Origin: Methanocellales archaeon | GTDB lineage: Archaea > Halobacteriota > UBA148 > JAUWXC01 | Reading direction: 5' to 3' | DNA length: 64,000 nt | NCBI GenBank assembly: GCA_030018435.1 | Contig: JASEEY010000001.1 | Span: forward strand, 11,038-75,037 | Shown here: positions 1-64,000 of the stretch, piece by piece | How the letters are laid out: every line of letters starts with the position of its first letter | How positions within the stretch are numbered: position 1 is the stretch's first letter | The notes under the pieces: model-generated | The model's input: the letters and a program-made list of their open reading frames with translations, nothing else | Told to the model about the DNA's origin: nothing | The model's database searches: none | Program-made: the position numbers and the translations under genes

Positions 1-458
1 TTCAGCTTGACCGGCGTTAAATCGTTGGCAATTGCCGCCTCTACCCCATTAATCGCTTGCTGTAGGCAGTCTCTGCCTGTGATTATTTCGTATTTCTCAG
101 CATCTAATACATCAAGGCTGATGTTGACCCTGCGCAGACCAGCATCTTTCAGACCACTCGCGCAATGGTCTAGCAATGCTCCATTGGTGGTCATCGATAT
201 CTCCTTCATATAATTGGATGCGCGCCGAATGACCTCGCAGATATCATCCCGCAAAAGCGGCTCTCCGCCGGTCAGTTTAAGCTTTTCAATTCCAACTTTG
301 CCCCCAATCTCCACGATTTTCTCAATCTCGGCCGGACTCATCTCTCCCTTGGAGGAGTTTTGTCCTTCGTTGTGACAGTAGAAGCAGCGCAGATTACATC
401 GCTGTGTAACTGAGATACGCAGGCTGTTGACCTCTCTGCTGAATCTATCCTGCATGTG
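1..458 (-). CDS. moaA: GTP 3',8-cyclase MoaA (molybdenum cofactor biosynthesis, radical SAM); 3' part runs off window start
   Basis: Own translation of minus strand from ATG at 456-458: MQDRFSREVNSLRISVTQRCNLRCFYCHNEG...GGEPLLR...TTNG. CNLRCFYC is the MoaA-type radical SAM motif. The frame stays open to position 1. Confidence 0.8.
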
Positions 459-568
459 GATATGCTAAACTCAGCATAACGGTTAAACTTTTCTATTTTG
501 ATCGACCATTCTCGAAAAAGAGAAAAGATAATATAAGCGAATGACAATCACTTTGTCAAGGTGGTAGG

Positions 569-805
569 ATGGTCAAGGGCATAAAGATGGAGAAGGGCGA
601 CAAATTCTATGTGATTGCATTGTTGCTGGCGGCGCTGGGCGTACTCTGTGTCTTGGGATTTTTGGTGCATGAATCGCTTACTACTGTGATGGTGGCGGGC
701 GCAGGCTTTGGTTTGATCTCCCTAGGAGTGCTTTCACTGTTGTGGGGCATATACTCAGAGTATAAAGAAACGGGATCCATCAAAGAGGCATTGGGCTTAG
801 AGTAG
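569..805 (+). CDS. small hypothetical membrane protein (2 TM)
   Basis: 78-aa ORF with two hydrophobic helices. AAGGTGGTAGG lies immediately upstream of the ATG. Confidence 0.4.
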   Translation: MVKGIKMEKGDKFYVIALLLAALGVLCVLGFLVHESLTTVMVAGAGFGLISLGVLSLLWGIYSEYKETGSIKEALGLE

Positions 806-947
806 GTCGGCGGATACGCTCACTCATGCTAATAATCGATAACATATTTTGATTAATATCGCTAGGTTAATATTTGGACTAAATCTTAAACCTTACATAC
901 CTTCACCTTATACTTCTTTTATTTGAGCAGACCTATTGGTAATTGCC

Positions 948-963
948 ATTGATGGTTATCAAT
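948..963. promoter_or_regulatory. perfect inverted repeat ATTGAT-N4-ATCAAT 20 nt upstream of the hydrogenase small-subunit start; candidate operator
   Basis: Seen directly as attgatggttatcaat. An A/T-rich TATA-like stretch (ttttattt) lies about 30 nt further upstream. Confidence 0.35.
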
Positions 964-983
964 TTAAACTTGGGAGGGATTAA

Positions 984-1286
984 ATGGAAGATTTAAGACA
1001 TCTCGACATCCTAAAATTGGACAGGCGTACATTTCTCAAAGTTGCAGCGAGCATGGGTGCTTCTGTTTTTCTGGGAACTTATAAAGCGGACATCGTAAAA
1101 GCACTTGAATCGAGTGGTACAAATGTTGTGTGGTTGGAGGGTGCAGATTGTTGTGGTTGCTCAGAATCGTTCCTCAACGCTGCATATCCAGATGTCATAC
1201 AGGCAATCACAAAACTAAGCGTACACGTTGGTTATCATGAAACCCTGATGATGCAGCAAGGCATTTTCGTGGACGAAACCTGGTGA
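984..1286 (+). CDS. vhtG: [NiFe] hydrogenase small subunit, N-terminal fragment (Tat signal plus first Cys cluster); reading frame ends at TGA 1284-1286
   Basis: RRTFLKVAASMGASVF twin-arginine signal. VVWLEGADCCGCSES and HVGYHETLMM match small-subunit N-terminal motifs. Confidence 0.8.
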   Translation: MEDLRHLDILKLDRRTFLKVAASMGASVFLGTYKADIVKALESSGTNVVWLEGADCCGCSESFLNAAYPDVIQAITKLSVHVGYHETLMMQQGIFVDETW

Positions 1287-2104
1287 ATACTTCTGAGTTA
1301 AACGCAGAGTTGGCTCTTGAGGAATATATGACCGGAGAAAAGCCACTGGGTGTATTGGTCATAGAGGGTGCCATTGCGGATGGACCAGAGGGCTCGGGCA
1401 AGTACACCACAGTAGGAGGAAAGCCGTTCAAGGAAATGGTCCAGCGATGTGCTGCCAAAGCCTCATACGTTGTCGCTTTTGGCATGTGCGCGACATACGG
1501 CGGCATTCCGGCGGCGAGAGGCTCTGTAACGGACAATATGGGAGCACAATTCTTACAAACGACGAAAGGCGGAATTCTCGGTGCTGGCTATACATCTGGA
1601 GCAGGTCTGCCAGTAGTAAACATTCCTGGTTGCCCAGCACATCCAGACTGGATAATGTTAACGTTGGCAGCGATCATTCTTGGCAAGGGCGGGCTCATCG
1701 AATTGGATGAGTACAACAGACCAACTGCGTTCTTCCCACCAGATTACACCATACATGAGAACTGTCCAAGGCGTGGTTTCTATGATATAGGTCAATTGGA
1801 CACTGAATTTACTGAAGGGCACTGTCTATGGAAACTGGGATGCAAGGCACCATATACGCACGCAGACTGTGCGACGCGTTTGTGGAATAATCATCTGAAC
1901 ATGTGCACCCAAGCAGGGTCACCATGTATCGGTTGCGTGCAACCAGGATTCCCAGATAGTACAAGTCCGTTCTATGTGGAAATGGAGAAAGTACCGACGC
2001 TGGTAGGCGTGGACATAAATACCATAGCCAAAGCGGCTATAGGCGCAGCCGCAATTGGCGTGGGAGCGCATGCAGCGCGCAGAATAGGCATGAAGGAGGA
2101 ATGA
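1283..2104 (+). CDS. vhtG: [NiFe] hydrogenase small subunit, C-terminal part in the -1 frame relative to 984-1286 (apparent frameshift)
   Basis: GVLVIEGAI...VAFGMCATYGGIPAA...NIPGCPAHPDW...ENCPRRG...CLWKLGCKAPYTHADC...GSPCIGC are distal and medial FeS-cluster motifs of the small subunit. Frame 2 is open from 1241 and overlaps frame 0 by 45 nt. Confidence 0.8.
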   Translation: MNTSELNAELALEEYMTGEKPLGVLVIEGAIADGPEGSGKYTTVGGKPFKEMVQRCAAKASYVVAFGMCATYGGIPAARGSVTDNMGAQFLQTTKGGILGAGYTSGAGLPVVNIPGCPAHPDWIMLTLAAIILGKGGLIELDEYNRPTAFFPPDYTIHENCPRRGFYDIGQLDTEFTEGHCLWKLGCKAPYTHADCATRLWNNHLNMCTQAGSPCIGCVQPGFPDSTSPFYVEMEKVPTLVGVDINTIAKAAIGAAAIGVGAHAARRIGMKEE

Positions 2105-2108
2105 GCAA

Positions 2109-3917
2109 ATGGCAACAGTAGTAGTTGATCCACTGACAAGGATTGAGGGACACCTGAGACTCACAGCTGAAGTCAGCGATGGCGTAATTACGAATGCGCA
2201 CAGCTCTGGGACTATGTACAGGGGATTTGAACAGATTCTCAAGGGCAGGGATCCAAGGGATGCATCCAGGATAACACAAAGGATCTGCGGAGTATGTCCT
2301 ACCGGTCATGCAATGACATCGGTCAATGCATTGGATGATGCGTTCGGTCTAGCGGAATACATACCAAAGGATGCGCTGGTTGTGAGAAACATCGTGCAGT
2401 GTCTGAATACCATAGCCAGTCATGCGACGCATATATACGTGCTCTGGTTGCTGGACCTAGCGAACCCAGCATACAAGACGATCCTGGAGACGATAAACCT
2501 GAAGCCAGTCTGGGACGAACTCGTGGGCAGATTTGCACCGATCAGTCACTCCATAGAAGGTAAGGCAGTTCCACCAGGAAGTTCTTACTTGGCAGCCATC
2601 CCAGAGAAGAAGGCGCTACAAGAGGCGATAGCGGTGTTTGGAGGCAAGATGCCCATTCAGATGACCTCCATTGTAGGAGGAGTCACTTGCACTCCCACCG
2701 TCGCAGACATAGGCAGGATCGCATCCTACTACGTAAGGGTCATGGAGTTTGTCAACCATTACGTGCTAGGACTGGATGCGCTTGGCATAACAAGCGACCC
2801 GTTGGAAACCGCCGATAAATGGCTCGAACTCACACACGACGTCAGCAAGGACAAGGCAGTGGCAAACGTGTTGGACATATTGGGTGGTTTGCCAACCGAT
2901 GACTTCTCTCGAGCAGCGGGATGGAGCGATGTTGCATTGCTCGCAGCATTCGGCTCAGAACTCATAGGAGAAACGTTGCTGGGACTGCCAGCCAGCCTGA
3001 AGTTTGACACGATAGGTGGATATCCAGTGGACCCAACGAAGATCGGTTTCCTTTCATATGGCGTGTTCTATGCCATCAAAGAAGGATACGATCCAACCAG
3101 CCCGAAGGGTGAACGCTTCATCACATCCGGCTTCACAAGCGGCGATCTCAAGTATGAGGAGTTCAATCATCACAATGTGACAGAGCATGTGGCGCACTCA
3201 TTCTACACGAGCGGCAACGATTTGCATCCATGGGGCGGAGAAACCGAACCGGTTAAAACAACAGCGACGATCAAATACGATGATCCAGCCGCAAAATACA
3301 GCTGGCTCAAAGCACCGAGGTACAAGCAAATACCATGCGAAGTAGGACCACTAGCGAGAATGATCAATGCTAAAGAGCCTTTGGTCACGGGACTGGCAGA
3401 GACGTTCTTAGCCAACTGCTACTCGCCTGCAAACGTCTACACGAGGATGCTGGCAAGGGCACAAGAGACCATCATTCTTGCACGCGAATTAAAGAAATGG
3501 GTACTAGTCGACTTGGATTCAAATGGCAAATTCTACACGCATGCAGATCTATCGATGGCCAAGAACAGCCAGGGCGTAGGTCTCTGGGAAGCTCCAAGAG
3601 GCGCATTAGGACACTGGATCGTGACCGATGGAGCATCAAAGATAGCAAACTACCAGCCAGTTGTTCCTTCGACATGGAACCTTTGTCCCAGAGATACCAA
3701 CGGCAAACTGGGCCCGGTCGAGCTAGCGCTTGTGGGCAGTAAGGTCGGTCCGGTTGGCAACGTGCTTAGCACATTGGGCGCGATACCGCTATCCAAGGAA
3801 AACGAGAATCCAACAGGCATATTCCACGTAGGTAGATCGTTCGACCCATGCATCGCTTGTGCGGTGCACACGATCGACATGAACACCAACAAGAAATACG
3901 AGCTCAGAATACTCTAG
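2109..3917 (+). CDS. vhtA: [NiFe] hydrogenase large subunit with cleavable C-terminal extension
   Basis: 602 aa. N-terminal RICGVCPTGH and C-terminal DPCIACAVH Ni-Fe binding motifs. A 15-aa tail follows the His, which is the usual site for the maturation protease. Confidence 0.9.
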   Translation: MATVVVDPLTRIEGHLRLTAEVSDGVITNAHSSGTMYRGFEQILKGRDPRDASRITQRICGVCPTGHAMTSVNALDDAFGLAEYIPKDALVVRNIVQCLNTIASHATHIYVLWLLDLANPAYKTILETINLKPVWDELVGRFAPISHSIEGKAVPPGSSYLAAIPEKKALQEAIAVFGGKMPIQMTSIVGGVTCTPTVADIGRIASYYVRVMEFVNHYVLGLDALGITSDPLETADKWLELTHDVSKDKAVANVLDILGGLPTDDFSRAAGWSDVALLAAFGSELIGETLLGLPASLKFDTIGGYPVDPTKIGFLSYGVFYAIKEGYDPTSPKGERFITSGFTSGDLKYEEFNHHNVTEHVAHSFYTSGNDLHPWGGETEPVKTTATIKYDDPAAKYSWLKAPRYKQIPCEVGPLARMINAKEPLVTGLAETFLANCYSPANVYTRMLARAQETIILARELKKWVLVDLDSNGKFYTHADLSMAKNSQGVGLWEAPRGALGHWIVTDGASKIANYQPVVPSTWNLCPRDTNGKLGPVELALVGSKVGPVGNVLSTLGAIPLSKENENPTGIFHVGRSFDPCIACAVHTIDMNTNKKYELRIL

Positions 3918-3925
3918 GTGGTATC

Positions 3926-4645
3926 ATGGCAGAGCAAGTAGTAGAAAGATGGAACAAACCAATGATGGCCATGCACTGGATTCACATGGTCACATGCCTG
4001 ATACTGATCATCACCGGCTTCCGCATCTACCTAGGATGGGGGCTCCCCTCTGCCTATTCACAGGCAAGGGCATTGCACATGGTTGCAGTGGTAGGATTTC
4101 TAATAGCAAACCTCATACTCCTTCCATACGGCATGGTCCTGGAGGCCCTGGAGGGTATCAAACACTACGGTATTAAGCAGGGCATCAAACACTTCATGAA
4201 AGCGAACCTGTTCGGTATGGAAGATGCGCGCAGGCTCAAAGCCATTTTACTCAACTTCTTTGGAAAGCAAAAGGGGTATCCAGCGCTCACGATATACGAT
4301 GAAAAGGCAGGGCTTTATGCGAACAGGAGCCATCCAGTGACGAAAATCCTCATACCACTGGAGGGGATTTTCATCCTGCTCATAACCCTGTCTGGAATCG
4401 TCTTGTATAACATCAACTGGACAATTGTGGGACTCAACATAGGTGCTTTCCTGAGAAGCATTGCGACGGTGACGTTCTGGAGAACGTTGCATCTCGGCTC
4501 GATGTACTACTTCATCTTAGACCTGTTCATACACGTTGGCATATTACAGGCAGATACAAAGCTCAAGCATGCATGGAAAGCGATGTTTCTTACGGGCAAA
4601 GAAGACATAAAAACATCAGGGTACGCCAAAATTGTAAAGAAATAA
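3926..4645 (+). CDS. vhtC: hydrogenase cytochrome b membrane anchor subunit (Vht/Vho C-like)
   Basis: Polytopic membrane protein directly downstream of the large subunit. ATG at 3926 is preceded by GGTGGT, which favours it over the longer track start at 3848 that overlaps vhtA. His residues sit in the transmembrane helices. Confidence 0.7.
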   Translation: MAEQVVERWNKPMMAMHWIHMVTCLILIITGFRIYLGWGLPSAYSQARALHMVAVVGFLIANLILLPYGMVLEALEGIKHYGIKQGIKHFMKANLFGMEDARRLKAILLNFFGKQKGYPALTIYDEKAGLYANRSHPVTKILIPLEGIFILLITLSGIVLYNINWTIVGLNIGAFLRSIATVTFWRTLHLGSMYYFILDLFIHVGILQADTKLKHAWKAMFLTGKEDIKTSGYAKIVKK

Positions 4646-4680
4646 AGGGGAAAATTCTCCCCTTTCTTTTTATTTTTAAT
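4646..4680. terminator. bidirectional terminator between convergent vhtC and echF: GGGGA-AAATTC-TCCCC hairpin followed by a T-rich run
   Basis: Seen directly: aggggaaaattctcccctttctttttatttttaat. A T-rich tract after a hairpin is the typical archaeal termination signal. Confidence 0.6.
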
Positions 4681-4991
4681 TAATTCGTACTCCCTGCCTC
4701 TTGTTTCCTAATCAAGACCCCAAATCTACAAGCACCGATGCACAGATTGCACCGTATGCACCTGCCCACGTTTATCACTGGTATCAGCTTCTCATCTATA
4801 TGTGAGAGCGTAATCGCTCCTGGTACTGGGCAGACCGTCACGCACGCCTTACATTCTGTACATTCTCCTACCACAACCGGAAAATCCCTAAATCTCGGTG
4901 GGGTTGGCACTGGTTTCGTTTTTGCGAACAGGAATTTCTTAATCCATTCCGATCGTGCGAATTCGTGTAGATACCATATGAGTGAAGACAT
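4680..4991 (-). CDS. echF: 2x[4Fe-4S] ferredoxin subunit of Ech-type hydrogenase (EchF-like)
   Basis: CTECKACVTVCP and CIRCNLCIGACRFG are two CxxCxxCxxxCP ferredoxin motifs. It is the last gene of the ech-like operon. Confidence 0.75.
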   Translation of the reverse strand: MSSLIWYLHEFARSEWIKKFLFAKTKPVPTPPRFRDFPVVVGECTECKACVTVCPVPGAITLSHIDEKLIPVINVGRCIRCNLCIGACRFGVLIRKQEAGSTN

Positions 4992-4994
4992 GAA

Positions 4995-6089
4995 TCATCC
5001 CTCTGTGCACGCTATACATGGGTCGATGCTGGCGTAAATCGCCACGGCATCGGCTATTGACGGAGACCCTGCAAGCATATACCTAGCACAAGTTTCTAGG
5101 TTTAGTCTGGTGGGAGTTCTAATCGTGATGTCATCGATTTTTCCAGCACTGTCTGTCTTTACGAAGTATTTGAGCTCGCCTCTGGGTGCCTCACCACTGT
5201 GGAAACCCTCACCAGCCTTCACCCTGCCCTTATTTTGGATATTTCCTTTTGGCAGGTTATCTATGGCATCTCTGATGAGGTTCATGGACTGGAAGATCTC
5301 GTCAAATCTTACCAGGACTCTTGCTGTATTGTCTCCCTCTTTTCTTGAGATTGCCTTGAAGTCGAAGATATCTCTATATGTGGGATGTCTGAGTCTCCAG
5401 TCGGATTCTGGGTGACCCGAGCCCCTGGCAACAGGACCCACTGCGGGAACTTTTACCGCATCCTCATAGGAAAGAACGCCGATGCCCCTTGACCTGAGCT
5501 GCAGCAGCGGCCCATGTTCGAACATCCCCATATATCTCCTTATTCTCGGCTCCATCCTGTCAAGCATCTCCAATATCGTTTTCAAATGATGATCTTCAAT
5601 GTCCCATCTCACGCCGCCAAGGACGTTCCAGGACATGTGTACTCTGTTGCCGCTTACCATCTCCAATAAATCCATCGAATTCTCCCTAACGTCAAGCGTG
5701 TACATCGCAAGCGTTTCGTGCTCGATCCCGAGGAAATAAGACACGTTTGCTATGAGGTGGCTCTGTATCCTATCCAGCTCGTTAACGATGACGCGCAGAT
5801 ATTTTGCCCTGGGCGTCGGCTCGACATCGGAAATCTTCTCAAGGGTCTCTATGAACGTCATGCAATGGATATTGGAACATATGCCGCAGACTCTTTCTGC
5901 GAGATAGACGGCTTTGTTCCAGGGTTTGCCTTTTAGGATTCTCTCTATCCCCCTATGCATATATCCCAGTTCCACCTCAGCATCGACCACTCTCTCGCCC
6001 ACTGTGTGCAATTTAATCCTCAACGGCTCTTTTAGCGCTGGATGTAGAGGACCGATTGGTATGGATACGTCAACATTTTTTTCAATCAC
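4995..6089 (-). CDS. echE: group 4 [NiFe] hydrogenase large subunit (EchE/HycE/NuoD-like)
   Basis: 364 aa. N-terminal RVCGICSNIH and C-terminal DPCIACTEG Ni-binding Cys pairs. There is no C-terminal extension. Confidence 0.85.
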   Translation of the reverse strand: MIEKNVDVSIPIGPLHPALKEPLRIKLHTVGERVVDAEVELGYMHRGIERILKGKPWNKAVYLAERVCGICSNIHCMTFIETLEKISDVEPTPRAKYLRVIVNELDRIQSHLIANVSYFLGIEHETLAMYTLDVRENSMDLLEMVSGNRVHMSWNVLGGVRWDIEDHHLKTILEMLDRMEPRIRRYMGMFEHGPLLQLRSRGIGVLSYEDAVKVPAVGPVARGSGHPESDWRLRHPTYRDIFDFKAISRKEGDNTARVLVRFDEIFQSMNLIRDAIDNLPKGNIQNKGRVKAGEGFHSGEAPRGELKYFVKTDSAGKIDDITIRTPTRLNLETCARYMLAGSPSIADAVAIYASIDPCIACTEG

Positions 6090-6547
6090 TTGTTTGCCTC
6101 CTTTTTGTCATAGTCCTTGAATACGATAGGTGCCACTCCCAGAATTGCATCCAGGATTTCACTCGGCCTGGGCGGACATCCCGGTACCTCGGCAGCCACG
6201 GGTATGAAGTTTTTAATGGGAGGATAAACCCGCTTACCCTCCTGGTCGAATATACCTCCCGAGCACGCGCACGATCCAACGGCGACGACCACTTTCGGCT
6301 CTGGAATTTTATCATAAAGCTCCTTCAGCTTCGTCTTCCACTGCTCGGTAACGCAACCGGTTATTATCAGGATATCTGCTTCTCTTGGATTCGGGTGGTG
6401 TACGAAGATGCCATATTGCTCTATATCATATCTCGGACAAATGGTTGCAAGAACCTCGATGCTACAGCCATTACAACTACCAGCATCGGCGTAAGTCACG
6501 TGGAACGATTTGCGGCGTACGAAATTTTTGAGCTTATCGAAGATCAT
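6086..6547 (-). CDS. echC: group 4 hydrogenase small subunit (EchC/NuoB-like, proximal 4Fe-4S)
   Basis: 153 aa. CNGCSIE...ITGCVT...GSCACSGG Cys pattern of NuoB/HycG-like subunits. 4-nt overlaps with neighbours on both sides. Confidence 0.85.
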   Translation of the reverse strand: MIFDKLKNFVRRKSFHVTYADAGSCNGCSIEVLATICPRYDIEQYGIFVHHPNPREADILIITGCVTEQWKTKLKELYDKIPEPKVVVAVGSCACSGGIFDQEGKRVYPPIKNFIPVAAEVPGCPPRPSEILDAILGVAPIVFKDYDKKEANK

Positions 6548-6945
6548 TTTAGTATCCCCCTTATTCTCTCTCGAACTACATCCTTGGCAGCTTCTAGTGC
6601 TTTTTCATAGGGCTTGCCAGACCACACCACACTTTCCACCAGGTCCTTCGTTATCTCCGCCACATCCTCTTCTGAGATTAGATTTAGAGCATCGCATAGT
6701 AGGGTCAATCGTAAATCGAGGTCCACTTTTTTCTCTAGGCAGGCGCTCCAGTTCTGCTCTGCCCTGGAGTGAATGCCCATCAATCCTGCCATGTCGAGTT
6801 TTTCCATTATGCAATTTTCAAGCTTCTCCTTTGGAATTTTGTACAGCTTCGCGAGAGGCTCGATGACATCCTTTTGATATCTGTAACTTTTCAGCTTCCA
6901 TCTCTTCATCTCCGTAAGGTCGTAACTCTTCGCTATGGACTTCAT
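6544..6945 (-). CDS. small hydrophilic subunit of Ech-type hydrogenase (EchD-like position); function unknown
   Basis: ATG at 6943-6945 forms an ATGA stop-start overlap with the upstream 88-aa gene. The longer track ORF running to 7002 overlaps that gene. No recognisable motif. Confidence 0.45.
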   Translation of the reverse strand: MKSIAKSYDLTEMKRWKLKSYRYQKDVIEPLAKLYKIPKEKLENCIMEKLDMAGLMGIHSRAEQNWSACLEKKVDLDLRLTLLCDALNLISEEDVAEITKDLVESVVWSGKPYEKALEAAKDVVRERIRGILK

Positions 6946-7208
6946 GTCGCCACCCCCCATACGAAGTACGAGGCTAATACAAATCCACCCAGCACCAGCC
7001 ACATGAACAAGACCTCCAGTTTCTCAGAGAACTTTGCTCCGCTCTCTGAAAGGGGCGCCGTTAACAGGAGCAAAACTCCCGCTAGCACTATGCACGCGAT
7101 CATTGCCGGAGCGCGATATATGCTTCCATAGGATCTCACTACTTCTGCCACTGCTACCAGGAACGGTATCGCTGCAACCAAGATGCTCATGGAGACGAAC
7201 CTTCTCAT
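6942..7208 (-). CDS. 88-aa 3-TM membrane subunit, possibly NuoK/MnhC-like, in the ech-like operon
   Basis: Three hydrophobic helices. Translationally coupled to both neighbours with 4-nt overlaps. Confidence 0.45.
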   Translation of the reverse strand: MRRFVSMSILVAAIPFLVAVAEVVRSYGSIYRAPAMIACIVLAGVLLLLTAPLSESGAKFSEKLEVLFMWLVLGGFVLASYFVWGVAT

Positions 7209-8062
7209 AGGATCACTCCCTTTAGTAGATAGTACAACACCGCCACGCTGGCAATTGAGGCTTCGACCATTACTGAATGATACGGTGCCAGCATGGGGGT
7301 TAGTGCGCTAATGAAAGATAGTGAGGCAAGCAATAGGACGAATCCCAGCGCATAACCCCATAACGGAGCCGGACCAATGTATACCAACATGAACAGCGAC
7401 ATTAGCACGAATATCTCTATGCTTTCGCCGGTCAAAATGCCCGCTCTTAGAACTCCAAAGTGCTCCGTCTTGTATCCGGTGACTATGTCCTTCGCCATTA
7501 CTATGGCCAATGGGGAGTGGTGGATCTTGGATAGCATTATGGTATAGGTTGCAAGTGCGCACAGCGGAAGCTGGAACAGGAGCGGTCCATGGGTGCTCTG
7601 ATATGCTACTATGTCCGAGATCATCAACGAGTTCGTTTTAAGATAGACGATGGCCAAAACGGCAAATAATGGGAGCTCAGCAGTTGCAGAGTACACCGAT
7701 CTTACGCCGCCAAACTTTCCATAGGGGGAGCCGGATGATAGTCCAGCTCCATGCTCGACTAGCTTGTGTAGCATCAGCACCGCCAGTAATATCAGGAAGT
7801 TATATCCATTGGTGACAACGACCAATCCGAGTATCCAGGCTCCTATGAGAAGTGCGACCACTCCGAAATATACCGGCTTGCAGGCCGTTTCTGGAGCGGT
7901 CATCTCCTTTACGAAGAACTTCAATAGATGATAGAGTTCCTGCTGTATTGGCGGGCCAGGTCGACCCTGTATTCTTGCGATGATCTTCCTATGCAGTCCT
8001 AGGAACATTATGCCGACCAGGAATGCAACTGGTATCATGAGCAAGGTTCTAATCAAGAGCAT
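7205..8062 (-). CDS. echB: NuoH/HycD/EchB-like integral membrane subunit of Ech-type hydrogenase
   Basis: 285 aa, polytopic. The LHRKIIARIQGRPGP motif is typical of NuoH/HycD. It is the first gene of the operon. Confidence 0.75.
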   Translation of the reverse strand: MLLIRTLLMIPVAFLVGIMFLGLHRKIIARIQGRPGPPIQQELYHLLKFFVKEMTAPETACKPVYFGVVALLIGAWILGLVVVTNGYNFLILLAVLMLHKLVEHGAGLSSGSPYGKFGGVRSVYSATAELPLFAVLAIVYLKTNSLMISDIVAYQSTHGPLLFQLPLCALATYTIMLSKIHHSPLAIVMAKDIVTGYKTEHFGVLRAGILTGESIEIFVLMSLFMLVYIGPAPLWGYALGFVLLLASLSFISALTPMLAPYHSVMVEASIASVAVLYYLLKGVIL

Positions 8063-8086
8063 ATTCTTAACTCTTTAGTATCCTTA

Positions 8087-8128
8087 GTGTATCCATCTGA
8101 TACACGATATATGTATTGATTGATACAC
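8087..8128. promoter_or_regulatory. cluster of GTGTATC/GATACAC half-sites upstream of the ech-like operon, divergent from the RHH regulator gene
   Basis: gtgtatc-catct-gatacac palindrome at 8087-8105, plus another gatacac at 8122-8128 inside gtattgattgatacac. A TATA-like ttaagtatataa sits at about 8160. Confidence 0.35.
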
Positions 8129-8293
8129 TCGACTATACCAGAAACATAACGATAAATCGTTAAGTATATAAGGGGGGAATTCTTGTGTTGCTATAGACAC
8201 CTTTGATAAATCAGACAAATAACTTAGGAAATAGGGTAACTTTGGGAGGCGTTTTTGATACACCATGACACCACGACGGTTGCGAAAAAGACC

Positions 8294-8464
8294 ATGAGCG
8301 ACGTGAGGATAAAAATGCCTAAACCGATGTTAGAAGCCATTGACTTGGCAATTGAGATAGGACAGGCTGGCACCAGATCCGACTTTATTAGGATGGCGAT
8401 AGCCAACCAACTTAGAGAGACAACTATCACAGGAGAAATGAAGAAAAGAAAATTTGAGAAGTAA
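8294..8464 (+). CDS. ribbon-helix-helix (CopG/NikR-N-like) DNA-binding protein
   Basis: VRIKMPKPMLEAIDLAIEIGQAGTRSDFIRMAIANQL has the RHH beta-alpha-alpha pattern. It is divergent from the ech-like operon. The track start is 8255; the internal Met at 8294 is more likely. Confidence 0.5.
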   Translation: MSDVRIKMPKPMLEAIDLAIEIGQAGTRSDFIRMAIANQLRETTITGEMKKRKFEK

Positions 8465-8610
8465 GTGGAAAGATTTTACCTGATAATTTTTACTTGTCCA
8501 ACTACTGATATAGTGAAATAGGATTTTTCAGTACCAATTTTCAAGTCTCGTCTACATCCGCTCATCAAACATAAATATCATCAAAATAAACATCATTAGG
8601 AGGTATTTCA

Positions 8611-8838
8611 ATGACTTGTTTAACGGCTTGTTTAACTTGCACGGTCTGGGATGTCATTGGAGTTCTCCTAATCATTGGAGGAGTAATACGGTTGACGGCA
8701 CCAGCATGGTGCAAGAAGAAGGGGATCTGCTTCGCAGAATGGTTGATGAAGTGGATACCAAAATGGAGCGATAATATGGTAAGGCTTCTGGGCCTGGTGT
8801 TGATAGTAATCGGTGCAGCGCTTGTATACTTTCAATAG
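8611..8838 (+). CDS. hypothetical 2-TM membrane protein
   Basis: 75 aa. Strong AGGAGGT Shine-Dalgarno 7 nt upstream of the ATG. Confidence 0.5.
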   Translation: MTCLTACLTCTVWDVIGVLLIIGGVIRLTAPAWCKKKGICFAEWLMKWIPKWSDNMVRLLGLVLIVIGAALVYFQ

Positions 8839-8843
8839 GTGGC

Positions 8844-9092
8844 TCATTTCGTCTTATTCACGCCAGCTTCATCAAGCAAAGCTTTAAGCTCATCTATTTT
8901 CGCTACAGGCATACTGATGCCTTGCTTTGTATATCCAGTGTAGCGCTCTGTTTCTACGAATTTACGAATGTCTACGCGCTGCTCACTCTTCCACTCCGTC
9001 AGCCTAACTATAATCTTAGTGGATTTGTCCAATTCAATTTTTCCGATTTCCTTATCGACCATGTTTATCACCCTGCTATTCATGGCATGCAT
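8844..9092 (-). CDS. putative PC4-like ssDNA-binding protein
   Basis: RVDIRKFVETERYTGYTKQGISM resembles the PC4-family core (DIREyy...KGIsL). Weak call. Confidence 0.35.
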   Translation of the reverse strand: MHAMNSRVINMVDKEIGKIELDKSTKIIVRLTEWKSEQRVDIRKFVETERYTGYTKQGISMPVAKIDELKALLDEAGVNKTK

Positions 9093-9194
9093 TTTAAACG
9101 TTTAAAGTTTAATAGTTTAAAGAACTTGGCATTTATTAAAAAGGTGACCAAACAATTAATAGCAGTAAATCACAATATCGCATGGAGGAATGAA

Positions 9195-9551
9195 ATGGAG
9201 GACGTAACCAACATATTTGAAAATACGGGCTCCAGCCTGATAAAAGGCATCATAGAGAGGGGTGGTGTCGTTTTAGGAGAGAAAATCGAGGGTTTTGCCG
9301 GCGTTCTGGTAGAGGACAAGGTGTACGCGGATGAGTTGCAAAAGAAAGTGGAAGAGCAAACAGGGGTGAAAGGCTACATTTCAACTGACGAGCTGCCTGC
9401 CTATGGAATCTCCAAGGAGGAAAAAGAGGCGGTAGAAGGCAGATTTGGTGTTAAAGGAAACGATGTCATCATCCTGGTGGCGGACGAAGAGAGCAAAGCA
9501 AGAAGGGCACTGGAAGTGATAAAAAAAGATATTTCCAAGCAAAAACGTTAG
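9195..9551 (+). CDS. hypothetical protein (118 aa)
   Basis: Internal ATG at 9195 with GGAGG upstream. The longer track ORF from 8922 overlaps the minus-strand gene at 8844-9092. Confidence 0.45.
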   Translation: MEDVTNIFENTGSSLIKGIIERGGVVLGEKIEGFAGVLVEDKVYADELQKKVEEQTGVKGYISTDELPAYGISKEEKEAVEGRFGVKGNDVIILVADEESKARRALEVIKKDISKQKR

Positions 9552-9552
9552 A

Positions 9553-10179
9553 CTAAATCCTCGTCCGGATATATTCCCGAATCTTACCCATCACTTCCTC
9601 TTCCATTGTATGCAGGTCCTTTTCAGCATCTATCTTAACGATTCTCCTTGGGGATTCGTCTGCCAATTTGAGATAATTCGCCTGTACCTTTTTCATGAAT
9701 TCGATATCTTCAAACTTTGTCGTTTTCTTCCTAGCATTGCACCTTTTTAGTGCTACGCTTGGAGAGACGAGCAGTAAAAACGTTAAATCGGGCGGTATCG
9801 TCCATCCCGCATGTATTCTCTTAACCCAGTCGATAGGATTCGCAAAACGATCTGCAAGCGTCGCGCCCTGGTACGCATATCTGCTATCGGAGTAGCGGTC
9901 TGATATGACGATCTTGCCCTCATCCAATGCAGGCTTGATCACCTTGGCGACATGCTCTGCATGATCTGCCACAAAAAGGAACAGCTCCGCCAATGGGTTC
10001 ACATCAGAGACAATCGACTTGCGAACGACGTCTCCTATCCATCCCAGCGTTGGTTCTGTTGTTAGTGTGATGTCGTAATCGTTTCCCAGATGTGCTGCAA
10101 TCCTCTTTGCCATGGTGCTTTTCCCAGACCCATCGATGCCTTCAAAGGTTATGAGGATGCCTTTTTGCAACCGACCCAT
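9553..10179 (-). CDS. tmk: thymidylate kinase
   Basis: GILITFEGIDGSGKST P-loop. 208 aa with Tmk-like overall layout. Confidence 0.85.
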   Translation of the reverse strand: MGRLQKGILITFEGIDGSGKSTMAKRIAAHLGNDYDITLTTEPTLGWIGDVVRKSIVSDVNPLAELFLFVADHAEHVAKVIKPALDEGKIVISDRYSDSRYAYQGATLADRFANPIDWVKRIHAGWTIPPDLTFLLLVSPSVALKRCNARKKTTKFEDIEFMKKVQANYLKLADESPRRIVKIDAEKDLHTMEEEVMGKIREYIRTRI

Positions 10180-10327
10180 GCATCACTTTTTAGCACCCAA
10201 GTGCTTTAAGGTTTCTAATTTACAAACTTTAAAGTAACAATGCATAGATTTGATGGTAAAACCGATGATGCAACAAAAGGGGTAGCAACTCCTTCAACCA
10301 AACCTGCCACAAAATACAAACCATCCA

Positions 10328-10570
10328 TTGGCGGCGTTATATTCACCGCATTCAACCCCCTTTCCCAGTATTATGGGCGTGGTCTTTTTGATCTTGGGAC
10401 ACTGGATATCCGATATGTCCTGGTGCTCGTTTGTTTCATACAGCACGAACAAAGCGAGAGAATTTTTAGATTCGACAAAATACAGAATAATTGCAGGTAT
10501 CCTCGGCGCCATCATGATGGCATTTGGTCCTTACCTATTCGTCAAATATGGAATGCCATTGTACCTCTAA
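10328..10570 (+). CDS. hypothetical small membrane protein
   Basis: 80-aa ORF with two hydrophobic helices. Preferred over the overlapping 10240-10578 frame. Confidence 0.3.
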   Translation: MAALYSPHSTPFPSIMGVVFLILGHWISDMSWCSFVSYSTNKAREFLDSTKYRIIAGILGAIMMAFGPYLFVKYGMPLYL

Positions 10571-10640
10571 CCCTTTAGGCAAACAAAAGCTTCATTAGGA
10601 AAAAAGTGCTATTAGACCAGAAAGGGTACAGGTGTGAAAC

Positions 10641-12116
10641 GTGTTTACGAAGAAACTGGATGCCCCCGTAGGAGTTACTTTTGAAGATGTGCTGCTTCTG
10701 CCTGGCAAATCCAGGGTCGAGCCAAACCAGGCGAATGTCACGTCACGATTTTCAAAAAATATCTCACTCAACATTCCGATTGTGAGTGCTGCCATGGATA
10801 CGGTTACCGAGGCAAACATGGCAATTGCCATTGCCAGGGAGGGCGGCATAGGCGTAATTCACAGAAACATGAGCAAGGAGCAGCAAGTGGCGCAGATCAG
10901 GGAAGTTAAGAAGGCAGATGAATTGTTGGTAAGAGAAGTGGTTACCGTCAAGCCTGATGTCCCTATCCAAGCGGTATGGCGCCTCATGACCGAGGAAGAG
11001 GTTAGTGGTATTTCGGTTGTTGATAGCGCTGGCAAATTAGTTGGAATCGTCAGCCGGAGAGATGTGAGGCCTATCATAGAGTCTGAACCGACAAAAAGCG
11101 TGAAAGAGGTGATGACAAAAGACGTGGTCACAGCACACGAGAGCATATCCTTGGAAGGTGCGCTGGACAAAATGTATGAGCACAAGGTAGAGCGGTTGCC
11201 GATTGTAGATAAAAAGGGCAACCTTAAGGGTATAATATCTATGCAAGAACTCCTCCAGCGACGTCAGCATCCTCTGGCAATTAGGGATAATGAGGGGTTG
11301 CTCATGGTCGCAGCTGCGGTAAGCCCATTCGATGTAGATAGAGCGGTCGCCCTGGATAATGCTGGAGCTGATGTGCTCTTGGTGGACTGCGCTCATGCAC
11401 ACAATATGAATGTTGTAGACGGTGCCAGAAAGATCAAGAAAAAGGTCGATGCGGATGTGATAGTGGGGAATATCGCAACGGCAGAAGCGGCAAAGGAACT
11501 GGTTGATTTTGTAGACGGTGTCAAGGTCGGCGTAGGTCCTGGTTCGATTTGCACGACGAGGGTGGTAGCAGGAGTTGGCGTACCACAGATCACAGCGGTT
11601 GCGTCGGTAGCGGATGTTACGAGCAAATACGATGTTCCAGTGATTGCAGATGGTGGGATCAGATACTCGGGGGATATCGCAAAGGCGATTGCTGCCGGTG
11701 CCAACGTTGTCATGCTTGGCAACTTGCTCGCTGGTACAGATGAGGCCCCCGGCAAGCCGATTACAATCAAGGGACGGCGATACAAACAGTATAGAGGTAT
11801 GGGCTCTCTTGGAGCAATGACCGGCGGTGAGAGTATGGATCGATATCTCCGGAAGAGAGTAGAGGCAATCGGAGCAACGAAGTTCGTGCCAGAGGGGATC
11901 GAAGGGGCGATACCATACTCTGGAACCGTCAAGGATATGCTGTACCAATTGATTGGTGGATTGCGCTCTGCAATGGGATATGTTGGAGCGGGGAACATCG
12001 CAGAGATGCATAAAAAGGCGAAATTCATCAGAATCACGCCATCAGGATACATAGAGGGCCATCCACACGACGTCCTAATCACGGATGAAGCGCCAAACTA
12101 CCCCATGAAGGATTAA
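10641..12116 (+). CDS. guaB: IMP dehydrogenase with CBS pair
   Basis: GGIGVIHRN, CBS pair, catalytic GVGPGSICTTR, GGIRYSGD, MLGN. 491 aa. Confidence 0.95.
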   Translation: MFTKKLDAPVGVTFEDVLLLPGKSRVEPNQANVTSRFSKNISLNIPIVSAAMDTVTEANMAIAIAREGGIGVIHRNMSKEQQVAQIREVKKADELLVREVVTVKPDVPIQAVWRLMTEEEVSGISVVDSAGKLVGIVSRRDVRPIIESEPTKSVKEVMTKDVVTAHESISLEGALDKMYEHKVERLPIVDKKGNLKGIISMQELLQRRQHPLAIRDNEGLLMVAAAVSPFDVDRAVALDNAGADVLLVDCAHAHNMNVVDGARKIKKKVDADVIVGNIATAEAAKELVDFVDGVKVGVGPGSICTTRVVAGVGVPQITAVASVADVTSKYDVPVIADGGIRYSGDIAKAIAAGANVVMLGNLLAGTDEAPGKPITIKGRRYKQYRGMGSLGAMTGGESMDRYLRKRVEAIGATKFVPEGIEGAIPYSGTVKDMLYQLIGGLRSAMGYVGAGNIAEMHKKAKFIRITPSGYIEGHPHDVLITDEAPNYPMKD

Positions 12117-12163
12117 TTTTATATATCAATATCACTAACTAAAAGTTAGTAACCTAAAGTTAG
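12117..12163. promoter_or_regulatory. promoter of the heat-shock operon: TATA-like tttatatat plus CTAAC-N5-GTTAG palindrome (12135-12149) and a second GTTAG half-site (12159-12163)
   Basis: Seen directly: atcaCTAACtaaaaGTTAGtaacctaaaGTTAGtgag. From memory, this palindrome is the binding site reported for the A. fulgidus heat shock regulator HSR1. Confidence 0.55.
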
Positions 12164-12171
12164 TGAGAAAA

Positions 12172-12807
12172 ATGGATTCAGCGCAGCTATTAGACATCCT
12201 TGGCAACGAGAATAGAAGGAGAATACTCCAATTGCTTTCGCGTAGACCGTACTATATATCTGAGATTTCAGATCGATTAGACGTCGGTCCCAAAGCCATC
12301 ATCGAGCATCTGGATTTGCTCTCAAGTGTTGGTCTCGTTGAATTTCACACCGATAATCAGCGGCGCAAGTACTGCCACATTGCCCATAACGTCAGATTAG
12401 ATGTATTCGTTTCCCCACATTCATACGAGGTTGAGAGTGAGCCGGTAGAGATCGACACGAAAGAGCGGAAGCGATTGCGCCAAGAGTATGGCTCCATCAA
12501 TGCATTGTCAAACTTTAGCGATGAATTACAACGACTGATGTCCTTGCGCCAAGAATTGATGCTTGCACAGCGATCTACCCAAGCGATGATTTCAGAGTTA
12601 ATGGATGTGTGCGCTGAAACCATCGAACGCATCTCATCAGATTATTTAGAGGGCGAAATACTATTGTCCTTGATGAGGGGGGGGCAAACAACAGAAGCGC
12701 TTTCTGAGGAGCTGAACATTCCTCTATACGAAGCCAAAAAAGGATTATATCAACTGAAAGAAAAAGGAATTATCAAAAAAGATCGGGAGAAGTGGCACGT
12801 TAGATAG
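12172..12807 (+). CDS. winged-HTH (ArsR-like) transcription regulator, HSR1-like heat-shock regulator
   Basis: NENRRRILQLLSRRPYYISEISDRLDVGPKAIIEHLDLLSSVGLVEF is an ArsR-type HTH. It is the first gene of the regulator-cdc48-hsp20 operon. ATG at 12172; the track uses GTG at 12163. Confidence 0.7.
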   Translation: MDSAQLLDILGNENRRRILQLLSRRPYYISEISDRLDVGPKAIIEHLDLLSSVGLVEFHTDNQRRKYCHIAHNVRLDVFVSPHSYEVESEPVEIDTKERKRLRQEYGSINALSNFSDELQRLMSLRQELMLAQRSTQAMISELMDVCAETIERISSDYLEGEILLSLMRGGQTTEALSEELNIPLYEAKKGLYQLKEKGIIKKDREKWHVR

Positions 12808-12811
12808 GTGA

Positions 12812-15004
<2,193 letters not shown>

Positions 15005-15022
15005 AATGAGAGGAGGAATAAA

Positions 15023-15529
15023 ATGAAGAAGAAAAGAAGAAGCCCGTTTGACATATTCGGTGAGGACTGGCCTGATATATTTGGCGATGATTTTTACGAG
15101 AGATGGAAGAATTTGATAGAGAGAATGATGTCAGGAGAATTGGAAGGACCTGGTATCTATGGGTTCTCTGTGACAAGCCGACCAGGAGAGGAGCCGGAGA
15201 TTAGGGAGTTCGGAAATATACGCCCCTATGCTGGTGACATTGAGATAGGCGAACGCCGCCCCATCGTTGACGTGTTCGAATCAGATGAGGAGGTACAAGT
15301 GGTAGCGGAAATGCCAGGCGTCGAGAAAGATGACATCAAATTAGATGCAACCGAGACTTCGTTGGATATCAGCGCCAAAACGAGAGACAGGGAGTATTCT
15401 GAGCGCGTAGCCCTTCCGGCAAGAGTGGATCCCAACTCGGCAAAAGCCAGCTACAAGAACGGTGTGCTTGAAGTAATTCTCATGCGGGTTGAACCAAAAG
15501 AGAAGAGGCCCCCCATCAAAGTGGAGTGA
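15023..15529 (+). CDS. hsp20: small heat shock protein Hsp20 (alpha-crystallin domain)
   Basis: [19 protein letters not shown]...NGVLEVIL is the alpha-crystallin core. 18 nt downstream of cdc48 with a GAGGAGGA RBS. Confidence 0.85.
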
Positions 15530-15561
15530 GAGCTCACTTTTTCTTTTTTGCTGACATTAAA

Positions 15562-15790
15562 TAGCGGGGAGTGGATTTGAACCACTGATCTACGGGTATC
15601 CCACGATTTTCGAAAGGGGCGATCGTTTAGTACACTGCTTCAGGTGCACTTTCTTTTTTTGTATTTATAATCATAGTACTGTTGAATGAAGCGAATGTAG
15701 CACATTTTGACTAAATTGTTTTTGATCAACCTTTTTCTTAAAAAGGTTGGTTATGAGCCCGTCGGGATCTCCTGACTACCCCACCCCGCT
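15562..15790 (-). tRNA. tRNA-Met(CAU), initiator-like (A1:U72, three G:C pairs in the anticodon stem), with intron of about 154 nt (15598-15751) at 37/38
   Basis: Hand-folded from the reverse complement. 5' exon: AGCGGGGUGGGGUAGUCAGGAGAUCCCGACGGGCUCAUA. 3' exon: ACCCGUAGAUCAGUGGUUCAAAUCCACUCCCCGCU-A. Anticodon stem ACGGG/CCCGU, loop CUCAUAA, GGUUCAAAUCC T-loop. Confidence 0.7.
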
Positions 15791-15811
15791 ATGGTGTTAT
15801 ATAAGCCACAT

Positions 15812-16120
15812 CTATGTCTTGATGCTCTCTCGTTTGCTCAGCGTTGCCTGAATCTCGTCCAGCAACTCGTCCTCGGTCTTACCCTCGGTGGCAATGCCAA
15901 GCTCCTCTGCCATCTTTATTACCTTGCCTTTCTTCGCTCCCTTTGGTGCAGCTTCTAGGGATCGTTCAAACTCGCTCAATTCTTTCTCAGCTTCTCTCTG
16001 CGCCTTCTTGAACTCACCCATGGATTTGCCTACCGAGCGAGCCAGCTCTGGCAACTTCGACGCTCCAAAGAGGAGGATGATGATTACGCCTATGATCATT
16101 ATCTCATTTGGACCGATCAT
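15812..16120 (-). CDS. tatA: Tat translocase TatA/E-family protein
   Basis: N-terminal TM helix MIGPNEIMIIGVIIILLFGASKLPE followed by an amphipathic helix and an acidic tail. Confidence 0.85.
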   Translation of the reverse strand: MIGPNEIMIIGVIIILLFGASKLPELARSVGKSMGEFKKAQREAEKELSEFERSLEAAPKGAKKGKVIKMAEELGIATEGKTEDELLDEIQATLSKRESIKT

Positions 16121-16157
16121 TGATTTTCCACCTCATTCCAATATCTTGTCAACAATA

Positions 16158-16466
16158 TTAAACGTTCTGTTCCTCGGCTCGCTTCCTCAACTCTTTTTGA
16201 ATCTCATCCAGCAGTTCATCGTCAGTCTTGCCCTCGGTTTTGATTTTCAACTCCTCGGCCACCCTCTTTATCCTATCAACTTCCCCTTTTTCGGCCGCCC
16301 TCTTGGAGTACTGGAACTCGCTTAACTCGTACTCCGCTTCTTTCTGCGCCTTCTTGAACTCACCCATCGCCTTACCCATCGCCCTTGCCATCTCTGGTAG
16401 TTTATCTGTACCGAACAGCAGCAGTATTATTACAAATATCAGCAGTGTCTCCGTTGGTCCTATCAT
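16158..16466 (-). CDS. tatA: Tat translocase TatA/E-family protein (tandem paralog)
   Basis: MIGPTETLLIFVIILLLFGTDKLPEMARAMGKAMGEFKKAQKE has the same architecture as 15812-16120. Confidence 0.85.
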   Translation of the reverse strand: MIGPTETLLIFVIILLLFGTDKLPEMARAMGKAMGEFKKAQKEAEYELSEFQYSKRAAEKGEVDRIKRVAEELKIKTEGKTDDELLDEIQKELRKRAEEQNV

Positions 16467-16585
16467 CGAAACTACTCTTTCTGTTCAACTTTGACTTAAG
16501 GATTTTGGATATAAAAGGGCAAAGCGATGGAATGTATTACCGCATCGCTAAAACACGTAGGATAGATGCGCCTAAATCAAAGCGC

Positions 16586-16726
16586 CTATACGCCAATTCT
16601 AAATACCTTGGTGCCGCATCTGGGGCAAGTTCCCTTTGTCGCTCTCCTCTTGTTTTTCATGGTTACTTGCTGCGGATTCTGCATCGTCACTTTCTTCTTA
16701 CACTTCACACAATAGGCCTCTACCAT
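16586..16726 (-). CDS. 46-aa zinc-ribbon protein (CxxC...CPxCG), below the ORF-track cutoff
   Basis: Own translation: MVEAYCVKCKKKVTMQNPQQVTMKNKRRATKGTCPRCGTKVFRIG. AGGAGGT lies 5 nt upstream of the ATG and an A/T-rich box sits further upstream. Confidence 0.6.
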   Translation of the reverse strand: MVEAYCVKCKKKVTMQNPQQVTMKNKRRATKGTCPRCGTKVFRIGV

Positions 16727-16782
16727 TGTATACCTCCTTTTTTATTTTTAGAATGATGCCACCCATTAAAAACATTTCTCAA

Positions 16783-17103
16783 TCACTTAACTATCTCTGG
16801 AACGAATTTTGAGGCCCTGTACATTTGCACGCCCCTTCCGGCTACCCAAGAGGCACAATAACCCATAACGTATAAAAAGCCCACTTTGATCATCGCGCTA
16901 ATCACTCCGCCAAAAAGGTCTTGCGGGTCGGATTCAATAATGGACCCTGGAGACATGATCGAGGAGTATGCTATGTAGAACACCGTGCAGAGCAGGACGA
17001 TCCCAAATAAGAATACTGCAATGCCTAGAAACTTGCCGTGCACATCAATCTCAATTTTTTGCTTGACCGTCTTGGGTTTAGCCTTATCAACGCTCTCTTT
17101 CAT
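16783..17103 (-). CDS. hypothetical membrane protein (106 aa)
   Basis: The internal start MKESVDK avoids overlap with the upstream PurM-like gene. Two hydrophobic helices. Confidence 0.4.
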   Translation of the reverse strand: MKESVDKAKPKTVKQKIEIDVHGKFLGIAVFLFGIVLLCTVFYIAYSSIMSPGSIIESDPQDLFGGVISAMIKVGFLYVMGYCASWVAGRGVQMYRASKFVPEIVK

Positions 17104-17113
17104 ACTACCCCCG

Positions 17114-18442
17114 TCACTTATTCCGCTCAAGAATAAATTTGATTGCGTCCATCTTCTTTTGCACTGCACTCTCAGCCGCCCTGTCCACCTTGGCGCGCAT
17201 CTCTGAAACGTCGAGACTGGCTGACTCGCCCACGACCTTCTTGATGGGCGTATAGGCGGACTCCCTGAATTTTGGAGTAAGATCGATGCGCTTATCATCC
17301 CTGATAAGCTGGGCTCCTGCGCCTCTTTCGACGCGCCCCACTATGTCAGCTGCGATACCATGCTCTCGCAACAATTGCAGCGCGTGCATCACCACCTCAG
17401 GTGGAGCAATTACTAAAAGCGCATCCAGCGAGACGCCCAAATAATCGACGCTCAACTCGTCCAACATCCCCAGCACAGCGGGATTGACAAGCGAGCGGAG
17501 TTTCTCCTCCTCAAAAACGAGTTTTGCTCCGCTGACTTTTGAGATTTCGGCTGCATCTCCTCTAATCCCGCCGTTGGTAACATCGGTCATTGCGTGTATT
17601 TTTGGAGCAAATCCTGCATCCAACAGCACCAGGCATGCTCTCAAAAATCTCACATTTAGCGTTTCGCGCACGATGTGCGACCGACCAAAGTAGAGGGCTG
17701 TGGTGGAGATGGTACCTCCGCCAGCACCTTCAGTCATCAAAATTAGATCGCCGGGTCGCGCATCTTTGCGGGGCGTCAAATTATCGGCGATGCCAACCGC
17801 GCCGACACAACCAGTCATCCTGTCGCCGATTACCATGTCTCCTCCAATGCGAAGCGTACTTCCCGTGATCAGCGGTACGTTGACTAGTTCTGATACAGCA
17901 GCAGCACCAGCCGTATAATCGAATATCTTGGCAATATCGCCATCATCGGCTAGATGAACATCTGAGAAGAGCGCAACCGGGCGGGCACCCATGACGTAGA
18001 TATCGCGCAGCGCCGCCCTCGTAACATGAAACCCAGCCAAGAAGGGGAAATCGCTTAACCGCGAATGCATTCCGTCGACCGTTACAACTACATATTTTCC
18101 ATTCACGGAGACTACGCCAGAATCGTCCAGCTGACGAGAGTCGATAAATGCTCCAGTATCTCCGATGATCTCAGCGATCTTTTTGTGTGTGTAAAAATCA
18201 CCTTCGCCCCTGGAGCCAACACCAAATTCGCCCATCGTGATACCAGAGGGTGCGAACGAGATCAAATCATCTTCCAGATGAGACGTCGTCTCCACCTCCC
18301 CTAGGATGGCTTTGGCCAAGGCTTGAGCTTCGCTGGGGGATATATCCTTAATCTCAATGATGCGATCTGTCAGTTTTTTAAGAACGGTGTTATAACTTTC
18401 GCCCCTACGCAGAGCCCTTCTAGCATAGCCTTCAAGATCCAT
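17114..18442 (-). CDS. PurM/HypE-superfamily (AIR synthase-related) protein with N-terminal extension
   Basis: 442 aa. PurM-like N and C domains (DDSGVV, GDMVIGD-like regions). The specific family is not resolved. Confidence 0.6.
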   Translation of the reverse strand: MDLEGYARRALRRGESYNTVLKKLTDRIIEIKDISPSEAQALAKAILGEVETTSHLEDDLISFAPSGITMGEFGVGSRGEGDFYTHKKIAEIIGDTGAFIDSRQLDDSGVVSVNGKYVVVTVDGMHSRLSDFPFLAGFHVTRAALRDIYVMGARPVALFSDVHLADDGDIAKIFDYTAGAAAVSELVNVPLITGSTLRIGGDMVIGDRMTGCVGAVGIADNLTPRKDARPGDLILMTEGAGGGTISTTALYFGRSHIVRETLNVRFLRACLVLLDAGFAPKIHAMTDVTNGGIRGDAAEISKVSGAKLVFEEEKLRSLVNPAVLGMLDELSVDYLGVSLDALLVIAPPEVVMHALQLLREHGIAADIVGRVERGAGAQLIRDDKRIDLTPKFRESAYTPIKKVVGESASLDVSEMRAKVDRAAESAVQKKMDAIKFILERNK

Positions 18443-18453
18443 CTTTTCCTCAA

Positions 18454-18528
18454 TGCTCCGGTGGGGATTTGAACCCCAGTCTTGGGAGTGAGAGTCCCAA
18501 ATGATTGGCCGAGCTACACTACCGGAGC
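18454..18528 (-). tRNA. tRNA-Glu(CUC), no intron
   Basis: Reverse complement: GCUCCGGUAGUGUAGCUCGGCCAAUCAUUUGGGACUCUCACUCCCAAGACUGGGGUUCAAAUCCCCACCGGAGC. Anticodon stem UGGGA/UCCCA, loop CUCUCAC. Confidence 0.8.
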
Positions 18529-18609
18529 AATAACACCAAAGTAGTTAGGTAATAATTAGTCTTTCGTCTCAAAACTTTTATGTCATAAGCGATAAGGTTC
18601 TCCTAGGAA

Positions 18610-18900
18610 GTGACATCATTGGGCAAACCCATATTAATCGATTTCTATGCAGACTGGTGCCCGCCATGCAAGGCGCAGACGCCGATCATAGAGGAGTTGG
18701 AGAGCAAATTCGGCAACAGGGTGACGTTCAGGAAGGTAAACGTGGATAAAGACAGACAAATGGCAACGAGATACGGCGTGCGCAGCATCCCAATGCTGGT
18801 CATTGAAGTCGATGGCAAAATAGTCAAACAATTTGTCGGACTTACACAGGCTGATGCACTAGAGACCGTACTTAATGAGGCGTTATCATCGTCTAAATGA
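18610..18900 (+). CDS. trx: thioredoxin
   Basis: WCPPCK active site in a Trx fold of about 96 aa. Confidence 0.85.
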   Translation: MTSLGKPILIDFYADWCPPCKAQTPIIEELESKFGNRVTFRKVNVDKDRQMATRYGVRSIPMLVIEVDGKIVKQFVGLTQADALETVLNEALSSSK

Positions 18901-18969
18901 ATTCTTGCCTTTGATACACTTATATATACATTGAGATACAACTCCCTCTGAGAGAGGGGTGGGAGCCTT

Positions 18970-19947
18970 TTGAATAGGTTGATCGATCTCGGTGTATTGC
19001 CCATAAGAATTAAAGGATTTAGAGGGTATAAACCACATTTCTCGGTACTGTTTAGATTTGGGCGCCAGCGCGTATTTGGGGTCGATACGTCTTATTCCCC
19101 CAATGTGGAGCAGTTCCTTCTGATCACGCACGCGCACTCGGATCACCATGGTAACTCGGCAATGCTCTCTCCCAAATCCGTGGCATCTGAAAAGACGGCT
19201 AAAGCGCTTGAAATCAGGTATAAGCGCAGGTTTACTGGAATGACATTCAAGACCGGCGAGGTTATAGACATAGATAGTGTCAAAGTCCACACCTATACAA
19301 CTGGGCACACCATCGGCGCGACGGCTTTTTCTTGGGAAAACGAAGTTGGAGCGCGTATACTGGCAACAGGAGATGTGAAGGATATATCGCGTCTCCCAAA
19401 ATGCGAGGTTCTGATTACGGAGGCAAATTACGGCGATCCTCTAAATCCCCAATGCAGATTTGAGGACGACACAGAGGGCTTTAAGGCTGCCATCAGAGAG
19501 GGTGTAGCGTTTGGCGCATATCCATTTGGTAAAGCGCAGAGAGCTATTGAATTACTCAGGCATTTTGGCTATCACGATGAGGTCGAGATGGAGCACGAAT
19601 CCCTGGAGCTGACCAGACAATTGATGGAGGGCACTGGACCACTGGTCTGCCTGGGAGAGAACGGGGGTAAAATGGGCATCGTTCCTCCATGGTATTTACA
19701 CCGCTTGCCAGATCGTCTTGACAAATTCGTTTTGACTGGACGAGGGTGTCGGCCACATAAGCGAATTAGAATAAGCGACCACCTCGATTTCAATGGTCTG
19801 GTGAAAATGGTGGAAAAGTGCAGCCCAGAGATGACAATTGTATATCACCCAACGGGAGACATGCCAGCAAAATTCGTCCGGTATCTGAACGAAAACGGAT
19901 TTACAGCAATCTCTATAGACGAAATCACGAACGTGGTCTTCGCATGA
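18970..19947 (+). CDS. metallo-beta-lactamase fold hydrolase
   Basis: HAHSDHHG metal-binding motif. 325 aa. Confidence 0.65.
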   Translation: MNRLIDLGVLPIRIKGFRGYKPHFSVLFRFGRQRVFGVDTSYSPNVEQFLLITHAHSDHHGNSAMLSPKSVASEKTAKALEIRYKRRFTGMTFKTGEVIDIDSVKVHTYTTGHTIGATAFSWENEVGARILATGDVKDISRLPKCEVLITEANYGDPLNPQCRFEDDTEGFKAAIREGVAFGAYPFGKAQRAIELLRHFGYHDEVEMEHESLELTRQLMEGTGPLVCLGENGGKMGIVPPWYLHRLPDRLDKFVLTGRGCRPHKRIRISDHLDFNGLVKMVEKCSPEMTIVYHPTGDMPAKFVRYLNENGFTAISIDEITNVVFA

Positions 19948-20584
19948 GATCTGCTTTTGTCGCGTCACAAAAGGTATCCCAGTTTAAGGTGGTAGAGACA
20001 CACCCATCCCTGTCTAATAATATGCCAATGGCTGGTACGCCAAACCGATGGCATAGCTCCAATCCACCTTTGACCTCGGGAATGCATCCCACGCCCAAAA
20101 TCGCTTCTGGTTTATATTCTTTGATCATTCGCTTGATGAAACTCGATCCAGGGACAATGAAAACCATGTATCCCATTTCCTCTAAAATTTTCTTCGTCCC
20201 CCCGATATCACACTGACCACAATTTATGCACTGGATGCCCTCAGGGGAGAGTTTGGCCGGACAGTTTGTTGAGCGCAAACATTGTGGCAAAAATATCGCT
20301 TTCTTGTCAAAGGGCAAATTCTCAAATTGTTTCAACGAGATTTTGTTCTTTAACTGAACGATGACGTTATCCGCTATCGAATCATCTACGTTCAACAGTC
20401 GGAAAAACGCTTTGACAAAACCCTCTAAAACCAGTATACCGGAGAGCATCAGGTTTGGGAACGGGAAAAACCCCGTCTTGAAAGAGTGTGCAATCAAAAT
20501 CGCGATGACAACAGTTGCTACCAGGAGTATTGCAAACAAGTAGACGACGATTTGTCCGATTATCGGGTAAAAGGACTCAAGCAT
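19925..20584 (-). CDS. DUF116-family membrane protein
   Basis: N-terminal TM helices plus C-terminal Cys-rich LPQCLRSTNCP...CINCGQCDIGG, typical of archaeal DUF116. Confidence 0.55.
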   Translation of the reverse strand: MLESFYPIIGQIVVYLFAILLVATVVIAILIAHSFKTGFFPFPNLMLSGILVLEGFVKAFFRLLNVDDSIADNVIVQLKNKISLKQFENLPFDKKAIFLPQCLRSTNCPAKLSPEGIQCINCGQCDIGGTKKILEEMGYMVFIVPGSSFIKRMIKEYKPEAILGVGCIPEVKGGLELCHRFGVPAIGILLDRDGCVSTTLNWDTFCDATKADLMRRPRS

Positions 20585-20648
20585 GCTACTAACGTCTAAA
20601 CCATTTTAGAAGCATTTATAGTTTGTCAGCACATCAAACTCATAGATT

Positions 20649-21476
20649 ATGTGCAGGATAGTTGCCAAAAAAGAGCTTGCTCCGACCGTTAAATCGCTCA
20701 CGATAGATGCCCCTCTGATTGCTAAGAAAGCCAGACCAGGACAATTCATAATTATCAGGATAGATGAGAAAGGGGAGAGAATTCCTCTAACGATTGCTGA
20801 CTTGGATGTTCTGCAGGGAACGATAACGACCATTTTTCTGGAGGTTGGCAAGACCACCAAGCATTTGGGAAGTTTAAATGATGGGGATGTGCTAGCGGAT
20901 TTAGCAGGCCCGCTGGGAAAACCAACTGAGATCAAAAAATATGGTAAGGTGATCTGCGTCGGCGGTGGTGTAGGAGTGGCTCCACTCTATTTAGAGGCCA
21001 AGGCCTTGAAAGACGCTGGTAATAAAGTCATTTCCATCATAGGGGCCAGGACCAAAGAATTGCTGATTCTCGAAAAGGAGATGCGACGAATAAGCGACGA
21101 ACTTTATATTACAACAGATGATGGCTCTAGGGGGCATCACGGCTTTGTTACGGATGTTTTGCAAGGGCTAATCACAAAGCAAAAGATCGACATGGTCTTA
21201 GCAATAGGGCCGACTGTGATGATGAAGGCGGTCGCAAAGATGACAAAAAACTACAACATAAAAACTATTGTCAGCCTGAATCCGATCATGGTGGACGGGA
21301 CTGGGATGTGCGGCACTTGCAGGGTTACGGTTGGTGGTGAGACGAAATTCACGTGCGTGGACGGTCCTGAATTTGACGCTCATCTTGTTGATTTTGAAGA
21401 ACTGATGAACAGGCAGCGAACGTATCTTGAGGAGGAAAAGGTGGCATTGGAGAGGTGGGAAAGGTGTCATCACTGA
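20649..21476 (+). CDS. nfnA: NfnA/SudB-like FAD/[2Fe-2S] subunit (PyrK family)
   Basis: PyrK-like FAD/NAD domain with C-terminal CGTCRV...C cluster. Overlaps the next gene by 22 nt. Confidence 0.8.
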   Translation: MCRIVAKKELAPTVKSLTIDAPLIAKKARPGQFIIIRIDEKGERIPLTIADLDVLQGTITTIFLEVGKTTKHLGSLNDGDVLADLAGPLGKPTEIKKYGKVICVGGGVGVAPLYLEAKALKDAGNKVISIIGARTKELLILEKEMRRISDELYITTDDGSRGHHGFVTDVLQGLITKQKIDMVLAIGPTVMMKAVAKMTKNYNIKTIVSLNPIMVDGTGMCGTCRVTVGGETKFTCVDGPEFDAHLVDFEELMNRQRTYLEEEKVALERWERCHH

Positions 21477-22840
21477 AGAAGCAACCAATGCCAGAGCAAG
21501 AGCCCGAGAAGCGCATCCGCAATTTTGATGAAGTGGCATTAGGTTACGGCGCAGGGCAGGTTGTTTCAGAGGCAAAAAGATGTCTGCAATGTGCGAAACC
21601 GGGATGTGTACAGGGATGCCCTGTTGGAATTGATATTCCTGCGTTTGTTAAGTGCATTGCCGAGGAGAATTTTGATGGTGCGATCGAAGTCATCAAAAAG
21701 AAAAACAATCTACCGGCAATCTGCGGTCGCGTGTGTCCATACGAGGATCAGTGTGAGAAGTTTTGCGTGCTGGGCAAAAAAGGAGAGCCGGTGGGAATTG
21801 GTCGACTTGAGAGATTCGTGGCAGATGATGAAAGGAAAAAAGGTATGAGAGTTCCAGAAAAAGCAAACGCATCAAGCAAAAAAGTGGCAATCGTTGGCTC
21901 TGGGCCTGCTGGGCTTACAGTAGCAGCAGATTTGGCTAAACTTGGACATGATGTTATCATATATGAGGCGTTGCACAAACCCGGCGGCGTGCTCGTGTAC
22001 GGCATCCCGGAGTTCAGGCTGCCAAAGGAAATAGTTGGGGCTGAGATCGAGTACGTAAAGCAATTGGGCGTTGTCATTCAGACAGATGTGGTCATCGGTA
22101 AAACGATCACGATAGATGAACTTAGAGGAGAATTCGATGCCATATTTATCGGAACGGGTGCAGGTCTGCCGCACTTCATGAATATACCAGGTGAGAACCT
22201 CTGTGGCATCTATTCCTCCAATGAATTCCTAATCAGAACGAATTTGATGCGAGCGTATAAGTTTCCGGAGTATGATACGCCGATCAAGGTTGGCAAGAAG
22301 GTAGCAGTTGTAGGCGCGGGCAACGTCGCCATGGATTCGGCGAGAGTTGCCTTACGATTGGGCGCAAAAGATGTGTTCATCGTGTACAGAAGGTCAGAAA
22401 AGGAGATGCCTGCAAGGGCGGAGGAGATTGCACATGCTAAAGAAGAGGGCATTATGTTTAAGGTCCTCACCAATCCGATAAGAATGGTTGGCGATGAGAA
22501 CGGCTGGGTGAAGAAGTTGGAATGCGTAAGAATGAAATTGGGGGAGTCGGACAAAACTGGGCGAAGGAGGCCGATTCCAATAAAAGGATCAAAGTTTGCA
22601 CTGGATGCTGATACCGTAGTCGTCGCAATAGGACAAAAACCAAATCCGCTGATTGCAAAAACGACGAAAGGATTGCGAATCACAGAACAGGGTACCATTT
22701 GGGCTGATAAGAATGGCAAAACATCCATGGAAGGCATATTCGCCGGAGGAGACATCACTACAGGAACCGCAACGGTAATCGAAGCCATGGGCGCAGGAAA
22801 AAGAGCTGCAATGGCGATTCATGAATATATCTCGCAATGA
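21455..22840 (+). CDS. nfnB: NfnB/SudA-like glutamate synthase small-chain homolog (NADPH oxidoreductase)
   Basis: Two Cys clusters (CLQCAKPGC...C), VAIVGSGPAGL and VAVVGAGNVAMD dinucleotide motifs. 461 aa. Confidence 0.85.
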   Translation: MGKVSSLKKQPMPEQEPEKRIRNFDEVALGYGAGQVVSEAKRCLQCAKPGCVQGCPVGIDIPAFVKCIAEENFDGAIEVIKKKNNLPAICGRVCPYEDQCEKFCVLGKKGEPVGIGRLERFVADDERKKGMRVPEKANASSKKVAIVGSGPAGLTVAADLAKLGHDVIIYEALHKPGGVLVYGIPEFRLPKEIVGAEIEYVKQLGVVIQTDVVIGKTITIDELRGEFDAIFIGTGAGLPHFMNIPGENLCGIYSSNEFLIRTNLMRAYKFPEYDTPIKVGKKVAVVGAGNVAMDSARVALRLGAKDVFIVYRRSEKEMPARAEEIAHAKEEGIMFKVLTNPIRMVGDENGWVKKLECVRMKLGESDKTGRRRPIPIKGSKFALDADTVVVAIGQKPNPLIAKTTKGLRITEQGTIWADKNGKTSMEGIFAGGDITTGTATVIEAMGAGKRAAMAIHEYISQ

Positions 22841-23442
22841 AGATGATGGACATTTACAACGAACTTCTGGAGAAGTTAGGCAAGCAAAAATGGTGGCCTG
22901 CAAAAACTCCTTTTGAGGTCGTGGTTGGCGCCATACTAACACAGCGCACAAAGTGGGAGAACGTGGCAAAGGCGATTCACGAACTTAAAAAGAACGATTT
23001 ATTGAGTCCTGATGCACTGTCCAGCGTGGATAAAAGCACGTTAGAGTCGCTGATCAAATGCACCGGATTTTACAAACAGAAGGCAGAGCGCCTGCAAGCC
23101 GTCTCGAAATATTTCGCGAAGAATGATTTATCTTCGCTTGCTGAAAAGTCAACTAGAGCTCTTCGTAATGAGTTGCTCTCGCTAAAAGGCATCGGAAAGG
23201 AGACAGCGGATAGCATTTTGCTCTATGCGCTGAACAGGTCAAAGTTCGTCATAGACGCATACACGGTGCGAATTTGCAAATGCCTGGGCATATCAGGAGG
23301 GTATGATCACCTGCAGGAGAGATTTGAGAGTGCGCTACCCAAAGATGTCGCGCTCTTCAAGGAGTTTCACGCGTTGCTCGTGGAATATGGGAAGCAATAT
23401 TGTAATAAAAATAGATGTGAGGAGTGCGTTCTCAAATGTTAA
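22837..23442 (+). CDS. HhH-GPD base-excision DNA glycosylase (EndoIII family)
   Basis: LLSLKGIGKETADSILLYAL helix-hairpin-helix, catalytic Asp region IDAYTVRI, C-terminal CNKNRCEECVLKC cluster. Confidence 0.7.
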   Translation: MKMMDIYNELLEKLGKQKWWPAKTPFEVVVGAILTQRTKWENVAKAIHELKKNDLLSPDALSSVDKSTLESLIKCTGFYKQKAERLQAVSKYFAKNDLSSLAEKSTRALRNELLSLKGIGKETADSILLYALNRSKFVIDAYTVRICKCLGISGGYDHLQERFESALPKDVALFKEFHALLVEYGKQYCNKNRCEECVLKC

Positions 23443-24536
23443 AAAGTATGCATAAAAACGTTGCCTGCGCAATTGTGTTTCTACTCATAATCGCCTCTTG
23501 TAGTGGCTGTATTATGCCTGAAATAAAAACGATGCCAACATCAACACCCGCCCCCACTGCTTCGCCAGCAACAGCAACGCCAACCATGACACCCATACCA
23601 GTAGGAGAAATCGCCCCGCCTGCGCAGTCCACAGAAATTATCAAAAGGCATTACGAATGGAAGTATGACGGAACAACTTGGACGTTAGACTTGAGCATAC
23701 CCGAAGCTCTATATGAGCACTACAGAAACAAACCAAGACCTACAACCACTGACTATTCTGTTTATGTTACCGATCCTTATGACGACCACTATCTAGAGAC
23801 ATTAGCAGAAAAATTCGAAGAAATCGCAAACACGCAAAAATATGATCGGTACGAGGAGGCTTGCTTCGTGCTGTCATTTGTGCAGGATCTTCCATATGCT
23901 ACTGACGATATAACTACGCCTTTTGACGAGTATCCGAGATACCCCATCGAAACCTTGGTTGATATGACCGGAGATTGCGAAGATACTTCGATATTAGCAG
24001 CGGCATTGCTCGACATGATAGGCTATGATATCGTGTTGATTGAGCTGCCTAACCACATGGCACTCGGAATCGCTGGTGGAGAGGAATTTTATGGCACATA
24101 TTACCTTGACAACGGAACAGAGTATTTCTACGCGGAAACAACAGGTGCCGGCTGGGAGATTGGCGTAATCCCAGATGAGCATAAATATACCTCTGCCATC
24201 CTGCACCATCTCATCTCAAAGCCGATACTTACGCACAGCTGGAATGCCACGAGAACGCGGACCATTTTCACTGACACAATTACATTAGTGGTAAGAGTTG
24301 AAAATGTTGGCACCGCCCTTGCGACCAATGCCAAGGTTGTAGCAGGATTTGATGCCGGAGATGGTAAATGGTACAATCCAGAAGAGAGCAGTGCGTTCGA
24401 CCTGGACATCAACGAGTATGCAAACGCGACGCTAACATTGAACACTCCGCGAAACAAATACACAAGACTTGTCATCTACATACTCTACGATGGACAAGTG
24501 GTTGATAAAAGTACATCCGTATGGTTCCAGACATGA
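23424..24536 (+). CDS. lipoprotein with Thr/Pro-rich linker and transglutaminase-like cysteine protease core
   Basis: Signal/lipobox-like ...IIASCSGC. TPAPTASPATATPTMTP linker. GDCEDTSILAAALLDMIGYD...NHMALG is a Cys-His core. Confidence 0.55.
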   Translation: MRSQMLKSMHKNVACAIVFLLIIASCSGCIMPEIKTMPTSTPAPTASPATATPTMTPIPVGEIAPPAQSTEIIKRHYEWKYDGTTWTLDLSIPEALYEHYRNKPRPTTTDYSVYVTDPYDDHYLETLAEKFEEIANTQKYDRYEEACFVLSFVQDLPYATDDITTPFDEYPRYPIETLVDMTGDCEDTSILAAALLDMIGYDIVLIELPNHMALGIAGGEEFYGTYYLDNGTEYFYAETTGAGWEIGVIPDEHKYTSAILHHLISKPILTHSWNATRTRTIFTDTITLVVRVENVGTALATNAKVVAGFDAGDGKWYNPEESSAFDLDINEYANATLTLNTPRNKYTRLVIYILYDGQVVDKSTSVWFQT

Positions 24537-24581
24537 CCGAAAAACATAATGAACAAGAAGTCTATTTAAAATACGAAGTGT

Positions 24582-25544
24582 ATGACCAAAACCCAATTCA
24601 TCAAGGACCTAAAAAGTGGAGATATCGTAGATAGCACCTTTGCGGTCAAATACAAAAAGCCACCAAAGACGTATACATCCGGTTTCTCTTTTGAGTTCAG
24701 AGCCAGCGATAAAACAGGCGAGATGACGGCAAAGTACTGGGGTGATAGGAACGAGACTGGTGTAAAAGAGGTCTACGAAAGATTTCAGACGGGCGATGTC
24801 ATCCACATCACCGGCAGGGTTGGCGAGTTCAAGGATAAGTTGGAGATGGCGCTGGATACCACGAGCACCTTGAGAAGGTGTGCATCAACCGAATACGACA
24901 TCGAGGACTTCGTGGCAAAGACTGATAAAAACGTGGAATCCATGATGGGCGAACTCATGAGTATAATCAATTCCATCAAGAACCCGCACCTGAGCGCATT
25001 GCTGAACTCATTTTTCCATGACACAAATTTCGTCGAGAAATTCAAACGCTGCCCTGGTTCTATGCACAGGCATCAGAATTACATTGGTGGTTTGCTAGAA
25101 CACACGCTGAATGTGGTTAAACTATGCAACACGATGTATGCCGTACATCCCTCGCTGGATAGAGACCTGCTTCTGACCGGTGCGATACTCCATGATATAG
25201 GGAAGACAAGGGAGTATGCTGTAACGACGAGTATCGATGTTTCCGAAGAAGGAATGTTGATAGGTCACCTGGTCATAGGAGAACAAATGGTGCTGGATAG
25301 AATTAAGATGCTTGAGAACTTTCCCGAAGTTCTCAGGATGAAGGTAGCGCACATCATGCTGAGCCATCACGGATTAAACGAGTACGGGTCGCCGAAAAAT
25401 CCGCAGTTTCCAGAGGCGTTCGCGATCTATTATGCAGACGAATGCGATGCCAAGGTGGATCTCTGCATCAGGCTGAAAAAAGAGGCGGAGACGGAAGACC
25501 CCTGGGTTTATACAAAGGATTTCAAGCATATATATCTGCGATAA
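24582..25544 (+). CDS. OB-fold plus HD-domain nuclease (YhaM/CBF-like 3'-5' exonuclease family)
   Basis: N-terminal OB-like region. HD motifs: HTLNV...HDIGK...HHG...D. Confidence 0.7.
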   Translation: MTKTQFIKDLKSGDIVDSTFAVKYKKPPKTYTSGFSFEFRASDKTGEMTAKYWGDRNETGVKEVYERFQTGDVIHITGRVGEFKDKLEMALDTTSTLRRCASTEYDIEDFVAKTDKNVESMMGELMSIINSIKNPHLSALLNSFFHDTNFVEKFKRCPGSMHRHQNYIGGLLEHTLNVVKLCNTMYAVHPSLDRDLLLTGAILHDIGKTREYAVTTSIDVSEEGMLIGHLVIGEQMVLDRIKMLENFPEVLRMKVAHIMLSHHGLNEYGSPKNPQFPEAFAIYYADECDAKVDLCIRLKKEAETEDPWVYTKDFKHIYLR

Positions 25545-25614
25545 AGCTCTGCAGTACTTGTGTTGCCTCGCTACGCTCGGTCACTTAAACATATCGAAAA
25601 GGAGAGCAAGAGAT

Positions 25615-26196
25615 ATGGAGGAAACTAGTACAACTACAAAATTAAATGAAACGCTAAAATCATTGGAAGAAACAATGGACGAACTAAAGGAGTTGGGGTA
25701 TCCAATAGGAAGAGTTAGATCAATTTATGGGGAGCTATATACCGCAAAGAAACTTATTGATTTACAGCCGCAAGTAGGTAGGGATAGAGAATATACAAGG
25801 GCAGATATCTATTTAAGCAAGATATGTAAGTTGGTAGAAGTTAAGTCATGTGAAAAAAATAAGATGACCGAGAATGCTACTTGGGTGTGGACTTTTGGAG
25901 AAAAACAAATAACAAAATTTGATTACGCCGTTCTCATAGGTTTCGGGGAAAATTCTTTTGATATTGAAAAAGTGTTCGTTCTAAGCCATAATGAACTGGA
26001 GGGTTGGCCCGTAAGAAAAGATAATGTAAGGAAAAAAGGGACAGTGTATATCTCTTATTATGATAATTTCGAGGATTATGAAAAAGATGTAGAAGAAGAT
26101 GTAAAAAAAGGTGTAAAAAACGCAGAGATAGAAATTGAAAAAGAATTAAATAAATATTCCGAAAAATTTGAAAATAGATGGGACAAAATTAGATAA
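25615..26196 (+). CDS. PD-(D/E)xK nuclease-fold protein, Hjc-like core with acidic C-terminal tail; AT-rich gene
   Basis: ADIYL...LVEVKS matches the D...ExK catalytic pattern of Hjc and restriction-endonuclease folds. AGGAGA RBS before ATG 25615. Local GC is well below the window average. Confidence 0.5.
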   Translation: MEETSTTTKLNETLKSLEETMDELKELGYPIGRVRSIYGELYTAKKLIDLQPQVGRDREYTRADIYLSKICKLVEVKSCEKNKMTENATWVWTFGEKQITKFDYAVLIGFGENSFDIEKVFVLSHNELEGWPVRKDNVRKKGTVYISYYDNFEDYEKDVEEDVKKGVKNAEIEIEKELNKYSEKFENRWDKIR

Positions 26197-26318
26197 CAAA
26201 AAGACTCGCTTCGTTCGCCCAAATCCTGCTTTGTAGGACTTCATATATGCTCGAGACTTTATGCGAAATCGTAGAGACAGATATACCTTTATAAAGCTGG
26301 AATCGAAATAAGAACAAG

Positions 26319-26534
26319 ATGAGACAAATAAAAATAATAGTTGAAAAACATCCAGAGGGATACGTAGCATATCCCCTTGGATTAAAAGGCGTGGTGGTCG
26401 GAGAAGGTGATACCTACGAGGAGGCGCTCGCAGATGTAAAGTCAGCTATCAAATTCCATATGGAAACTTTTGGAAAAGAGGCTCTTGAAACGAAAGAGAT
26501 CATAGAAACCTTTGTTGCAGAAGTGGCAGTGTAA
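26319..26534 (+). CDS. hicB: HicB-family antitoxin
   Basis: 71 aa with HicB/UPF0150-like layout (MRQIKIIVEKHPEGYVAYPLGLKGVVVGEGDTYEEALADVKSAI). Confidence 0.7.
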   Translation: MRQIKIIVEKHPEGYVAYPLGLKGVVVGEGDTYEEALADVKSAIKFHMETFGKEALETKEIIETFVAEVAV

Positions 26535-26535
26535 T

Positions 26536-26772
26536 ATGAAATTTCCAAAAGATGCACCAAAACGCAAGGTCATAAAAACTTTTGAAAAACTGGGATTTAA
26601 AATCGTAAGAGTGGGAAATCACATTTCGATGGTTAGAGAAAATCCAGATGGTAGCAAAACACCCTTAACCATGCCAAACCATGAGAGAATAAAAGGCTCT
26701 ACCTTAAGAACGATTTGTAGGCAATCTGGAATACCAAGAGAGAAGTTTTTAAAAATCTATGGGAGCGTATAA
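26536..26772 (+). CDS. hicA: HicA-family mRNA interferase toxin
   Basis: MKFPKDAPKRKVIKTFEKLGFKIVRVGNHISMVRENPDGSKTPLTMPNHERIKGSTLRTICRQSGIP has the YcfA/HicA signature. It follows hicB after 1 nt. Confidence 0.75.
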   Translation: MKFPKDAPKRKVIKTFEKLGFKIVRVGNHISMVRENPDGSKTPLTMPNHERIKGSTLRTICRQSGIPREKFLKIYGSV

Positions 26773-26803
26773 AGTTACAACTTTGTTTATCGTAAAATTC
26801 AAA

Positions 26804-27889
26804 TCACTTCTCCATCACAAGCGTAACAACATCCTCATCCAGCAAAACATGCTCAAGACCTACCCTTTGCCCTTCGTATTTTACGGATTTCCCCCATACC
26901 AGGGCGTACCTGAACTTTTGCCTTGCATCCCTGTGGATGCGAGCGCATACCTCGCTGACGGTTGCGCCTTCTTTGAGAATCAGCGGCTCTTCTTTGTCGG
27001 GTGGGCTACCAGGCCGTTTCATGTATATGCGGATGAACTCCAACCTGTCAAAAATAGCATTCCTGAGTTCATCAAGACCCCAGCCGTTCTCTGCGGAAAT
27101 CAGGATGGCGCCCTCCGGAATTGCCAGACCCTTTAGAGCCTTATTATCCACTAAATCCAACTTGTTCACCACTATCAATGCAGGCACATACTTTCTATTT
27201 GCCATAATCGCATCGATGAGTTGGTCCAGCGTTATGCTCTCACGAATAAGCACATCAGCATTATGGATTTTATGCTCATTTAATATGGAACGCATCGTCG
27301 CCTCATCGATATCGCATTCCACCGTTTTGCTGATGGCGAGGCCTCTCGTATTTTTTCGATGAATGGCGATGGCAGGAGGTGTTTCGTTGATGCGTACTCC
27401 TGCATCATGCAGTTCCTTTTTAATCACATTTAGATGGTCTGGATGGAAAACATCGGTGATCAGCAATAAGAGGTCTGCGTTTCGAATAACTGACAGTACC
27501 TCCCTCCCTCGCCCTTTGCCGGCGGCAGCGCCTTCGATCAGGCCGGGGATGTCAAGCAGCTGTATATGCGCCCCCGTATGGACAAATGCCCCAGGGATGA
27601 CTTTCAGTGTGGTAAAATCGTAGTCAGCAACTGGAGACTGCGCATTGGTGAGTTTGTTGAGCAGTGTCGATTTCCCAACAGAGGGAAAACCTACTAAGAT
27701 AACGGTAGCATCGCCGGATTTTTTGACTGAATAACCAGTTCCTTCGTGTTTCCCGGAAGATTTTTGAAGCTCATCCCTCAACCTGGCCAGCTTCGCCTTT
27801 AATCGACCAATATGAAGTTGTGTCGCCTTATTATAGGGAGTTTTCCGAATCTCATCCTCGATTGCTTTGATATCATCTTCGATGCCCAT
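26804..27889 (-). CDS. Obg/DRG-family GTPase with C-terminal TGS domain
   Basis: GFPSVGKSTLLN, DIPGLIEGA, NKLD and a TGS-like C-terminus. 361 aa. Confidence 0.85.
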   Translation of the reverse strand: MGIEDDIKAIEDEIRKTPYNKATQLHIGRLKAKLARLRDELQKSSGKHEGTGYSVKKSGDATVILVGFPSVGKSTLLNKLTNAQSPVADYDFTTLKVIPGAFVHTGAHIQLLDIPGLIEGAAAGKGRGREVLSVIRNADLLLLITDVFHPDHLNVIKKELHDAGVRINETPPAIAIHRKNTRGLAISKTVECDIDEATMRSILNEHKIHNADVLIRESITLDQLIDAIMANRKYVPALIVVNKLDLVDNKALKGLAIPEGAILISAENGWGLDELRNAIFDRLEFIRIYMKRPGSPPDKEEPLILKEGATVSEVCARIHRDARQKFRYALVWGKSVKYEGQRVGLEHVLLDEDVVTLVMEK

Positions 27890-27916
27890 GGACGCCCGCC
27901 CTAATAAAAATTGTAA

Positions 27917-28348
27917 CTACCCTTGCCGTTGTACAACCCCGGTGTTCACGAGGAGTTGCTTTTTGGCACCCGTGTTTTTGTCCCTGACCTCGACTAAATA
28001 TACGTCAGGATATTTAGATACTATGTACTCCATCCAGACGTTGAAGAGTTCGCTGTATTCTGGAAGTTTGCTGGATCCTCTCCTAGCTCTAAGCTCATTG
28101 ACATGGTGCATGAAGTCAACCATGGACATGCGCGCAACACCTGATTTGTAGCCTATATTATCTGACCACCATTTAGGCAGCTCTGCCTCCATCTCCTCTA
28201 TGAATCCTCCAGGTGGCAGTTTCCTTTTGATGTCGTCGATAATATTGATGTCGTAATCTTTCGCACTTTCTTCATTTATTCCAAAATAACATTTCGCTGC
28301 AAGAAATGCCAAATCGTTGTCACTCATCTTGTTAGTCGTCTTTTTCAT
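27917..28348 (-). CDS. hypothetical protein (143 aa)
   Basis: ORF with normal codon usage. No recognised motifs. Confidence 0.4.
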   Translation of the reverse strand: MKKTTNKMSDNDLAFLAAKCYFGINEESAKDYDINIIDDIKRKLPPGGFIEEMEAELPKWWSDNIGYKSGVARMSMVDFMHHVNELRARRGSSKLPEYSELFNVWMEYIVSKYPDVYLVEVRDKNTGAKKQLLVNTGVVQRQG

Positions 28349-28420
28349 ACAATATATAAATGGGTCTCTTGATACATTAACCTCTCGTTTTATTATATCC
28401 GATGACGAAACAGAGAGACG

Positions 28421-28873
28421 ATGCAGATAGCCGTAATTGGAAGTGAAGAGGCTTCAGAAGAGCTCAAATGCACAGCAAAGGAGGTTGGTCGGCTCATTGC
28501 AAAGAGTGGAGCCGCTTTGCTCTGCGGGGGGCTCGGTGGAGTGATGGAATACGCCGCTCTTGGGGCGAGAGAGGCTGGCGGCCAGACTGTCGGCATTCTG
28601 CCGGGAGTTAATAGGCGAGAGGCAAATCCTTACATCGACATAGCGATAGCAACTGGAATGGATCACGCCAGAAACGTCATTCTCGTACGGTCGTCAGATG
28701 CTGTCATAGCGGTCGGCGGAGGATACGGCACCTTATCTGAGATCGCGCTTGCATTGAAGATGAAGAAGCCAGTAGTAGCCATAAAAGGCGGCTGGGAAAT
28801 CGATGGCGTGATGGTCGCTAGAGATGCAACAGAAGCGGTAAGACTCGCCATTGAACGCATAAAAAGTTTATAA
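28421..28873 (+). CDS. LOG/TIGR00725-family Rossmann-fold protein
   Basis: IAVIGSEEA...LLCGGLGGVMEYAALGAREAGGQTVGILPG...AVIAVGGGYGTLSEI matches the LOG-family pattern. Confidence 0.7.
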   Translation: MQIAVIGSEEASEELKCTAKEVGRLIAKSGAALLCGGLGGVMEYAALGAREAGGQTVGILPGVNRREANPYIDIAIATGMDHARNVILVRSSDAVIAVGGGYGTLSEIALALKMKKPVVAIKGGWEIDGVMVARDATEAVRLAIERIKSL

Positions 28874-29185
28874 CCTTGAGAGCCACCTGCTCAGAGGAAC
28901 GCAGTACTCCGAAACGCACTCCTCGGTGCAACCGCAGCATGGCGCAATCACGTCGTTCGCCATCAGCAATCCATGTCTGGACAGTATCCTGTAGGTCCTC
29001 CTACCGTTGGCTACTTCTGATTTCTTGTATACAAGCCCCTTTTGCTCCAGATTCGCTATAATTCTGGAGCACTTCCTGCTGTCGATGCCAAACTTTTTCC
29101 AGATATCGCTCTGAAGAGCTCCTTTTTGACGGGAGCTAATAAAGTCTAAAACCTTTTCCTCGAGCATCATCCCATCCTCACTCAT
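28868..29185 (-). CDS. winged-helix regulator with C-terminal Cys cluster (CCGCTEECVSEYC)
   Basis: wHTH-like SDIWKKFGIDSRKCSRIIANLEQKGLVYK. C-terminal PCCGCTEECVSEYCV is a putative metal or redox site. Confidence 0.5.
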   Translation of the reverse strand: MSEDGMMLEEKVLDFISSRQKGALQSDIWKKFGIDSRKCSRIIANLEQKGLVYKKSEVANGRRTYRILSRHGLLMANDVIAPCCGCTEECVSEYCVPLSRWLSRL

Positions 29186-29402
29186 TAACAGGGTTGATGA
29201 GAATGATGTTATTTCCCCGCACGATGACCGAGCCTAGTGTCCTTGACTTCTCGCCGTTGATGATTTCGGTCGTGTTCACAAGATGTAAGTTCAAATAATC
29301 ATCTACACTTTCCAATACACCCTCAAGAATGCTTTCTTCGCCCTTCATTTCGACCTGGATCTTTGTGCCAACCAAACCCTGGACTTTCTTGCTAGGAAAC
29401 AA
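29178..29402 (-). CDS. Sm-like archaeal protein (SmAP)
   Basis: 74 aa with Sm1/Sm2 motifs (GTKIQVEMKGEESILEGVLESVDDYLNLHL...IVRGNNIILI). Confidence 0.8.
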   Translation of the reverse strand: MFPSKKVQGLVGTKIQVEMKGEESILEGVLESVDDYLNLHLVNTTEIINGEKSRTLGSVIVRGNNIILINPVNE

Positions 29403-29419
29403 AACAAATCCTCTCTTGC

Positions 29420-29659
29420 TTAGGGGCGTTCAATGCCTAAAAACTTTTTTGCCCTTTCGAGCATATCGCTCTTTAGCCCGATAAAGACTCCGCCTTCCTT
29501 GCCCGAACAAAATGTACTTTCACCAGGTCTTATGACCTTATTGATGTCTGGATGTTCGATGTCGATGTGTATTATTCTGGACCTGGTGCTGGGGTCTTGT
29601 TTGTGGATATATACCTTCGCATTTTTCAACTCGATCTTGCTCTCAGCAGGGCCGGTCAT
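29420..29659 (-). CDS. hypothetical small protein (about 80 aa) co-oriented with the Sm gene
   Basis: The longest frame starts at 29668 and overlaps the tRNA-Gln 3' end by 1 nt. The second Met at 29659 avoids the overlap. Confidence 0.4.
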   Translation of the reverse strand: MTGPAESKIELKNAKVYIHKQDPSTRSRIIHIDIEHPDINKVIRPGESTFCSGKEGGVFIGLKSDMLERAKKFLGIERP

Positions 29660-29667
29660 TTTTACCA

Positions 29668-29791
29668 TAGCCCGGCACGGATTCGAACCGCGGTCACAAG
29701 GTATCTCCCCTTTCTTCCGTCAACGCTTTTGCGCGAAGCGGAAAAGGGTTGGTCCAGAGCCTTGTATGATTGACCACTACACCACCGGGCT
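29668..29791 (-). tRNA. tRNA-Gln(CUG) with 51-nt intron (29703-29753) at 37/38
   Basis: Reverse complement, 5' exon: AGCCCGGUGGUGUAGUGGUCAAUCAUACAAGGCUCUGG. 3' exon: ACCUUGUGACCGCGGUUCGAAUCCGUGCCGGGCU-A. Anticodon stem CAAGG/CCUUG. Confidence 0.75.
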
Positions 29792-29843
29792 GCTAAATAC
29801 GTTCTCCGTGATACGTATTTAAGCTAACGATGATGTTTCGCGC

Positions 29844-30653
29844 TTAGGTCTCATCTTTCTCGTCATGTGCCTTGACGTTTGGCTGTGAAGCGAAGACGTT
29901 CATATACAAACATTCCTCTAGAGATAGATTCATCTTCTCTGCTGGCTCTCTGGTCAACTTGACCGGCGCTCCTCTTATGAGAACCATCGGCGTCCGTTCA
30001 TCGGCTTCCCCCATGAGGAGTTGTGCCGCAGATGCTAAATCGTCGGCTATTGCCCTGAATGTCACCTGCAATTTCCTTCCGAACAGGTCTTTCCTGCCCC
30101 TGACGTCCTCAACTGGCTCTATGCCCGCTGTCGCCAGAGCAACGCCTATCACGCCTTTTTTAAGTGGAATGGTCCTGCTGTCAGCGATTATGACGCCTAT
30201 ATCTTTACCAGACCTTTTTTCAACGCCATTTCTGATCTGCTCTGCTGTCTCTTCTGGTCTTTCAGGCTGCAGCACCACATGACCGGGCGGAGCATTGGAT
30301 ACGTCCACGCCTGCATTGGCAGTAAACCAGCCGTTCTTCGTCGTCAGCAAAATCTTTTTCGTACCACCAAAAATCTCATCGGCTTCCTGCAGGATTATTT
30401 CAACGATGCGCGGATCCATCTCATGCTTAGTTGCCATTTTCCTCGCTTTATCGGAGGGGTTAACCTCATCCAGTTTTCGCAATCTTCCCTGTGCGGTAGC
30501 AACTGCTGACTCGGCAATGACGATAACGTCCCCATTCTCAAGATTCAATCGTTCTTTTTCCAGCACATCCGTTAATATCTCAATCAAATCGTCGCCTGGC
30601 CTAATCAAAGGCGTTTTGAGAGGATATAGAATCATGCGGCCCAAGACCTTCAC
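29844..30653 (-). CDS. cofE: coenzyme F420:L-glutamate ligase
   Basis: 269 aa with CofE-like sequence throughout (ADSRTIPLKKGVIGVALATAG, VLIRGAP). Confidence 0.8.
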   Translation of the reverse strand: MKVLGRMILYPLKTPLIRPGDDLIEILTDVLEKERLNLENGDVIVIAESAVATAQGRLRKLDEVNPSDKARKMATKHEMDPRIVEIILQEADEIFGGTKKILLTTKNGWFTANAGVDVSNAPPGHVVLQPERPEETAEQIRNGVEKRSGKDIGVIIADSRTIPLKKGVIGVALATAGIEPVEDVRGRKDLFGRKLQVTFRAIADDLASAAQLLMGEADERTPMVLIRGAPVKLTREPAEKMNLSLEECLYMNVFASQPNVKAHDEKDET

Positions 30654-30663
30654 CTATATCGAA

Positions 30664-31908
30664 TTACATCCGTTTTTCAACCCGAGAATAACGATAGTTC
30701 AGATCGTCCTCTTTTTCCATCAACTCTTCCAACAAATCGCCGATCTGGGGCAGATTGAGCGCTTGCATTCTCAGCTTGTGAATCAAACTCTGGATCTGCG
30801 CTACCGTGCCGATGATGAGTACATCCACTGGATTTTTTTCTCCCAATATCGCCTCCCTTGACGTGGCTGCATCTCCTCCTCTGGCCAGCATTTCTTGCTT
30901 GATGATCAAAGCCTCTGGCGCAGCGACGTTTTGGAGAAGTATTAGTTTCGAGACGGTTTTGTTTTTCATGATGTCCGCGCCTGTATCGGTCACGTTAATA
31001 GAGCGCATCAGTTCGATAGAATCCTCTGGCTTTTTCACGTAATCGATTATGATCGCCTGATAATTTTTCCTTTCTCCTGTGATTTGTCTGCCCCTAACGG
31101 CTTCTGCCATTCTGATTATGTCCTTGGTTTCCCTCACGTCATGCGTTCGTATGATGTGTGCGCCTTTGTACACGGCTATTGCTGTGCAGGCAAGGGTTCC
31201 GGCCAGCCTATCATATGGATTTTCTATACCGAGAACGTCACCGATGAAGGATTTGCGTGATATGGCAACTAAAACCGGTCTTTCAAGAGCTCTGAGCCTT
31301 TCAAGGTCGTTTATGATTGCCAGGTTAAACTCGTACGTCTTCTCTGACGTCCATCTACCAATGCCAGGATCGACGATGATTTTGTCTATTCCACTCTTTT
31401 CAGCCAATGTGATGCTGTCGATTAAAGACGTCTTAATTTCTTGAAAGGTGAGACAGTCGCCCGGTTTTTTCTTAGATGCCATTAACACAACCGGCACATC
31501 AAAATCGGATATGACGTTTACCATGTTGGGATCTGTTTTCAGCCCGCTGATGTCATTGATGATGTGTGTGCCCATGCGAAGCACTTTCTCTGCAATGTCG
31601 GCATACTGCGTATCAACTGAAACCGGCACATCGACTGCATCCAAAACGTTTCTTAAAGCAGGAAAAAGTCGTTTCTCTTCCTCCTCCACTGAGATGGGTT
31701 TCACACCTGGAGCGGTGGAGCGCGCGCCGACGTCAAGCATATCAGCGCCTCCTTCAACCATCTTTGTTGCTATCTCCGCAACCTGCTCTGCTCTAACAAT
31801 CGAACCCTTGTAAAACGATTCCTCGCTTAGATTGATCACGCCCATGATCCTGGATGGGCAGAAATCGCCTATTTTAATACTAGCAATCTCGGCATCGATG
31901 GGTAGCAT
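30664..31908 (-). CDS. dihydropteroate synthase-like pterin-binding protein with C-terminal extra domain
   Basis: RIMGVINLSEESFYKGS and GADMLDVGARSTAPG are DHPS pterin-binding motifs. 414 aa. Confidence 0.7.
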   Translation of the reverse strand: MLPIDAEIASIKIGDFCPSRIMGVINLSEESFYKGSIVRAEQVAEIATKMVEGGADMLDVGARSTAPGVKPISVEEEEKRLFPALRNVLDAVDVPVSVDTQYADIAEKVLRMGTHIINDISGLKTDPNMVNVISDFDVPVVLMASKKKPGDCLTFQEIKTSLIDSITLAEKSGIDKIIVDPGIGRWTSEKTYEFNLAIINDLERLRALERPVLVAISRKSFIGDVLGIENPYDRLAGTLACTAIAVYKGAHIIRTHDVRETKDIIRMAEAVRGRQITGERKNYQAIIIDYVKKPEDSIELMRSINVTDTGADIMKNKTVSKLILLQNVAAPEALIIKQEMLARGGDAATSREAILGEKNPVDVLIIGTVAQIQSLIHKLRMQALNLPQIGDLLEELMEKEDDLNYRYSRVEKRM

Positions 31909-31916
31909 GATATCGC

Positions 31917-32858
31917 CTAATGCCTGAAGTGTCTTACACCTGTAAAGATCATCGCCATATCATGTTCATCGGCTGCCTTGATCACTTCCTCATCTCTGAC
32001 AGAGCCACCTGGTTGAATGATGGCCGCGACTTTGGCTTTGGCGGCGACATCTATCGCATCCCTGAACGGAAAGAAGGCGTCTGAAGCCAGACAGCTTCCT
32101 TTTGACCGTTCTCCTGCCTTTCTCACCGCTATCCCTACGGCATCAATCCGGCTCATCTGTCCCGCGCCGATGCCAACCGTTTGCTCATCCTTGGCAAGGA
32201 TGATCGCATTGGATTTCACGTGCTTGACGACTTTCCAGGCGAAGAGCATGGCATCCATCTCTTCCTCGTCCGGCGCCCTCTTCGTAACGGTTTTCAAATC
32301 GCCAACATCTAGTACATCTCGATCTTGAACCAACAATCCGCCAACGATCTTTCTCATATCCTTTTCAGTTGTTCTGCTGAGAGCTCCTACCTCCAGCAGC
32401 CTTAGATTCTTTTTTTGTTTCAAAATTTCCAGCGGTGCATCAGCATAACCTGGGGCAATTACTGCTTCTTTGAAGGTCGATGTAATTTCTTTCGCCGTCT
32501 TGATATCACATTCTCTGTTCAGCGCAACGATGCCACCAAACGCAGAGAGTGGGTCGCATGCATGTGCTTTTTGATATGCCTCTAAAATCGTTTCACCGCA
32601 TGCAGCACCGCACGGATTGGTATGTTTGATGATCGCAGCCGCAGGTTTTTCAAATTCTTTCACGAACTCGAGAGCGGCATCTAGATCAACGATGTTGTTG
32701 AACGATAACTCCTTTCCGTGAAGTTGGGTTGCGTTAGTTACGCATGCCCCCTTGAATTCGGAGTCGCGATATAGGATGGCTTTCTGATGTGGATTTTCAC
32801 CATACCGTAGCGCTCTAACCTTTTCAAATGCTAGAGTTAAACGTTCCTTTTTAGGCAT
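31917..32858 (-). CDS. purH: AICAR transformylase (PurH AICARFT domain only)
   Basis: YGENPHQKA motif and AICARFT-like sequence. 313 aa with no IMP cyclohydrolase/MGS domain. Confidence 0.8.
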   Translation of the reverse strand: MPKKERLTLAFEKVRALRYGENPHQKAILYRDSEFKGACVTNATQLHGKELSFNNIVDLDAALEFVKEFEKPAAAIIKHTNPCGAACGETILEAYQKAHACDPLSAFGGIVALNRECDIKTAKEITSTFKEAVIAPGYADAPLEILKQKKNLRLLEVGALSRTTEKDMRKIVGGLLVQDRDVLDVGDLKTVTKRAPDEEEMDAMLFAWKVVKHVKSNAIILAKDEQTVGIGAGQMSRIDAVGIAVRKAGERSKGSCLASDAFFPFRDAIDVAAKAKVAAIIQPGGSVRDEEVIKAADEHDMAMIFTGVRHFRH

Positions 32859-34106
32859 TTACAAATCAACCCCAAGGTACCGATCCATGAGCTCCAGAGC
32901 ACAGTATTCTCCGCACATCGTGCATCCTTTGGCCTGAGGATGAATTTCTCGCGCCCTTTCTCCATCGAGAGCGAGCTCGAACTGTCCCTTCCAGTCGCGT
33001 CGTCGACGCATCTTGGCCAGTTCGAGATCCCTAGCAGATGGGCCATATTTCAATGAATCTCCTATGTGAGCGGCGATGCGAAAAGCGATCGTGCCCTCCC
33101 TAACCTGATCGAGATTCGGCAGGGCGAGGTGCTCAGATGGTGTGATATAGCATAGATAGTCAGCACCCGCTCCACTTGCGATACTGGCGCCGACACATGC
33201 GGCGATGTGATCGTAGCCCACTGCGACATCGATGGGCAGCGGTCCAGCAACAAAAAGCGGTCGGTTGTCGATGATCTTCTTGTGATACTTGACGTATTTT
33301 TCGATGTCGCCGATCCAGACATGACCACCCATACCCTCAATGATTGCCTGAACCCCCATCCTATTGGCACGGTCTGCAAGTTCTGCGTTCGCTCTTATCT
33401 CCAACGATTGTGGATCGTCTCTTATGTCGTGTATGCACCCGCTTCTCATCGCATTTCCCAATGAAAGCACCGTATCCCTAGCACGCAAAATCTCAAGTAT
33501 CTCATCGAAACGCTCCAAGAACGGATTCTCGCTCTCGTGCTCGATCATCCAGGCTGATGTGAGCGATCCTCCTTTGGAGACCATTCCCATGACGCGCTGC
33601 GCCTCTCTCAACATTGATAGCATCTTCAACGTGAGACCGGCATGTATGACCACCGAGTTCACTCCCTCTCTCACTTGTTTTCGAATGGTTTCGATGATGT
33701 CTTCCTGAGTTATGGGACGAAATGAGCCGTGCTCCGCAACGGTTTGATAGACCGGCACCGTCGTCAGCGGCACGGGAACTGCCTGTAAGACACTTCGCCT
33801 TATCCGAACAATATCACCGCCCATCGATAGATCTGATATGGTATCTGCGCCATATTTCACGGCGATAATCGCCTTTTGAACTTCCAACTCTGGGTCAACC
33901 GCCACCGAGGACGTGCCGATGTTTGCGTTGATCTTCGTCCTGAGCCCTCTGCCAATGCCGATGGGATGTTGATGACTCATGATGACAACTTCACCATTGG
34001 CTACACCCCGTCGTATGATGTGCGCATCGACTCCTTCTTCGAGCGCAACGTGCCTCATTTCCTTCGTAACTATGCCCTGAGCGGCGCTCTCAATTTGCGT
34101 TTTCAT
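32859..34106 (-). CDS. thiC: phosphomethylpyrimidine synthase ThiC
   Basis: 415 aa. C-terminal CTMCGEYCAL is the CX2CX4C motif. Start is 1 nt after the purH stop. Confidence 0.8.
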   Translation of the reverse strand: MKTQIESAAQGIVTKEMRHVALEEGVDAHIIRRGVANGEVVIMSHQHPIGIGRGLRTKINANIGTSSVAVDPELEVQKAIIAVKYGADTISDLSMGGDIVRIRRSVLQAVPVPLTTVPVYQTVAEHGSFRPITQEDIIETIRKQVREGVNSVVIHAGLTLKMLSMLREAQRVMGMVSKGGSLTSAWMIEHESENPFLERFDEILEILRARDTVLSLGNAMRSGCIHDIRDDPQSLEIRANAELADRANRMGVQAIIEGMGGHVWIGDIEKYVKYHKKIIDNRPLFVAGPLPIDVAVGYDHIAACVGASIASGAGADYLCYITPSEHLALPNLDQVREGTIAFRIAAHIGDSLKYGPSARDLELAKMRRRRDWKGQFELALDGERAREIHPQAKGCTMCGEYCALELMDRYLGVDL

Positions 34107-34210
34107 GTCACACTTTATAACTATGTGACATCTCTTAAAATTTGGTATTTCGCACGTGCCAGCGATTCCTGAGGCGATTAGAAGAGAAATATCGCTGAAT
34201 TTGTGATCAT

Positions 34211-35053
34211 TTACTTTAGCGCATTCTTGGCTGCGGTTACGGTATTTTTCATGAGCATAGCTACGGTCATGGGACCCACGCCCCCGGGTACGGGCGTTAT
34301 GGTCGATGCCTTTTCCTTCACGCGTTCAAAGTCAACATCGCCATATAGTTTGCCACCCACCCTGTTGATCCCAACATCGATGACTGCTACGCCGTCCTTC
34401 ACCATTTCTTCGGTTATAAATTTTGCACGTCCAATGGCGACGACCAATATGTCCGCCTGTCCGGTATACCGCTCTAAATCCTTCGTCTTTGAGTGGCAAA
34501 TCGTGACCGTTGCATCCCTGTTCAGGAGCATCGCCGCCACGGGCTTGCCAACGATGTTGCTTCGTCCGACAACAACGGCGTGCTTGCCCGCGATCTTGAT
34601 GCCGGTTTTCTCCAACAGCGTTATGATGCCCGACGGAGTGCAGGGTGGCGTGCTCTCGTCGCCGGCCAGTAACCTGCCCATGTTGGCAGGATGAAATCCG
34701 TCCACGTCTTTCTCTGGGGCAATGCTGCACAGTACCGAGGGTTCATTCAGGTGAGATGGGAGGGGGAGCTGCACCAAGATTCCGTGAATCTTCTCATCCT
34801 GGTTCAATTTTTGAATAAGGCGAATCACATTTTCCTCTTTAACGTCTCCCGGAAAAGTGTGCTCCTCGTAATGAATGCCGATCTTTTCACACGCCTTCTT
34901 CTTCATCGATACATATATTCTGGAGGCGGGATCATCACCGACCAAAATGGTTGCCAGTCCTGGAGTCAAATGATGTTTATCCTTTAACTGTTTGACCTCA
35001 TGAATTAGCTCTTCCTGAATGCCAGCAGCAATTTGAGTACCGTCGATGATCAT
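34211..35053 (-). CDS. folD: methylene-H4-folate dehydrogenase/methenyl cyclohydrolase FolD
   Basis: 280 aa. KDVDGFHP, VVVGRSNIVGKP, PVPGGVGPMT. Confidence 0.9.
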   Translation of the reverse strand: MIIDGTQIAAGIQEELIHEVKQLKDKHHLTPGLATILVGDDPASRIYVSMKKKACEKIGIHYEEHTFPGDVKEENVIRLIQKLNQDEKIHGILVQLPLPSHLNEPSVLCSIAPEKDVDGFHPANMGRLLAGDESTPPCTPSGIITLLEKTGIKIAGKHAVVVGRSNIVGKPVAAMLLNRDATVTICHSKTKDLERYTGQADILVVAIGRAKFITEEMVKDGVAVIDVGINRVGGKLYGDVDFERVKEKASTITPVPGGVGPMTVAMLMKNTVTAAKNALK

Positions 35054-35062
35054 GACAAATCC

Positions 35063-36292
35063 TCAGTACAGTGGGAACCTGTTGCACAGTTCTGCAACCT
35101 CTTTTTTAATCCTATCCCTCGTCGCATTATCGCCAATGTTGAGTAGAACGTCGCTGATCATTTCTGCTATCCTTCTCATCTCCTCCTCTTTCAGCCCTCT
35201 CGTGGTAACGGCAGGCGTGCCTATTCGTATGCCAGAGGTGATGAACGGGCTCCTGGGATCAAAAGGAATGGTATTCTTGTTGACAATGATGTCCACCTCG
35301 CCCAGCGCCTCCTCCGCCTCCTTGCCCGTAATTCCCTTATCAGTTAGGTCGACCAATAGCAGATGGTTATCAGTTCCACCTGAAACGAGAGTGAATCCAC
35401 TATCCATCAACGTCTCAGCCAGCACCTTGGCGTTCTTGACAACCTGTCTCTGATATTCTTTAAAATCCTTGGTCATCGCCTGCTTGAATGTCACTGCTTT
35501 GGCAGCAATGGCATGCATCAGCGGACCGCCTTGAACGCCCGGGAAGACGGTTTTATCAATGACCTTGGCGAACTCCTCCTTGCAGAGAATAAAGCCACCT
35601 CTTGCGCCGCGCAACGTTTTGTGCGTCGTGCTCGTGACGAAATGCGAATGCGGCACGGGATTTTGATGTAGTCCGGCAGCTATCAATCCAGCGATGTGAG
35701 CCATGTCTACCATCAAGTATGCGCCAACCTCATCGGCAATTTTCCTAAACTCAGCAAAGTCAATCTCCCTTGGGTATGCACTGGCACCCGCTATGATGAG
35801 TTTTGGCTTGTGCTCTTTCGCCAATTTTCTTACCTGATCGTGGTCGATTCTCTGTGTCTCCCTGTCCACACCATACGAAACGGCATTGTAGAATTTCCCT
35901 GAGAAGTTCACAGGGCTGCCGTGCGTCAAATGTCCACCATGGGAAAGTTCCATGCCCATAATGGTATCGCCCACGTCTAGCACGGCAAAATAGACGGCCA
36001 TGTTGGCTTGTGCCCCCGAATGTGGTTGAACGTTCGCATACTCGGCGCCAAAAAGTTTCTTCGCCCTTTCGATGGCTAAATTCTCTACCACGTCCATGTA
36101 TTCGCAGCCGCCATAATATCTCCTCGACGGATAGCCTTCAGCATATTTATTCGTCATGACAGAACCTTGCGCCTCCAGCACCGCCTCGATCGCAAAGTTC
36201 TCAGAAGCGATCAACTGCAACCCAGACCTTTCACGCGTCTTTTCGGCAGCAATGGCTTTCGCCACCTCTGGATCTACCTCATTTAATTTCAA
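35063..36292 (-). CDS. glyA: serine hydroxymethyltransferase
   Basis: 409 aa. [12 protein letters not shown] (PLP Lys region), and SHMT-like throughout. Confidence 0.95.
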
Positions 36293-37818
36293 ATCGTTTC
36301 ACCTTTGCTGTGCCGCTTTCCCCATTCCTCTAGAGGGATGCTGTATTTTCGCTCGATTATGTCTCTAAAAGTTGGACCTGAATTATACGCGCAGAATGGG
36401 ATTATCCTTCGCTCTGGGTCTGGCGTGGCATAATGAATCACGCATCTCTTCACCCTCTCAATATCGTAATTATATGCATCCTGGAAGTGCATCGCACCTA
36501 TGAACAGCGCATTCCAGTGAAACTCTCCCAGCGATTTATAGTCCTGTTCCTTCAGCACTCGCTTGAGAACCGATTTGAGGTGTAAATCTTTTGGTTGCTT
36601 GTCATCATGTATGCATCTATTCAACGCCTTCAAACCCTTCATTAGAGCCCTAGTCTTAGCAAACCACCCGGAAGTCTTTAAGATGTCTACCGTATCATCA
36701 ACTGATGAAAAGAATTTATCCACATCTACGAATCGATTGATGGGAATGATATTACCATTGCTTACAAACGCATATGTCGCCACACCACAATGAGGATGCG
36801 CGCTGAACTCGATCTGTGGTTCTTTCCTGTATGCCTCAACCAGTTTAGATAACGATACAACGGATGGAACTGGATAGAAATCGGTTTTCCTGATCGCTCC
36901 GTCCGTTTGCTTTTCTATCCTATCCGCAAGATCGGGGATCGTAAACCTCTGCCGTTTTATATCATCAGCAGACGCCGCACCCGTGAATGCAATGGGCTGA
37001 AAATTAACACCCCGTATCACGTCGATGTTCTCCGCCGCAAAATAGAGGGTATCCCCTATTTCATGATCGTTAACGCCGTTGATGATGGTTGGAACGAGAA
37101 CGACACCTTGCCTTGCCTTTCTACAATTTTCAATCGCCTTCTTTCTGATCTCCAACAAGGGTTCCGTCTTTTTAGATGTCCCATCAAAGTGCAGATAAAC
37201 CGTGCTCAGCCCGGCATCTCTCAACGTCTGGGCCAACTCTGGCTCCCTTCCAAGCATGATGCCATTGGTCGCCATCTGTACCTGCAAGAAGCCCATTTCC
37301 TTGGCCATCTTGATCATATCAGGAAGGTCATCTCTGAGCGTTGGTTCTCCGCCAGAGAACTGAACCGCTATGGCAGGCACCGGTTGTTCGTTTCTTAAGG
37401 CAGAGAGCATCTCTCTTATCTGCTCCAACGACGGCTCATACACATATCCTCGCACGTTAGCATTGGCGAAGCAAAAATCACAAGATAAATTACACCTGTT
37501 GGTCACGTCGATGTTTGCCAAACACGTCGAACTTACGTGAAGGTTGCAGAGACCACAATCATCCGGGCAAGAAGAGGCCGTAATCTGGGGATTCTGAACG
37601 CCACTGCCGTCATATGCGTAATTCTCAGCCCTGAGATACATATCAACGTCTGACCAGTAAATGCCCTCAAAATATCCGTGAGCAGGGCACTCCTTGGACA
37701 TCCAGACGGCACCATCTCTCTCAAAGATATCCGCTTCTATAACTTTTCGACACTCGGGACATAAGGAGCTCGTTTTTTTAGGCAGTCCGCGTGGGAGTTT
37801 ACTTTGATATAAAGTCAT
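36289..37818 (-). CDS. radical SAM protein (509 aa) with N-terminal Cys-rich zinc-ribbon-like region; candidate cofactor-modifying enzyme
   Basis: [12 protein letters not shown] radical SAM motif. N-terminal CPECRK...CPAHG. 4-nt overlap with glyA. Confidence 0.7.
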
Positions 37819-37891
37819 GTCATTCCTCTTGTTACATACCTTATTAGGAGATTAACATTTCCGAATAATTTAAAGCTCATAATGTCCATCA

Positions 37892-38449
37892 GTGCGTAGG
37901 CAAAAAACATTTTCGGTGTTGACGTTGCTCGAAATAATAACGACCGCGATCTGGCTGATGCTACCAGCATACGTTCCTAACACATGCGCCGCTCTGGTTG
38001 GAGGTGGCACTGCAATCGATTTTGGAAAAACGTTTAGAGATGGCAGACGTATTCTAGGAGATGGAAAGACCTATAGAGGATTTGTATTGGGGGTACTTAC
38101 TGGAGTTGTCGTCGGTATAGGGCAAAACCTTGTTGCTCCAGACATTGAATACCCTGTTTTCGCCACCTCTGCGTTGATTTTCCTGCCTTTGGGCGCGATG
38201 ATAGGAGATCTCGTAAAGAGCTTTTTAAAGAGGAGGGCTGGATTCGAGCAAGGTGCGCCGTTGCCGCTGATAGATCAATTGGATCTGGTTCTCGGCGCAT
38301 GGGCATTCACCTACGTCTTCTCTCACGAGTGGTTCGTTACCAATTTCACCTTGTGGGTGATGATTTTAGTAATAATTATCACTCCGGTTTTACACATAAT
38401 AGTTAACATCATTGGCTACAAATTGGGAAAGAAGGATGTACCATGGTAA
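37892..38449 (+). CDS. carS: CDP-archaeol synthase
   Basis: Multi-TM protein of about 180 aa with the conserved DGKTYRG motif and a basic C-terminal region of the CarS/DUF46 family. Confidence 0.7.
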   Translation: MRRQKTFSVLTLLEIITTAIWLMLPAYVPNTCAALVGGGTAIDFGKTFRDGRRILGDGKTYRGFVLGVLTGVVVGIGQNLVAPDIEYPVFATSALIFLPLGAMIGDLVKSFLKRRAGFEQGAPLPLIDQLDLVLGAWAFTYVFSHEWFVTNFTLWVMILVIIITPVLHIIVNIIGYKLGKKDVPW

Positions 38450-38613
38450 ATGGTGTTTCAGACCGTTGTGAAATATGCCATAAAAAGACGCAGACCAGAA
38501 TATGTATGCTGTGTGGCAAGAGCGTATGTGCATCCCATTTCTATCCCATGTTGAGCGCGTGCACGGATTGTGTGAGCGATGAGATGAGTAAAGGTGATGA
38601 AGATGAAACGTGA
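38443..38613 (+). CDS. 56-aa zinc-ribbon protein (4 Cys pairs), overlapping carS stop and pyrE start; below the ORF-track cutoff
   Basis: Own translation: MVNGVSDRCEICHKKTQTRICMLCGKSVCASHFYPMLSACTDCVSDEMSKGDEDET. CxxC x8 CxxC ... C..H ... CxxC. Confidence 0.5.
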   Translation: MVNGVSDRCEICHKKTQTRICMLCGKSVCASHFYPMLSACTDCVSDEMSKGDEDET

Positions 38614-39112
38614 ACTGATGAACGCGCTAAAAAAGGCTGTCAGGTTTGGCGATTTTACGCTGTCGTCCGGCAGGAAGAGCAATTACTACGTCGATAAATA
38701 CATCTTCGAGACCGATCCGGAGTGTTTGAGAATTCTAGGCGAGGAGATAGCAAAGATGATTCCACCCGGCACACAGAGGCTTGCTGGTATTGAGCTGGGG
38801 TCGGTCCCCCTGGCAGCGGTGGCCAGCATTCAGAGCGGGTTGCCCTATATTATAGTGAGAAAGGAGAAAAAGGGATACGGGACGCGCAAAAAGGTCGAGG
38901 GAGAGTTCGCTGCCGGAGATATGGTCGTCGTAATCGAGGATGTCGCAACCACTGGAGCTGAGGCGGTTAGAGCGGTCGAGACATTACGCGAGCTCGGAGC
39001 GATCATAGATACTGTCATCGTGGTCGTGGATAGAGAAGAGGGCGCGGAGGAGAATTTGAGAGAGATGGGCGTTTCATTCGTACCCATGGTAAAAGCAAAG
39101 GAGTTGTTGTGA
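38594..39112 (+). CDS. pyrE: orotate phosphoribosyltransferase
   Basis: 172 aa. PRPP-binding VVVIEDVATTGAE. Confidence 0.85.
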   Translation: MMKMKRELMNALKKAVRFGDFTLSSGRKSNYYVDKYIFETDPECLRILGEEIAKMIPPGTQRLAGIELGSVPLAAVASIQSGLPYIIVRKEKKGYGTRKKVEGEFAAGDMVVVIEDVATTGAEAVRAVETLRELGAIIDTVIVVVDREEGAEENLREMGVSFVPMVKAKELL

Positions 39113-40488
39113 TGGAAAAGGTCGGCGTTTTGCTCGTTAGCTATGGCTCAAGAGCGGCTGCCATTGCCGATGCCTTGCACAGGAGCGAAAGTTACGATGT
39201 GAGCATTTTCGATGCGGACAAACAGAAAAATCCATTTATACTTGAGAGGGCGGCGGCGCAGGAAATCGGACTCGACACAGAAAAGATATGCGACTTTGCC
39301 AAAAAACATCAAGACAAAATCGACTTTGGAATCGTCGGTCCCGAGGGTCCTATAATAGCTGGCATTAGAGATGTCATCGAGAAGAAGACAAAAATCCCGA
39401 TGATCTGTCCCACGAAAGAACATGCCATTGAAAGAAGCAAGGTATTGCAACGCCGCCTGCTTGAAAAGTGCTGTCCAAGCGCCAATCCAAGATTTAGGGT
39501 ATTTGATCCTAAAGCGTACGCTAGCAAGGATAAATTAAAAAAAGATATATGGGCATGGCTGGATGAACTTGAAAATAGTGCGGTTGTAAAGCCAGACGCC
39601 CCTGCGACGGGCAAGGGCGTAGGCGTCTGGGGAGACCATTTCTCCACCAGAGAGGAATTATTTAACCACTTTCTTACCTGTTATGAGCATGGTCCTGTGA
39701 TAATAGAGGAAAAGGTTGACGGCGAGGAGTTCAGCCTGCAATTCTTTTCCGACGGAAAGCACCTCATCGCGACGGATGCTGTACGGGATTACAAAAGGGC
39801 GTTCGATGGTGATTTAGGAATGAACACCGGCGGCATGGGCTCTTATAAAGATTCCGACAACAAACTGCCCTTCATGGACCAGAAGGACTGGGATGATGCG
39901 CTGGGGATCGGCAAAAGGATATTCGATGAACTGAAAGGCGAGGGAGATGGTCCTTTCTTGAGAGGTATTCCTCTATATATGGCATACACCTGCGCAAAAG
40001 ACGGTGTCAAGGTATTCGAAATCAACTCCCGCCCGGGAGACCCGGAGATAATCAATCTGCTCCCGATTTTGGAGGATGACTTCGTGGACGTCTGTTTCCG
40101 CATGCTGGACGGCTCTCTAACGAAGCTGGACTTTGCCAAGAAGGCGAGCGTCATCACCTATGCAGTACCAATGACCTATGGTGGATACAGGAAGGCCTTC
40201 TCAGGCGACAGGAGGATTGACCTCAGCAAAGCATATGAACTTGATAAAAAATACCATGACAGCATCAGAATCTATCCTGGGTCCATGGAACTTCGTGGAA
40301 AAGAAACGTTTGCGCTGGGTTCGAGAGTCGTGTGCACGGTTGGCATTGGAGATGACATAGAAGCCGCGCGAAACATCTCGCTGGACGGCATCGTCAGCAT
40401 CGACGGAGCATTATGGAACAGGTGGGATATCGGTTCGAAAGGGCATATAAAGAAAAGTATAGAGCATATGAAATCGTTGAGGAGATGA
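39109..40488 (+). CDS. purD: phosphoribosylamine-glycine ligase (ATP-grasp, divergent N-terminus)
   Basis: 459 aa. ATP-grasp motifs VVKPDAPATGKGV, IIEEKVDGEEFSLQFFSDG, FEINSRPGDPE. Confidence 0.75.
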   Translation: MMEKVGVLLVSYGSRAAAIADALHRSESYDVSIFDADKQKNPFILERAAAQEIGLDTEKICDFAKKHQDKIDFGIVGPEGPIIAGIRDVIEKKTKIPMICPTKEHAIERSKVLQRRLLEKCCPSANPRFRVFDPKAYASKDKLKKDIWAWLDELENSAVVKPDAPATGKGVGVWGDHFSTREELFNHFLTCYEHGPVIIEEKVDGEEFSLQFFSDGKHLIATDAVRDYKRAFDGDLGMNTGGMGSYKDSDNKLPFMDQKDWDDALGIGKRIFDELKGEGDGPFLRGIPLYMAYTCAKDGVKVFEINSRPGDPEIINLLPILEDDFVDVCFRMLDGSLTKLDFAKKASVITYAVPMTYGGYRKAFSGDRRIDLSKAYELDKKYHDSIRIYPGSMELRGKETFALGSRVVCTVGIGDDIEAARNISLDGIVSIDGALWNRWDIGSKGHIKKSIEHMKSLRR

Positions 40489-41390
40489 AAATGAACCTCA
40501 TTTCGATGGGCGATTTAACCCCCGAGGACGTTATCGACATACTGGAAAAGGCAGAAGAGCTAAAGGAAAAACGAAAGAGGGGCAAGACGCTGGACGTGCT
40601 GAAGAACAAAAGTCTGGCGATGTTATTCGAGAAGCCGTCCACCAGGACAAGGGTCTCATTCGAGGTCGCGATGTCTTCGCTGGGTGGCGATGCACTATAT
40701 CTCAACTGGCAGGACCTGCAGCTTGGGAGAGGGGAGCCGATAAAGGATACCGCACGCGTCCTGTCTGGATATGTGGATTGTGTCGTAATCAGGGGAGGTC
40801 ATGATGTGGTGGTTGAGTTCGCAAAACAGGCAACCATTCCAGTTATTAATGGATTAACAGAAGTTGAGCATCCCTGCCAGTCTCTCGCGGATCTGTTGAC
40901 GATCTACGAGCTAAAGAAGGATTTCGCAGGATTAAAATTTGGATGGATTGGAGATGGCAACAACGTCTGCAACTCCTCCATCTTGGCGGGCGCATTGGTT
41001 GGAATGAACGTCGTGGTGGCATGCCCGAAGGGATATGAACCGAAGAAGGAAATCGTGAGCAGGGCAAAGAAGCTCGGAGGAAATACTCAAATCACACATA
41101 ACCCAAAAGATGCCGCCAAAGATGCAGACGTGCTCTACACGGACGTCTGGGTTTCGATGGGCGATGAGGCGCAGAAAAAGAAAAGGATGCGCGACTTCAA
41201 GGGATTCCAGATCAATGATGATGTCGTGAAGATGGCAAAAGATGATGTCATCGTCATGCACTGCCTGCCCGCGCACAGGAGCGAGGAAATCACGGATGAC
41301 GTTTTAGAGGGCGCACATTCAGCAATCTTCAAGCAGGCAGAAAACAGGTTGTATGCGCAGATGGCGCTCTTAGTCAGAGTTTTGGGATGA
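40485..41390 (+). CDS. argF: ornithine carbamoyltransferase
   Basis: STRTRVSFE carbamoyl-phosphate motif, HPCQ, and HCLPAH, which is OTCase-type. Start at the MKMNL Met; the track ORF from 40413 overlaps purD. Confidence 0.85.
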   Translation: MKMNLISMGDLTPEDVIDILEKAEELKEKRKRGKTLDVLKNKSLAMLFEKPSTRTRVSFEVAMSSLGGDALYLNWQDLQLGRGEPIKDTARVLSGYVDCVVIRGGHDVVVEFAKQATIPVINGLTEVEHPCQSLADLLTIYELKKDFAGLKFGWIGDGNNVCNSSILAGALVGMNVVVACPKGYEPKKEIVSRAKKLGGNTQITHNPKDAAKDADVLYTDVWVSMGDEAQKKKRMRDFKGFQINDDVVKMAKDDVIVMHCLPAHRSEEITDDVLEGAHSAIFKQAENRLYAQMALLVRVLG

Positions 41391-41396
41391 AGCTTT

Positions 41397-41792
41397 TTAC
41401 GCAACCTTACGAGGGCAAAGAGGAGATTTGAATGAACGAAGTAGATTCCGTCGTCTATCGAAGGGGAGGTTTTGTGCGTCCGCCACCCTGAATTCAACCC
41501 TATTCTCCACGCCCTCTCTTTTCGCCCTTTCTTTTGCCCTATCGACCATCCTTTCAGAAATGTCCACACCAACCACTCTACAGCCGTACATTTTTGCAAC
41601 GTAGCAGGGAGTTTTTCCAACGCCGCAACCGACGTCCAGGACGTATTTGCCTTTGTTTATATGGCATAACTCAATCAGCTCTCTTGTGGCCTTTAAGCCC
41701 CCCATATGTTTTGTTACACCCCAGTAAGCCTGCAATTCGAAGTAGGAAGATTCTACCTCTGAAATCTCTTCTGATAATTGTTTTGTCCCCAT
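41397..41792 (-). pseudogene. class I SAM-dependent methyltransferase, truncated and frameshifted after motif LPFD (pseudogene or remnant)
   Basis: LDVGCGVGKT (motif I), VGVDISERMVDRA and ADAQNLPFD are present. The expected motif continues in another frame as (D)DGIYFVHSNLLFAL and then runs antisense into argF. Confidence 0.5.
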
Positions 41793-41841
41793 TTTCTCAC
41801 TAGGAATGAATGACTTTTGATACTTAAAAAGATAAGATACA

Positions 41842-41971
41842 AGCCTCGGGAGGGATTTGAACCCTCGACCTAGTGATATCTTGCAACCGTCCTACCGAAG
41901 GTGGACAAACGATCAACCCTTTTGAGAGTTGCTACAAGTCACTCGCTCTAGCCAGACTGAGCCACCGAGGC
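41842..41971 (-). tRNA. tRNA-Thr(UGU) with 55-nt intron (41878-41932) at 37/38
   Basis: Reverse complement, 5' exon: GCCUCGGUGGCUCAGUCUGGCUAGAGCGAGUGACUUGUA. 3' exon: AUCACUAGGUCGAGGGUUCAAAUCCCUCCCGAGGC-U. Anticodon stem AGUGA/UCACU. Confidence 0.75.
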
Positions 41972-42002
41972 ATCTTCTATATTAGTTATGACAGAATAAA
42001 AA

Positions 42003-43232
42003 TTATCGCTTGGATTTGAATCGTTTCGCAGATTCGTTCAGCGCGGCTATAGCAGGCAGCGTTCTTCCAGCCAGAAACTCAATACATGCGCCCCCACCCG
42101 TGCTCATGTGTGCAACCCTCTTTTCCAGCCCCACCTTCCGCATCGCCGCACCACTGTGACCGCCGCCTATGACTGCGAACCTGGATTTTGTCGCCGCTTC
42201 TAACGTCTCGAAGGTTCCCAGCGCAAATTCCTCATCCTCAAACACGCCAGCCGAACCGCTCAGAATCACGACATTCGCATCCCTGATCTCATCGCAGAAT
42301 TTCATGATAGTAGCGAGACCGATATCAAAAATGGGATACTTGGCTGGCAGCGCCTTGGTCTTCATCTCAACCCTTTTGCCTTTTTTATTCACCGCCACAT
42401 CCACTGGCATCTCTATCTTCTTGCCAAATTTTTTAGCCAATGCCTTTGCCTTGGGAATCATATCTAAATACCCTTGCTTTTCAATCAGCTGCAGACTCGG
42501 CGCACCTATATCTATCCCAGATGCAGCCATGAACACGTTTGCTACAACGCCCGTTACAAGCACTTTATCTGCGATTTTCTTTGGCAGGACATGTTGTATA
42601 ACGTCGATCGAATTCTCGATCTTCGTCCCGCCAAGGACGAATATGCATGGGTGGTCGGCGCTGGTAAGGACCTTATTCAACATCGTCACCTCTTTCTCCA
42701 TCAACCTCCCAGCTGCGGATGGCAGCACGGGCGTGAACCCCACCAGGGATGCGTGAGATCTATGTGCGGATCCAAATGCATCATTTATAAACAAATCGAG
42801 CTTCGGGGCAAGGTTCTTTATGAGGTGCGTTCTGGCGTGCTCCTCTGGGCTCTGCTCAACTACTTCCTCCGAGTAAAACCGCACGTTCTCAAGGAGCAGC
42901 AGCTCGCCAACATCCATCTTGTCGATCGAACGCTGCGCATATGACCCAAATATGTCATCTACATACGTCACGTCCTGTCGCACAATTCTGCTCAGCAGCC
43001 TGGCATGAGGCTGCATCGTGGTAAAGTCCCTCTTCCCCGGCCGACTTTGATGCGCGAGTACAACCGTCTTCGATTTCTCCAGTTCTCTCAGCGTGCCAGC
43101 ATGACTCCTGAATCGCTTGTCATCAAGTATCTTTCCCGTGTGCGGGTCTATCGGTGAGTTCAGGTCAAGTCGAATTAAAACAGTTTTTCCCTTTACGTCA
43201 AGATCATCCATCGTGAGATAGGCTGGTTTCAT
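42003..43232 (-). CDS. pgk: phosphoglycerate kinase
   Basis: About 410 aa from the internal Met MKPAYLTMDDL. Archaeal Pgk-like along its length. The track ORF extends to 43304. Confidence 0.8.
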   Translation of the reverse strand: MKPAYLTMDDLDVKGKTVLIRLDLNSPIDPHTGKILDDKRFRSHAGTLRELEKSKTVVLAHQSRPGKRDFTTMQPHARLLSRIVRQDVTYVDDIFGSYAQRSIDKMDVGELLLLENVRFYSEEVVEQSPEEHARTHLIKNLAPKLDLFINDAFGSAHRSHASLVGFTPVLPSAAGRLMEKEVTMLNKVLTSADHPCIFVLGGTKIENSIDVIQHVLPKKIADKVLVTGVVANVFMAASGIDIGAPSLQLIEKQGYLDMIPKAKALAKKFGKKIEMPVDVAVNKKGKRVEMKTKALPAKYPIFDIGLATIMKFCDEIRDANVVILSGSAGVFEDEEFALGTFETLEAATKSRFAVIGGGHSGAAMRKVGLEKRVAHMSTGGGACIEFLAGRTLPAIAALNESAKRFKSKR

Positions 43233-43309
43233 GCACACACCGTGTATGATAGGTAGTAGAGATATAAGTAATAGTGATATAATATTTACTCGTTCCAGGG
43301 GCAAAAATC

Positions 43310-43789
43310 ATGAAAGAGATACTTGAAATAATGGAGAACGACGCTAGAATCGGCATAGATGAGATCGCAGCTATGACCGGCATCCCTGAGTCTCAGGTAA
43401 AGAAGGCGATCAAAGAGGCTGAGGAGAAGGGCATCATCCGGAAATACAAGACCGTAATCGACTGGGAGAAATTCGGAGAGGAATATGTGTATGCAATAGT
43501 AGAATTAAAGGTGTCACCCGAGAGGAGCACAGGTTATGATGCGATAGCGAAGCGCATCGCCAAATTTCCAGAAGTGATATCGGTTAGGCTGGTCTCAGGA
43601 GATCATGACCTATCGCTATTGGTGAAAGGCAGGACGATGAAGGATGTCGCGTTTTTCGTCGCAGAAAAGGTAGCGCCACTTGAAAGGGTGCAGAGCACCG
43701 AGACCCATTTCATACTTAAAACCTACAAGCAGGATGGCGACATCTTTTATGAAAAGGAAGAGTCCAAGAGGTTGGCGATAACTCCATGA
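43310..43789 (+). CDS. Lrp/AsnC-family transcription regulator
   Basis: N-terminal HTH (IDEIAAMTGIPESQVKKAIKEAEEKGII) plus RAM domain. 159 aa. Confidence 0.8.
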   Translation: MKEILEIMENDARIGIDEIAAMTGIPESQVKKAIKEAEEKGIIRKYKTVIDWEKFGEEYVYAIVELKVSPERSTGYDAIAKRIAKFPEVISVRLVSGDHDLSLLVKGRTMKDVAFFVAEKVAPLERVQSTETHFILKTYKQDGDIFYEKEESKRLAITP

Positions 43790-44937
43790 TAGCAGAGAAA
43801 GTTCAGCGAATCCCACCATCTGGAATTCGTAAATTCTTCGAGATGGTCACAGGGATGGATGATGTGATATCATTGGGCGTCGGCGAGCCTGATTTTGTTA
43901 CGCCATGGCCCGTCAGGGAGGCTTGCATCTACTCTCTAGAAAAAGGATACACATCGTACACATCCAACTGGGGACTGCAGGAGTTGAGGGATGAGATAGC
44001 TCATGCCGTTGCCTCGGACTACGGCATTGCCTATAGCCCAGAGGATCAAATTTTAGTTACCACTGGCGTGAGCGAGGCGATAGACCTGGCAATGCGCGCC
44101 ATCACAAATCCCGGCGATGAAATCATCGTTGTGGAGCCTTGCTACGTATCGTATAACCCATGCGTGACATTGGCTGGAGGAAAACCCGTATCCGTCGCAA
44201 CGGACCCGTCAACTCACTTCAGGGTCACCCCGGAGCAGATAGAGGACAAAATAAAAGAGAAAACCAAAGCGGTCGTTTTGAATTATCCGAACAATCCAAC
44301 CGGAGCGATCATGAAGAAGAAGGATTTGGAGGCGGTGGCAGATGTGGTTGTGGAGCACGATCTTATCGTGATATCCGATGAGGTGTATGATAAATTGACA
44401 TATGATGGAAAGCACATGTGCTTTGCCTCACTAAATGGCATGCAGGATAGGACTATCTTACTCAACGGCTTCTCAAAGTCGTATGCGATGACTGGGTGGC
44501 GCATTGGCTATGCCGCCTCCACACCGGAGATAATAGGTGCAATGCTAAAAGTTCATCAGTATACGATGCTTTGCGCTCCAATTACGGCGCAGATGGCTGC
44601 CATTGAGGCACTGAGAAACGGCAGAGAAGATATGCTTGTCATGGTGAGGGAATACGACAGGAGGAGAAAACTCATCGTTAAGGCGCTCAACGCACTTGGA
44701 TTAGATTGTCTTGAGCCAAAAGGGGCGTTCTACGCGTTTCCATCGATAAAAAGCACGAGCATGAGTTCGGATGAATTTGCCGAGAAACTGCTGAAGGAGC
44801 AAAAGGTAGCAGTCGTGCCTGGAAACGTGTTTGGTGCATGTGGTGATGGGTTCATCCGATGCTCATATGCAACATCAAGAGATGCAATAAAAGAGGCGTT
44901 GGAGCGCATGGAGACGTTTTTAACTCCGAAAGGTTAA
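43786..44937 (+). CDS. class I/II PLP-dependent aminotransferase (aspartate aminotransferase family)
   Basis: 383 aa. SKSYAMTGWRIGY with the PLP-lysine region. NYPNNPTG. Confidence 0.85.
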   Translation: MIAEKVQRIPPSGIRKFFEMVTGMDDVISLGVGEPDFVTPWPVREACIYSLEKGYTSYTSNWGLQELRDEIAHAVASDYGIAYSPEDQILVTTGVSEAIDLAMRAITNPGDEIIVVEPCYVSYNPCVTLAGGKPVSVATDPSTHFRVTPEQIEDKIKEKTKAVVLNYPNNPTGAIMKKKDLEAVADVVVEHDLIVISDEVYDKLTYDGKHMCFASLNGMQDRTILLNGFSKSYAMTGWRIGYAASTPEIIGAMLKVHQYTMLCAPITAQMAAIEALRNGREDMLVMVREYDRRRKLIVKALNALGLDCLEPKGAFYAFPSIKSTSMSSDEFAEKLLKEQKVAVVPGNVFGACGDGFIRCSYATSRDAIKEALERMETFLTPKG

Positions 44938-45095
44938 TTAAGTAGTTCGACGAAAAGTGATGCAAACCTGAGGGGATAGTAATATGAGCAAAGATGAGTT
45001 CTGGGCACTATATTCTCAGCGGGATGAAGCGGGCAGACGAAGAATGCTGACGAGCGACATAAATAACGTAGAGCTCTGAACGCTGAAGCACGCCT

Positions 45096-46232
45096 TTACC
45101 ACAGCTCCCCGTTGAGGACAGACATGGTCTTGTCGTTTGTGCTCTGGTAGAGTCGCTTGATTTTGACCAGGTAACCCCCATCCACTTTTTCTGGTTCTTC
45201 AAATACAGCGTCAATGCCCATCCTATTCAGATGAGCTTCAAATTCTCGCGCCGTCTCTAAATATTTGACCTTGATCTGAACATTCTCACCGATTTGTTCA
45301 CCTCTTTTCCTGCTCTTGATTGTATACACCATCGGCTTCAGAATGCTCTCCCCAAGCTGCAGGCATCTTTCTCTTAACTCTTCCTCAGACTCATTCCACT
45401 CAACAGCCTGAAATCCTTCGCGTACAATTCTCGTGAAAAAGAATGGTCTTCCATAGTCGTTGTAAAACCTGAAACCATCTCTAAGGTCGCCACAGTTGCT
45501 CTGGGAACTCGTGTATTTGATGGGCGGTATCTTCGTCTGAGGATCCTTGATGACGATGCCTTCATGATTTTGTCTGCCAAGCTCCTTTACAATTTCCCTC
45601 GCTGCCGCACTCGCCTCGTTCACAGGATATTCGCCGAATATGCGCACCGATTTTATATTGTATTCCTCCACCAATCTCAGTCGCTGTGCTATTGGCAGAG
45701 AGGCGCCGGAGGCCTTCTTCTTGATGTCAAACAGAAAGAAGTCCAGTGAAGGAATGTCGTAGATGTCTTTTGGTACATACGGATTGTCCGGACCCACCAT
45801 CTCGCCGCAAAGAACCAAATCAGGATTATCCTTGAAAAATGCATCTCCGATTATGTCTCTTGCCTTCTCGGTGGTGTACGGGCAGACCAGTCCGCCCCTT
45901 GTGAGCCCAAAGATTTCCCCACCGATAGAGGCAATCCTCACGTTATACCCGTTCATCTTCTCTTCTATCATCACAGTAGGACAATCAAAATGGCGTTTAA
46001 TCGTCGGATCGAGTATCATCGCCCTTCTGATCTTCGGGAATCCCCTCACAATATCGATTTTCTCGTGAACGAATATCGCCGTTCCATTCTCGATGGCGCC
46101 ACACTCTTTGTCGAACCTAAACAAGTGTGGATGCTCCCCTTCCACCTCTTTGATAATTCCTCTGTCAATCAATTCGCGCAGTTGAGCACTGGGTATGTTA
46201 AGCTTCTCCGCAATCTCCTCAATCATCTCCAC
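45096..46232 (-). CDS. ATP-dependent RNA ligase (archaeal Rnl3/Pab1020-like)
   Basis: KMNGYNVR is the KxNG nucleotidyltransferase motif I. 378 aa in the layout of the archaeal homodimeric RNA ligase family. Confidence 0.7.
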   Translation of the reverse strand: MEMIEEIAEKLNIPSAQLRELIDRGIIKEVEGEHPHLFRFDKECGAIENGTAIFVHEKIDIVRGFPKIRRAMILDPTIKRHFDCPTVMIEEKMNGYNVRIASIGGEIFGLTRGGLVCPYTTEKARDIIGDAFFKDNPDLVLCGEMVGPDNPYVPKDIYDIPSLDFFLFDIKKKASGASLPIAQRLRLVEEYNIKSVRIFGEYPVNEASAAAREIVKELGRQNHEGIVIKDPQTKIPPIKYTSSQSNCGDLRDGFRFYNDYGRPFFFTRIVREGFQAVEWNESEEELRERCLQLGESILKPMVYTIKSRKRGEQIGENVQIKVKYLETAREFEAHLNRMGIDAVFEEPEKVDGGYLVKIKRLYQSTNDKTMSVLNGELW

Positions 46233-46995
46233 ACCTAATGATATTCCTACGGGTGATCATTCCTACCACATTATCCCGCAAATCAAGGACTGGTACGCCA
46301 CCTATATTCCCTTTCAGCATCATATCAACGACCTCTTGCAAAGGCGTATTAGGCCTGACAAATTTGACATTTACGCTCATTATATCGCTGATGATTAAAT
46401 TCCTGATCCGCATCTCCTGCTGATGCCCAGGAACCATGTCGCGAAAAGCCCTCATTGCCCTTGCGATATCGCTTTCCGTGACCATTCCCACTAATTGATC
46501 ACCATCCACAACAGGCATCCTGCCGATGGCCTCTTTATACATACGCCTTCTGACATGCACCACCCTCTCACTGGGCGTCGCGGTGATGGGATTTTTCATG
46601 ATCCTCCCGGCATATCCTTTTGGATGCAGGATGGCAAGCACTTCGTTGGGAGTTACCCACCCAACTAGGCTGTCATCCATAACCGCTAAAATATCTTCAC
46701 CTTGGAGCAGTTGAACGGCTTTCTCCGCGTTATCATCTGGCGAAATCATCATCAAGTGCTCGTCCATCGCTGTAGTCACATGCAAGGATGATGCCGGCAA
46801 GTTCGATTTTTTTCTGGTGCCAAGCGCCCTTGCAATCCCGCGCTGCGTCACCACTCCAATTAATTCATCGTCCTTTGTGACCAACAAACGCCTAACATCG
46901 TGTTTTTCCATCAAATCAAGGGCATGAGACAACATCTCCGACTTATCAATGGTCAGCGCTTTCGTCATTATATCCCTAACCTTGTGCCCTTTCAT
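46219..46995 (-). CDS. CBS-domain protein (4 CBS)
   Basis: Tandem CBS repeats and nothing else. Confidence 0.8.
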   Translation of the reverse strand: MKGHKVRDIMTKALTIDKSEMLSHALDLMEKHDVRRLLVTKDDELIGVVTQRGIARALGTRKKSNLPASSLHVTTAMDEHLMMISPDDNAEKAVQLLQGEDILAVMDDSLVGWVTPNEVLAILHPKGYAGRIMKNPITATPSERVVHVRRRMYKEAIGRMPVVDGDQLVGMVTESDIARAMRAFRDMVPGHQQEMRIRNLIISDIMSVNVKFVRPNTPLQEVVDMMLKGNIGGVPVLDLRDNVVGMITRRNIIRCGDD

Positions 46996-46998
46996 CGT

Positions 46999-47895
46999 TT
47001 ACCCCCACAGCATCCTGATGATATCGGTCTTAGCGATAACGCCTGCTAATCCCTTATCCATCACGGGCATCCCCTCGATTTTATGTTCTATTAGCATTTT
47101 TGCGGCATTGACTGCAAGCTCGTCCTTGCTCACGGTTATTAGAGGAGAGGACATGACATCTTCGGCAACGAGCCCTTTTTTTTCTATGTCCCTAAATCGC
47201 TTACGTCCTGCAGGGCTGTCCTTTCTAGTCATCTTTATCCCCTTCTCTGACATCTCGCCCCTTTCATCCTCTAATTCGGTAAACGCTAAATTTGACGATG
47301 TGATAATGCCAACCGGCGTATCATCATCTTCCATTACAATTACCCTATGCACTTCGTTTTTCTGCATCTCGTCTATCACGTGAGCTATCGAGTGATGGCG
47401 ATGAACCGTTACGACGAAATCGCTCATTATATCGCCAACTCTGACCCTTGACTTGGTGCTGGAAAACTGGCGAACTATGTCAAATTTGCTGATCATGCCA
47501 ACTAATCCCTTATCCATGACCGGCAATCCGCTGATGTTGTTTTCCAGCATCAACTCTTCAACTTCTTCCAGTAAGGCATCGGGATACGTGGTGATCGGAT
47601 TTTCACTCATCACCACCCTGACCGGGATATGATCAATTGATCGCCTGCGCCACATGGATCCTGCTTGCCTAAGTTTCCACATCAGGTCGGATTTTGTGAC
47701 TATTCCTATGGCTTTTTCATCATCAACGACCACTAACCTGCCTATCCCGTGCTTAAGCATCAGACGTCTCGCATGCGCGATCGTCTCCTCTGGAGCGATT
47801 ACGCGCACTGGCGAGCTCATAACATCCTTCACCTTCATACCATCATCCTGACACTTTAGTTTAAGCTTCGCGGTATACCTTGGTTTAAGTTTCAC
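46999..47895 (-). CDS. CBS-domain protein (4 CBS)
   Basis: Tandem CBS repeats. Confidence 0.8.
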   Translation of the reverse strand: MKLKPRYTAKLKLKCQDDGMKVKDVMSSPVRVIAPEETIAHARRLMLKHGIGRLVVVDDEKAIGIVTKSDLMWKLRQAGSMWRRRSIDHIPVRVVMSENPITTYPDALLEEVEELMLENNISGLPVMDKGLVGMISKFDIVRQFSSTKSRVRVGDIMSDFVVTVHRHHSIAHVIDEMQKNEVHRVIVMEDDDTPVGIITSSNLAFTELEDERGEMSEKGIKMTRKDSPAGRKRFRDIEKKGLVAEDVMSSPLITVSKDELAVNAAKMLIEHKIEGMPVMDKGLAGVIAKTDIIRMLWG

Positions 47896-48835
47896 GTAAT
47901 GCCCGTAAGATGTCCCTCTCGGTGAGTATGCCCATTAGAAAGCCGTCATCAATGACCGGCAGCGATCCCACCTTTTTATCCATCATGAGTTTGGCGGCAT
48001 CGCCTAAGTCTACATCGGAGGTTGTGGTGACGACATTGGGCACCATAATCGTCTTAATTGCGGGCTCTAACGCCTCCTGAATGTGTCCAGTAACCAGTTT
48101 GTCAAATGCTTTTCCTCCGCCAAGATATTTCACGATGTCGGTGGCGGTGACGATCCCCAGCAACACATCATCTCTTATAACTGGTAGTCTCCTAAATCCG
48201 TTGGAAACCATCGTTTTGGCAGCCTCCCCTATGGAGATGTCGGGCGGTGTGGTTACCACCCTTCTGCTCATGTAATCCCCTACAATCTTTCCAGTTTTCA
48301 CATCGGCAATCAGATATGCAAAATCGCTTTCGGAAATGATGCCTACAACCCTATGCCTATCATCCACAATGGGTAGCCCACCTATATTCTGTATAAGCAT
48401 CGTGTTCAGCGCGTCCTCTAATGACTGGCGATCGCTCAGCGTTATCACATCGACTTCCATGATCTCCCGGACGTCTCCGTTGATTGCAGCAAGCAGGTTC
48501 CCACCATATCTCTTTTTGACTAAATTGTGTCGTTCGCCGCCTCCCAAGAAATCAATCAAATCAACGCTCGTGATAATCCCAACAAGCCTATTCGTGCCCG
48601 GGTCTGCAACGGGGACCTTCCTTAAGCCATATGTCATCATCGTTTTTATTGCCCCCATAATCGTCATGGTCGGCGGAATCTTGATCACTTCTCTAGATGC
48701 AATCGTCATCACATCGCCTGGGCGTGATGATATACGGGATTTGAATTCCACCGGCCCCCTGTCGAGCACAGCTTCGCTCGCATCGTTTGCGAGTCTTGCA
48801 CCCCTTTTTATCCCATTATGGCGTCTTCTCATCAC
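47885..48835 (-). CDS. CBS-domain protein (4 CBS)
   Basis: Tandem CBS repeats. Confidence 0.8.
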   Translation of the reverse strand: MMRRRHNGIKRGARLANDASEAVLDRGPVEFKSRISSRPGDVMTIASREVIKIPPTMTIMGAIKTMMTYGLRKVPVADPGTNRLVGIITSVDLIDFLGGGERHNLVKKRYGGNLLAAINGDVREIMEVDVITLSDRQSLEDALNTMLIQNIGGLPIVDDRHRVVGIISESDFAYLIADVKTGKIVGDYMSRRVVTTPPDISIGEAAKTMVSNGFRRLPVIRDDVLLGIVTATDIVKYLGGGKAFDKLVTGHIQEALEPAIKTIMVPNVVTTTSDVDLGDAAKLMMDKKVGSLPVIDDGFLMGILTERDILRALRET

Positions 48836-48836
48836 A

Positions 48837-49661
48837 TCACACCCTGATATAACCCCTGATCAAATCATATCTGTCTACGATGCCGACTAGCTTGTCGTTC
48901 TCGATAACGGGCAATCTTCCAATATCGTGCGTCAACATCAGCTCAGCTGCCTCTTTCAAACTGGTCCCAGGATGGACAGTGTATACAGGCGTGCTCATTA
49001 TCTTCTCCACCGGTGGTGAACTGCTCATTCGTCCGCCGTGTTCGTTCTCCTTGCCCATCCTGGCATAACCAGCCTTGATGATATCCCGACGGGTGACCAT
49101 TCCTATGAGTTTTCCTCTTTTGACAACCGGAAATCCACTATATCCGAATTCATCCATGTTTGCCCAAACTTTAGAAACAGGATCTTTAGGATGACACACC
49201 TTTACGTCTGTGCTCATCACTTCGCCAACCATTTTGACCGGTACTCTATCTAGATTTATGTGTTTGAATATGTCAACGATGCTGATGATGCCAACCAATG
49301 TCCGATCATGAACCGATTTTACCACTGGCAATCTTCCCAATTTCGCTGTAAGCATGATCTGGGCCACCTCCAGCATATCCATATCCGGTGTAATTGTTGG
49401 GCATTCCAAGGCAAACCCATCGACGGTCACGTTGGACTTTGTAGACGTTACCCTCAATACATCTTGTCTGGTTATGAGCCCCATCACTCGTTTTTCGTCA
49501 TCAACAACCGGCAAACTCCTGAAATGACGGTCCCGAATCAACTGGCGCGCTTTGGTCATGAATTCGGTACCTTTGATAAATACGGGACTTTTGGACATCA
49601 CATCCTGTACTTTTATGAGAATCCTCCTCCTATCGGGATACCTCGTCTTTACAACTTTCAC
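48837..49661 (-). CDS. CBS-domain protein (4 CBS)
   Basis: Tandem CBS repeats. Confidence 0.8.
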   Translation of the reverse strand: MKVVKTRYPDRRRILIKVQDVMSKSPVFIKGTEFMTKARQLIRDRHFRSLPVVDDEKRVMGLITRQDVLRVTSTKSNVTVDGFALECPTITPDMDMLEVAQIMLTAKLGRLPVVKSVHDRTLVGIISIVDIFKHINLDRVPVKMVGEVMSTDVKVCHPKDPVSKVWANMDEFGYSGFPVVKRGKLIGMVTRRDIIKAGYARMGKENEHGGRMSSSPPVEKIMSTPVYTVHPGTSLKEAAELMLTHDIGRLPVIENDKLVGIVDRYDLIRGYIRV

Positions 49662-50184
49662 AAACCAGTATCCCGTTCACCATTTCCAGAGCATCTGAGA
49701 GCTCTCCGCATCTCTCACAAATGCCTTGTTCGAGTCCTTTTACGGGCCTGAATGAAATATGCTCGCGATTCATCTCGATTAAATTTGAAAGAATGTCAGC
49801 AAGTCCAGAGGAAACTGCAATCATGTCGGTATCGGTGACGATGCCAACCAGTTTGCCATTCTCGATAACGGGCAATCTTCTGATGTCCAATTCTGCCATT
49901 TTTCGCGCAGCCTTGTCTACGCTGTCATCTGGCGATACGGTAACAAGTGGCCGCGTCATCAGATCCTTGAGCGTGGCAGAACTGGGCTTTAGGTCTTTCG
50001 AGACAATTGTTCGCACCATATCTCGCTCTGTCACGATGCCCACGGGTTTGCCCTTGTCAGTTATGATAAGAGTTCCTACATTGTGTGCGATCATCTTTTT
50101 TCCTGCATCCGAGGCTTTCATATCGCTTTCGGCTGTGATGACACCTTTTGTCATGATCTCTCGCACTGGCATTCTGGTTTCCAT
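49630..50184 (-). CDS. CBS-pair protein with C-terminal zinc ribbon
   Basis: Two CBS repeats followed by CERCGELSDALEMVNGILVCESC. Confidence 0.8.
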   Translation of the reverse strand: METRMPVREIMTKGVITAESDMKASDAGKKMIAHNVGTLIITDKGKPVGIVTERDMVRTIVSKDLKPSSATLKDLMTRPLVTVSPDDSVDKAARKMAELDIRRLPVIENGKLVGIVTDTDMIAVSSGLADILSNLIEMNREHISFRPVKGLEQGICERCGELSDALEMVNGILVCESCKDEVSR

Positions 50185-50316
50185 GTCATCTTCCTCCTTG
50201 TCACCATTTATTATTCCGTGCTTTACCTATAAAACAATCGCGACTGTTCGGTGCAATAAAAATATATATGGCGACCAGGACATATACCTATATGATGTCT
50301 TCTCTAGAGGGGGATA

Positions 50317-50952
50317 ATGGGAGTAATAGAAAAAATTAAGAAAAATTTGCCCTCTTGGGTCAAAAAGATTTTTAAGAAGAAGAGGGCACGCATCGGCATT
50401 TATGGTCCGCCAAATGCTGGAAAAACCACCCTTGCTAATAGAATCATCAGGGATTGGAGCGGGGATGCAATAGGTCCTGTATCGGAAATACCACACGAAA
50501 CCCGCAGGGCGAAGAGGAAAGAGGGGATTGTGGTCAATGCCAACGGCGCAGCCATAACCTTGGATGTCGTAGACACACCCGGTTTGGCGACAAAGATCGA
50601 TTTTCACGATTTTATGGCTTATGGATTAGATGAAGCAGAAGCTAAGCGTAGGGCAAAGGAGGCGACGGAGGGGGTGATAGAAGCGATCAAATGGCTGGAT
50701 GATTTGGATGGGATCCTATTAATCATGGACGCAACTGAGGACCCATTTACGCAGGTCAACGTCACGGTCATTGGCAACATGGAGGCAAGAGAGTTGCCCT
50801 TGTTAATCGTAGCGAATAAGATAGATTTGCCAGAAGCTTCACCGGCGAGAATTAAAAGTGCATTTCCACAACATACCGTAATTCCCATATCCGCCCTTGA
50901 AGGATACAACGTGGACAAACTTTATGAATCGATAGCAAATCACTTTGGGTGA
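50317..50952 (+). CDS. small P-loop GTPase
   Basis: GPPNAGKTT (G1), DTPG (G3), NKID (G4). Confidence 0.75.
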   Translation: MGVIEKIKKNLPSWVKKIFKKKRARIGIYGPPNAGKTTLANRIIRDWSGDAIGPVSEIPHETRRAKRKEGIVVNANGAAITLDVVDTPGLATKIDFHDFMAYGLDEAEAKRRAKEATEGVIEAIKWLDDLDGILLIMDATEDPFTQVNVTVIGNMEARELPLLIVANKIDLPEASPARIKSAFPQHTVIPISALEGYNVDKLYESIANHFG

Positions 50953-50958
50953 TGTAGG

Positions 50959-51375
50959 ATGAGCAAGAAGAAAACTAAGAAGAGACGGACTGAAAAGTCA
51001 AATGCCCACGAAGGAATTAGAATAGATATCATCTCGAAGGATCGTATTTCAACTATGGCACCAATGGAAAAGATCAGGCTCATCCTCGATATGGTCCGAG
51101 ATGGCAGCATTGTGATTCTCGAGAGAGGTCTTACTCCAGAAGAGGAGGCGAAATTGATCGAGATGACCATGACCGAGATCACACCAAACGACTTTTCTGG
51201 CATTGAGATCGAAAGCTATCCCTGCAAACAGAGAACCACCTTTCTGGGCAAACTTTTGGGCAAAACGATGTTCGAAACGCGGCTTACCGTAGTCGGGGCG
51301 GCGGACCAACTCAAGACCCTGAAGAGGGATCATGATTTTATCAGCGCACTAGTATCTGTGCGTTCACGGGGGTAG
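50959..51375 (+). CDS. DUF2073-like archaeal protein
   Basis: 138 aa with a basic N-terminus. Immediately downstream of the GTPase. Confidence 0.45.
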   Translation: MSKKKTKKRRTEKSNAHEGIRIDIISKDRISTMAPMEKIRLILDMVRDGSIVILERGLTPEEEAKLIEMTMTEITPNDFSGIEIESYPCKQRTTFLGKLLGKTMFETRLTVVGAADQLKTLKRDHDFISALVSVRSRG

Positions 51376-51376
51376 A

Positions 51377-51748
51377 ATGCCGCACAAATGCACCAGATGT
51401 GGAAAAATATTCAAGGAGGGTGCATCCGAAATTTTAAGCGGGTGCCCCAGTTGCGGATGGAATAAATTTCTTTATGTAACTGGTGCTGAGACGTCAGAAT
51501 CAGAAGCAATAGACATCGAGGAACTGATAAGCAAAGTGGAAGTCGAAGAGAGAGAAAAACCCAAAGACGTCGATTCTCACAAGGTTGAGAGCGTAAAAAT
51601 AGTCGGTCCTGGTTCATATGAACTTAACATAGAGTCGCTTCTTGATAGGCCAGAGATCATCATGGCGTTGAAAGAAGAGGGGACATACATGGTTCACCTG
51701 CCATCTATTTTTGAGAGTAGAAGCAAGAAACGTAAGCGCAAGAAATGA
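51377..51748 (+). CDS. zinc-ribbon protein (DUF2072-like)
   Basis: N-terminal CTRCGKIF...CPSCGW zinc ribbon and an acidic/basic C-terminus. Confidence 0.5.
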   Translation: MPHKCTRCGKIFKEGASEILSGCPSCGWNKFLYVTGAETSESEAIDIEELISKVEVEEREKPKDVDSHKVESVKIVGPGSYELNIESLLDRPEIIMALKEEGTYMVHLPSIFESRSKKRKRKK

Positions 51749-52210
51749 CTATAGGAGAATCATGTAAAATGCCGTGTAACTGGTATGTGCAAGCGATGGT
51801 ATCGCATCGACGGACCTGAGCGTAATTGTATAATCGTCCGGAAATGTTATGACAAGTGTGTCAACACTCTGGCCCAGTTGGTGCGGTCCTACATAATATC
51901 TCCCATTATTGTATGTCATCACATCACTGGCAATAATCACGGCCTCATCGCATGATATCTCTACAATTTGAATTTGAAAATCGGCAAATGTGCTCTCCAG
52001 ATTTTGTTTTATGACATCTGGCCCCAGTAGCCACATATAAAGTTTGGCAAATAGATTATCGACACTATACTCTACGATGATGTTCGCATCTGCTCCGTCA
52101 AACGTCATCACCACGCTCTCAATATGGATGTACCCTGCATCTTCAGCAGCAGATACCATAGGTAGCATTAGGAGCAGCGCTACTGAAATCGCAAACACCC
52201 GTCTGAACAT
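51749..52210 (-). CDS. secreted hypothetical protein
   Basis: N-terminal signal peptide MFRRVFAISVALLLMLPMVSAAED. Confidence 0.5.
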   Translation of the reverse strand: MFRRVFAISVALLLMLPMVSAAEDAGYIHIESVVMTFDGADANIIVEYSVDNLFAKLYMWLLGPDVIKQNLESTFADFQIQIVEISCDEAVIIASDVMTYNNGRYYVGPHQLGQSVDTLVITFPDDYTITLRSVDAIPSLAHTSYTAFYMILL

Positions 52211-52259
52211 TAAACCTCCTATAGGGGATTTGTAGTCACTATTAGTATTTATATATGTT

Positions 52260-52448
52260 TCACTTTAGTCCCAAGAACGATGAGAAAAGCAAGAAGAATG
52301 CCAGCACGATGAACGCTATGAATATCAACTTTTGTCTCTTTTGAGCGTCATTGTATTGCTTTTTACACTTATCAGAGCAGAACATCTCCTCGGGCACAAT
52401 CGACTTTCCACACATTGTACAATGTCTATGGGGCAGGATCTTTACCAT
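52260..52448 (-). CDS. small zinc-ribbon plus C-terminal TM protein (DUF2116-like)
   Basis: CTMCGKSIVPEEMFCSDKCK followed by one TM helix. The internal start MVKILP is favoured. Confidence 0.5.
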   Translation of the reverse strand: MVKILPHRHCTMCGKSIVPEEMFCSDKCKKQYNDAQKRQKLIFIAFIVLAFFLLFSSFLGLK

Positions 52449-52543
52449 TAGATCACCTGACTGGAGATACATCATTTACCCATGCTCAGATAAACCTTTT
52501 CAAATCGAAACCCCTTAATACTTCAGGCAACAAGGGGGAATGC

Positions 52544-53218
52544 ATGATAGTGGTGATATCAATCGGCGGCTCCATCCTCGCACCCAAGTTGGATTCAAGA
52601 AACTTTGGGAAATATGCGGAGGCGGTTAAGGAAGTCGCCAAGAAACACACAGTTTTCGTCGTCACTGGCGGTGGCGCCATCGCAAGAGAGTACATTCAAG
52701 TGGCGCGCCACCTAGGTGCAAACGAGGCGAACTGCGACACTGTTGGCATTGACGTGACGAGGTTAAATGCACGTCTGTTGATATCCGCTCTGGGGAAAGA
52801 TGCACACCATGAGCCTCCATCTGATTATAAAGAGGCTGAACACGCTGCATCGTCCGGAAAAATAGTCGTGATGGGGGGTGTCGCGCCCGGGCAAACCACA
52901 GATGCGGTCGCGGCGATCTTGGCTGAATATGTTCAAGCGGATTTGCTCGTCAACGCGACATCCGTTGATGGCATTTATACCGCAGATCCGAAGAGTGCGG
53001 GCGCTAAAAAGTTGGACAGGATCACGCCAGGGCAGTTAGTGGACATCGTCATGAAAAGTGAAATGAGAGCGGGGGCCCAGTCAATCATGGATCCGCTGGC
53101 AGCAAAAATCATTGAAAGATCCAAGATTCGCACGATCGTACTGAATGGTTCTAATCCCAAGAGCATTGTAGATGCGATTCTTAAGGGAAAACATGGGGGA
53201 ACAGAGGTAACACCTTAG
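52544..53218 (+). CDS. pyrH: uridylate kinase (archaeal UMP kinase)
   Basis: MIVVISIGGS...VFVVTGGGAIAREY...VVMGGVAPGQTTDA from the internal Met. The track ORF from 52415 has an implausible N-terminus. Confidence 0.85.
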   Translation: MIVVISIGGSILAPKLDSRNFGKYAEAVKEVAKKHTVFVVTGGGAIAREYIQVARHLGANEANCDTVGIDVTRLNARLLISALGKDAHHEPPSDYKEAEHAASSGKIVVMGGVAPGQTTDAVAAILAEYVQADLLVNATSVDGIYTADPKSAGAKKLDRITPGQLVDIVMKSEMRAGAQSIMDPLAAKIIERSKIRTIVLNGSNPKSIVDAILKGKHGGTEVTP

Positions 53219-53274
53219 GATTGGGCATACGATATAAATTGAGACTAAAAATTTAATTTGATGGGATGTGAGGC

Positions 53275-53739
53275 TTGATGATGAGAATACACGTGCTCGG
53301 CTGTGGGAATTTGCTCGTTGGTGATGATGGCTTTGGTGTACACGTTCTAAAGGAACTGGAGAAAAGGGATTTGCCAAGCAACATCGAGTTGATTGAGGCT
53401 GGCACAGGAGGATTGGACATCCTAAACCTGATCGAGAGTACTGACAAGGCCATCATTATCGATGCCGTAAAAAGCGGTGGGAAAATTGGAAATGTGTATC
53501 GCTTTACCGAAAAAGACCTGCCTCCTTCAAATATGTCACTGCTGTCCCTTCATGACCTTGGTCTGGCCGATGTCCTGAAAACTGGTAGAATCATCCAGCC
53601 AAAGAGGATGCCAAAGGAGATTATCATCATCGGCTGCGAGGTTCAACAGGCAGACGAAATCAGGTTGGAACTGAGTCCCGATGTAGCCAAGGCGGTACCA
53701 GTTGTCGTGGATATGGTCTTAAAAGAGGTTGGTAATTAG
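53275..53739 (+). CDS. hydrogenase maturation endopeptidase (HycI/HyaD family)
   Basis: MMMRIHVLGCGNLLVGDDGFGVHV...IIIDAV matches the protease family. Confidence 0.85.
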   Translation: MMMRIHVLGCGNLLVGDDGFGVHVLKELEKRDLPSNIELIEAGTGGLDILNLIESTDKAIIIDAVKSGGKIGNVYRFTEKDLPPSNMSLLSLHDLGLADVLKTGRIIQPKRMPKEIIIIGCEVQQADEIRLELSPDVAKAVPVVVDMVLKEVGN

Positions 53740-54746
53740 CACACCCTCGGCACAGGATCGCCCATGGGAGTTTCCACAAACCTGGTACCACCTATTTCCG
53801 TTCTCATTATCACCCGCTTCCCCTTTTGGACTTCGCCGATGATTGCAGCATCTTTGCCATAGCGCGTTTTTCTGATCGCGGCCAGCACATCCTCCGCAGA
53901 CGTCTCCTCCACGCCGATGATGGCTTTGCCCTCATTGGCCATCTCAAGTGGGTCAATGCCAAGCATCTCGGATGCCGCCCTGACAGCGGGATTTATGGGA
54001 ATTGTCCCCTCCTCTATGACGATTCGCACCCCGCTCTTTTTCGCCATCTCGTTGAGGGCATTCGCTACGCCCCCGCGCGTAGGATCTTTCATGGCCGTTA
54101 TCCCCCCAACCTGCAACCCTGCTTGAATAGTGGACCAGATCGGTGATACGTCCGATATTAGATCGGTTTCAAAGTTGAATCCTTCCCTGTGCGCCAGTAT
54201 GGCAAAACCATGATCACCGATTGTGCCGGTTGTAATGATTTTGTTGCCGGGGCGCAATCCAGAATCCATAATTGGCTTTTCTGCAATCCCAATCCCGGTA
54301 GTGTTGATCATGATCCCATCGAACGCACCTTTTTCAACGACTTTCGTATCACCCGTCACAATCGCTCCACCCACCTCGCACATCGTCTCGTCCATGGAGT
54401 TCACGATTTTTCTTAGGTCCTCTATGAAAAATCCATCCACCATCACCATCGCGCTCGAAAGTGCGAGGGGTTTAGCACCCATCACCGCCAAGTCGTTAAT
54501 CGTGCCAGAAACTGCCAGACGCCCTATGTCGCCACCAGGAAAGAAGATTGGCTTGACCACATGGCTATCGGTCGTCAGCACGAGCGAGGTGTTATCTAAG
54601 GAGATGATCGCACCATCATCCAGTGCTTCTAATCCCATGCCGCCTGGCGTTTTTGTGTTTTTAAAACGCGCAAGAACGTTCACAATGAGTTCATGCATTA
54701 GCTCGCCACCTGCGCCATGAATGAGCGTTACCTCTTTCACTATCAC
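53736..54746 (-). CDS. hypE: hydrogenase maturation factor HypE
   Basis: 336 aa PurM-like. N-terminal TLIHGAGGELMHELI. C-terminus ends PRVC. Confidence 0.85.
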   Translation of the reverse strand: MIVKEVTLIHGAGGELMHELIVNVLARFKNTKTPGGMGLEALDDGAIISLDNTSLVLTTDSHVVKPIFFPGGDIGRLAVSGTINDLAVMGAKPLALSSAMVMVDGFFIEDLRKIVNSMDETMCEVGGAIVTGDTKVVEKGAFDGIMINTTGIGIAEKPIMDSGLRPGNKIITTGTIGDHGFAILAHREGFNFETDLISDVSPIWSTIQAGLQVGGITAMKDPTRGGVANALNEMAKKSGVRIVIEEGTIPINPAVRAASEMLGIDPLEMANEGKAIIGVEETSAEDVLAAIRKTRYGKDAAIIGEVQKGKRVIMRTEIGGTRFVETPMGDPVPRVC

Positions 54747-55075
54747 ACCTCAATTTCGACGTTTCTCACGTAGATCTCTCTTCCATGCAGGATCTTTGGG
54801 GGCGTCCCACACTTAGGGCATGTGAACCCTGCCGCGTTCCCTAGATGGCCGCAAGAGCAACTGACTTTGACTGGGATGGAATCAATCTCTAGCTTGGTGC
54901 CATCCAACTCGGTTTCGCTTGTAATGGCCTCGAATGAGAATTTGAGTTGCTCGGGATTGACAAACGTTAGCTCCCCTACTTCGACGTTAACCTTTAACAC
55001 CTTCTTTGCATTGTTTTGTCTTGCAACCTCGCGCACGGTATTAACTATGTCGTAAGCGATGCCGTATTCGTGCAT
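54743..55075 (-). CDS. hypA: hydrogenase nickel insertion protein HypA
   Basis: MHEYGIAYDIV N-terminus and zinc site CSCGH...CPKCG. Confidence 0.85.
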   Translation of the reverse strand: MHEYGIAYDIVNTVREVARQNNAKKVLKVNVEVGELTFVNPEQLKFSFEAITSETELDGTKLEIDSIPVKVSCSCGHLGNAAGFTCPKCGTPPKILHGREIYVRNVEIEV

Positions 55076-55076
55076 T

Positions 55077-55298
55077 TCACTCCTCTGTGCTTTCGGCCAG
55101 CTCATTGAACAACCTTATCGTCTCCTTGGCTTCCTCTTCATCAATCGTTTGAATCGCGTATCCTACATGCACCAATACATAATCGTTTTCCTTGGCATCC
55201 ACCAGGTCGAGTAGGATCTCCTGCTCCAACCCGCCAAAATCGGCGATTGCCTTGTGCCCATCTATCTTGATTATTTTTGCTGGAATCGCAAGACACAT
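55077..55298 (-). CDS. hypC: hydrogenase maturation factor HypC
   Basis: MCLAIPAKI N-terminus. 73 aa. Confidence 0.9.
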   Translation of the reverse strand: MCLAIPAKIIKIDGHKAIADFGGLEQEILLDLVDAKENDYVLVHVGYAIQTIDEEEAKETIRLFNELAESTEE

Positions 55299-55406
55299 GG
55301 TCTACCTCAGTTGCGCATAATTGTCCCCTCGTATACTAATATATCTTATGGTGTCCTTATTGGACAAACCATTTTAACCTATAAACCCATTTATGTGAGA
55401 GCACAA

Positions 55407-56630
55407 ATGCTGGACGCTTATAAAAAATACGAATTTAAACGAAAATTAGAGGAGCTGAGGGAAAAGACCGGAAAAGGGACGGAGCTGGTCACGATTTACA
55501 TCCCTCCAGATAAGCAGATTTCCGATGTCGTAGCGCAGCTGAGGGATGAGCGCGGCCAAGCTGCGAACATCAAGTCGAAATCCACCAGGATCAACGTTCA
55601 GAGCGCATTGGACTCCATCATGGCCAGGCTCAAGTATTTTAAGGCACCGCCTAAGAATGGGGTGGCAATCTTTTGCGGAACCATCTCCCTCGGAGGGGAT
55701 AAGACTGAACTGGAGACGGCAATTCTCGAACCGCCAGAACCCATTACGACGTACATGTACCGCTGTGGCTCTGAATTCGTGCTCACACCATTAGAGGACA
55801 TGCTCAGGGAGAAAAAGACGTTCGGCTTGCTCGTGTTAGATAGAAGGGAGAGCACCATAGGGTTGCTCAGAGGCAAGTATATTGAACCGATAAGGCATCT
55901 GACATCCAACGTGCCGGGCAAACAGAGAAAAGGCGGTCAGTCAGCACAGCGATTCCAGCGATTGCGATTGATTGCCATCAATGAGTTCTACGAGAGAATT
56001 GGCAAAGCAGCCAGCGAGGTGTTTCTCAACGTGGATAGGAAGGATTTTCAAGGTTTGTTGGTTGGAGGCACAAGTCCTACGAAAGAAGAATTCGTCAGTG
56101 GCGAGCATCTTCATCATGAATTGCAATCGAAGATCCTCGGATTGTTTGATGTATCATACACGGATGAGTCTGGGCTGTATGAATTGGTAGATGCCGCTTC
56201 TAACACGCTACAAGACTTGGACCTCGTCAAAGAAAAACGCATGATGGACAGATTCATGAAAGAGCTTGTGAGCGACCGAGGACTGACCGCCTATGGAGAG
56301 GAAGAGGTTAGAAGAAACCTCAAACTGGGTGCAGTTGACACGCTATTGCTCTCCGAGGATTTGCGCAGGATTAGAGTGCATATGCGTTGCACTAGCTGCG
56401 ATTTTCAGCAGGAAAAAACGGTTCAAAAGCTGGATGTGGGAGCGTGTCCAAAATGTGGCGCTAACCTGGAAGTAGAAAAAAGTGCAGATATCGTTGCAGA
56501 GTTATCAGAGATAGCAGAACAAATGAACACCACCGTAGAATTCATCTCGACCGATTTCGAGGAAGGAGAGCAGCTAATGAACGCATTTGGAGGGATCGCC
56601 GCCATCCTGAGGTTCAGGACTGGTGCTTGA
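55407..56630 (+). CDS. prf1: peptide chain release factor aRF1
   Basis: NIKS and GGQ motifs (AANIKSKS, KGGQSAQRFQRLR). 408 aa from the MLDAYKKY Met. Confidence 0.9.
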   Translation: MLDAYKKYEFKRKLEELREKTGKGTELVTIYIPPDKQISDVVAQLRDERGQAANIKSKSTRINVQSALDSIMARLKYFKAPPKNGVAIFCGTISLGGDKTELETAILEPPEPITTYMYRCGSEFVLTPLEDMLREKKTFGLLVLDRRESTIGLLRGKYIEPIRHLTSNVPGKQRKGGQSAQRFQRLRLIAINEFYERIGKAASEVFLNVDRKDFQGLLVGGTSPTKEEFVSGEHLHHELQSKILGLFDVSYTDESGLYELVDAASNTLQDLDLVKEKRMMDRFMKELVSDRGLTAYGEEEVRRNLKLGAVDTLLLSEDLRRIRVHMRCTSCDFQQEKTVQKLDVGACPKCGANLEVEKSADIVAELSEIAEQMNTTVEFISTDFEEGEQLMNAFGGIAAILRFRTGA

Positions 56631-56671
56631 TTCACCAATAAATTTAAATTAGGATAGGGTGAGTCTTTGCC

Positions 56672-57274
56672 ATGGCTGAAAAAATGTTTTATGAATCACT
56701 GCGGCTAACCATAGACCACATATCCTCTCTTTACGATAAAATACATGAGGTGCAGGTCAAGGAGTTCGTCGAAAACCTACATAGATTAGATGATGAGGGG
56801 AAATACACATATGTTTACGGTGCAGGTCGCTCTGGCCTCATAGGAAAGGCGTTGGTAACGAGACTTACCAATCTAAAGTATAACGCCTTTTTCATAGGGA
56901 GTGAGTCGGCGCCGGCAATGAATGAAGGAGATGCGGTAATTTTGATTTCGGGTTCTGGTGAGACGGCGGATGTCGTCAATAGGGCCAAGACCTCTAAAGA
57001 GTTGCATGCAGTCGTCTTTGGAGTGACCTCCCGTCCAGAGTCCAGATTGGCAAAATACTGCGACCATATCTTAGAGGTACCAGGAAAAACAAAAATGGAT
57101 GTGCCAACGGGTAATTACCTTGACAGGGAGCAAAAGGGATTGCATGCCCCACTCAGCCCACTCGGAAATCTCTTTGAGTGCAGCGCACTCATAGTCCTGG
57201 ATTCGATCATTTCCGATCTTGCCAAAATGAAGGGGATCACCGAGGAGGAAATGAAAAAGGTACATTTTGAATAA
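56672..57274 (+). CDS. SIS-domain protein (6-phospho-3-hexuloisomerase-like)
   Basis: VYGAGRSGLIGKA...ILISGSGET SIS motif. 200 aa. Confidence 0.7.
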   Translation: MAEKMFYESLRLTIDHISSLYDKIHEVQVKEFVENLHRLDDEGKYTYVYGAGRSGLIGKALVTRLTNLKYNAFFIGSESAPAMNEGDAVILISGSGETADVVNRAKTSKELHAVVFGVTSRPESRLAKYCDHILEVPGKTKMDVPTGNYLDREQKGLHAPLSPLGNLFECSALIVLDSIISDLAKMKGITEEEMKKVHFE

Positions 57275-57330
57275 ATGGATTTTACATCAACACAAACTAT
57301 AATTATCGAGCGCATCTAAGTGATATAGGC

Positions 57331-59037
57331 ATGTTTCTCAAGTTTGAGAGCGAGGTGGGGTCTCTACTGCAAGATGCCATCAAAGCAGCTGGTTATGAAG
57401 TAGAGATGCTGTGCTTGGAAACGTCGGATTATGCCGATCTCGCATCGTCTGTTGCGTTCAAACTCGCGCCGAAGTATGAGAAGTCCCCCAAGCGCATCGC
57501 AGAAGATATATCGCGAAAAATTCGAATTCCCAAGAAGACGTTGATTGATAGGGTAGAGGTCAAAGGACCGTACATCAATTTTTACGTCAACAGGGAATTC
57601 CTGAATCAAACAATTCTACAGATTCTCAAAGAAGGCGAGAGATATGGGTCGCTCCCTAAGAAACGTCAGCGCATCATTCTAGAGCACACCTCTGCAAATC
57701 CAACTGGACCGTTGCATGTCGGCAGAGGGCGCAACCCCATAATAGGGGATACTCTCGTTAGGATGCTCAGGTGCGCCGGCTACGACGTCGAGGTGCAGTA
57801 TTACGTGAATGATATGGGTAAACAGGTTGCTGCAATTGTTTGGGGCTATGATAACGTAGAGCGAAATGCATTGCCGAAATTGGAGAGGGACAAACCCGAT
57901 CATGACGTTGTGCGATACTATCGGAAGGCGACCGAAATCATTGCCGAACGTCCTGACGTGGATTCTCAAATTGCCCAAATACTGAGCAGATATGAATTAG
58001 GCGATTCAAACACGATTGAGAGGTTCAAGAGGGTGGTGAATAAATGCATTGATGGGCAAAAACGAACCCTGGAGCGGCTCGATATCGCCTTTGACAGATA
58101 TGTATGGGAATCCCAATTTGTGATGGACGGCTCTGTGGATAAGGTCCTTGGGAAATTGAAAAAGACCAAGTACATAAAACAGGAGGATGGTGCGCTAGTG
58201 CTTGACCTAACCTCATTCGGAGTGGAAAAGGACTTTGTATTGACACGCTTCGATGGGACCACGCTCTACACAACAAGAGACATTGCCTACCATCTCTGGA
58301 AGTTTGATCACGCAGATATCGTGATAAACGTGCTCGGTGAGGATCAGAAGTTATCGATGGAACAGCTTAGATGCGCTCTCAAGATACTCGGATTAAGGAA
58401 AGAGCCTAAGATGATATTCTATTCATTTGTCTCGCTGCCAGAGGGGAGGATGTCCACGCGCAAGGGCGTTGTAGTCGACCTGGATGATTTACTGGACGAG
58501 GCATGCGAGAGAGCATACATCGAAGTCCAGAAAAGAAGACCTGAGTTATCTGAAAAGGAGAAGCGAAGGATCGCTGAGATCGTCGGCATGGGCGCAGTTA
58601 GGTTCGATATCATCAAGGTTGCTCCGGAAAAAATGATGACGTTTAAATGGGAGGAGGCGCTGGACTTTGAGAAACAGGGGGCGCCGTTCATCCAGTATTC
58701 CCACGCAAGGGCGTGCAGCATTTTGAAAAAGGCGAGAAAAATCGGGCATGGATTCGATTCTTCTCTGCTTACAGCACCAGAGGAGGTAGAACTAATCAAG
58801 AAGATGGCACTTCTCCCGAGCATAGTGGATTCGGCGGCGCAAGACCTGAAACCGTACGTCGTGGCAACCTATGCAAGGGAGCTGGCTGAGACGTTTAATC
58901 AATTCTATCGCGCAGTGCCGGTGCTAAAGGCAGAGGAGGCACTGAGAGATGCAAGATTGTCCCTTGTGAACTGCACAAGGATCGTTTTAGCTAATGTGCT
59001 GAATCTGCTGGGCATTACGGCTCCAGAGTCGATGTAG
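57331..59037 (+). CDS. argS: arginyl-tRNA synthetase
   Basis: 568 aa class I enzyme with PTGPLHVGRGRN and a C-terminal anticodon-binding domain. Confidence 0.9.
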   Translation: MFLKFESEVGSLLQDAIKAAGYEVEMLCLETSDYADLASSVAFKLAPKYEKSPKRIAEDISRKIRIPKKTLIDRVEVKGPYINFYVNREFLNQTILQILKEGERYGSLPKKRQRIILEHTSANPTGPLHVGRGRNPIIGDTLVRMLRCAGYDVEVQYYVNDMGKQVAAIVWGYDNVERNALPKLERDKPDHDVVRYYRKATEIIAERPDVDSQIAQILSRYELGDSNTIERFKRVVNKCIDGQKRTLERLDIAFDRYVWESQFVMDGSVDKVLGKLKKTKYIKQEDGALVLDLTSFGVEKDFVLTRFDGTTLYTTRDIAYHLWKFDHADIVINVLGEDQKLSMEQLRCALKILGLRKEPKMIFYSFVSLPEGRMSTRKGVVVDLDDLLDEACERAYIEVQKRRPELSEKEKRRIAEIVGMGAVRFDIIKVAPEKMMTFKWEEALDFEKQGAPFIQYSHARACSILKKARKIGHGFDSSLLTAPEEVELIKKMALLPSIVDSAAQDLKPYVVATYARELAETFNQFYRAVPVLKAEEALRDARLSLVNCTRIVLANVLNLLGITAPESM

Positions 59038-60076
59038 AAACTCCCGCACCTGCGAACGTAGCCATTTCTTTCAATATCTTTGTGCTCGCTTCCACAATGC
59101 TTATCCCAAGAGCTGCTCCAGTCCCCTCCCCCAGTCGCATGCGTAGGTCGAGAAGTGGCCTCAAGCCCATTCTTTCTAACATGACCCTGTGACCTATCTC
59201 GACCGAATTGTGAGAGGCAATTATATACTGCTTTGCCAGAGGGGCGAGTTCTGTTGCAAGAAGGGCGCCAGCAGTGGAGATAAATCCATCTGTTACCACC
59301 GGTATCCTATGGGCCGCTGCACCCAAGACTACACCAGCCAATCCACCAATCTCAAAGCCTCCAACTTTTGCCAGAACATCTAAAGGGTCATTTTTGTCTG
59401 GAGAGTTGACCTTCAGTGCCTTTTTAATCACCCGTACCTTAGCCTCCAGCGCAGTATCATCAATTCCCGTTCCCCTGCCAGTAACTCTTTCAACTTTTTC
59501 CCCTGTGACGGCGGCCACGATTGCGCTGGATGGAGTTGTGTTTCCAATGCCCATGTCCCCTGTTCCCACGACATCCAGGCCTTTCTCCAACTCCTCTTCA
59601 AAGACTTCTATCCCTGCTTCAATCGACCTCACCGCTTGTTCGCTACTCATAGCCGGGCCCTTAGTCATGTTTTTCGTTCCATAGTCCACTTTTTTATTCA
59701 CTAGATTCTGATGCTCCATGTCAGCAGCCACACCCATATCGACAACTACAACTCTGGCACCAACATGTCTAGCTAGAACATTTATACCCGCCCCGCCCCT
59801 AATGAAATTATAAACCATCTGAGGAGTCACTTCCTGAGGATATGCGCTTACTCCTTCTTCGACCACACCATGATCACCAGCCATCGTTATGATCACTTTA
59901 TCACGTATTCTGGGCATGGAATTTCTTGTAATCCCTGCCACTTGAATTGATAAATCTTCTAGTATCCCTAAACTCTCCTTGGGCTTGGTCAGGAGGTCTT
60001 GCCTTTCCTTGGCAAGTCTCATTGCCCTTTCATCCAGCGACTCAATTTGATCAATCGTTTCTCTGATTTTCTGCAT
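59015..60076 (-). CDS. cobT: archaeal CobT-like nicotinate-nucleotide-dimethylbenzimidazole phosphoribosyltransferase homolog
   Basis: 353 aa with CobT-family sequence (GDMGIGNTT). Confidence 0.7.
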   Translation of the reverse strand: MQKIRETIDQIESLDERAMRLAKERQDLLTKPKESLGILEDLSIQVAGITRNSMPRIRDKVIITMAGDHGVVEEGVSAYPQEVTPQMVYNFIRGGAGINVLARHVGARVVVVDMGVAADMEHQNLVNKKVDYGTKNMTKGPAMSSEQAVRSIEAGIEVFEEELEKGLDVVGTGDMGIGNTTPSSAIVAAVTGEKVERVTGRGTGIDDTALEAKVRVIKKALKVNSPDKNDPLDVLAKVGGFEIGGLAGVVLGAAAHRIPVVTDGFISTAGALLATELAPLAKQYIIASHNSVEIGHRVMLERMGLRPLLDLRMRLGEGTGAALGISIVEASTKILKEMATFAGAGVSTSTLEP

Positions 60077-60085
60077 ATTATCCTC

Positions 60086-60703
60086 TTAAGACTGCACCCT
60101 CTCCAGCACGGTATATGCCGCTGCCCATGCTGCCAGGTTTGCCTCCTCCTCGGTCTCACCGGTCCCTACTACCAAGACGTCGCCCTCTTTCATTTTCATG
60201 TCCTCGCAGAGTACTCTCATGCGCATCCGCATGCGTTCATCAGCGGTGATTGCAGGAATCCTTGGGCCGTCTTTGTCAAATACGAGCGTGGATGCACCCA
60301 TGGTACCTGCTGAAATTGCGGCATCCCTCTGTTCCATTCCAGATTTTATGAGCCTAGCAACGTCTCTGATGAGGACTGCACTGTTCGCTTTTCCAAGCGT
60401 TATCATGCCCGTTTCTATCTTTGGCTGATATGAGACCATCTTTTTGAAATTTGCCAGCATTTCATTCCCTTTTTCGGTTAGCTGACATCCAGTTGGAGAG
60501 GCACAGACCAACCCTTGATCTTGCAACTTCCTGATCAGAGTGCGTACTGTTCCCTCACCCACGTCAAGACGTCCTGCCAATGTCTTTCTACCCATCGGAT
60601 TTTCCCCAAGAATGAAGAAGGCCATGACCACGTGAAACTCCGAATAGTTAGGTGACAAACCCCTCTTTGGTGTGCCCAGCTCCTTTGCAATCTTTACGAT
60701 CAT
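60086..60703 (-). CDS. hypothetical protein with winged-helix-like segment
   Basis: RKTLAGRLDVGEGTVRTLIRKLQDQGLV. The start is uncertain; the track ORF to 60772 overlaps the ATPase gene. Confidence 0.4.
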   Translation of the reverse strand: MIVKIAKELGTPKRGLSPNYSEFHVVMAFFILGENPMGRKTLAGRLDVGEGTVRTLIRKLQDQGLVCASPTGCQLTEKGNEMLANFKKMVSYQPKIETGMITLGKANSAVLIRDVARLIKSGMEQRDAAISAGTMGASTLVFDKDGPRIPAITADERMRMRMRVLCEDMKMKEGDVLVVGTGETEEEANLAAWAAAYTVLERVQS

Positions 60704-60710
60704 ATCATAC

Positions 60711-61997
60711 TCACCTCGCCATTTTTTCGATGATTGGTAAAACCTCTTCTGGGCTATGCAGAACAATTGCACCGTTACTTTTTAGCCTAGTGTAGATTTT
60801 CTTTGCCTCGCCATGGGTAAAGTCTCTTTGCTCGATAGGCGTCTCCTCTATGAGAAGTACTGGCTTGTTTTCCAAAGCGAGTTCGGCTGCTTCTAGGTTT
60901 TTTAAGTTACCATAGCCAAATGGTATATTCGTCAACACAACTACATCTGCTTGATCAATTAGTCCTAGATTGGCTTCGTGCATCTCGCAAGAAATGGGAG
61001 AGAAAGGGGCCTCGCTAACTATGGGAATACCTAGACGCTGATGCGTTTCGTGATCGGTATCTATTGCATTAAGCACACCTGCGGTTACCTGGTGCCCTTT
61101 CTCGATGAGAAGATGCATCAACTGCGAGCCAGTACCAGCGCCACATATTATGTGAATGACAAATGGGCTTCGCCCTTTTGAAACCCCCTCATGGAAGGGG
61201 GTCGAGGGAAGTAAAGTAACATATATCGAATTGGTTGCAGGATGTCTTTTCACTAACACCTCTGCATCATATACCCTTTTGATGTTTTCAGCCGTCAGAA
61301 CTTTTTCTGGCGAGCCAAGAGAAAATATCTTCCTCTGATGAAGTAACATGAGAAGATCGCAGTAGAGGGCAGCCAAATTAAGGTCATGGAAGACCGCTAT
61401 GATGATCATCTTTTCTTCCCTGTTCAACCTTTTGATCAAGTTTAATATCTCTATCTGGTGGTTGATATCTAGATGCATGGTGGGTTCATCTAGAAGAAGG
61501 ACTTTGGGTTCTTGTGCGAGAGCCCTAGCAATGACGATCCGTTGTCTTTCCCCTCCACTTAACTCAGTGATCGGTCTTTGGGAAAGGTGGCGTGTATTGG
61601 TTAACTTCATGGCCTTTTTGGCTATGGCTAAATCCTTAGCGCTTTCGATCTCAAATCTACCTAGGTGGGGGGTGCGCCCCATGAGCACGATCTCCAACGC
61701 CGTAAAGTCAAAACTTATTGGCGATTCCTGAGGTACAACAGCTAAATTTCTGGCCACCTCTTTGCTGGGCAGAGCATAAATATTTTTTTCGTTCAAAAGA
61801 ACCGTTCCTATGTGGGGACGCATCGTCCTGCTAATACTCCTGAGCAAAGTCGTTTTGCCCGATCCGTTTGGTCCCAACACACCTACAAAGTCGCCTCCAC
61901 TGGCGGAGAACTCAATGTTCTCCAGAATCTCGGCGCTCTCATAGCGACAAGCGATGTTATTAATTTTTAGCGTAATGAATGACATTATTATCACCAC
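60711..61997 (-). CDS. ABC transporter ATP-binding protein (BtuD/FecE type) fused to a C-terminal domain of about 175 aa with unknown function
   Basis: GPNGSGKTTLL, LSGGERQR, LLLDEPT, then a Rossmann-like FVIHIICGAGTGSQ... extension. Confidence 0.8.
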   Translation of the reverse strand: MVIIMSFITLKINNIACRYESAEILENIEFSASGGDFVGVLGPNGSGKTTLLRSISRTMRPHIGTVLLNEKNIYALPSKEVARNLAVVPQESPISFDFTALEIVLMGRTPHLGRFEIESAKDLAIAKKAMKLTNTRHLSQRPITELSGGERQRIVIARALAQEPKVLLLDEPTMHLDINHQIEILNLIKRLNREEKMIIIAVFHDLNLAALYCDLLMLLHQRKIFSLGSPEKVLTAENIKRVYDAEVLVKRHPATNSIYVTLLPSTPFHEGVSKGRSPFVIHIICGAGTGSQLMHLLIEKGHQVTAGVLNAIDTDHETHQRLGIPIVSEAPFSPISCEMHEANLGLIDQADVVVLTNIPFGYGNLKNLEAAELALENKPVLLIEETPIEQRDFTHGEAKKIYTRLKSNGAIVLHSPEEVLPIIEKMAR

Positions 61998-63044
61998 CTA
62001 GAACATCGACCTCTTTCTCCTGCGCAAAAGGTAAACGAAGAACGGAGCGCCAAAGAGCGCCGTGATGATGCCCACTGGTATCTCTGTAGGGGCGATGATC
62101 GTTCTAGCAAGGGTGTCTGCCCAGACCAAGAAAATTCCTCCTACAAGAGCAGAGCTAGGAAGAAGAATTCGGTGGTCCGGTCCAACTAAAATTCTCACAA
62201 TGTGGGGAATTATCAGGCCAACGAACCCGATTATTCCACTAACAGCCACTGCCGCTGCGGTAATCAAAGAAGCTGAGACCATCATGACCTTTTTCAGGGC
62301 CTCCACCTCTATTCCCAGATGCTGAGCTGGCTCTTCGCCTAGAAGCATTACATTCAAATCCCGAGCGAAGATGTAGATGACCGACGTGCCAACACAGATC
62401 CAGGGAAGGACCATCCAAACACGATCCCATGAGCTGGCCCACAATCCCCCCATCAACCAAAAGACGATCCCATGTAATCTCTCGCCGGAGATGTACATCA
62501 TAAATGAAGTGATGGCTGATAGAAAAAGGCTCACTGCTATCCCAGCAAGTAGTAATGTTCCTACAGGCAGCCTTCCTCCCACGCTTGCGATATTATAGAC
62601 AAGAAAGATAGCACCCACGGCGAAGATAAAAGCCATCAAGGGCATGGTGTACACGCTCATGTGAGCAAGTCCAAGCATGGCTAAGGTCGCCCCCAGAGCG
62701 GCGCCAGAGGAGATTCCAATTATGTAGGGATCTGCCATGGGATTTTTGAATAGTCCTTGCATCGTCGCACCAGCGACGCTAAGTGCCCCTCCTACCAATA
62801 TTCCCAAGAGGATCCTAGGTAGTCGAATCTGAAGAACTATGGTTTCCTCGGCAATAGACCTAGAGGGGGCAACCAAGCCATTTACCAAAGGCAATCTACT
62901 GATTAGTATCTTTAAAACAACTAGGGGGGCTATCTGCGCAGGACCCAAGGTTGTCGCTAGGACAATAGTCAACCCTAAGATCCCCGTTAGGTAAACTACA
63001 ATTAATCTCCATTGTAGAACCTTTTCGAGATAATTTTTATACAA
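61998..63044 (-). CDS. FecCD/BtuC-family ABC permease
   Basis: 348 aa, about 10 TM helices, BtuC-like. Confidence 0.85.
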
Positions 63045-63717
63045 TCCTCACAACCTCGTACTTTAAACTTTCATCGCCTTTTAAACAAGATACATTGCGC
63101 AGGTACTTTCTTGCTATGTTTACAGCGCTCTCTACTTCTTCTTTCATTGGAGCTCTCCAAGGGGTTTCTGGAACGGGGGTGTATGCGTCTATCCTATATG
63201 GAATGCTTGGGTCGACGCTGGCTATAAACCGAGCAATGTTTTCGATTTCATCGCAACCGATGTAGTTTGGTATAAGGATGCTTTCCGATCTTAGCCTGAC
63301 ACCGGACCGATAGAGATTCACAAAATTTTCCAATACTTTTTTATTCGATTTTCCTGTGAAGTCTTTGTGCAGGGTGTTGCTATGGGCTTTTAAACTTAGA
63401 CACACCTCATCTATATCATCGAGCGACGGAAGAAAGAAACCATTCGTGAGTAAGATATTATATGCGTGGAGCTCACAATGAATTAACTCTGCCAACTCCT
63501 GCAATTGAGGGTCTATGGTGGGTTCCCCACCCATGAAAACAACTTTTTCGATTTCTAGATTTCTCAAGTTGTCGATTACCTCCTTTAAGTCAAGAAGCAG
63601 GGTTTTTGTCGCCAAATCTTTTTTACGGATGCATCCTCTGCAATCGAAGTTACAGCCCCAGAAATACAGACAAACCGTTTTAGTGGTAGGAGCATAAGTG
63701 ATGTGGTAGATGTTCAT
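63037..63717 (-). CDS. small radical SAM protein (QueE/NrdG-like organic radical activase family, 226 aa) embedded in the transporter operon
   Basis: GCNFDCRGC is a CxxxCxxC motif. FMGGEPT. Overlaps both neighbours. Confidence 0.7.
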   Translation of the reverse strand: MNIYHITYAPTTKTVCLYFWGCNFDCRGCIRKKDLATKTLLLDLKEVIDNLRNLEIEKVVFMGGEPTIDPQLQELAELIHCELHAYNILLTNGFFLPSLDDIDEVCLSLKAHSNTLHKDFTGKSNKKVLENFVNLYRSGVRLRSESILIPNYIGCDEIENIARFIASVDPSIPYRIDAYTPVPETPWRAPMKEEVESAVNIARKYLRNVSCLKGDESLKYEVVRIV

Positions 63718-64000
63718 TGATAACCGCCTCCCTCGAATAATTCTGGGTGTATATACCTAGCCATCTCCTCTAGCCCATCCACTATCCTAGGTCCGGCCCT
63801 AGCAACGAGATCTGTATCTATCCCATGGATTCGATCGCTCCTAGCAGCAGATATGTTTGTGTCTTGCAACAAAACCCTCATATTCTCAACCGTCGGTCCT
63901 CCAGCACCGTGCCTTGAAGAAACTATGATGATATCTGGATTGCGCTCAATCAGCATCTCCAAGCTGTAGACAGGATATTCTGTTTTAGCATCGCCAGCGA
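63714..64000 (-). CDS. periplasmic substrate-binding protein of BtuF/FecB type, C-terminal part; 5' end beyond the window
   Basis: The frame is open to the window end. ...NPDIIIVS... resembles class III SBPs. Confidence 0.55.
   Translation of the reverse strand, partial: AGDAKTEYPVYSLEMLIERNPDIIIVSSRHGAGGPTVENMRVLLQDTNISAARSDRIHGIDTDLVARAGPRIVDGLEEMARYIHPELFEGGGYQ

Follow-up and report, generated by a model that had tools for sequence, protein, structure and literature searches.

The gene for the small subunit of a Vht/Vho-type [NiFe] hydrogenase (vhtG) in a Methanocellales metagenome-assembled genome (MAG) is interrupted by the loss of one base, which is probably a real, very recent single-base deletion that has inactivated the gene. 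By DNA alignment with six intact orthologues, the lost base was identified as one G of a GG doublet at position 1275 of the window (the whole 64-kb stretch of DNA that was analysed). The case is most likely one instance of recurrent Vht hydrogenase erosion in uncultured Methanocellales. In the preliminary description of this DNA, an indel artefact, a very recent inactivation and, as less likely, recoding had been listed; recent inactivation is favoured here, given that two assemblies agree on the sequence, that this is the sole frameshift in the window, and that related MAGs carry independent vht lesions, nonsense codons among them.

The vht operon and its interrupted small-subunit gene

The operon is vhtGAC-like and is predicted to encode a Tat-exported, cytochrome b-linked group 1 [NiFe] uptake hydrogenase (Table 1). 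The single uninterrupted frame of ~370 codons expected for a Vht/Vho small subunit was absent from the window, and two overlapping open reading frames were found, ORF1 and ORF2, which, judged from their sequences, are one Vht/Vho-type small subunit. ORF1 contained the Tat signal, the CxxC proximal-cluster ligands (GADCCGCSES) and the first strands of the flavodoxin-like domain, and its 3' end was a frameshifted tail (...VDETW and the stop). The twin-arginine motif DRRTFLK occupied residues 13-19 of ORF1, and the Pfam TAT_signal profile scored 20.2 bits on it, under the cut-off of 22.7. ORF2, with the N-terminal sequence MNTSELNAELALEEY..., held the other cluster ligands together with the C-terminal membrane anchor; of the four cysteines of the proximal cluster, two lay in ORF1 and two in ORF2. 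Oxidored_q6 (PF01058) was divided between the frames in Pfam scans (profile positions 1-35 in ORF1 and 37-127 in ORF2), and NiFe_hyd_SSU_C (PF14720) followed whole in ORF2. The ORF coordinates and the domain split agree with the preliminary description, which had reported one small-subunit gene split by a 1-nt frame change, with a Tat-signal and first-cluster half ending at the TGA and a -1 frame that opens upstream of this stop.

Table 1. Features of the vht operon and related genes in the window (positions are those of the window).
Feature	Position	Strand	Remarks
SD-like GGGAGGG	972..978	+	strong ribosome-binding site, 5 nt 5' of the vhtG start codon; read from the sequence
ORF1, small-subunit N-terminal fragment, 100 aa	984..1286	+	TGA stop 1284-1286; MDI6888084.1
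Lesion site	1274..1275	+	single G in the window vs GG in six orthologues; DNA alignment
ORF2, small-subunit C-terminal fragment, 273 aa, GTG start	1283..2104	+	frame open from 1241
GTGA, overlap of the ORF1 stop (TGA 1284-1286) and the first possible ORF2 start (GTG 1283-1285)	1283..1286	+	
Second in-frame stop of ORF1, TAA	1299..1301	+	read from the sequence
Internal GAGG, 5 nt, then ATG 1328	1319..1330	+	candidate separate start of a 258-aa C-terminal fragment
Large subunit, 602 aa, NiFeSe_Hases	2109..3917	+	intact; MDI6888086.1
Cytochrome b subunit, 239 aa, Ni_hydr_CYTB	3926..4645	+	intact; MDI6888087.1
Group 4 Eha/Ech-like hydrogenase	4680..8062	-	intact
Two tatA in tandem, 102 aa each	15812..16466	-	
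HycI-type maturation protease	53275..53739	+	domain full-length; Pfam
hypE-like gene (AIRS/AIRS_C, 336 aa) and hypA (120 aa)	53736..55105	-	intact

The large subunit and the cytochrome b subunit downstream had been described as intact, and both had complete Pfam domains; the hycI-like protease gene, also described earlier, was found to be complete. In the large subunit, the motifs RICGVCPTGH and DPCIACAVH were present, as well as the C-terminal extension for protease cleavage. The tatA pair represents parts of the export route that the small subunit needs, and it adjoins the vht operon in relatives. Since an intact group 4 Eha/Ech-like hydrogenase is encoded in the window, the organism keeps other hydrogenases.

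By exact sequence match, the window belongs to a 156,235-bp contig of the NCBI MAG ('Methanocellales archaeon', locus tags QMC78_). In the annotation of this MAG, ORF1 is labelled 'twin-arginine translocation signal domain-containing protein', and the part of ORF2 from ATG 1328 (MDI6888085.1, 258 aa) is labelled 'hypothetical protein'. The bases of the GAGG and of ATG 1328 are constrained by the conserved protein stretch LEEYM, and relatives have them too. The proper annotation would be one disrupted vhtG and not two separate proteins.

Position of the missing base

Across the junction, the sequence of the relatives is GTGGA[CT] GG[ATG] AG[AG] TTG GT[CTA] GG[CA] (V-D-G-R-L-V-G), and the window reads GTGGAC-GAAACCTGGTGAAT (beginning GTGGAC-GAAAC). 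The affected codon is GGN, which encodes the near-invariant Gly of FVDG. When the G is restored at 1275, the repair gives GIFVDGNLVNTSELN (GIFVDGNLV), with FVDG preserved. A different repair had been proposed earlier, in which one T is inserted into the T4 run at 1264-1267. This insertion does restore the frame, but it does not mark the lesion: the repaired peptide would read GIFRGRNLV, with FVDG lost, and the alignment to the orthologues puts the gap at G 1275 and not in the T4 run.

Orthologues

The close orthologues, six of six, were uninterrupted single ORFs of ~373 aa. They were found in the Methanocellales MAG CSMAG_2674 (L003; 88% nt identity in vhtG, 87.6% over 8.1 kb, collinear), in a Logan contig (L061; 86% nt identity to the window) and in four Methanocellales/Methanocellaceae MAGs (L004-L007; ~76% in vhtG, 77-79% across the operon). 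A search of 39 genome loci, 19 metagenome loci (distant relatives only, at most 37% identity) and the best 120 protein clusters turned up no orthologue that shares the break. Such an orthologue, with a downstream internal start, had been named beforehand as a sign of a genuine split gene, and the search was negative in the six close orthologues as well as in the best 120 clusters. None of these 120 homologue clusters held a split small subunit, and the sole short entry (P0008) was a partial protein at a contig end. No second vhtG copy from the window MAG, which might have served as a gene-conversion donor for the substitution cluster described below, was found in the protein collection searched.

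Selection on vhtG and distribution of substitutions

The repaired protein kept 65 of the 65 family-invariant columns, including the Cys and His ligands, in an alignment of 30 family sequences. In comparison with L003, dN/dS was 0.124 for the small subunit (0.146 for the ORF1 part and 0.110 for the ORF2 part) and 0.137 for the large subunit. Amino-acid changes were polarised with three outgroups and counted in the window and L003 lineages: 11 and 11 changes, respectively, were specific to each lineage in the small subunit, 24 and 22 in the large subunit, and 13 and 33 in cytochrome b. Neither dN/dS nor the change counts gave a sign of relaxed selection on vhtG, and the gene contained no further lesions. 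An old pseudogene was ruled out by dN/dS and the relative-rate counts. The break is therefore very recent, tolerated, or not real, and the lesion must be recent if the gene is a pseudogene at all.

Lineage-specific substitutions were unevenly distributed along vhtG (11, 3, 17, 1, 0, 3, 3 and 2 per consecutive 140-nt bin), with 17 of the 40 in the one bin that starts at the deletion. The bunched changes were both synonymous and non-synonymous (V94I, R99N, G102N, S108A, D123G and M140K) and lay in a protein stretch that is invariant in the six relatives. When set against a locally higher rate, the bunching was marginal (about 0.08). The stem of L003 and L061 had a substitution bunch of its own (gene nt 701-980), without a frameshift.

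Lesions in the vht genes of related MAGs

A homologue of 64% identity (P0006) belonged to a 90% cluster that holds proteins of three MAGs from the same submission batch as the window. The locus tags of these sister MAGs include QMC85_, and one of the MAGs matches the run SRR23186779, which is consecutive with SRR23186780. L062, L064 and L065 represent one species (97-98% nt identity), in which vhtGAC adjoins apbE-rnf genes. The operon was intact in L064 (GCA_030019435.1; G 369 aa, A 542 aa, C 249 aa). In L062 (GCA_030019155.1, QMC85_03585), vhtA was intact and vhtG carried two nonsense codons and a frameshift: CAG had become TAG at codon 82, a deletion at codon 171 had shortened a G5 run to G4, and codon 221, the invariant Trp of CPAHPDW, had changed from TGG to TAG. 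The private changes of this vhtG were four non-synonymous and no synonymous ones, and a Logan contig (L063) reproduced L062 with one mismatch in 3,351 nt. In L065 (GCA_030016775.1), vhtG was intact and vhtA had a 1-nt insertion at codon 109, leaving frames of 144 + 437 aa. An A7 to A6 change common to L062 and L065 removed the stop of cytochrome b. The flanking genes (an AIRS-family gene, apbE and rnfB) were intact in L062, L064 and L065.

Thus, of the four Methanocellales MAGs of the project that have a vht operon, three, the window's included, carried independent disabling lesions, which were confined to this operon. L062 and L065 are like the window in order, submission batch and operon type, in coming from consecutive runs, and in having lesions in vht with intact neighbours; they differ in species (64% small-subunit identity) and in the places of the lesions. 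L062, with three disabling hits, has decayed further than the window, which has one hit only. Nonsense substitutions cannot be produced as indel-type assembly errors, and the vht genes therefore truly decay in these populations. The several independent hits suggest that Vht is dispensable or counter-selected in them.

Probable inactivation of vhtG

With one G of the GG doublet at 1275 lost, translation from the normal start would stop nine bases further on and would give a 100-residue product with nothing but the Tat signal and two of the four cysteines of the proximal cluster. The remaining 273 codons would have neither a signal peptide nor a strong ribosome-binding site. Because the ORF1 product would be so limited and ORF2 would be left without these elements, the hydrogenase is most likely inactive, as far as can be predicted from the gene; loss of function is what we infer here. 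The mutation would be very recent, because the rest of the gene and operon is undecayed, and the deletion is presumably at high frequency in the reads.

Some observations count against a recent null mutation. A lone lesion without other decay also fits an artefact or a tolerated split, the bunching of substitutions at and after the break is not predicted by a brand-new null mutation, and the break lies in a clade-specific loop with a stop/start overlap (GTGA).

A possible small subunit in two pieces

A real deletion with the small subunit still made, now as two polypeptides, was considered an unlikely alternative to the recent inactivation. ORF2 would start either by termination-reinitiation at GTG 1283 or at the GAGG-led ATG 1328, and in the cytoplasm both pieces would join the large subunit, to leave together by the Tat 'hitchhiker' route. 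In its stronger form, in which the deletion is fixed and tolerated and the Vht small subunit works as two non-covalently assembled polypeptides exported with the large subunit, we regard the idea as quite improbable. The pieces would then be a ~60-residue fragment (after signal cleavage) with the Tat signal and two proximal-cluster cysteines, and a 273-residue fragment with the rest, produced via termination-reinitiation at GTGA. The substitution burst at 1263-1403 would represent remodelling of the new termini and the initiation region.

The GTGA overlap was made by two window-specific substitutions (GTC/T/A to GTG and GGC to AAT), which fits this reading, although a TGA stop at a -1 offset always creates an overlapping NTG, which by expectation is a start in three of four cases. 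GTG 1283 has no SD-like sequence, in contrast to vhtG (GGGAGGG) and vhtA (GGAGGA). The break falls in a 12-residue Vht/Vho-type insertion loop that is absent from the Huc small subunit 7utd_B, the closest solved structure, and this clade-specific loop is the most permissive place for a split. An AlphaFold2 model of the intact orthologue P0001, made for loop exposure, was unusable (mean pLDDT 54), and therefore no conclusion on exposure was drawn from it. A split here nevertheless divides the four proximal-cluster ligands two and two. The retention of all invariant residues, the low dN/dS in both halves and the intact tat, hyp and hycI genes also speak for this reading, as does the bunching of lineage-specific changes (synonymous as well as non-synonymous) near the new termini or the initiation region. 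However, this bunching is marginal at the local rate and has a counterpart without a frameshift in the L003 and L061 stem, neither the orthologues nor the best 120 homologue clusters include a split gene, and a sister MAG shows that real vhtG decay does occur in these populations.

VhuA/VhuU, in the F420-non-reducing hydrogenase of Methanococcus voltae, is a naturally split [NiFe] large subunit, in which the small piece carries the C-terminal Ni ligands. It offers a precedent for a [NiFe] hydrogenase subunit that exists as two assembling polypeptides, but that split affects the large subunit and is conserved across species, whereas the split in the window affects the small subunit and was found in one genome only. 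VhuU appears under its own name as a separate subunit in PMC2933860. If true, a two-piece subunit in the window would be the first known [NiFe] small subunit to be split in nature, and also a natural example of a Tat signal that is supplied in trans to the rest of the subunit it belongs to.

A possible sequencing or assembly error

It is also rather improbable that the deletion is a sequencing or assembly artefact and that vhtG is intact in the organism, with GG at 1275. Occasional indels do occur in MAG consensus sequences, and vhtG is perfect apart from the deletion. The Logan assembly of SRR23186780, a k-mer-based second assembler's product, nevertheless gave the identical sequence: an 18.2-kb contig matched the window over 7,216 nt, break included, and its sole mismatch to the NCBI MAG lay 26 nt away from the end of the contig. 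One run probably underlies both the MAG and the Logan contig, which makes their agreement one between assemblers and not between samples; since both assemblies probably share one read set, the artefact was kept at a low probability and not at zero. The lesion is in a 2-base run and not in a long homopolymer or another typical error site. About 60 other ORFs of the window had end-to-end Pfam domain matches, no second frameshift was found among them, and none of the 13 homopolymers of at least 7 nt in the window broke a gene. An error-prone assembly was rejected on the basis of these Pfam scans, in which one oddity was seen, a truncated methyltransferase (41397..41792). The nonsense substitutions in the same operon of related MAGs also argue for true lesions, as indel errors cannot make them.

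Programmed recoding as an unlikely alternative

Full-length subunit synthesis by -1 ribosomal frameshifting, transcriptional slippage or stop-codon redefinition is extremely unlikely and had already been ranked last in the preliminary description, a ranking that the analysis bears out: recoding is unsupported, as neither a slippery heptamer nor a useful readthrough nor an orthologue sharing the break was found. The only points in its favour are that a -1 shift anywhere in 1241-1283 would fuse the frames and that U_UUC at 1264-1268 would permit an A-site tRNA-Phe slip. A slip at the T run would, however, give GIFRGRNLV and destroy the conserved FVDG, and no X_XXY_YYZ heptamer occurs in the ORF1 frame at 1241-1286, where the codons across the overlap are GGC ATT TTC GTG GAC GAA ACC TGG TGA. 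Polymerase slippage would need longer runs than A3 and T4, the RNA fold of 1255-1375 is unremarkable (z = -1.85; 12 of 200 shuffles fold as well), and the two-frame arrangement is not conserved, the orthologues all being in frame. Selenocysteine decoding or readthrough of TGA 1284 was rejected as pointless because the TAA at 1299-1301 follows 12 nt on in the same frame. Programmed -1 frameshifting is known in archaea from Sulfolobus fucA1 (A_AAA_AAT). As in fucA1, two overlapping ORFs at a -1 offset encode one protein family member in the window; in contrast to fucA1, the window has no slippery heptamer and no site conservation, and the fold has the z value given above.

Relation to known hydrogenases and implications

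The window subunit has 54% identity to VhtG/VhoG of Methanosarcina (P0030, P0034), which belong to methanophenazine-reducing, cytochrome b-linked group 1 hydrogenases. Both have the Tat signal, Oxidored_q6 and NiFe_hyd_SSU_C domains, the C-terminal anchor and the insertion loop ...QQGIFVDGxLVNTSELN..., as well as the gene order G-A-C with a Ni_hydr_CYTB cytochrome b. They differ in that the window gene is interrupted by a 1-nt deletion and its host is a Methanocellales MAG, and in the proximal-cluster motif, which is DCCGC in the window genome and its closest relatives and ECTGC in Methanosarcina VhtG/VhoG. To our knowledge, cultured Methanocellales are described as being without cytochromes, and, going by these cultured members, Vht-type cytochrome b-linked hydrogenases are unexpected in the order. 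Met12, a non-methanogenic Methanocellales archaeon, has kept homologues of HyaAB (= VhtAG) and lacks HyaC/VhtC (PMC11176372). Met12 and the window are alike in having an incomplete Vht-like hydrogenase in a Methanocellales lineage; the defect lies in different parts, since Met12 has whole catalytic subunits and no cytochrome b gene, whereas the window has a whole cytochrome b and a broken small subunit.

The vhtG of the window is most likely an ordinary disrupted gene in a metagenome-assembled genome, and the main value of the case lies in the corrected annotation and in the pointer to a pattern of parallel loss. If confirmed by read-level data, this pattern would mean repeated, ongoing loss of Vht-dependent H2 uptake in these populations. 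Such repeated loss, if true, would bear on their energy conservation and on metabolic predictions that are made from gene presence alone.

Substitutions and cluster ligands in vhtG

Substitutions private to the window's lineage were unevenly distributed along the broken small-subunit gene. Of the 40 that could be polarised, 17 fell in one bunch that begins at the vhtG deletion, and seven singletons within this bunch lay inside 39 nt. Of the 28 singletons, 24 lay within the gene's first 420 nt (Fisher p = 3e-7 versus other taxa).

The proximal-cluster motif of the window's VhtG (GADCCGCSES) contains an extra cysteine. This C-C-G-C form was found in the window genome and its closest relatives, and C-T-G-C in other Vht/Vho enzymes. 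In O2-tolerant enzymes, the supernumerary cysteine occurs as C-T-C-C, and the extra cysteine in the window is at a different position.

Damaged vht genes in a sister species

A vhtG pseudogene with multiple lesions was found in a sister Methanocellales MAG of the same project as the window (locus L062, GCA_030019155.1 JASEFP010000032) and in the Logan contig L063 of run SRR23186779. The L062 gene is interrupted by TAG nonsense mutations at codons 82 and 221, and a deletion at codon 171 shortens a G5 run to G4. Its private changes were four non-synonymous and zero synonymous, including E54G at a residue adjoining a cluster cysteine. vhtA and the flanking genes of L062 were undamaged.

In the third MAG of the same species (L065, GCA_030016775.1 JASEIY010000046), vhtG was undamaged, and the large-subunit gene vhtA had gained one nucleotide, a C, at codon 109, which divides it into two products, 144 aa and 437 aa long. 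L062 and L065 also share a change in the cytochrome b gene, A7 to A6 at codon 247, with the gene of L064, another MAG of this species, as the reference. The change abolishes the stop codon, and the reading frame, now 316 aa long, extends into apbE, which is convergent with it.

Other genes in the window

The tRNA matched Rfam at 55 bits, was not detected by ARAGORN, and is presumably an archaeal tRNA with an intron. In the nearby methyltransferase, the domain stops after ~60% of its length (Methyltransf_25 positions 1-62 of 97). Its gene, probably the remnant of a longer one, abuts the 3' end of a carbamoyltransferase gene that is convergent with it. Given the OapB and OapC genes, a replication origin may be close by.

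Coordinates of the features described (window positions unless a locus is named)
Feature	Location	Strand	Description
Vht-type hydrogenase region	1-4645
Membrane ORF	569-805	+	78 aa, predicted
Proximal-cluster motif	1146-1160
Substitution bunch	1263-1403
Group 4 [NiFe] hydrogenase cluster	4680-8062	-	Ferredoxin; 364-aa large subunit; 153-aa small subunit; DUF1959/EhaM protein; NADHdh-type membrane subunit
CDC48 block counterpart	12805-18442
Methyltransferase	41397-41792	-	131 aa, class I
tRNA	41842-41971	-	130 nt
CBS-domain genes	46219-50184	-	Five in a row, products of CBS domains only (258, 298, 316, 274, 184 aa)
OapB and OapC	50959-51748	+	Origin-associated proteins
vhtG pseudogene	L062:206-1314
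Cytochrome b	L062:2956-3906
vhtA of third MAG	L065:1732-3361
Vht-type hydrogenase region	L064:6001-13110
Cytochrome b reference	L064:8752-9501

Surroundings and occurrence of the vht operon

The 78-aa ORF upstream of vhtG had no family match, and its position is conserved in the loci L001 and L061. The energy-converting group 4 hydrogenase cluster and the vht operon are convergent, and every gene in the cluster is intact. In relatives (L005-L007 and L064), vhtG is immediately preceded by the block CDC48-hsp20-tatA-tatA-AIRS-family gene. The operon is at another site in the window and its nearest relative, L003, beside molybdopterin-synthesis genes and the group 4 hydrogenase; this difference in location is a rearrangement. 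The L064 hydrogenase genes adjoin apbE and rnf genes. Cultured Methanocellales have been described as having no cytochromes; a Vht-type, cytochrome b-linked hydrogenase is carried by several Methanocellales MAG lineages.

Follow-up and report, generated by a model that had tools for sequence, protein, structure and literature searches.

A six-gene hydrogenase operon

Can a membrane-bound [NiFe]-hydrogenase work without any antiporter-like module? The question is raised by an operon on the minus strand of a 64,000-nt stretch of DNA (the window) from an archaeal MAG labelled Methanocellales by NCBI. A preliminary description read it as an Ech-type enzyme that is either stripped down or borrows an antiporter module encoded elsewhere. 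If true, a hydrogenase without such a module would bear on how redox chemistry is coupled to ion translocation. At 4680-8062 we found all six genes that had been described; these closely packed ORFs, with adjacent genes abutting or sharing 4 nt, encode proteins of 285, 88, 133, 153, 364 and 103 aa.

7205..8062, minus strand: ehaJ, NuoH-like membrane subunit, 285 aa (PF00146 NADHdh, E=6.6e-30)
6942..7208, minus strand: 88-aa protein with ~3 TM segments and a GRAVY of 1.30, probable EhaK (EhaK/EhaL position)
6544..6945, minus strand: ehaM, hydrophilic Eha-specific subunit, 133 aa (PF09218, DUF1959/EhaM, E=9.1e-31)
6086..6547, minus strand: ehaN, NuoB-like small subunit, 153 aa (PF01058, E=2.3e-30; NF005012, E=2.9e-36)
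4995..6089, minus strand: ehaO, [NiFe] large subunit, 364 aa (PF00346 and PF00374)
4680..4991, minus strand: 2x[4Fe-4S] ferredoxin-like subunit, NuoI-like, 103 aa, in the EhaP position (Fer4 families, E ~1e-8; NuoI-like NCBIfam matches)
4646..4679, no strand: GC-rich hairpin with T/A runs on either side, putative bidirectional terminator between the convergent ehaP and cytochrome-b genes

As first described, the operon does encode a membrane [NiFe]-hydrogenase of group 4 whose active site is intact: both Ni-binding CxxC pairs are present in the large subunit, C68xxC71 (ERVCGICS) and C358xxC361 (DPCIAC). The cysteines of EhaN (C25, C28, C93 and C124) lie at NuoB-type positions, and the 103-aa subunit, whose gene also occurs in loci L003 and L015, has two CxxCxxCxxxC motifs. 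The hairpin folds at -13 to -14 kcal/mol (z ~ -1.9) on both strands, which is weakly suggestive of a bidirectional terminator. The eha locus adjoins a cytochrome-b-linked Vht-type hydrogenase.

The hydrogenase is of the Eha type

Judged by its best homologues, by EhaM and by gene order, the hydrogenase is Eha-type (group 4h), and the locus holds the distal portion, ehaJ-K-M-N-O-P, of such a gene set. The best 120 homologues of the large subunit are all EhaO or Eha-context proteins (54-93% identity), with 55-61% identity to methanogen EhaO. EhaJ is 92% identical at the amino acid level to that of Methanocellales MAG CSMAG_2674, whose contig was the sole match when GTDB species genomes were scanned with EhaJ, and ~52% identical to proteins named 'energy-converting hydrogenase A subunit J' by JGI. 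The small hydrophilic protein, previously taken for a subunit of Ech, is EhaM. Its PF09218 match spans residues 37-147 of a 152-aa ORF (the 133-aa length is counted from the ATG that overlaps the stop of the upstream gene), and the same gene is annotated PF09218:EhaM on an identical Logan contig. The ehaM gene immediately precedes ehaN, the small-subunit gene, as in the Eha gene set. The gene order that had seemed odd as B-small-D-C-E-F is that of ehaJ-K-M-N-O-P, with the 88-aa EhaK-like protein between J and M.

Of the two small proteins for which profile searches had been proposed, only EhaM gave a Pfam match; the 88-aa protein gave nothing at E<0.1. An HMM of the 88-aa family ranked the EhaK of L004 first (13.8 bits) and did not match EhaL in a set of 1002 sequences that included 1000 shuffles, and the protein is probably EhaK. 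The preliminary description did not treat it as a fragment of a disrupted gene, and rightly so: the gene is intact, and L003, L007 and L009 have the same 88-aa protein. A lone EhaK-like ORF, uncalled and read from the DNA, also lies between EhaJ and EhaM in the Archaeoglobi locus L002 (GCA_029982835.1). EhaL is absent from the window locus, from all clade relatives and from L002.

The generic complex-I-like modules (NuoH, NuoB, NuoD and NuoI homologues) would also fit an Ech (group 4e) hydrogenase whose genes have been reordered, but this reading is barely credible in view of the 120 large-subunit homologues, the Eha-specific EhaM, the EhaA-I Pfam families found upstream in relatives and the missing EchA. 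The names EchE and EchD were accordingly dropped for the large subunit, which is nearest to EhaO, and for the hydrophilic EhaM, as were the other Ech labels. The observation that the locus lacks a NuoL/EchA-sized subunit extends to the whole window, which holds no ORF of >=400 aa with >=10 predicted TM helices; instead of a NuoL-like EchA (~600 aa) within a six-gene operon, relatives have a 217-aa EhaH (PF10125). Mrp-like genes, as in the MbhA-H module, were found neither in the window nor in the relatives' clusters. Among solved structures, the Mbh alpha subunit (6CFW_L, E=1.6e-63) is nearest to the large subunit; PDB searches returned no Eha structure, and no sequence match to EhaH at E<0.01. 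An EhaO of 79% identity (P0002) was considered as a same-genome paralogue and rejected, as it comes from another MAG with the same synteny.

The remaining subunits are encoded on another contig

The eha cluster has been described as 'highly conserved' (PMC9635834). On seven contigs of close relatives (~86-92% nucleotide identity in eha genes), ehaA-I lie directly upstream of ehaJ in every case, forming a single cluster, ehaA-B-C-D-E-F-G-H-I-J-(88 aa)-M-N-O-P, in which EhaH, a short antiporter-related subunit, belongs to the ehaA-I block. This Eha trait, ehaA-I in the same cluster, is missing from the window. Searches of the whole 64 kb by tblastn with EhaA-I from L002 and L003 gave nothing below E=0.03, and the genes of the canonical left flank (DUF4430, DUF6580, Usp, ArsR, Trx, ArsP, Ccm and TatC) gave no match, so the window hides no local inversion.

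The missing genes are in the same MAG (locus-tag prefix QMC78). A contig of 63,880 bp carries ehaA-I (EhaH, MDI6888709/QMC78_03310; EhaI, QMC78_03305; EhaB, QMC78_03340), and the 88-aa protein of the window is QMC78_00125 on a contig of 156,235 bp. All nine genes are intact, each with a Pfam Eha match, including the antiporter-related EhaH (217 aa; PF10125, E=1e-80). Both halves of eha are under purifying selection (own-branch omega 0.05-0.24). The subunit set is thus complete, and it is the clustering that is broken in the present assembly. With ehaA-I intact in this MAG, and with ehaI running into the start of ehaJ on a same-run contig, the organism encodes a complete Eha.

With the remaining subunits elsewhere in the genome bin, the framing as a minimal hydrogenase falls away. 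Locally there are just six genes, bounded by a hairpin resembling a terminator and a region resembling a promoter, in 64 kb that hold no antiporter-like gene. A six-subunit enzyme that works without an antiporter-like or extra membrane module is nonetheless highly improbable: ehaA-I are intact and under purifying selection in the same MAG and run, we know of no partner for EhaA-I besides the Eha core, and all 15 genes stand together in close relatives. A full-length NuoL/EchA subunit is, to our knowledge, never part of canonical Eha, so that lacking one here is no deviation. The supposition that no antiporter-like ORF lay just beyond the stretch first read fails as well, since relatives have one just upstream and the MAG has one on a different contig. 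That an antiporter module might be borrowed from elsewhere was right in essence, in that the membrane module ehaA-I is on the other contig, and wrong in casting it as part of an Ech enzyme.

The junction upstream of ehaJ

The promoter region and divergent regulator that had been noted upstream of the operon correspond to a 192-nt non-coding stretch followed by a divergent ribbon-helix-helix (RHH) gene. The features around the junction are as follows.

8022..8051, minus strand: S2, a 30-nt segment of ehaJ covering codons 4-13; the same-run contig L012 ends with an identical 30 nt
8052..8141, minus strand: U, 90 nt without detectable homologue (79 nt non-coding and the new first 11 nt of ehaJ), with a nested hairpin and AT-rich TATA-like stretches
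8142..8171, plus strand: S1, ehaA promoter motif copy consisting of the palindrome AACGATAAATCGTT and a TATATA box, directed towards the RHH gene and away from ehaJ
8172..8215, plus strand: leader', ~44 nt with homology to the 5' leader of ehaA in L012 (local alignment score 27)
8255..8464, plus strand: divergent RHH gene, 69 aa, MDI6888094.1 (PF17723/PF01402, weak matches)

The breakpoint lies at the ehaI|ehaJ boundary. Nucleotide homology between the window and L003 ends at window position 8053, at about nt 10 of ehaJ, and the first 10 nt of the gene, ATGCTCTTGA, differ from those of every relative and supply a new ATG, in frame, at the native start position. L012, which carries ehaA-I, runs from ehaI directly into the first 40 nt of ehaJ: its terminus reads ehaI stop, 10 nt, ATGGAAATAG and TTAGAACCTTGCTCATGATACCAGTTGCAT, and the window counterpart is ATGCTCTTGA followed by the same 30 nt.

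Local alignments of U with L012, L003, L007 and L009 scored inside the shuffle distribution. U was therefore not taken as homologous to either ehaI or the region upstream of ehaA, and a likeness to the 3' end of ehaI seen by eye was dropped. In L007, the sequence to the left of the promoter motif matches at 16/19 positions, a marginal result. U has a predicted RNA fold of -20.8 kcal/mol (z=-3.3), and its motif is unique in the window and across all loci.

S1 agrees at 30/30 positions with the initial 30 nt of L012, which lie ~90 nt upstream of ehaA, and the motif is kept upstream of ehaA in L007, L009, L016 and L017. It has one site in the window, 80 nt from ehaJ, with none expected by chance. 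S1 may act as a promoter, and the two halves might be co-regulated. The score of leader' compares with a shuffle mean of 15.4 (sd 2.1) and was reached in 0 of 500 shuffles.

The RHH protein is the sole member of its 90% cluster. A JGI metagenome scan returned one relative, 64% identical, in an unrelated AT-rich contig; PHROGs and phage searches were empty, as were PHROGs searches for the two neighbouring genes. In the relative L013 the syntenic site lacks the RHH gene, and synteny begins only at window position 8508. The DUF4430 cluster, through which the same run was searched for the left flank of ehaA, had members from other runs only.

A split operon, an assembly artefact or a strain variant

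We favour a real split of the operon at the ehaI|ehaJ boundary, with the halves encoded apart, and assign it a probability of about 55%. On either side of the junction (1-7216 and 8142-13477), Logan contigs from the same run agree with the window at 99.99-100%, and the MAG assembler passed through the junction itself. L012 stops exactly where it converges with the window sequence (S2), the signature of a fork in the assembly graph, which implies that the k-mers of both junctions are in the reads. The in-frame ATG at the native start, the copy of the ehaA promoter 80 nt away and the lack of a second full-length EhaJ in the MAG's 90% cluster all argue in the same direction. Against a real split stand the canonical ehaI-ehaJ junction of L012, by which at least the first 40 nt of ehaJ occur in two contexts in one run, the canonical arrangement of all seven relatives' contigs, and a synonymous SNP at 7191, 26 nt from the end of L001, which points to some population heterogeneity. 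No independent contig spans window positions 7217-8141, and an intact copy of the window EhaJ was not found in the same-run Logan assembly. That the split is both real and the only arrangement is what we infer from this balance.

A doubtful but possible explanation is an assembly chimera at a repeat, in which the true genome carries a canonical ehaA-P, the junction of U with ehaJ belongs to a partial extra copy beside the RHH gene, and the assembler switched copies inside ehaJ. The canonical relatives and L012 (ehaI, 10-nt spacer, ehaJ start) agree with this, as do the breaks of the Logan contigs on either side of ehaJ (7216 and 8142), the run having no intact EhaJ on record, and the own-branch dN of the window ehaJ, the highest among the eha genes. 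However, assemblers usually break at unresolved repeats, and a chimera would require joining across one. The end of L001 follows a variant k-mer path (the SNP at 7191) and shares no 30-mer with the window allele, so that the break there is not a clean repeat boundary. Moreover, no second EhaJ, full-length or of at least ~150 aa, from the MAG or the run is among the homologues, and an in-frame ATG exactly at the native start of a non-functional copy would be a coincidence of ~1 in 64. We consider it unlikely that two near-identical populations, one canonical and one rearranged, co-occur, so that the MAG is a mosaic of the consensus contig of the rearranged strain and the ehaA-I contig. Such a structural polymorphism would explain why both junctions and a minor synonymous allele are found in one run, and why ehaJ is fragmented in the k=31 assembly between flanking contigs unbroken for 5.3 and 18 kb. 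Yet L012 has one continuation after ehaI, so any genome with ehaI has the ehaJ start beside it; the 63.9-kb ehaA-I contig would need to be strain-specific or shared; and both the divergence of the leader' copy and the presence of a foreign RHH gene point to a history older and more complex than that of a recent variant. The ehaA-I contig may come from a co-occurring canonical strain. In the most far-reaching reading, which is very unlikely, eha in the dominant strain is cut exactly between an Eha-specific membrane module (ehaA-I) and a complex-I-like core (ehaJ-P) and, in the extreme form, ehaA-I are lacking or unused there, so that EhaJKMNOP would function as a minimal membrane hydrogenase.

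Proposed arrangement and function

If the split is real, the cluster would have been broken at the ehaI|ehaJ boundary, with ehaJ now beginning at the new ATG behind 79 nt of novel structured sequence and, beyond that, the ehaA promoter motif in inverted orientation, beside an acquired RHH gene. The two halves would be separate transcription units with a common 30-nt promoter element. A strongly conserved cluster may have been split here between its Eha-specific and complex-I-like halves, with duplication of the promoter motif.

By homology, the assembled enzyme would work like methanogen Eha, for which the presumed function is H2-driven reduction of ferredoxin powered by an ion gradient (PMC3087415). 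EhaO and EhaN would oxidise H2, and electrons would reach ferredoxin via the [4Fe-4S] clusters in EhaN and in the 2x[4Fe-4S] subunit, with this uphill step driven by ion influx through a membrane arm of EhaH, EhaI, EhaJ and small subunits. PMC9635834 cites a role of EhaH/I/J as ion translocators.

The enzyme itself is ordinary; all that is unusual is the putative split in its gene arrangement. The lineage labelled Methanocellales carries a reduced Eha of ~15 subunits, in which EhaL is missing, a single EhaK-like protein is present and the ferredoxin is small and NuoI-like. As a caution, 'minimal' operons in MAG contigs need to be compared with close relatives and with the other contigs of the bin.

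Comparison with known systems

The Eha (EhaA-T) of Methanothermobacter and Methanococcus resembles the enzyme described here in its large subunit, in the order of the EhaJ, EhaM and EhaN homologues, and in the Eha-specific Pfam families EhaA-I of the relatives and the same MAG. It has 20 subunits, whereas ~15 are present here: EhaL and EhaQ-T are missing, a 103-aa 2x[4Fe-4S] NuoI-like protein takes the place of the 6x[4Fe-4S] polyferredoxin EhaP, and the window's ehaJ-P lie apart from ehaA-I.

The nearest homologues outside the clade are in the Eha of Archaeoglobi (e.g. L002) and of MSBL1/Persephonarchaea (61% identity for EhaO and 56% for EhaJ-type matches). L002 has the same single EhaK-like ORF but, unlike the window, a contiguous cluster from ehaA to a polyferredoxin (209 aa). 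Lineage-specific gain and loss of subunits and differing ferredoxins are described in PMC9635834, where these clusters are discussed.

Ech (EchA-F; Methanosarcina and Thermoanaerobacter) is likewise a membrane-bound, ferredoxin-linked group 4 enzyme with NuoH-, NuoB-, NuoD- and NuoI-like subunits. It has a large NuoL-like EchA and EchD, whereas the window enzyme has EhaM and Eha membrane subunits, and a large subunit closest to EhaO. Mbh of Pyrococcus furiosus (PDB 6CFW; group 4d) differs in its Mrp-type antiporter module with full-length MbhH, but offers the nearest solved structure to the large subunit and shares the general architecture of a peripheral and a membrane arm.

Gene content and identity of the hydrogenase locus

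The locus consists of six ORFs on the minus strand (4680-8062) that abut or overlap by 4 nt. In gene order, they encode:

285 aa: NuoH-like (PF00146, E=6.6e-30)
88 aa: strongly hydrophobic, about three transmembrane (TM) segments, without a Pfam match
133 aa: PF09218 (DUF1959/EhaM), E=9.1e-31
153 aa: NuoB-like (PF01058)
364 aa: NuoD-like [NiFe] large subunit (PF00346 and PF00374), with C68xxC71 and C358xxC361 present
103 aa: CxxCxxCxxxC motif, twice

Across the 64-kb window, the TM scan found no large polytopic membrane protein except one 348-aa ORF with nine TM segments, and tblastn gave no match to EhaA-I. The ORFs, domains and both searches thus confirm the observation in the preliminary description that this six-gene set lacks a large antiporter-like gene there. 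Its recognition of a group-4 hydrogenase also holds, but its Ech-type assignment does not. Among the best 120 of more than 6,000 matches to the large subunit, all are named 'energy-converting hydrogenase A subunit O' or are unnamed proteins from Methanobacteriales, Methanomicrobiales, Archaeoglobi and MSBL1. They share 54-61% identity with the large subunit, and three closer matches reach 61-93%. The locus encodes EhaM, an Eha-specific subunit, and its order (NuoH-like protein, small TM protein, EhaM, small subunit, large subunit, ferredoxin) is that of ehaJ-K-(L)-M-N-O-P, as seen in a canonical Eha cluster (L004). The eha operon has been described (PMC3087415).

The 88-aa protein is less clearly placed. 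An HMM of its family, searched against 1002 sequences of which 1000 were shuffles, ranked the EhaK of the canonical cluster at the top with a weak score of 13.8 bits and did not match EhaL in the same set. Because the gene has an identical length in four relatives, it is not a piece of a disrupted larger gene. Among solved structures, the Mbh alpha subunit (6CFW_L) comes nearest to the large subunit; the PDB copy searched contained no Eha structure. Judged by its sequence, we assign the enzyme to Eha, not to the Ech type.

The missing membrane genes lie on another contig of the same MAG

The window lies within a 156,235-bp contig belonging to an NCBI MAG labelled 'Methanocellales archaeon' (proteins MDI6888086-101; the 88-aa protein is QMC78_00125). 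We compared it with contigs of relatives (n=7: L003/L006 from MAG CSMAG_2674; L007 and L008 from JGI; L009, L010, L011 and L016 from Logan), which are ~86-92% identical in nucleotides over the eha genes. In all of them, ehaA-B-C-D-E-F-G-H-I lie immediately 5' of ehaJ, with an ehaI-ehaJ spacer of 10 nt; an Archaeoglobi cluster (L002) has the same layout. EhaH is a 217-aa 'NADH dehydrogenase subunit N related' protein (PF10125), many homologues of which also score for the antiporter family PF00361. Because EhaH fills the antiporter-related place, canonical Eha never has a full-length NuoL/EchA subunit, and the absence of one at this locus is therefore no deviation.

The 90% cluster of EhaH includes MDI6888709.1 (QMC78_03310), on a 63,880-bp contig of the window's own MAG that also encodes EhaI (QMC78_03305) and EhaB (QMC78_03340). 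Three Logan contigs of run SRR23186780 are informative: L001 matches window 1-7216 at 99.99%, L005 matches 8142-13477 at 100%, and on L012 (3,632 bp) are ehaA-I, each gene intact and matching Eha Pfam families. The two eha halves show similar divergence from relatives and are both under purifying selection (own-branch omega 0.05-0.24). An intact, selected ehaA-I in the same MAG and run refutes, at the level of the organism, the lack of a membrane or antiporter-like module. The hydrogenase is thus not stripped down, and the alternative offered in the preliminary description, a membrane module encoded elsewhere, is broadly borne out; the antiporter-related gene found is ehaH, not a NuoL-sized one.

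The ehaJ of the window has the highest own-branch dN of the eha genes compared (0.036, omega 0.24; others 0.005-0.027). Some relaxation or adaptation after a rearrangement could account for this, as could a paralogous copy.

Sequence around the breakpoint

Nucleotide homology with L003 stops at window 8053. The ehaJ start region reads ATGGAAATA(G/A)TTAGAACC in relatives and L012, and ATGCTCTTGATTAGAACC in the window; the start codon position is unchanged, seven bases are swapped and the sequence is identical thereafter. Three features follow:

8063-8141, minus: 79 non-coding nt 5' of ehaJ, with a nested hairpin (-20.8 kcal/mol, z=-3.3), two GTGTATC direct repeats and an inverted GATACAC copy
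8142-8171, plus: motif containing the palindrome AACGATAAATCGTT and a TATATA box
8255-8464, plus: 69-aa ribbon-helix-helix (RHH) gene

The 79-nt stretch is unique within the window and all fetched loci, with no homologue detectable by alignment; it may serve as a regulator binding site or 5'-UTR element, or be what is left of an inserted element. The motif matches the opening 30 nt of L012 at 30/30 positions and is conserved ~90 nt 5' of ehaA in relatives, and ~44 nt next to it are homologous to the ehaA leader (~5 sd above shuffles). It is directed away from ehaJ, toward the RHH gene. A 15-billion-protein collection contains no relative of that gene at ≥90% identity, and the best relative of its protein is 64% identical, on an unrelated contig. 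Synteny with L013, which shares its JGI metagenome of origin with the canonical L007, resumes only from window 8508, on the far side of the junction. At the site syntenic to the RHH gene, L013 has a different small islet of 205-aa and 68-aa genes (L013 469-1285), and a further two genes (PALP, LysE) are inserted between its thymidylate kinase and IMPDH genes; the surroundings of the RHH gene are variable. Given where homology ends and synteny returns, 8054-8507 appears to be a genome-specific mosaic junction.

A split cluster, a chimeric contig or a strain mixture

L012 starts exactly at the 30-mer common to L005 and ends exactly at the 30-mer common to the window's ehaJ. Such ends are what graph forks leave in a k=31 assembly, so ehaI-to-ehaJ k-mers and k-mers joining the unique sequence to ehaJ were both in the run. 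We give a probability of about 0.55 to a real split of the eha cluster that left a short ehaJ remnant after ehaI. It is favoured because assemblers seldom join across unresolved repeats, because a new ATG lies in frame at the native position, suggesting selection for expression, because a copy of the putative promoter motif adjoins it, and because the MAG shows no second EhaJ.

A canonical operon, with a partial copy of ehaJ near the RHH gene and a chimeric MAG contig, would also fit but seems rather unlikely. No Logan contig was found across window 7217-8141 in the SRR23186780 assembly, nor is an intact copy of this EhaJ recorded from the run. Two co-occurring strains, an explanation that overlaps with a real split, seem unlikelier still; a synonymous variant at 7191, on which L001 ends and which the MAG lacks, indicates some heterogeneity.

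In an independent sample (SRR30965919), the ehaA-I contig L016, from a related species, likewise breaks off (at its position 1) 9 nt past the ehaI stop, at the ehaI/ehaJ boundary. The chance of coincidence is ~20%, given ~16 contig ends inspected, and this end could hint that the boundary is rearrangement-prone.

Neighboring genes

The eha cluster is convergent to a Vht-type hydrogenase (984-4645, plus) with a cytochrome b subunit, an adjacency kept in all clade members seen (e.g. L003, L015). In one relative, CcmB/CcmC-family (cytochrome-c maturation-type) genes lie in the flank (L009 1-2700). For a lineage labelled Methanocellales, we had not expected to see a cytochrome-linked hydrogenase alongside Eha. 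A 1-nt deletion relative to L003, which has a single 374-aa ORF, breaks the Vht-type small-subunit gene (984-2104, plus) near 1274 into two ORFs of 100 and 273 aa that lie in different frames. The same-run Logan contig is split likewise, and the gene could be a frameshifted pseudogene or reflect an error common to the two assemblies, which were built from the same reads. Some 45 kb away from the hydrogenase genes are a putative hydrogenase maturation endopeptidase-like ORF (53275-53739, plus) and a putative HypE-like ORF (53736-54746, minus), both recognized by N-terminal motifs only. Two tandem TatA-like genes (15812-16470, minus), with a 25-mer repeated at 15997 and 16343, recur as a pair in L013.

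Proposed function and comparison with known systems

The MAG encodes a complete Eha of ~15 subunits. By homology, EhaN/EhaO would form the hydrogenase module, the 2x[4Fe-4S] protein the electron-transfer subunit, EhaM a hydrophilic subunit, and EhaJ, EhaK and EhaA-I the membrane arm. An ion gradient would drive H2-dependent ferredoxin reduction, or the reverse, as homology suggests (PMC3087415); PMC9635834 cites EhaH/I/J as the ion-translocating part. The preliminary description was only partly right: a group-4 hydrogenase and its second suggestion, a membrane module elsewhere, are supported, and the Ech-type and minimal readings are not. Eha itself is an already known type of enzyme, and what is new here is the possible split of its gene cluster.

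Follow-up and report, generated by a model that had tools for sequence, protein, structure and literature searches.

A hypervariable 154-nt intron with a conserved splice motif in the initiator tRNA gene of a Methanocellales-type archaeon

Is the long insert in an archaeal initiator tRNA-Met gene a removable intron, and does it carry an RNA of its own? The question arises on the minus strand of a 64-kb stretch (64,000 nt) of archaeal DNA, here called the window. An initial annotation had described there an initiator-type tRNA-Met(CAU) whose intron, about 154 nt long, contains a perfect hairpin and elements resembling those of box C/D guide RNAs. We consider it highly probable that the locus, from an uncultured archaeon of Methanocellales type, is a functional initiator tRNA-Met gene with a protein-spliced bulge-helix-bulge intron between nucleotides 37 and 38 and a tolerated, hypervariable interior without a C/D guide.

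With introns allowed, ARAGORN reported a tRNA-Met(cat) at c[15561,15791] with a 154-nt intron and the junction 'tcata-Intron-acccg'. Default ARAGORN missed the gene, as did the Rfam tRNA model at its gathering threshold. Read 5' to 3' along the minus strand, from 15790 to 15562, the gene consists of exon 1 AGCGGGGUGGGGUAGUCAGGAGAUCCCGACGGGCUCAUA, the 154-nt intron, then exon 2 ACCCGUAGAUCAGUGGUUCAAAUCCACUCCCCGCUA. Its parts are as follows.

15562..15790, minus strand: whole initiator tRNA-Met(CAU) gene, both exons and the intron, 229 nt (ARAGORN in intron mode, exon identity, Rfam score)
15752..15790, minus strand: exon 1, 39 nt, tRNA positions 1–37 (matched exactly over all 39 nt in 42 genome stretches, most of them from Methanocellales)
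15755–15753, minus strand: anticodon CAU, inside exon 1
15598..15751, minus strand: intron, 154 nt, between nucleotides 37 and 38 (ARAGORN in intron mode, and intronless orthologues)
15562..15597, minus strand: exon 2, 36 nt, tRNA positions 38–73 (no mismatches to the 3' halves of the intronless genes of L021, L031 and L040)

The spliced 75-mer is 100% identical to the intronless tRNA of a related genome, L031, so that removal of the intron yields a canonical cloverleaf; the L031 tRNA, the same sequence, scored 63.2 bits (E = 8e-14) on Rfam RF00005. By sequence reading, A1 lies at 15790 and the discriminator A73 at 15562, and CCA is not encoded. Classical marks of archaeal initiator tRNA are the A1:U72 pair, the anticodon CAU and a run of G:C pairs at G29–G31:C39–C41. 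The sequence and the cloverleaf have the anticodon and the terminal pair, and the anticodon stem, ACGGG/CCCGU, contributes the three consecutive G:C pairs. The gene model first proposed, which rested on these same features, was thus confirmed by the intron-mode search, the identity to L031 and the 63.2-bit score. The intron is also long for an archaeal tRNA, as had been claimed: 154 nt, against a range of 11–129 nt and medians of 12–25 nt in a 2014 review (PMC4090602). Its G+C content is 34%, versus 59% for the exons. A T-run lies 3' of the discriminator.

Two further candidates were tried on parts of the gene and rejected. A small open reading frame of 21 codons runs from an AUG at intron nt 47 to a UGA within a CUGA string; on inspection, its frame is not conserved in relatives. 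Nothing supported a role for exon 2 as an att or integration site, there being no exact 36-nt match to it in 2.9 million viral contigs.

The splice junction is ambiguous from sequence alone, since ACC is repeated at both ends of the intron. We set it at 37/38 because only one register gives a 3-4-3 bulge-helix-bulge. In this register a central helix of 4 bp joins the exon anticodon loop to the 3' end of the intron (C32:G152, U33.G151, C34:G150 and A35:U149, with tRNA numbering for the first partner and intron numbering for the second). The outer helix h is the 5-bp anticodon stem. The point of cleavage within each bulge is taken from what is established for the archaeal endonuclease. The components map to the window as follows.

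15754..15757, minus strand: 5' strand of the central helix, C32 U33 C34 A35, pairing with intron nt 152–149
15600..15603, minus strand: 3' strand of the central helix, intron nt 149–152 (UGGG), placed by register alignment and shuffles
15751..15753, minus strand: 5' three-nt bulge, U36 A37 / A (intron nt 1), with predicted cleavage after A37, from the 3-4-3 geometry
15597..15599, minus strand: 3' three-nt bulge, A153 U154 / A38, with predicted cleavage after intron nt 154, from the 3-4-3 geometry

The register was evaluated in a junction alignment of 11 distinct introns. In the proposed register 96.7% of cells were paired, versus 30–66% when the 3' partners were slid by 1–3 columns. By pattern scan the exact-junction motif was present in the window and in eight of ten relatives, the other two having one central-helix mismatch, and it appeared in 0 of 2000 shuffled window introns. 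The scan is a simple, lenient pattern matcher, noisy off the true junction, and is informative only for the exact-junction question; its many internal candidates were spurious, and a nested splice motif inside the intron was rejected. Covariation is not expected in the central helix, because its exon side is invariant.

Folding was evaluated under constraint, the unconstrained minimum free energy (MFE) fold of the 229-nt precursor having no cloverleaf and being uninformative. Forcing the central helix cost 0.9 kcal/mol over the cloverleaf-constrained MFE. A bulge-helix-bulge can thus form at the junctions originally proposed, and ARAGORN in intron mode and Rfam on the spliced form agree with the exons proposed there. 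The inner helix h' of the window consists of a single long-range pair, C2:G148 (C2 at 15750 being able to pair with G148 at 15604), followed by a 10-bp hairpin that could stack on it. The same arrangement of one long-range C2:G148 pair and a stacked hairpin occurs in L033; relatives in groups A–C have 2–6 bp of long-range h'. By the nearest-neighbour model, a strict hBHBh' fold of the window lies 5.2 kcal/mol above the constrained MFE. This energy, with the weak inner helix in the window and L033, counts against our preferred explanation, as does the dependence on canonical motifs reported for euryarchaeal alpha4 and alpha2 endonucleases (PMC4033280).

The hairpin itself, HP1, lies just inside the 5' splice site.

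15727..15749, minus strand: hairpin HP1, intron nt 3–25, 10 bp with loop AAG (from folds; a hairpin is at the equivalent place in every homologue)

HP1 is AACCUUUUU-AAG-AAAAAGGUU. The perfect 9-bp hairpin of the initial annotation is real, and extends to 10 bp through C3:G25 (−9.8 kcal/mol). In every homologous intron a hairpin stands immediately 3' of the 5' splice site, in three sequence versions: CCUUUUU/AAAAAGG, CUUUU/AAAAG and GGGGC/GCCCC. In the 27-nt introns of L010 and L020 the hairpin plus a CC/GG pairing is approximately the entire intron, ACCAACUUUUUAAGAAAAGGGCGAGAG. Because it is kept at this place in three different sequences, and makes up nearly the whole of the 27-nt intron, we read HP1 as belonging to the splice motif, where it would act as, or stack on, the inner helix h'. 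An H/ACA reading was rejected on inspection, HP1 being a perfect duplex without a pocket.

We searched for relatives with exon 1, requiring an exact match and taking one genome per species. This gave 42 stretches, mostly from Methanocellales MAGs, of which 32 were intronless and ten had an intron at the same site (197, 185, 198, 168, 161, 142, 123, 27, 27 and 11 nt). A metagenome scan with exon 1 plus RCCA yielded two extra loci, with introns of 197 and 158 nt, and the contigs of TatA homologues added introns of 111 nt (L047/L048), 197 nt (L049) and 88 nt (L059). In L051/L052 ('Methanosarcinales archaeon Met12') the intron is broken by an assembly gap and measures at least 282–313 nt, lengths that include runs of N. 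Intron lengths at the syntenic locus are 27, 88, 111, 123, 142, 154, 158, 161, 168, 185, 197–198 and at least 282 nt. Insertion is at 37/38 in every lineage, and ARAGORN in intron mode called a tRNA-Met in each relative tested, that is, all but the N-gapped L051/L052. All relatives are MAGs or metagenome contigs, and organism labels are the depositors' own. The complete chromosome L020, with a 27-nt version, has a single exact exon-1 match; splicing is presumably essential in that genome, because this one match carries the intron.

Gene order around the tRNA is shared as well. In every intron-bearing locus with upstream flank available, except L027 (the 11-nt intron, which lies outside this gene order), the order is AIR-synthase-like gene, tatA, tatA, tRNAiMet. 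Genes hsp20 and cdc48 then follow on the opposite strand in most such loci, as they do in the window. The nearest neighbour in the window is

15812..16120, minus strand: tatA (Pfam TatA_B_E), the conserved upstream neighbour in all intron-bearing relatives

TatA of the intron-bearing relatives is 65–92% identical to the window protein, and its tblastn alignment ends 10–27 nt before the tRNA in all relatives with flank available. In intronless Methanocellaceae, TatA has ~50% identity and is further away or not at that place. From the shared gene order and the TatA identity we therefore conclude that the intron marks a clade and that the locus is orthologous throughout. In L050 the tRNA has been lost from the locus. 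We found no description of this intron family in the literature, in a search that was incomplete; automated annotations may already list some of the genes.

Between its ends the intron changes rapidly. Comparison of the window with L033 defined the variable part.

15615..15715, minus strand: hypervariable interior, intron nt 37–137 (window versus L033 comparison)

Window and L033 introns are identical at nt 1–36 and nt 138–153, and 64% identical overall; BLAST detected no similarity between the two interiors. The available upstream flank, 72 nt, is 93% identical. The flanks of L033 (142-nt intron) and L010 (27-nt intron) are 88–94% identical despite the difference in intron size. Two units are predicted in the window interior, one of nested helices (nt 39–44/79–84 and 49–53/72–76) and the other a hairpin at nt 102–123. 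Such hairpin modules are present in some relatives and absent from others. In L049, whose TatA is 88% identical to that of the window, the first hairpin is followed at once by ~100 nt of additional perfect palindromic hairpins; a portion of this block, CAGAAAC..CCUUC...GAAGG, is found again in groups A and B, which are more distant, and is absent from the window. Group C has only the splice-proximal ends in common with the other groups, its interior being unrelated. The intron of L051/L052 contains tandem copies of the HP1 unit, and it is there that the assembly breaks. BLAST with six interiors found no extra interior copies in the 64-kb window or in about 40–45 related loci, and direct reading found no terminal inverted repeats or target duplications flanking the interior.

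All the introns fold better than shuffled versions, with z-scores from −2.3 (window) to −8.4 (L049) and 3–7 hairpins each; the shuffles, here and for the box C/D strings below, preserve mononucleotide content only. Of the 32 pairs that RNAalifold gave for groups A and B, one covaried. A putative helix, GUGCUA/UAGCAC, is not maintained, and by direct reading degrades without compensation in several members. On our reading of these sequences, constraint would be limited to the splice-proximal parts of the intron, which have to form the splice motif, and the interior would be a tolerated, fast turning-over array of self-contained hairpin modules that come, duplicate and disappear. We infer that the interior lacks a function, while the retained modules and the excess structure leave room for one. 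Local hairpins may be favoured since they keep a long insert from disturbing the folding of the tRNA body. Against an inert interior stand the retention of the CAGAAAC..CCUUC...GAAGG module across distant subgroups and the greater-than-chance structure of the introns.

One function proposed for the interior was an intron-encoded box C/D sRNA, which would guide 2'-O-methylation of a tRNA or rRNA as does the intron of euryarchaeal tRNA-Trp, a C/D RNA nested in an archaeal tRNA intron (PMC4090602). It was based on two strings.

15668..15674, minus strand: AUGAUUA, 'box C-like', intron nt 78–84 (judged a chance match)
15640..15643, minus strand: CUGA, 'box D-like', intron nt 109–112 (judged a chance match)

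Both strings are present, the first with one mismatch to RUGAUGA and lying upstream of the second, but they are chance-level, unconserved and predicted to take part in other structures. A one-mismatch box C occurred in 34% of shuffled introns, CUGA in 39%, and both in order in 7.5%. Their spacing had been described as roughly that of box C/D guides; they are in fact internal and 24 nt apart, where archaeal C/D guides have roughly 12 nt. The intron has no further box matches, and none of a C'/D' pair, a terminal stem beside the boxes or a kink-turn arrangement was found in it. UAGUCA (nt 39–44) is the partner of UGAUUA in the MFE fold, which places CUGA in the loop of the hairpin at nt 102–123. 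None of the nine homologous introns first collected keeps both boxes; CUGA is absent from eight of the nine and in the ninth is at a different place. In L047 and L049, the closest of the relatives added later, the corresponding positions read AUAGUUA and CAGGAGUG. No homologue conserves either string, and this holds for the nearest of them too (L033, L047 and L049).

Guide complementarity fared no better. No stretch of 8 nt or more in the intron is antisense to mature iMet or Glu tRNA of the window, the sole 8-nt antisense matches being in the introns of the window's Gln and Thr tRNA genes. With permissive filters and E-values up to 10, an Rfam scan of 15450–15900 matched no snoRNA or sRNA family; it returned two weak, meaningless matches, to a Rickettsia rpsL leader and a baculovirus element. 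We reject the C/D interpretation, which is close to refuted, the guide comparison having covered the tRNA targets in the window.

Other explanations grant the interior more, or the gene less, than we do. The interior might be some other lineage-specific functional RNA, for instance a stable circular intron RNA or one that is regulatory or protein-binding, with the hairpin modules as its units. The excess of structure over shuffles in every intron of the family speaks for this, as does a module found in distant subgroups with an apparent G:C to A:U base change (GCCUU/AAGGC versus ACCUU/AAGGU); archaeal and metazoan tRNA introns can persist as circles (PMC4536317). Yet whole modules come and go among genomes whose flanks are 88–94% identical, and the intron shrinks to 27 nt. 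Outside the splice-proximal ends no block is common to all subgroups, the group C interior being unrelated; the GUGCUA/UAGCAC helix decays without compensation, and Rfam gave no match. We found no evidence for another in-trans function of the interior, and regard such an RNA as quite improbable. The intron or its modules might instead be a selfish, proliferating element that spreads between tRNA genes, a process proposed for Thermoproteales, and grows by palindrome insertion or tandem duplication. Three of the four tRNA genes in the window have introns, all long (51, 55 and 154 nt). The tRNA-Gln intron starts with ACCAACCCUUUU, similar to the iMet start ACCAACCUUUUU, and GGUUGAUC is in both the tRNA-Thr and the iMet introns; the tandem HP1 units of L051/L052 and the additional perfect palindromes of L049 fit as well. 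This reading is nonetheless unlikely, given that no second copy of the interior was seen in the 64-kb window or the 40–45 or so related loci, that no terminal inverted repeats or target duplications were seen, and that the 5' motifs in common are short and in part constrained by the splice motif. Proliferation concerns the origin of the intron, not the mechanism of its removal, and is compatible with our preferred explanation.

Put together, the claim that the intron family is not inert, being either a circular RNA with a lineage-specific regulatory role or an actively proliferating selfish RNA/DNA element, seems to us doubtful. If true, the circle might, for example, couple initiator tRNA supply to the co-transcribed tatA operon, and proliferation would explain why three of the window's four tRNA genes have long introns sharing starting motifs. 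A pseudogene, in which an unspliced insertion had inactivated the initiator tRNA, is very improbable. The window's weak inner helix and the failure of standard tRNA finders to report the gene could be taken that way, but neither exon differs by any substitution from intronless orthologues, complementarity to the anticodon loop is kept at the intron's 3' end in all lineages, insertion is exactly at 37/38 in each of them, and the locus is conserved clade-wide. The one complete chromosome of the clade, moreover, has its single exon-1 match in the intron-bearing gene.

For the functional, spliced gene that we prefer, expression would run as follows. The tRNA probably shares a transcript with tatA or has its promoter within that gene, because the tatA stop codon ends only 21 nt before the 5' end of the tRNA and the TTATATAA box, at −14 to −7, lies too near to act for it. 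The precursor would fold into the cloverleaf, with UGGG of the intron end pairing with C32–A35 of the anticodon loop in the 4-bp central helix. U36-A37-A(i1) and A153-U154-A38 would bulge out on opposite strands. The 10-bp hairpin after the 5' site, with C2:G148, would supply the inner helix, and the remaining ~122 nt would loop out between G25 and G148. The tRNA splicing endonuclease would cut after A37 and after intron nt 154, and an RtcB-type ligase would join the exons; ends would be trimmed and CCA added post-transcriptionally. The intron would probably be released, possibly circularised. We infer the splicing itself, the enzymes and the fate of the intron, the enzymatic steps following established archaeal tRNA splicing (reviewed in PMC4090602 and PMC4033280). 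No splicing endonuclease gene was found among the ~29 window proteins scanned.

The window intron belongs to the canonical class of archaeal tRNA introns, those cut by EndA and joined by RtcB. It shares with canonical 37/38 introns the site, the 3-4-3 motif made from the anticodon loop and the intron 3' end, and the presence of a single intron between intact exons. It differs from them in length, at 154 nt in a family of 27 to at least 282 nt; in its host, the initiator tRNA of a Methanocellales-type euryarchaeon; in its modular, hypervariable interior with extreme length polymorphism; and in an inner helix that is mainly a local hairpin, not long-range pairing. Initiator tRNA is also interrupted in the anticodon loop in cyanobacteria, where tRNA-fMet carries a group I intron, a self-splicing ribozyme of more than 200 nt. 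Unlike that intron, the one in the window is too short and has a protein-recognised splice motif at its borders; no match to the group I core (Rfam RF00028) appeared at E-values up to 10 with permissive filters, and the intron has 154 nt against the ~200 nt or more of group I. The introns proposed to have proliferated or transposed among the tRNA genes of Thermoproteales resemble the present case in that several tRNA genes (three of four in the window) have introns sharing short motifs. Here, however, the lineage is euryarchaeal, the introns are all at the canonical position with one per gene, and their relatedness rests on 8–12 nt motifs within the window only. The C/D intron of tRNA-Trp(CCA) is likewise long, in the canonical position and in a euryarchaeal tRNA. 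There, the C, D', C' and D boxes are conserved and accompany guides for C34 and U39 (PMC4090602), whereas the window intron has no conserved C/D boxes and showed no guide match to the window's mature tRNAs. The chemistry of cleavage and ligation behind metazoan tricRNAs and circular archaeal introns would be expected to make a circle of the window intron as well.

The mechanism is ordinary, and the value of the locus is in description and annotation. Introns of 154 nt in the window, of up to 197–198 nt where fully sequenced and of at least 282 nt across a gap exceed the quoted 11–129 nt (PMC4090602). Their host is an initiator tRNA gene, probably single-copy, in a euryarchaeal lineage, and the alpha4 and alpha2 endonucleases of Euryarchaeota are reported to be strict about shape and to act on canonical motifs only (PMC4033280). 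Because they are so described, the minimal inner helix of the window is worth an experiment. Among near-identical loci the length runs from 27 nt to some 200 nt or more, a natural series in which to ask what amount and what kind of RNA a bulge-helix-bulge endonuclease will accept between its cut sites, and why long introns persist. Since the gene escapes both default ARAGORN and the Rfam tRNA model at gathering threshold, an initiator tRNA could appear to be missing from genomes of this clade.

Introns interrupt three of the four tRNA genes of the window, and every one of them exceeds the usual 12–25 nt. Besides the initiator tRNA-Met(CAU) gene, the interrupted genes are:

29668–29791 (−), tRNA-Gln(CUG) gene, intron of 51 nt
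41842–41971 (−), tRNA-Thr(UGU) gene, intron of 55 nt

The splice motif of the tRNA-Thr intron is of textbook form, with CUUG/CAAG, the bulges UAG and AUA, and CAAC/GUUG as the inner helix. The tRNA-Gln intron begins with ACCAACCCUUUU, nearly identical to the start of the initiator intron, and GGUUGAUC is present within the tRNA-Thr intron. These sequence likenesses hint that the introns of different tRNAs are related.

At related loci from other genomes and metagenomes, the initiator intron varies widely in length and content:

L051 1865–2177 and L052 1865–2146, "Met12" lineage intron, first-hairpin unit (CCAAACUUUUUAAUAAAAAGUUUGAACAAAAAACGAAA) repeated in tandem
L049 1868–2064, intron of 197 nt, from a close relative
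L027 3809–3894, intron of 11 nt (GCAGCAGGGAU), also at 37/38, from a Methanocellales MAG

The two Met12 introns are at least 282–313 nt as deposited, lengths that are lower bounds since both assemblies have a run of Ns inside the intron. The highest structuring of the intron family was that of L049 (z = −8.4 against shuffled introns), which contains several perfect palindromic hairpins: GUUCCAGAU/AUCUGGAAC, CGAAUC/GAUUCG and CCUUCCUUCUGC/GCAGAAGGGAAGG. The 11-nt intron of L027, at a locus without a tatA neighbor, shares its 3′ end, GGGAU, with the window intron. A minimal intron of 27 nt was found at the orthologous locus in L010 and in L020 (CP061209.1). The latter record is labelled as the complete 987-kb chromosome of "Methanosarcinales archaeon Met33H", a very small genome within its group; our literature search found no mention of strain Met33H.

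Intron interiors of subgroups A and B (L002, L007, L008, L044, L011 and L012) retain an internal CUCAC. This sequence resembles the CUCAU of the anticodon loop and has its complement in the GUGAG at the intron 3′ end. It could act as a competitor of the splice motif's central helix.

Upstream of the initiator tRNA gene lie two tandem tatA genes:

15812–16120, tatA
16158–16466, tatA

The tRNA 5′ end is 21 nt past the tatA stop codon (spacer 15791–15812), and the equivalent spacers of relatives (L002–L059) leave a gap of 10–27 nt between the end of the TatA alignment and the tRNA. A TTATATAA box at −14 to −7 in the window is too close to the tRNA to be its own promoter. The initiator tRNA may be co-transcribed with both tatA genes.

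At a distance of 30 kb from the initiator tRNA gene, a gene at 45096–46232 (−) has a match (E = 2e-129) to TIGR01209, an archaeal RNA ligase family that has been associated with the circularisation of RNA.

A 21-codon ORF within the initiator intron (15640–15705, −), opening with the AUG at intron nt 47 and closing with the UGA of the box D-like CUGA, was rejected, its frame being lost in relatives. Intron nt 33–47 (ACAATTTAGTCAAAA) have a 15-nt exact same-sense match at 48514–48528, inside a minus-strand ORF; this is probably chance (E = 0.04 in a small local database). Gene callers placed small ORFs in the spacer 3′ of the tRNA at two related loci:

L047 2062–2256, 64 aa
L055 2080–2352, 90 aa

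Neither has a Pfam family, and both are likely spurious. Three contigs binned as bacterial (L009, L025 and L040; Acidiferrales and Actinomycetes MAGs) carry the exact archaeal initiator exon, probably through binning contamination.

Follow-up and report, generated by a model that had tools for sequence, protein, structure and literature searches.

The 64,000-nucleotide stretch of archaeal DNA analysed here (referred to as the window) contains, on its minus strand, a gene of 46 codons whose product belongs to the DUF5679 family (Pfam PF18930) and carries the four cysteines of a zinc ribbon. That this gene is real, belongs to DUF5679, is held under purifying selection and stands alone is practically beyond doubt; it is a fresh member of a known, uncharacterised family and not a novel type of gene. 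The broader explanation, towards which we lean by a small measure, is that this Cys4 zinc-ribbon gene specifies a protein that would bind nucleic acid, most probably DNA, without sequence specificity and would serve an architectural or DNA-topology role. The features of the gene are as follows.

16586..16726, minus strand: coding sequence of the DUF5679 zinc ribbon, ATG to TAG, 46 codons, from the ORF list and the sequence
16700..16711, minus strand: first zinc knuckle, CVKC (Cys6, Cys9), from the translation, between predicted strands 1 and 2
16616..16627, minus strand: second zinc knuckle, CPRC (Cys34, Cys37), followed by Gly38-Thr39, from the translation, between predicted strands 4 and 5

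16385-16756, plus strand: 123-aa ORF of the mechanical ORF list, overlapping the zinc-ribbon gene

The minus-strand product of 16586-16726 is 46 aa long (MVEAYCVKCKKKVTMQNPQQVTMKNKRRATKGTCPRCGTKVFRIGV; an earlier reading made from the sequence alone had printed it without its last valine), with a mass of 5.2 kDa, a pI of 10.3 and 12 lysines and arginines against a single acidic residue (Asp+Glu). PF18930 matches it at 61.9 bits (cutoff 27, E = 6.1e-17), residues 5-44 aligning with model positions 1-40 of 40. Among the matches listed, the closest relative is a 91% identical protein encoded at the same locus position in a Methanosarcinales MAG (CP061209.1). The two genes differ at 20 codons, 15 of them synonymously and 5 non-synonymously, and the 23 base changes are distributed 2/4/17 over codon positions 1/2/3, a third-position bias that points to purifying selection on the minus-strand frame. 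In a public Logan contig the identical 46-aa protein has been called as a gene, with PF18930 attached and the gene order unchanged.

The full-length PF18930 match and the pattern of third-position substitutions bear out the proposal of the sequence-only reading that a small Cys4 zinc-ribbon gene is encoded here. Its description of the gene as unannotated holds with respect to the ORF track, from which the gene is absent owing to a 60-aa length cutoff; public pipelines do call it, and its relatives are labelled "DUF5679 domain-containing protein". The contrary reading, that the 46-aa frame arose by chance or that the real gene is the plus-strand ORF, has in its favour that the first is short and the second longer, and is already refuted, with hardly any probability left to it. 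The E-value of 6e-17 and the thousands of homologues speak against it, as does a substitution pattern that suits the minus-strand frame, and the plus-strand ORF extends across the intergenic region next to tatA as well. The part of CP061209.1 that matches this ORF has stops in all three frames, so the ORF is an antisense shadow, and its earlier dismissal as spurious was correct. For the window itself the result is routine: a real gene below the 60-aa cutoff was passed over and a spurious antisense ORF listed in its place, an annotation worth fixing.

Several sequence elements flank the gene and are candidates for its expression signals.

16732..16738, minus strand: Shine-Dalgarno sequence AGGAGGT, separated from the ATG by the 5-nt spacer ATACA
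16739-16750, minus strand: A-rich run TAAAAATAAAAA, adjoining the Shine-Dalgarno sequence
16765-16772 (-46 to -39), minus strand: putative TATA-like box TTTTTAAT, assigned from the sequence
16773-16780, minus strand: putative BRE-like purine-rich element GAGAAATG, directly before the TATA-like box, likewise assigned
16545..16585, minus strand: 3' flank with T-runs (TTTGATTT; TTTT at 16550-16553), a possible archaeal oligo-T terminator, likewise assigned

The Shine-Dalgarno sequence had been described as a textbook one, and AGGAGGT does lie 5 nt before the ATG; the heptamer by itself is not over-represented in the window (10 copies observed against 5.9 +/- 2.6 expected), and it is by its position, not its frequency, that it counts as a Shine-Dalgarno sequence. 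Its GGAGG is kept in CP061209.1, and similar motifs occur at the equivalent position in many archaeal homologues. Within the window, 19 of the 76 ORFs of at least 150 aa have a Shine-Dalgarno-like 5-mer no more than 20 nt upstream of the first start codon. The A/T-rich element next to it, previously taken for part of the promoter, is too near the ATG for a TATA box, and the A-rich run at 16739-16750 probably holds the transcription start instead.

The block GAAATGTTTTTAATGGG is identical in CP061209.1 despite the different gene upstream: there the end of the AIRS gene is 75 nt away, whereas in the window a 106-aa membrane ORF intervenes. The tatA gene has TTTTATAT at a nearly equal distance from its own ATG, and of the 22 archaeal homologues inspected most have a TATA-like box 25-45 nt upstream, often together with a Shine-Dalgarno sequence and downstream T-runs. 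On the 3' side, TGTTTTAGCG is conserved in CP061209.1, and a consensus scan flagged a weak hairpin with a T-run at 16594-16581; the bacterial-type promoter and terminator scan gave counts at chance level, its consensus being inapplicable to an archaeon. In most homologue loci the gaps to neighbouring genes are 50-250 nt. From these gaps, the conserved BRE/TATA-like block and the TATA-like boxes and T-runs at archaeal homologues, we infer that the zinc-ribbon gene forms a small monocistronic unit, one that would be transcribed independently and translated from its Shine-Dalgarno sequence.

The family is large and widely distributed. When 5.8 billion proteins were searched by word index, 601 homologues were recovered at E <= 1e-3; the best 120 are 67-91% identical to the window protein and almost all 45-49 aa long. 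Among 1.84 billion cluster representatives (50% identity), searched exhaustively with HMMER, 4,910 matched at E <= 1e-3, of which 1,856 reached E <= 1e-10. Relatives are encoded in more than 583 stretches of the one-genome-per-species data, and the best 80 of these are 62-80% identical to the window protein. Among these 80, the bacterial carriers are Dehalococcoidia and other Chloroflexota, Solirubrobacterales/Thermoleophilia (Actinomycetota), Patescibacteria and Saganbacteria, and the archaeal carriers are Aenigmatarchaeota, Undinarchaeota, Micrarchaeota and Altiarchaeales (DPANN among them), Thermoplasmata and Nitrosopumilaceae (Thaumarchaeota). Counted from the expected Met to the stop, 79 of the 80 genome loci encode 46-50 aa, and 41 of 55 viral loci encode 45-50 aa. 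A stand-alone architecture of about 45-50 aa is typical of DUF5679, and the window gene, at 46 aa, conforms to it.

Sequence conservation centres on the zinc site. C6, C34, P35 and C37 are invariant, C9 is present in at least 90% of 43 aligned homologues, and G38 and T39 are nearly invariant. Taken over 86 loci, the columns with at least 90% conservation give.YC.K...K...........KN...A..G.CP.CG...F.IG, and the DUF5679 signature residues (Y5, K8, K12, K24-N25, A29, G32, P35, G38, F42 and I44-G45) are all found in the window protein. In length, in its four cysteines, in signature and in architecture it is a plain member of PF18930, with no difference from it. Over a 42-residue core of the 86-locus set, mean identity is 71% between archaea, 69% between bacteria and 68% across the two domains, means that draw on the 80 loci most similar to the query and hence on a sample biased towards it. 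This lack of separation at the domain level implies that the sequence is very strongly constrained, has been exchanged horizontally, or both; one copy from Thermoplasmata and one from Dehalococcoidia are 93% identical (L012 against L015), a pair whose sequences suggest inter-domain transfer. In the literature no experiment on any DUF5679 member was found, the name appearing in three papers and there only as an incidental domain label, and a paper on the Methanosarcina mazei small proteome contains nothing on DUF5679.

The AlphaFold2 model, built from the 43-sequence alignment (mean pLDDT 88), has five strands (residues 3-6, 11-14, 16-22, 28-33 and 40-44), and its CxxC knuckles sit in the turns of the 1-2 and 4-5 hairpins, which describes a zinc ribbon with an inserted hairpin. 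On the strength of this model, zinc binding and the predicted fold are very probable: Cys6/Cys9 and Cys34/Cys37 would together hold one zinc, locking the five short β-strands into a compact SH3-like mini-barrel. Comparison with solved structures by sequence, with the single sequence and with a profile, gave no significant relative in the PDB, ribosome entries included, and Foldseek with the AlphaFold2 model gave no significant match, the top one being LysW (3vpb_E, E = 0.58). The sole resemblance to a PDB sequence covers 16 residues at the second knuckle of the archaeal ribosomal protein aS34 (profile E = 0.046), and eL42/L44e and Rpp21 are among the weak fold matches.

Many small proteins carry generic zinc ribbons of similar length, among them RpoP/RPC12, Rpp21/RPR2, YacG, HypA and LysW, names which here come from automatic annotation or weak fold matches. 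The scores against the relevant models are low: RpoP/RPC12 reaches 13.9 bits (NF001608, cutoff 84) and HypA 16.9 bits (cutoff 28.9), and the S27ae, Nop10 and rubrerythrin-like models lie far below their cutoffs. RpoP and Rpp21 are archaeal and eukaryotic, whereas for this family Chloroflexota, Actinomycetota and Patescibacteria have close homologues in abundance. In LysW the carrier function depends on an acidic C-terminal tail whose last residue, a Glu, takes up the substrate; the window protein ends in FRIGV, has one acidic residue and a pI of 10.3, and the LysW reading is rejected for want of the acidic tail. Nor is there significant sequence similarity to aS34, eL42/L44e or any other protein of the solved ribosomes.

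The haloarchaeal micro-proteins with C(P)XCG motifs, many of which were missed by early annotation (PMC6562870, PMC11241148, PMC10716476, PMC2253796), invite closer comparison. HVO_2753, HVO_0758 and Brz are, like the window protein, archaeal, shorter than 70 aa and furnished with two Cys pairs, but their families are haloarchaeal, whereas DUF5679 spans both domains. The second motif of the window protein, CPRCG, fits the C(P)XCG pattern; the first, CVKCK, lacks both Pro and Gly. The sequence-only reading had recommended a comparison with archaeal small zinc-finger families and had raised a regulatory role, and this comparison places the protein well outside them, at 14.7 bits for HVO_2753 (NF041909, cutoff 80) and 15 for Brz (NF041795, cutoff 100).

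A sequence-specific transcription regulator, akin to Brz or the haloarchaeal C(P)XCG micro-proteins, is accordingly improbable as a description of this protein, despite its being a small one-domain zinc finger with precedents in that class: transcription of bop is regulated by Brz (PMC2253796), and phenotypes are known for several zinc-finger micro-proteins of Haloferax (PMC6562870, PMC10716476). Some of the viral fold neighbours also carry repressor labels. Against such a role stand the Brz and HVO_2753 scores, far under threshold, and the fact that archaeal and bacterial copies, at about 68% identity, are as alike as copies within each domain, which is unusual for a specific regulator, as is the lack of a conserved neighbouring target gene. 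A monomer of 46 aa would moreover offer little surface for base-specific recognition.

The comparison extends to two DNA-associated proteins. Cren7 (PDB 4r55, 3kxt, 6a2i), a crenarchaeal chromatin protein that is abundant in the cell and that binds and kinks double-stranded DNA, lacks a zinc site and is restricted to Crenarchaeota/TACK, unlike DUF5679, which occurs in bacteria, archaea and viruses; its structure-based identity to the window protein is 14%, the fold match lies below the usual levels of significance, and the Cren7 Pfam model is not among the best 25 of the 36 Pfam families matched at E <= 1. Zn_ribbon_Top1 (PF01396) comprises Cys4 zinc ribbons on TopA, an enzyme that is also fused to DUF5679 in Anaerolineae, and it too is not matched among the best 25 of those 36 families. 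On TopA the two domains occupy opposite ends, DUF5679 being N-terminal, and the window protein is free-standing. The C-terminal zinc ribbons of topoisomerase I bind single-stranded DNA. By scores or by defining features that it lacks, the window protein is set apart from Brz/HVO_2753, RpoP, LysW, Cren7 and Zn_ribbon_Top1; its mode of action may nonetheless resemble that of Cren7 or of a topoisomerase zinc ribbon.

The role we favour is non-sequence-specific binding of nucleic acid, with DNA the most probable ligand, in which the conserved lysines K8, K12, K24 and K31 and the aromatics Y5 and F42 would make the contacts. The protein would thus act as a small architectural or DNA-topology accessory, comparable to Cren7 or the zinc ribbons of topoisomerase I. 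The reading draws on the charge of the protein, its Cren7-like model, the TopA fusions, the AT-hook-like and Lys-rich linkers of multi-copy members, and the presence of the domain in DNA viruses and elements devoid of translation genes. DNA binding as such, which follows from fusions, charge and fold, we put slightly short of an even chance; that Cren7 has neither zinc nor sequence similarity to the window protein weakens it.

The fusions tell more than the gene neighbourhoods do. For one fusion query, all 120 of the matches listed (90%-identity clusters) consist of an N-terminal DUF5679 joined to Toprim or to Toprim and Topoisom_bac. These proteins are the topoisomerase I of Anaerolineae and have one or two DUF5679 copies with Lys/Ala/Pro-rich linkers. 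One fused topA, on a 2.75-Mb contig (L084), lies just after dprA with a single gene between, and has Zn_ribbon_Top1 at its C-terminal end. Multi-copy DUF5679 proteins have Lys/Ala-rich linkers and RGRP (AT-hook-like) motifs. In two long proteins, P0121 (1406 aa) and P0127 (932 aa), 3-7 DUF5679 repeats precede an FGE-sulfatase (SUMF1-like) domain at the C-terminus, and a fusion of DUF5679 with PNP_UDP_1 also occurs; these architectures were seen among the best 120-150 matches of each large search and are not to be read as frequencies.

As side observations on the fused topoisomerases, all 120 of the Anaerolineae TopA fusions listed (P0270-P0387) are at most 479 aa long, those on megabase contigs included, and in L084 the topA frame (4001-6303) is split into overlapping ORFs at 4001-5371 and 5332-6303. 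The split is probably a frameshift in a long-read assembly, the alternative being a genuinely split TopA.

The same fusions admit a different explanation. The FGE-sulfatase architecture is not explained by simple DNA binding; neither it, with its 3-7 repeats, nor the PNP_UDP_1 fusion is suggestive of DNA, and the TopA fusion may itself mean contact with protein or with RNA polymerase, all of which weakens the DNA reading. DUF5679 could instead be a protein-protein adaptor, a zinc-ribbon tag that docks on RNA polymerase, topoisomerase, CDC48 or another conserved machine and not on nucleic acid. The E. coli topoisomerase I zinc ribbons also contact RNA polymerase, which would suit such a tag, as would the diversity of the fused enzymes (TopA, FGE-sulfatase, PNP_UDP_1) and the presence of a CDC48 gene no more than 2 kb away at four loci (the window, CP061209.1 and two from Aenigmatarchaeota). 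A partner common to bacteria, archaea and eukaryotic DNA viruses is hard to name, though, and the extreme positive charge, with one acidic residue, indicates a polyanion as target; with CDC48 proximity limited to those four loci, an adaptor is quite improbable.

In the window (12818-15004, plus strand), in CP061209.1 (L001 8190-10376) and in the two Aenigmatarchaeota loci (L081; L141 5520-7141), no more than 1-2 kb separates DUF5679 from a gene for a CDC48-type AAA ATPase. This proximity may be coincidence, archaea having several CDC48 paralogues.

Genomic context provides the main rival to the DNA reading. No conserved operon partner was found among 82 loci, the most frequent neighbour cluster reaching 11 of them and each cluster being confined to a single lineage; neighbouring ORFs were taken by a longest-ORF rule, which yields antisense artefacts in high-GC genomes (e.g. 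neighbour clusters 1, 7, 20 and 21). Translation genes adjoin the gene in several lineages, which weakens the DNA reading. In Dehalococcoidia, DUF5679 closes an infB-rbfA-truB cluster, with TruB directly upstream in 7 loci and RbfA in 5. In 5 loci of Nitrosopumilaceae it precedes aIF2-beta by 58-70 nt, both genes being on one strand; in this lineage DUF424 comes after aIF2-beta. In one Aenigmatarchaeota genome a tandem DUF5679 pair (L020 4752-4880 and 5001-5135) immediately precedes aIF5B. PheS/PheT, GatB and LeuRS adjoin DUF5679 in other loci. The tandem paralogues of L020 are 44% identical to each other's query match.

These neighbourhoods suggest a ribosome- or translation-linked small zinc ribbon, whether as an RNA binder, an accessory ribosomal protein or a partner of initiation factors. 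The faint resemblance to the second knuckle of aS34 and the weak fold matches to eL42/L44e and Rpp21 point the same way, and strong cross-domain conservation would suit an rRNA target. The neighbourhoods are lineage-specific, however, no neighbour family occurring in more than 11 of the 82 loci, and translation genes are frequent housekeeping neighbours in any case. Solved structures, those of ribosomes included, contain no sequence relative of DUF5679, the recurrent fusion partner is a DNA topoisomerase, and the domain is found in polinton- and virophage-like elements and in poxviruses, all of which are without translation machinery. On these grounds a translation-linked function is unlikely.

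Other contexts favour the link to DNA. In another Aenigmatarchaeota genome (L141 3156-3641) DUF5679 is divergent from an archaeal histone gene, 96 nt apart, and in one Thermoplasmata genome a KaiC-like ATPase and an XPD helicase follow it; both arrangements support the link. In Limnocylindria the gene is flanked by a PNP/UDP phosphorylase on one side and by a ROK kinase or GAPDH on the other.

The domain also extends to viruses and mobile elements. Stand-alone DUF5679 homologues are carried by 55 IMG/VR contigs, several of which are giant-virus MAGs, and entomopoxvirus proteins have a fold in common with DUF5679. The domain has been reported in coral polintoviruses and mavirus-like elements. 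A phage origin is rejected: tblastn of 50,697 phage records gave no match, and PHROGs yielded only matches at E >= 0.002, to families without assigned function.

With these carriers in mind, a tentative and rather doubtful extension of the DNA reading is that DUF5679 could be a near-universal, zinc-stabilised "mini-Cren7" of 5 kDa, held in common and repeatedly exchanged by archaea (DPANN, Thermoplasmata, Thaumarchaeota, Methanosarcinales), bacteria (Chloroflexota, Actinomycetota, Patescibacteria) and large DNA viruses, and serving as the N-terminal DNA clamp of Anaerolineae topoisomerase I. Were this true, the family would be among the very few nucleoid-associated families that both prokaryotic domains share with viruses of eukaryotes; should the protein more simply be a DNA-binding architectural one, it would be a cross-domain addition to the short list of prokaryotic chromatin proteins. 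Either way the family is of greater interest than the find in the window, combining about 68% identity between archaea and bacteria at a length of 46 aa with a spread over thousands of lineages, occurrence in giant viruses and fusion to TopA in one bacterial class.

In the lineage of the window the gene has a conserved position, for which the following neighbours are relevant.

15812-16120 and 16158-16466, minus strand: two tandem TatA/E paralogues of 102 aa each, directly downstream of the zinc-ribbon gene
16783-17103, minus strand: ORF of 106 aa, a predicted two-helix membrane protein, between the AIRS/PurM-like gene and the zinc-ribbon gene

The gene order in CP061209.1 is thioredoxin, AIRS-type enzyme, DUF5679, tatA, tatA, hsp20 and CDC48, and the tatA duplication is conserved both there and in the Logan contig. 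The placement of the gene between tatA and a PurM-like gene, which the sequence-only reading had singled out as a point to check in relatives, is therefore conserved in CP061209.1 and in the contig with the identical protein, but is confined to this lineage, and the implied direct adjacency to the PurM-like gene gives way to the intervening ORF at 16783-17103. A functional tie to Tat export or to the AIRS/PurM-like enzyme is rejected, because these neighbours occur only in the window, CP061209.1 and the Logan contig and in 0 of about 100 other loci.

The intervening 106-aa ORF has two strongly hydrophobic segments at approximately residues 24-50 and 63-81 and an ATG 10 nt past the AIRS stop, and has no Pfam match. 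The Logan contig includes it among its called genes, and at the corresponding position of CP061209.1 it is missing (an indel of about 312 nt); a gene of 106 aa that lies between tatA and hsp20 in CP061209.1 is unrelated to it. Rfam reports no RNA element within 16000-17200 and two tRNAs elsewhere in the window. The first of these (18454-18528, minus strand) is located 12 nt upstream of the AIRS/PurM-like gene, and the second (41842-41971, minus strand) spans 130 nt and presumably contains an intron, as is common in archaea.
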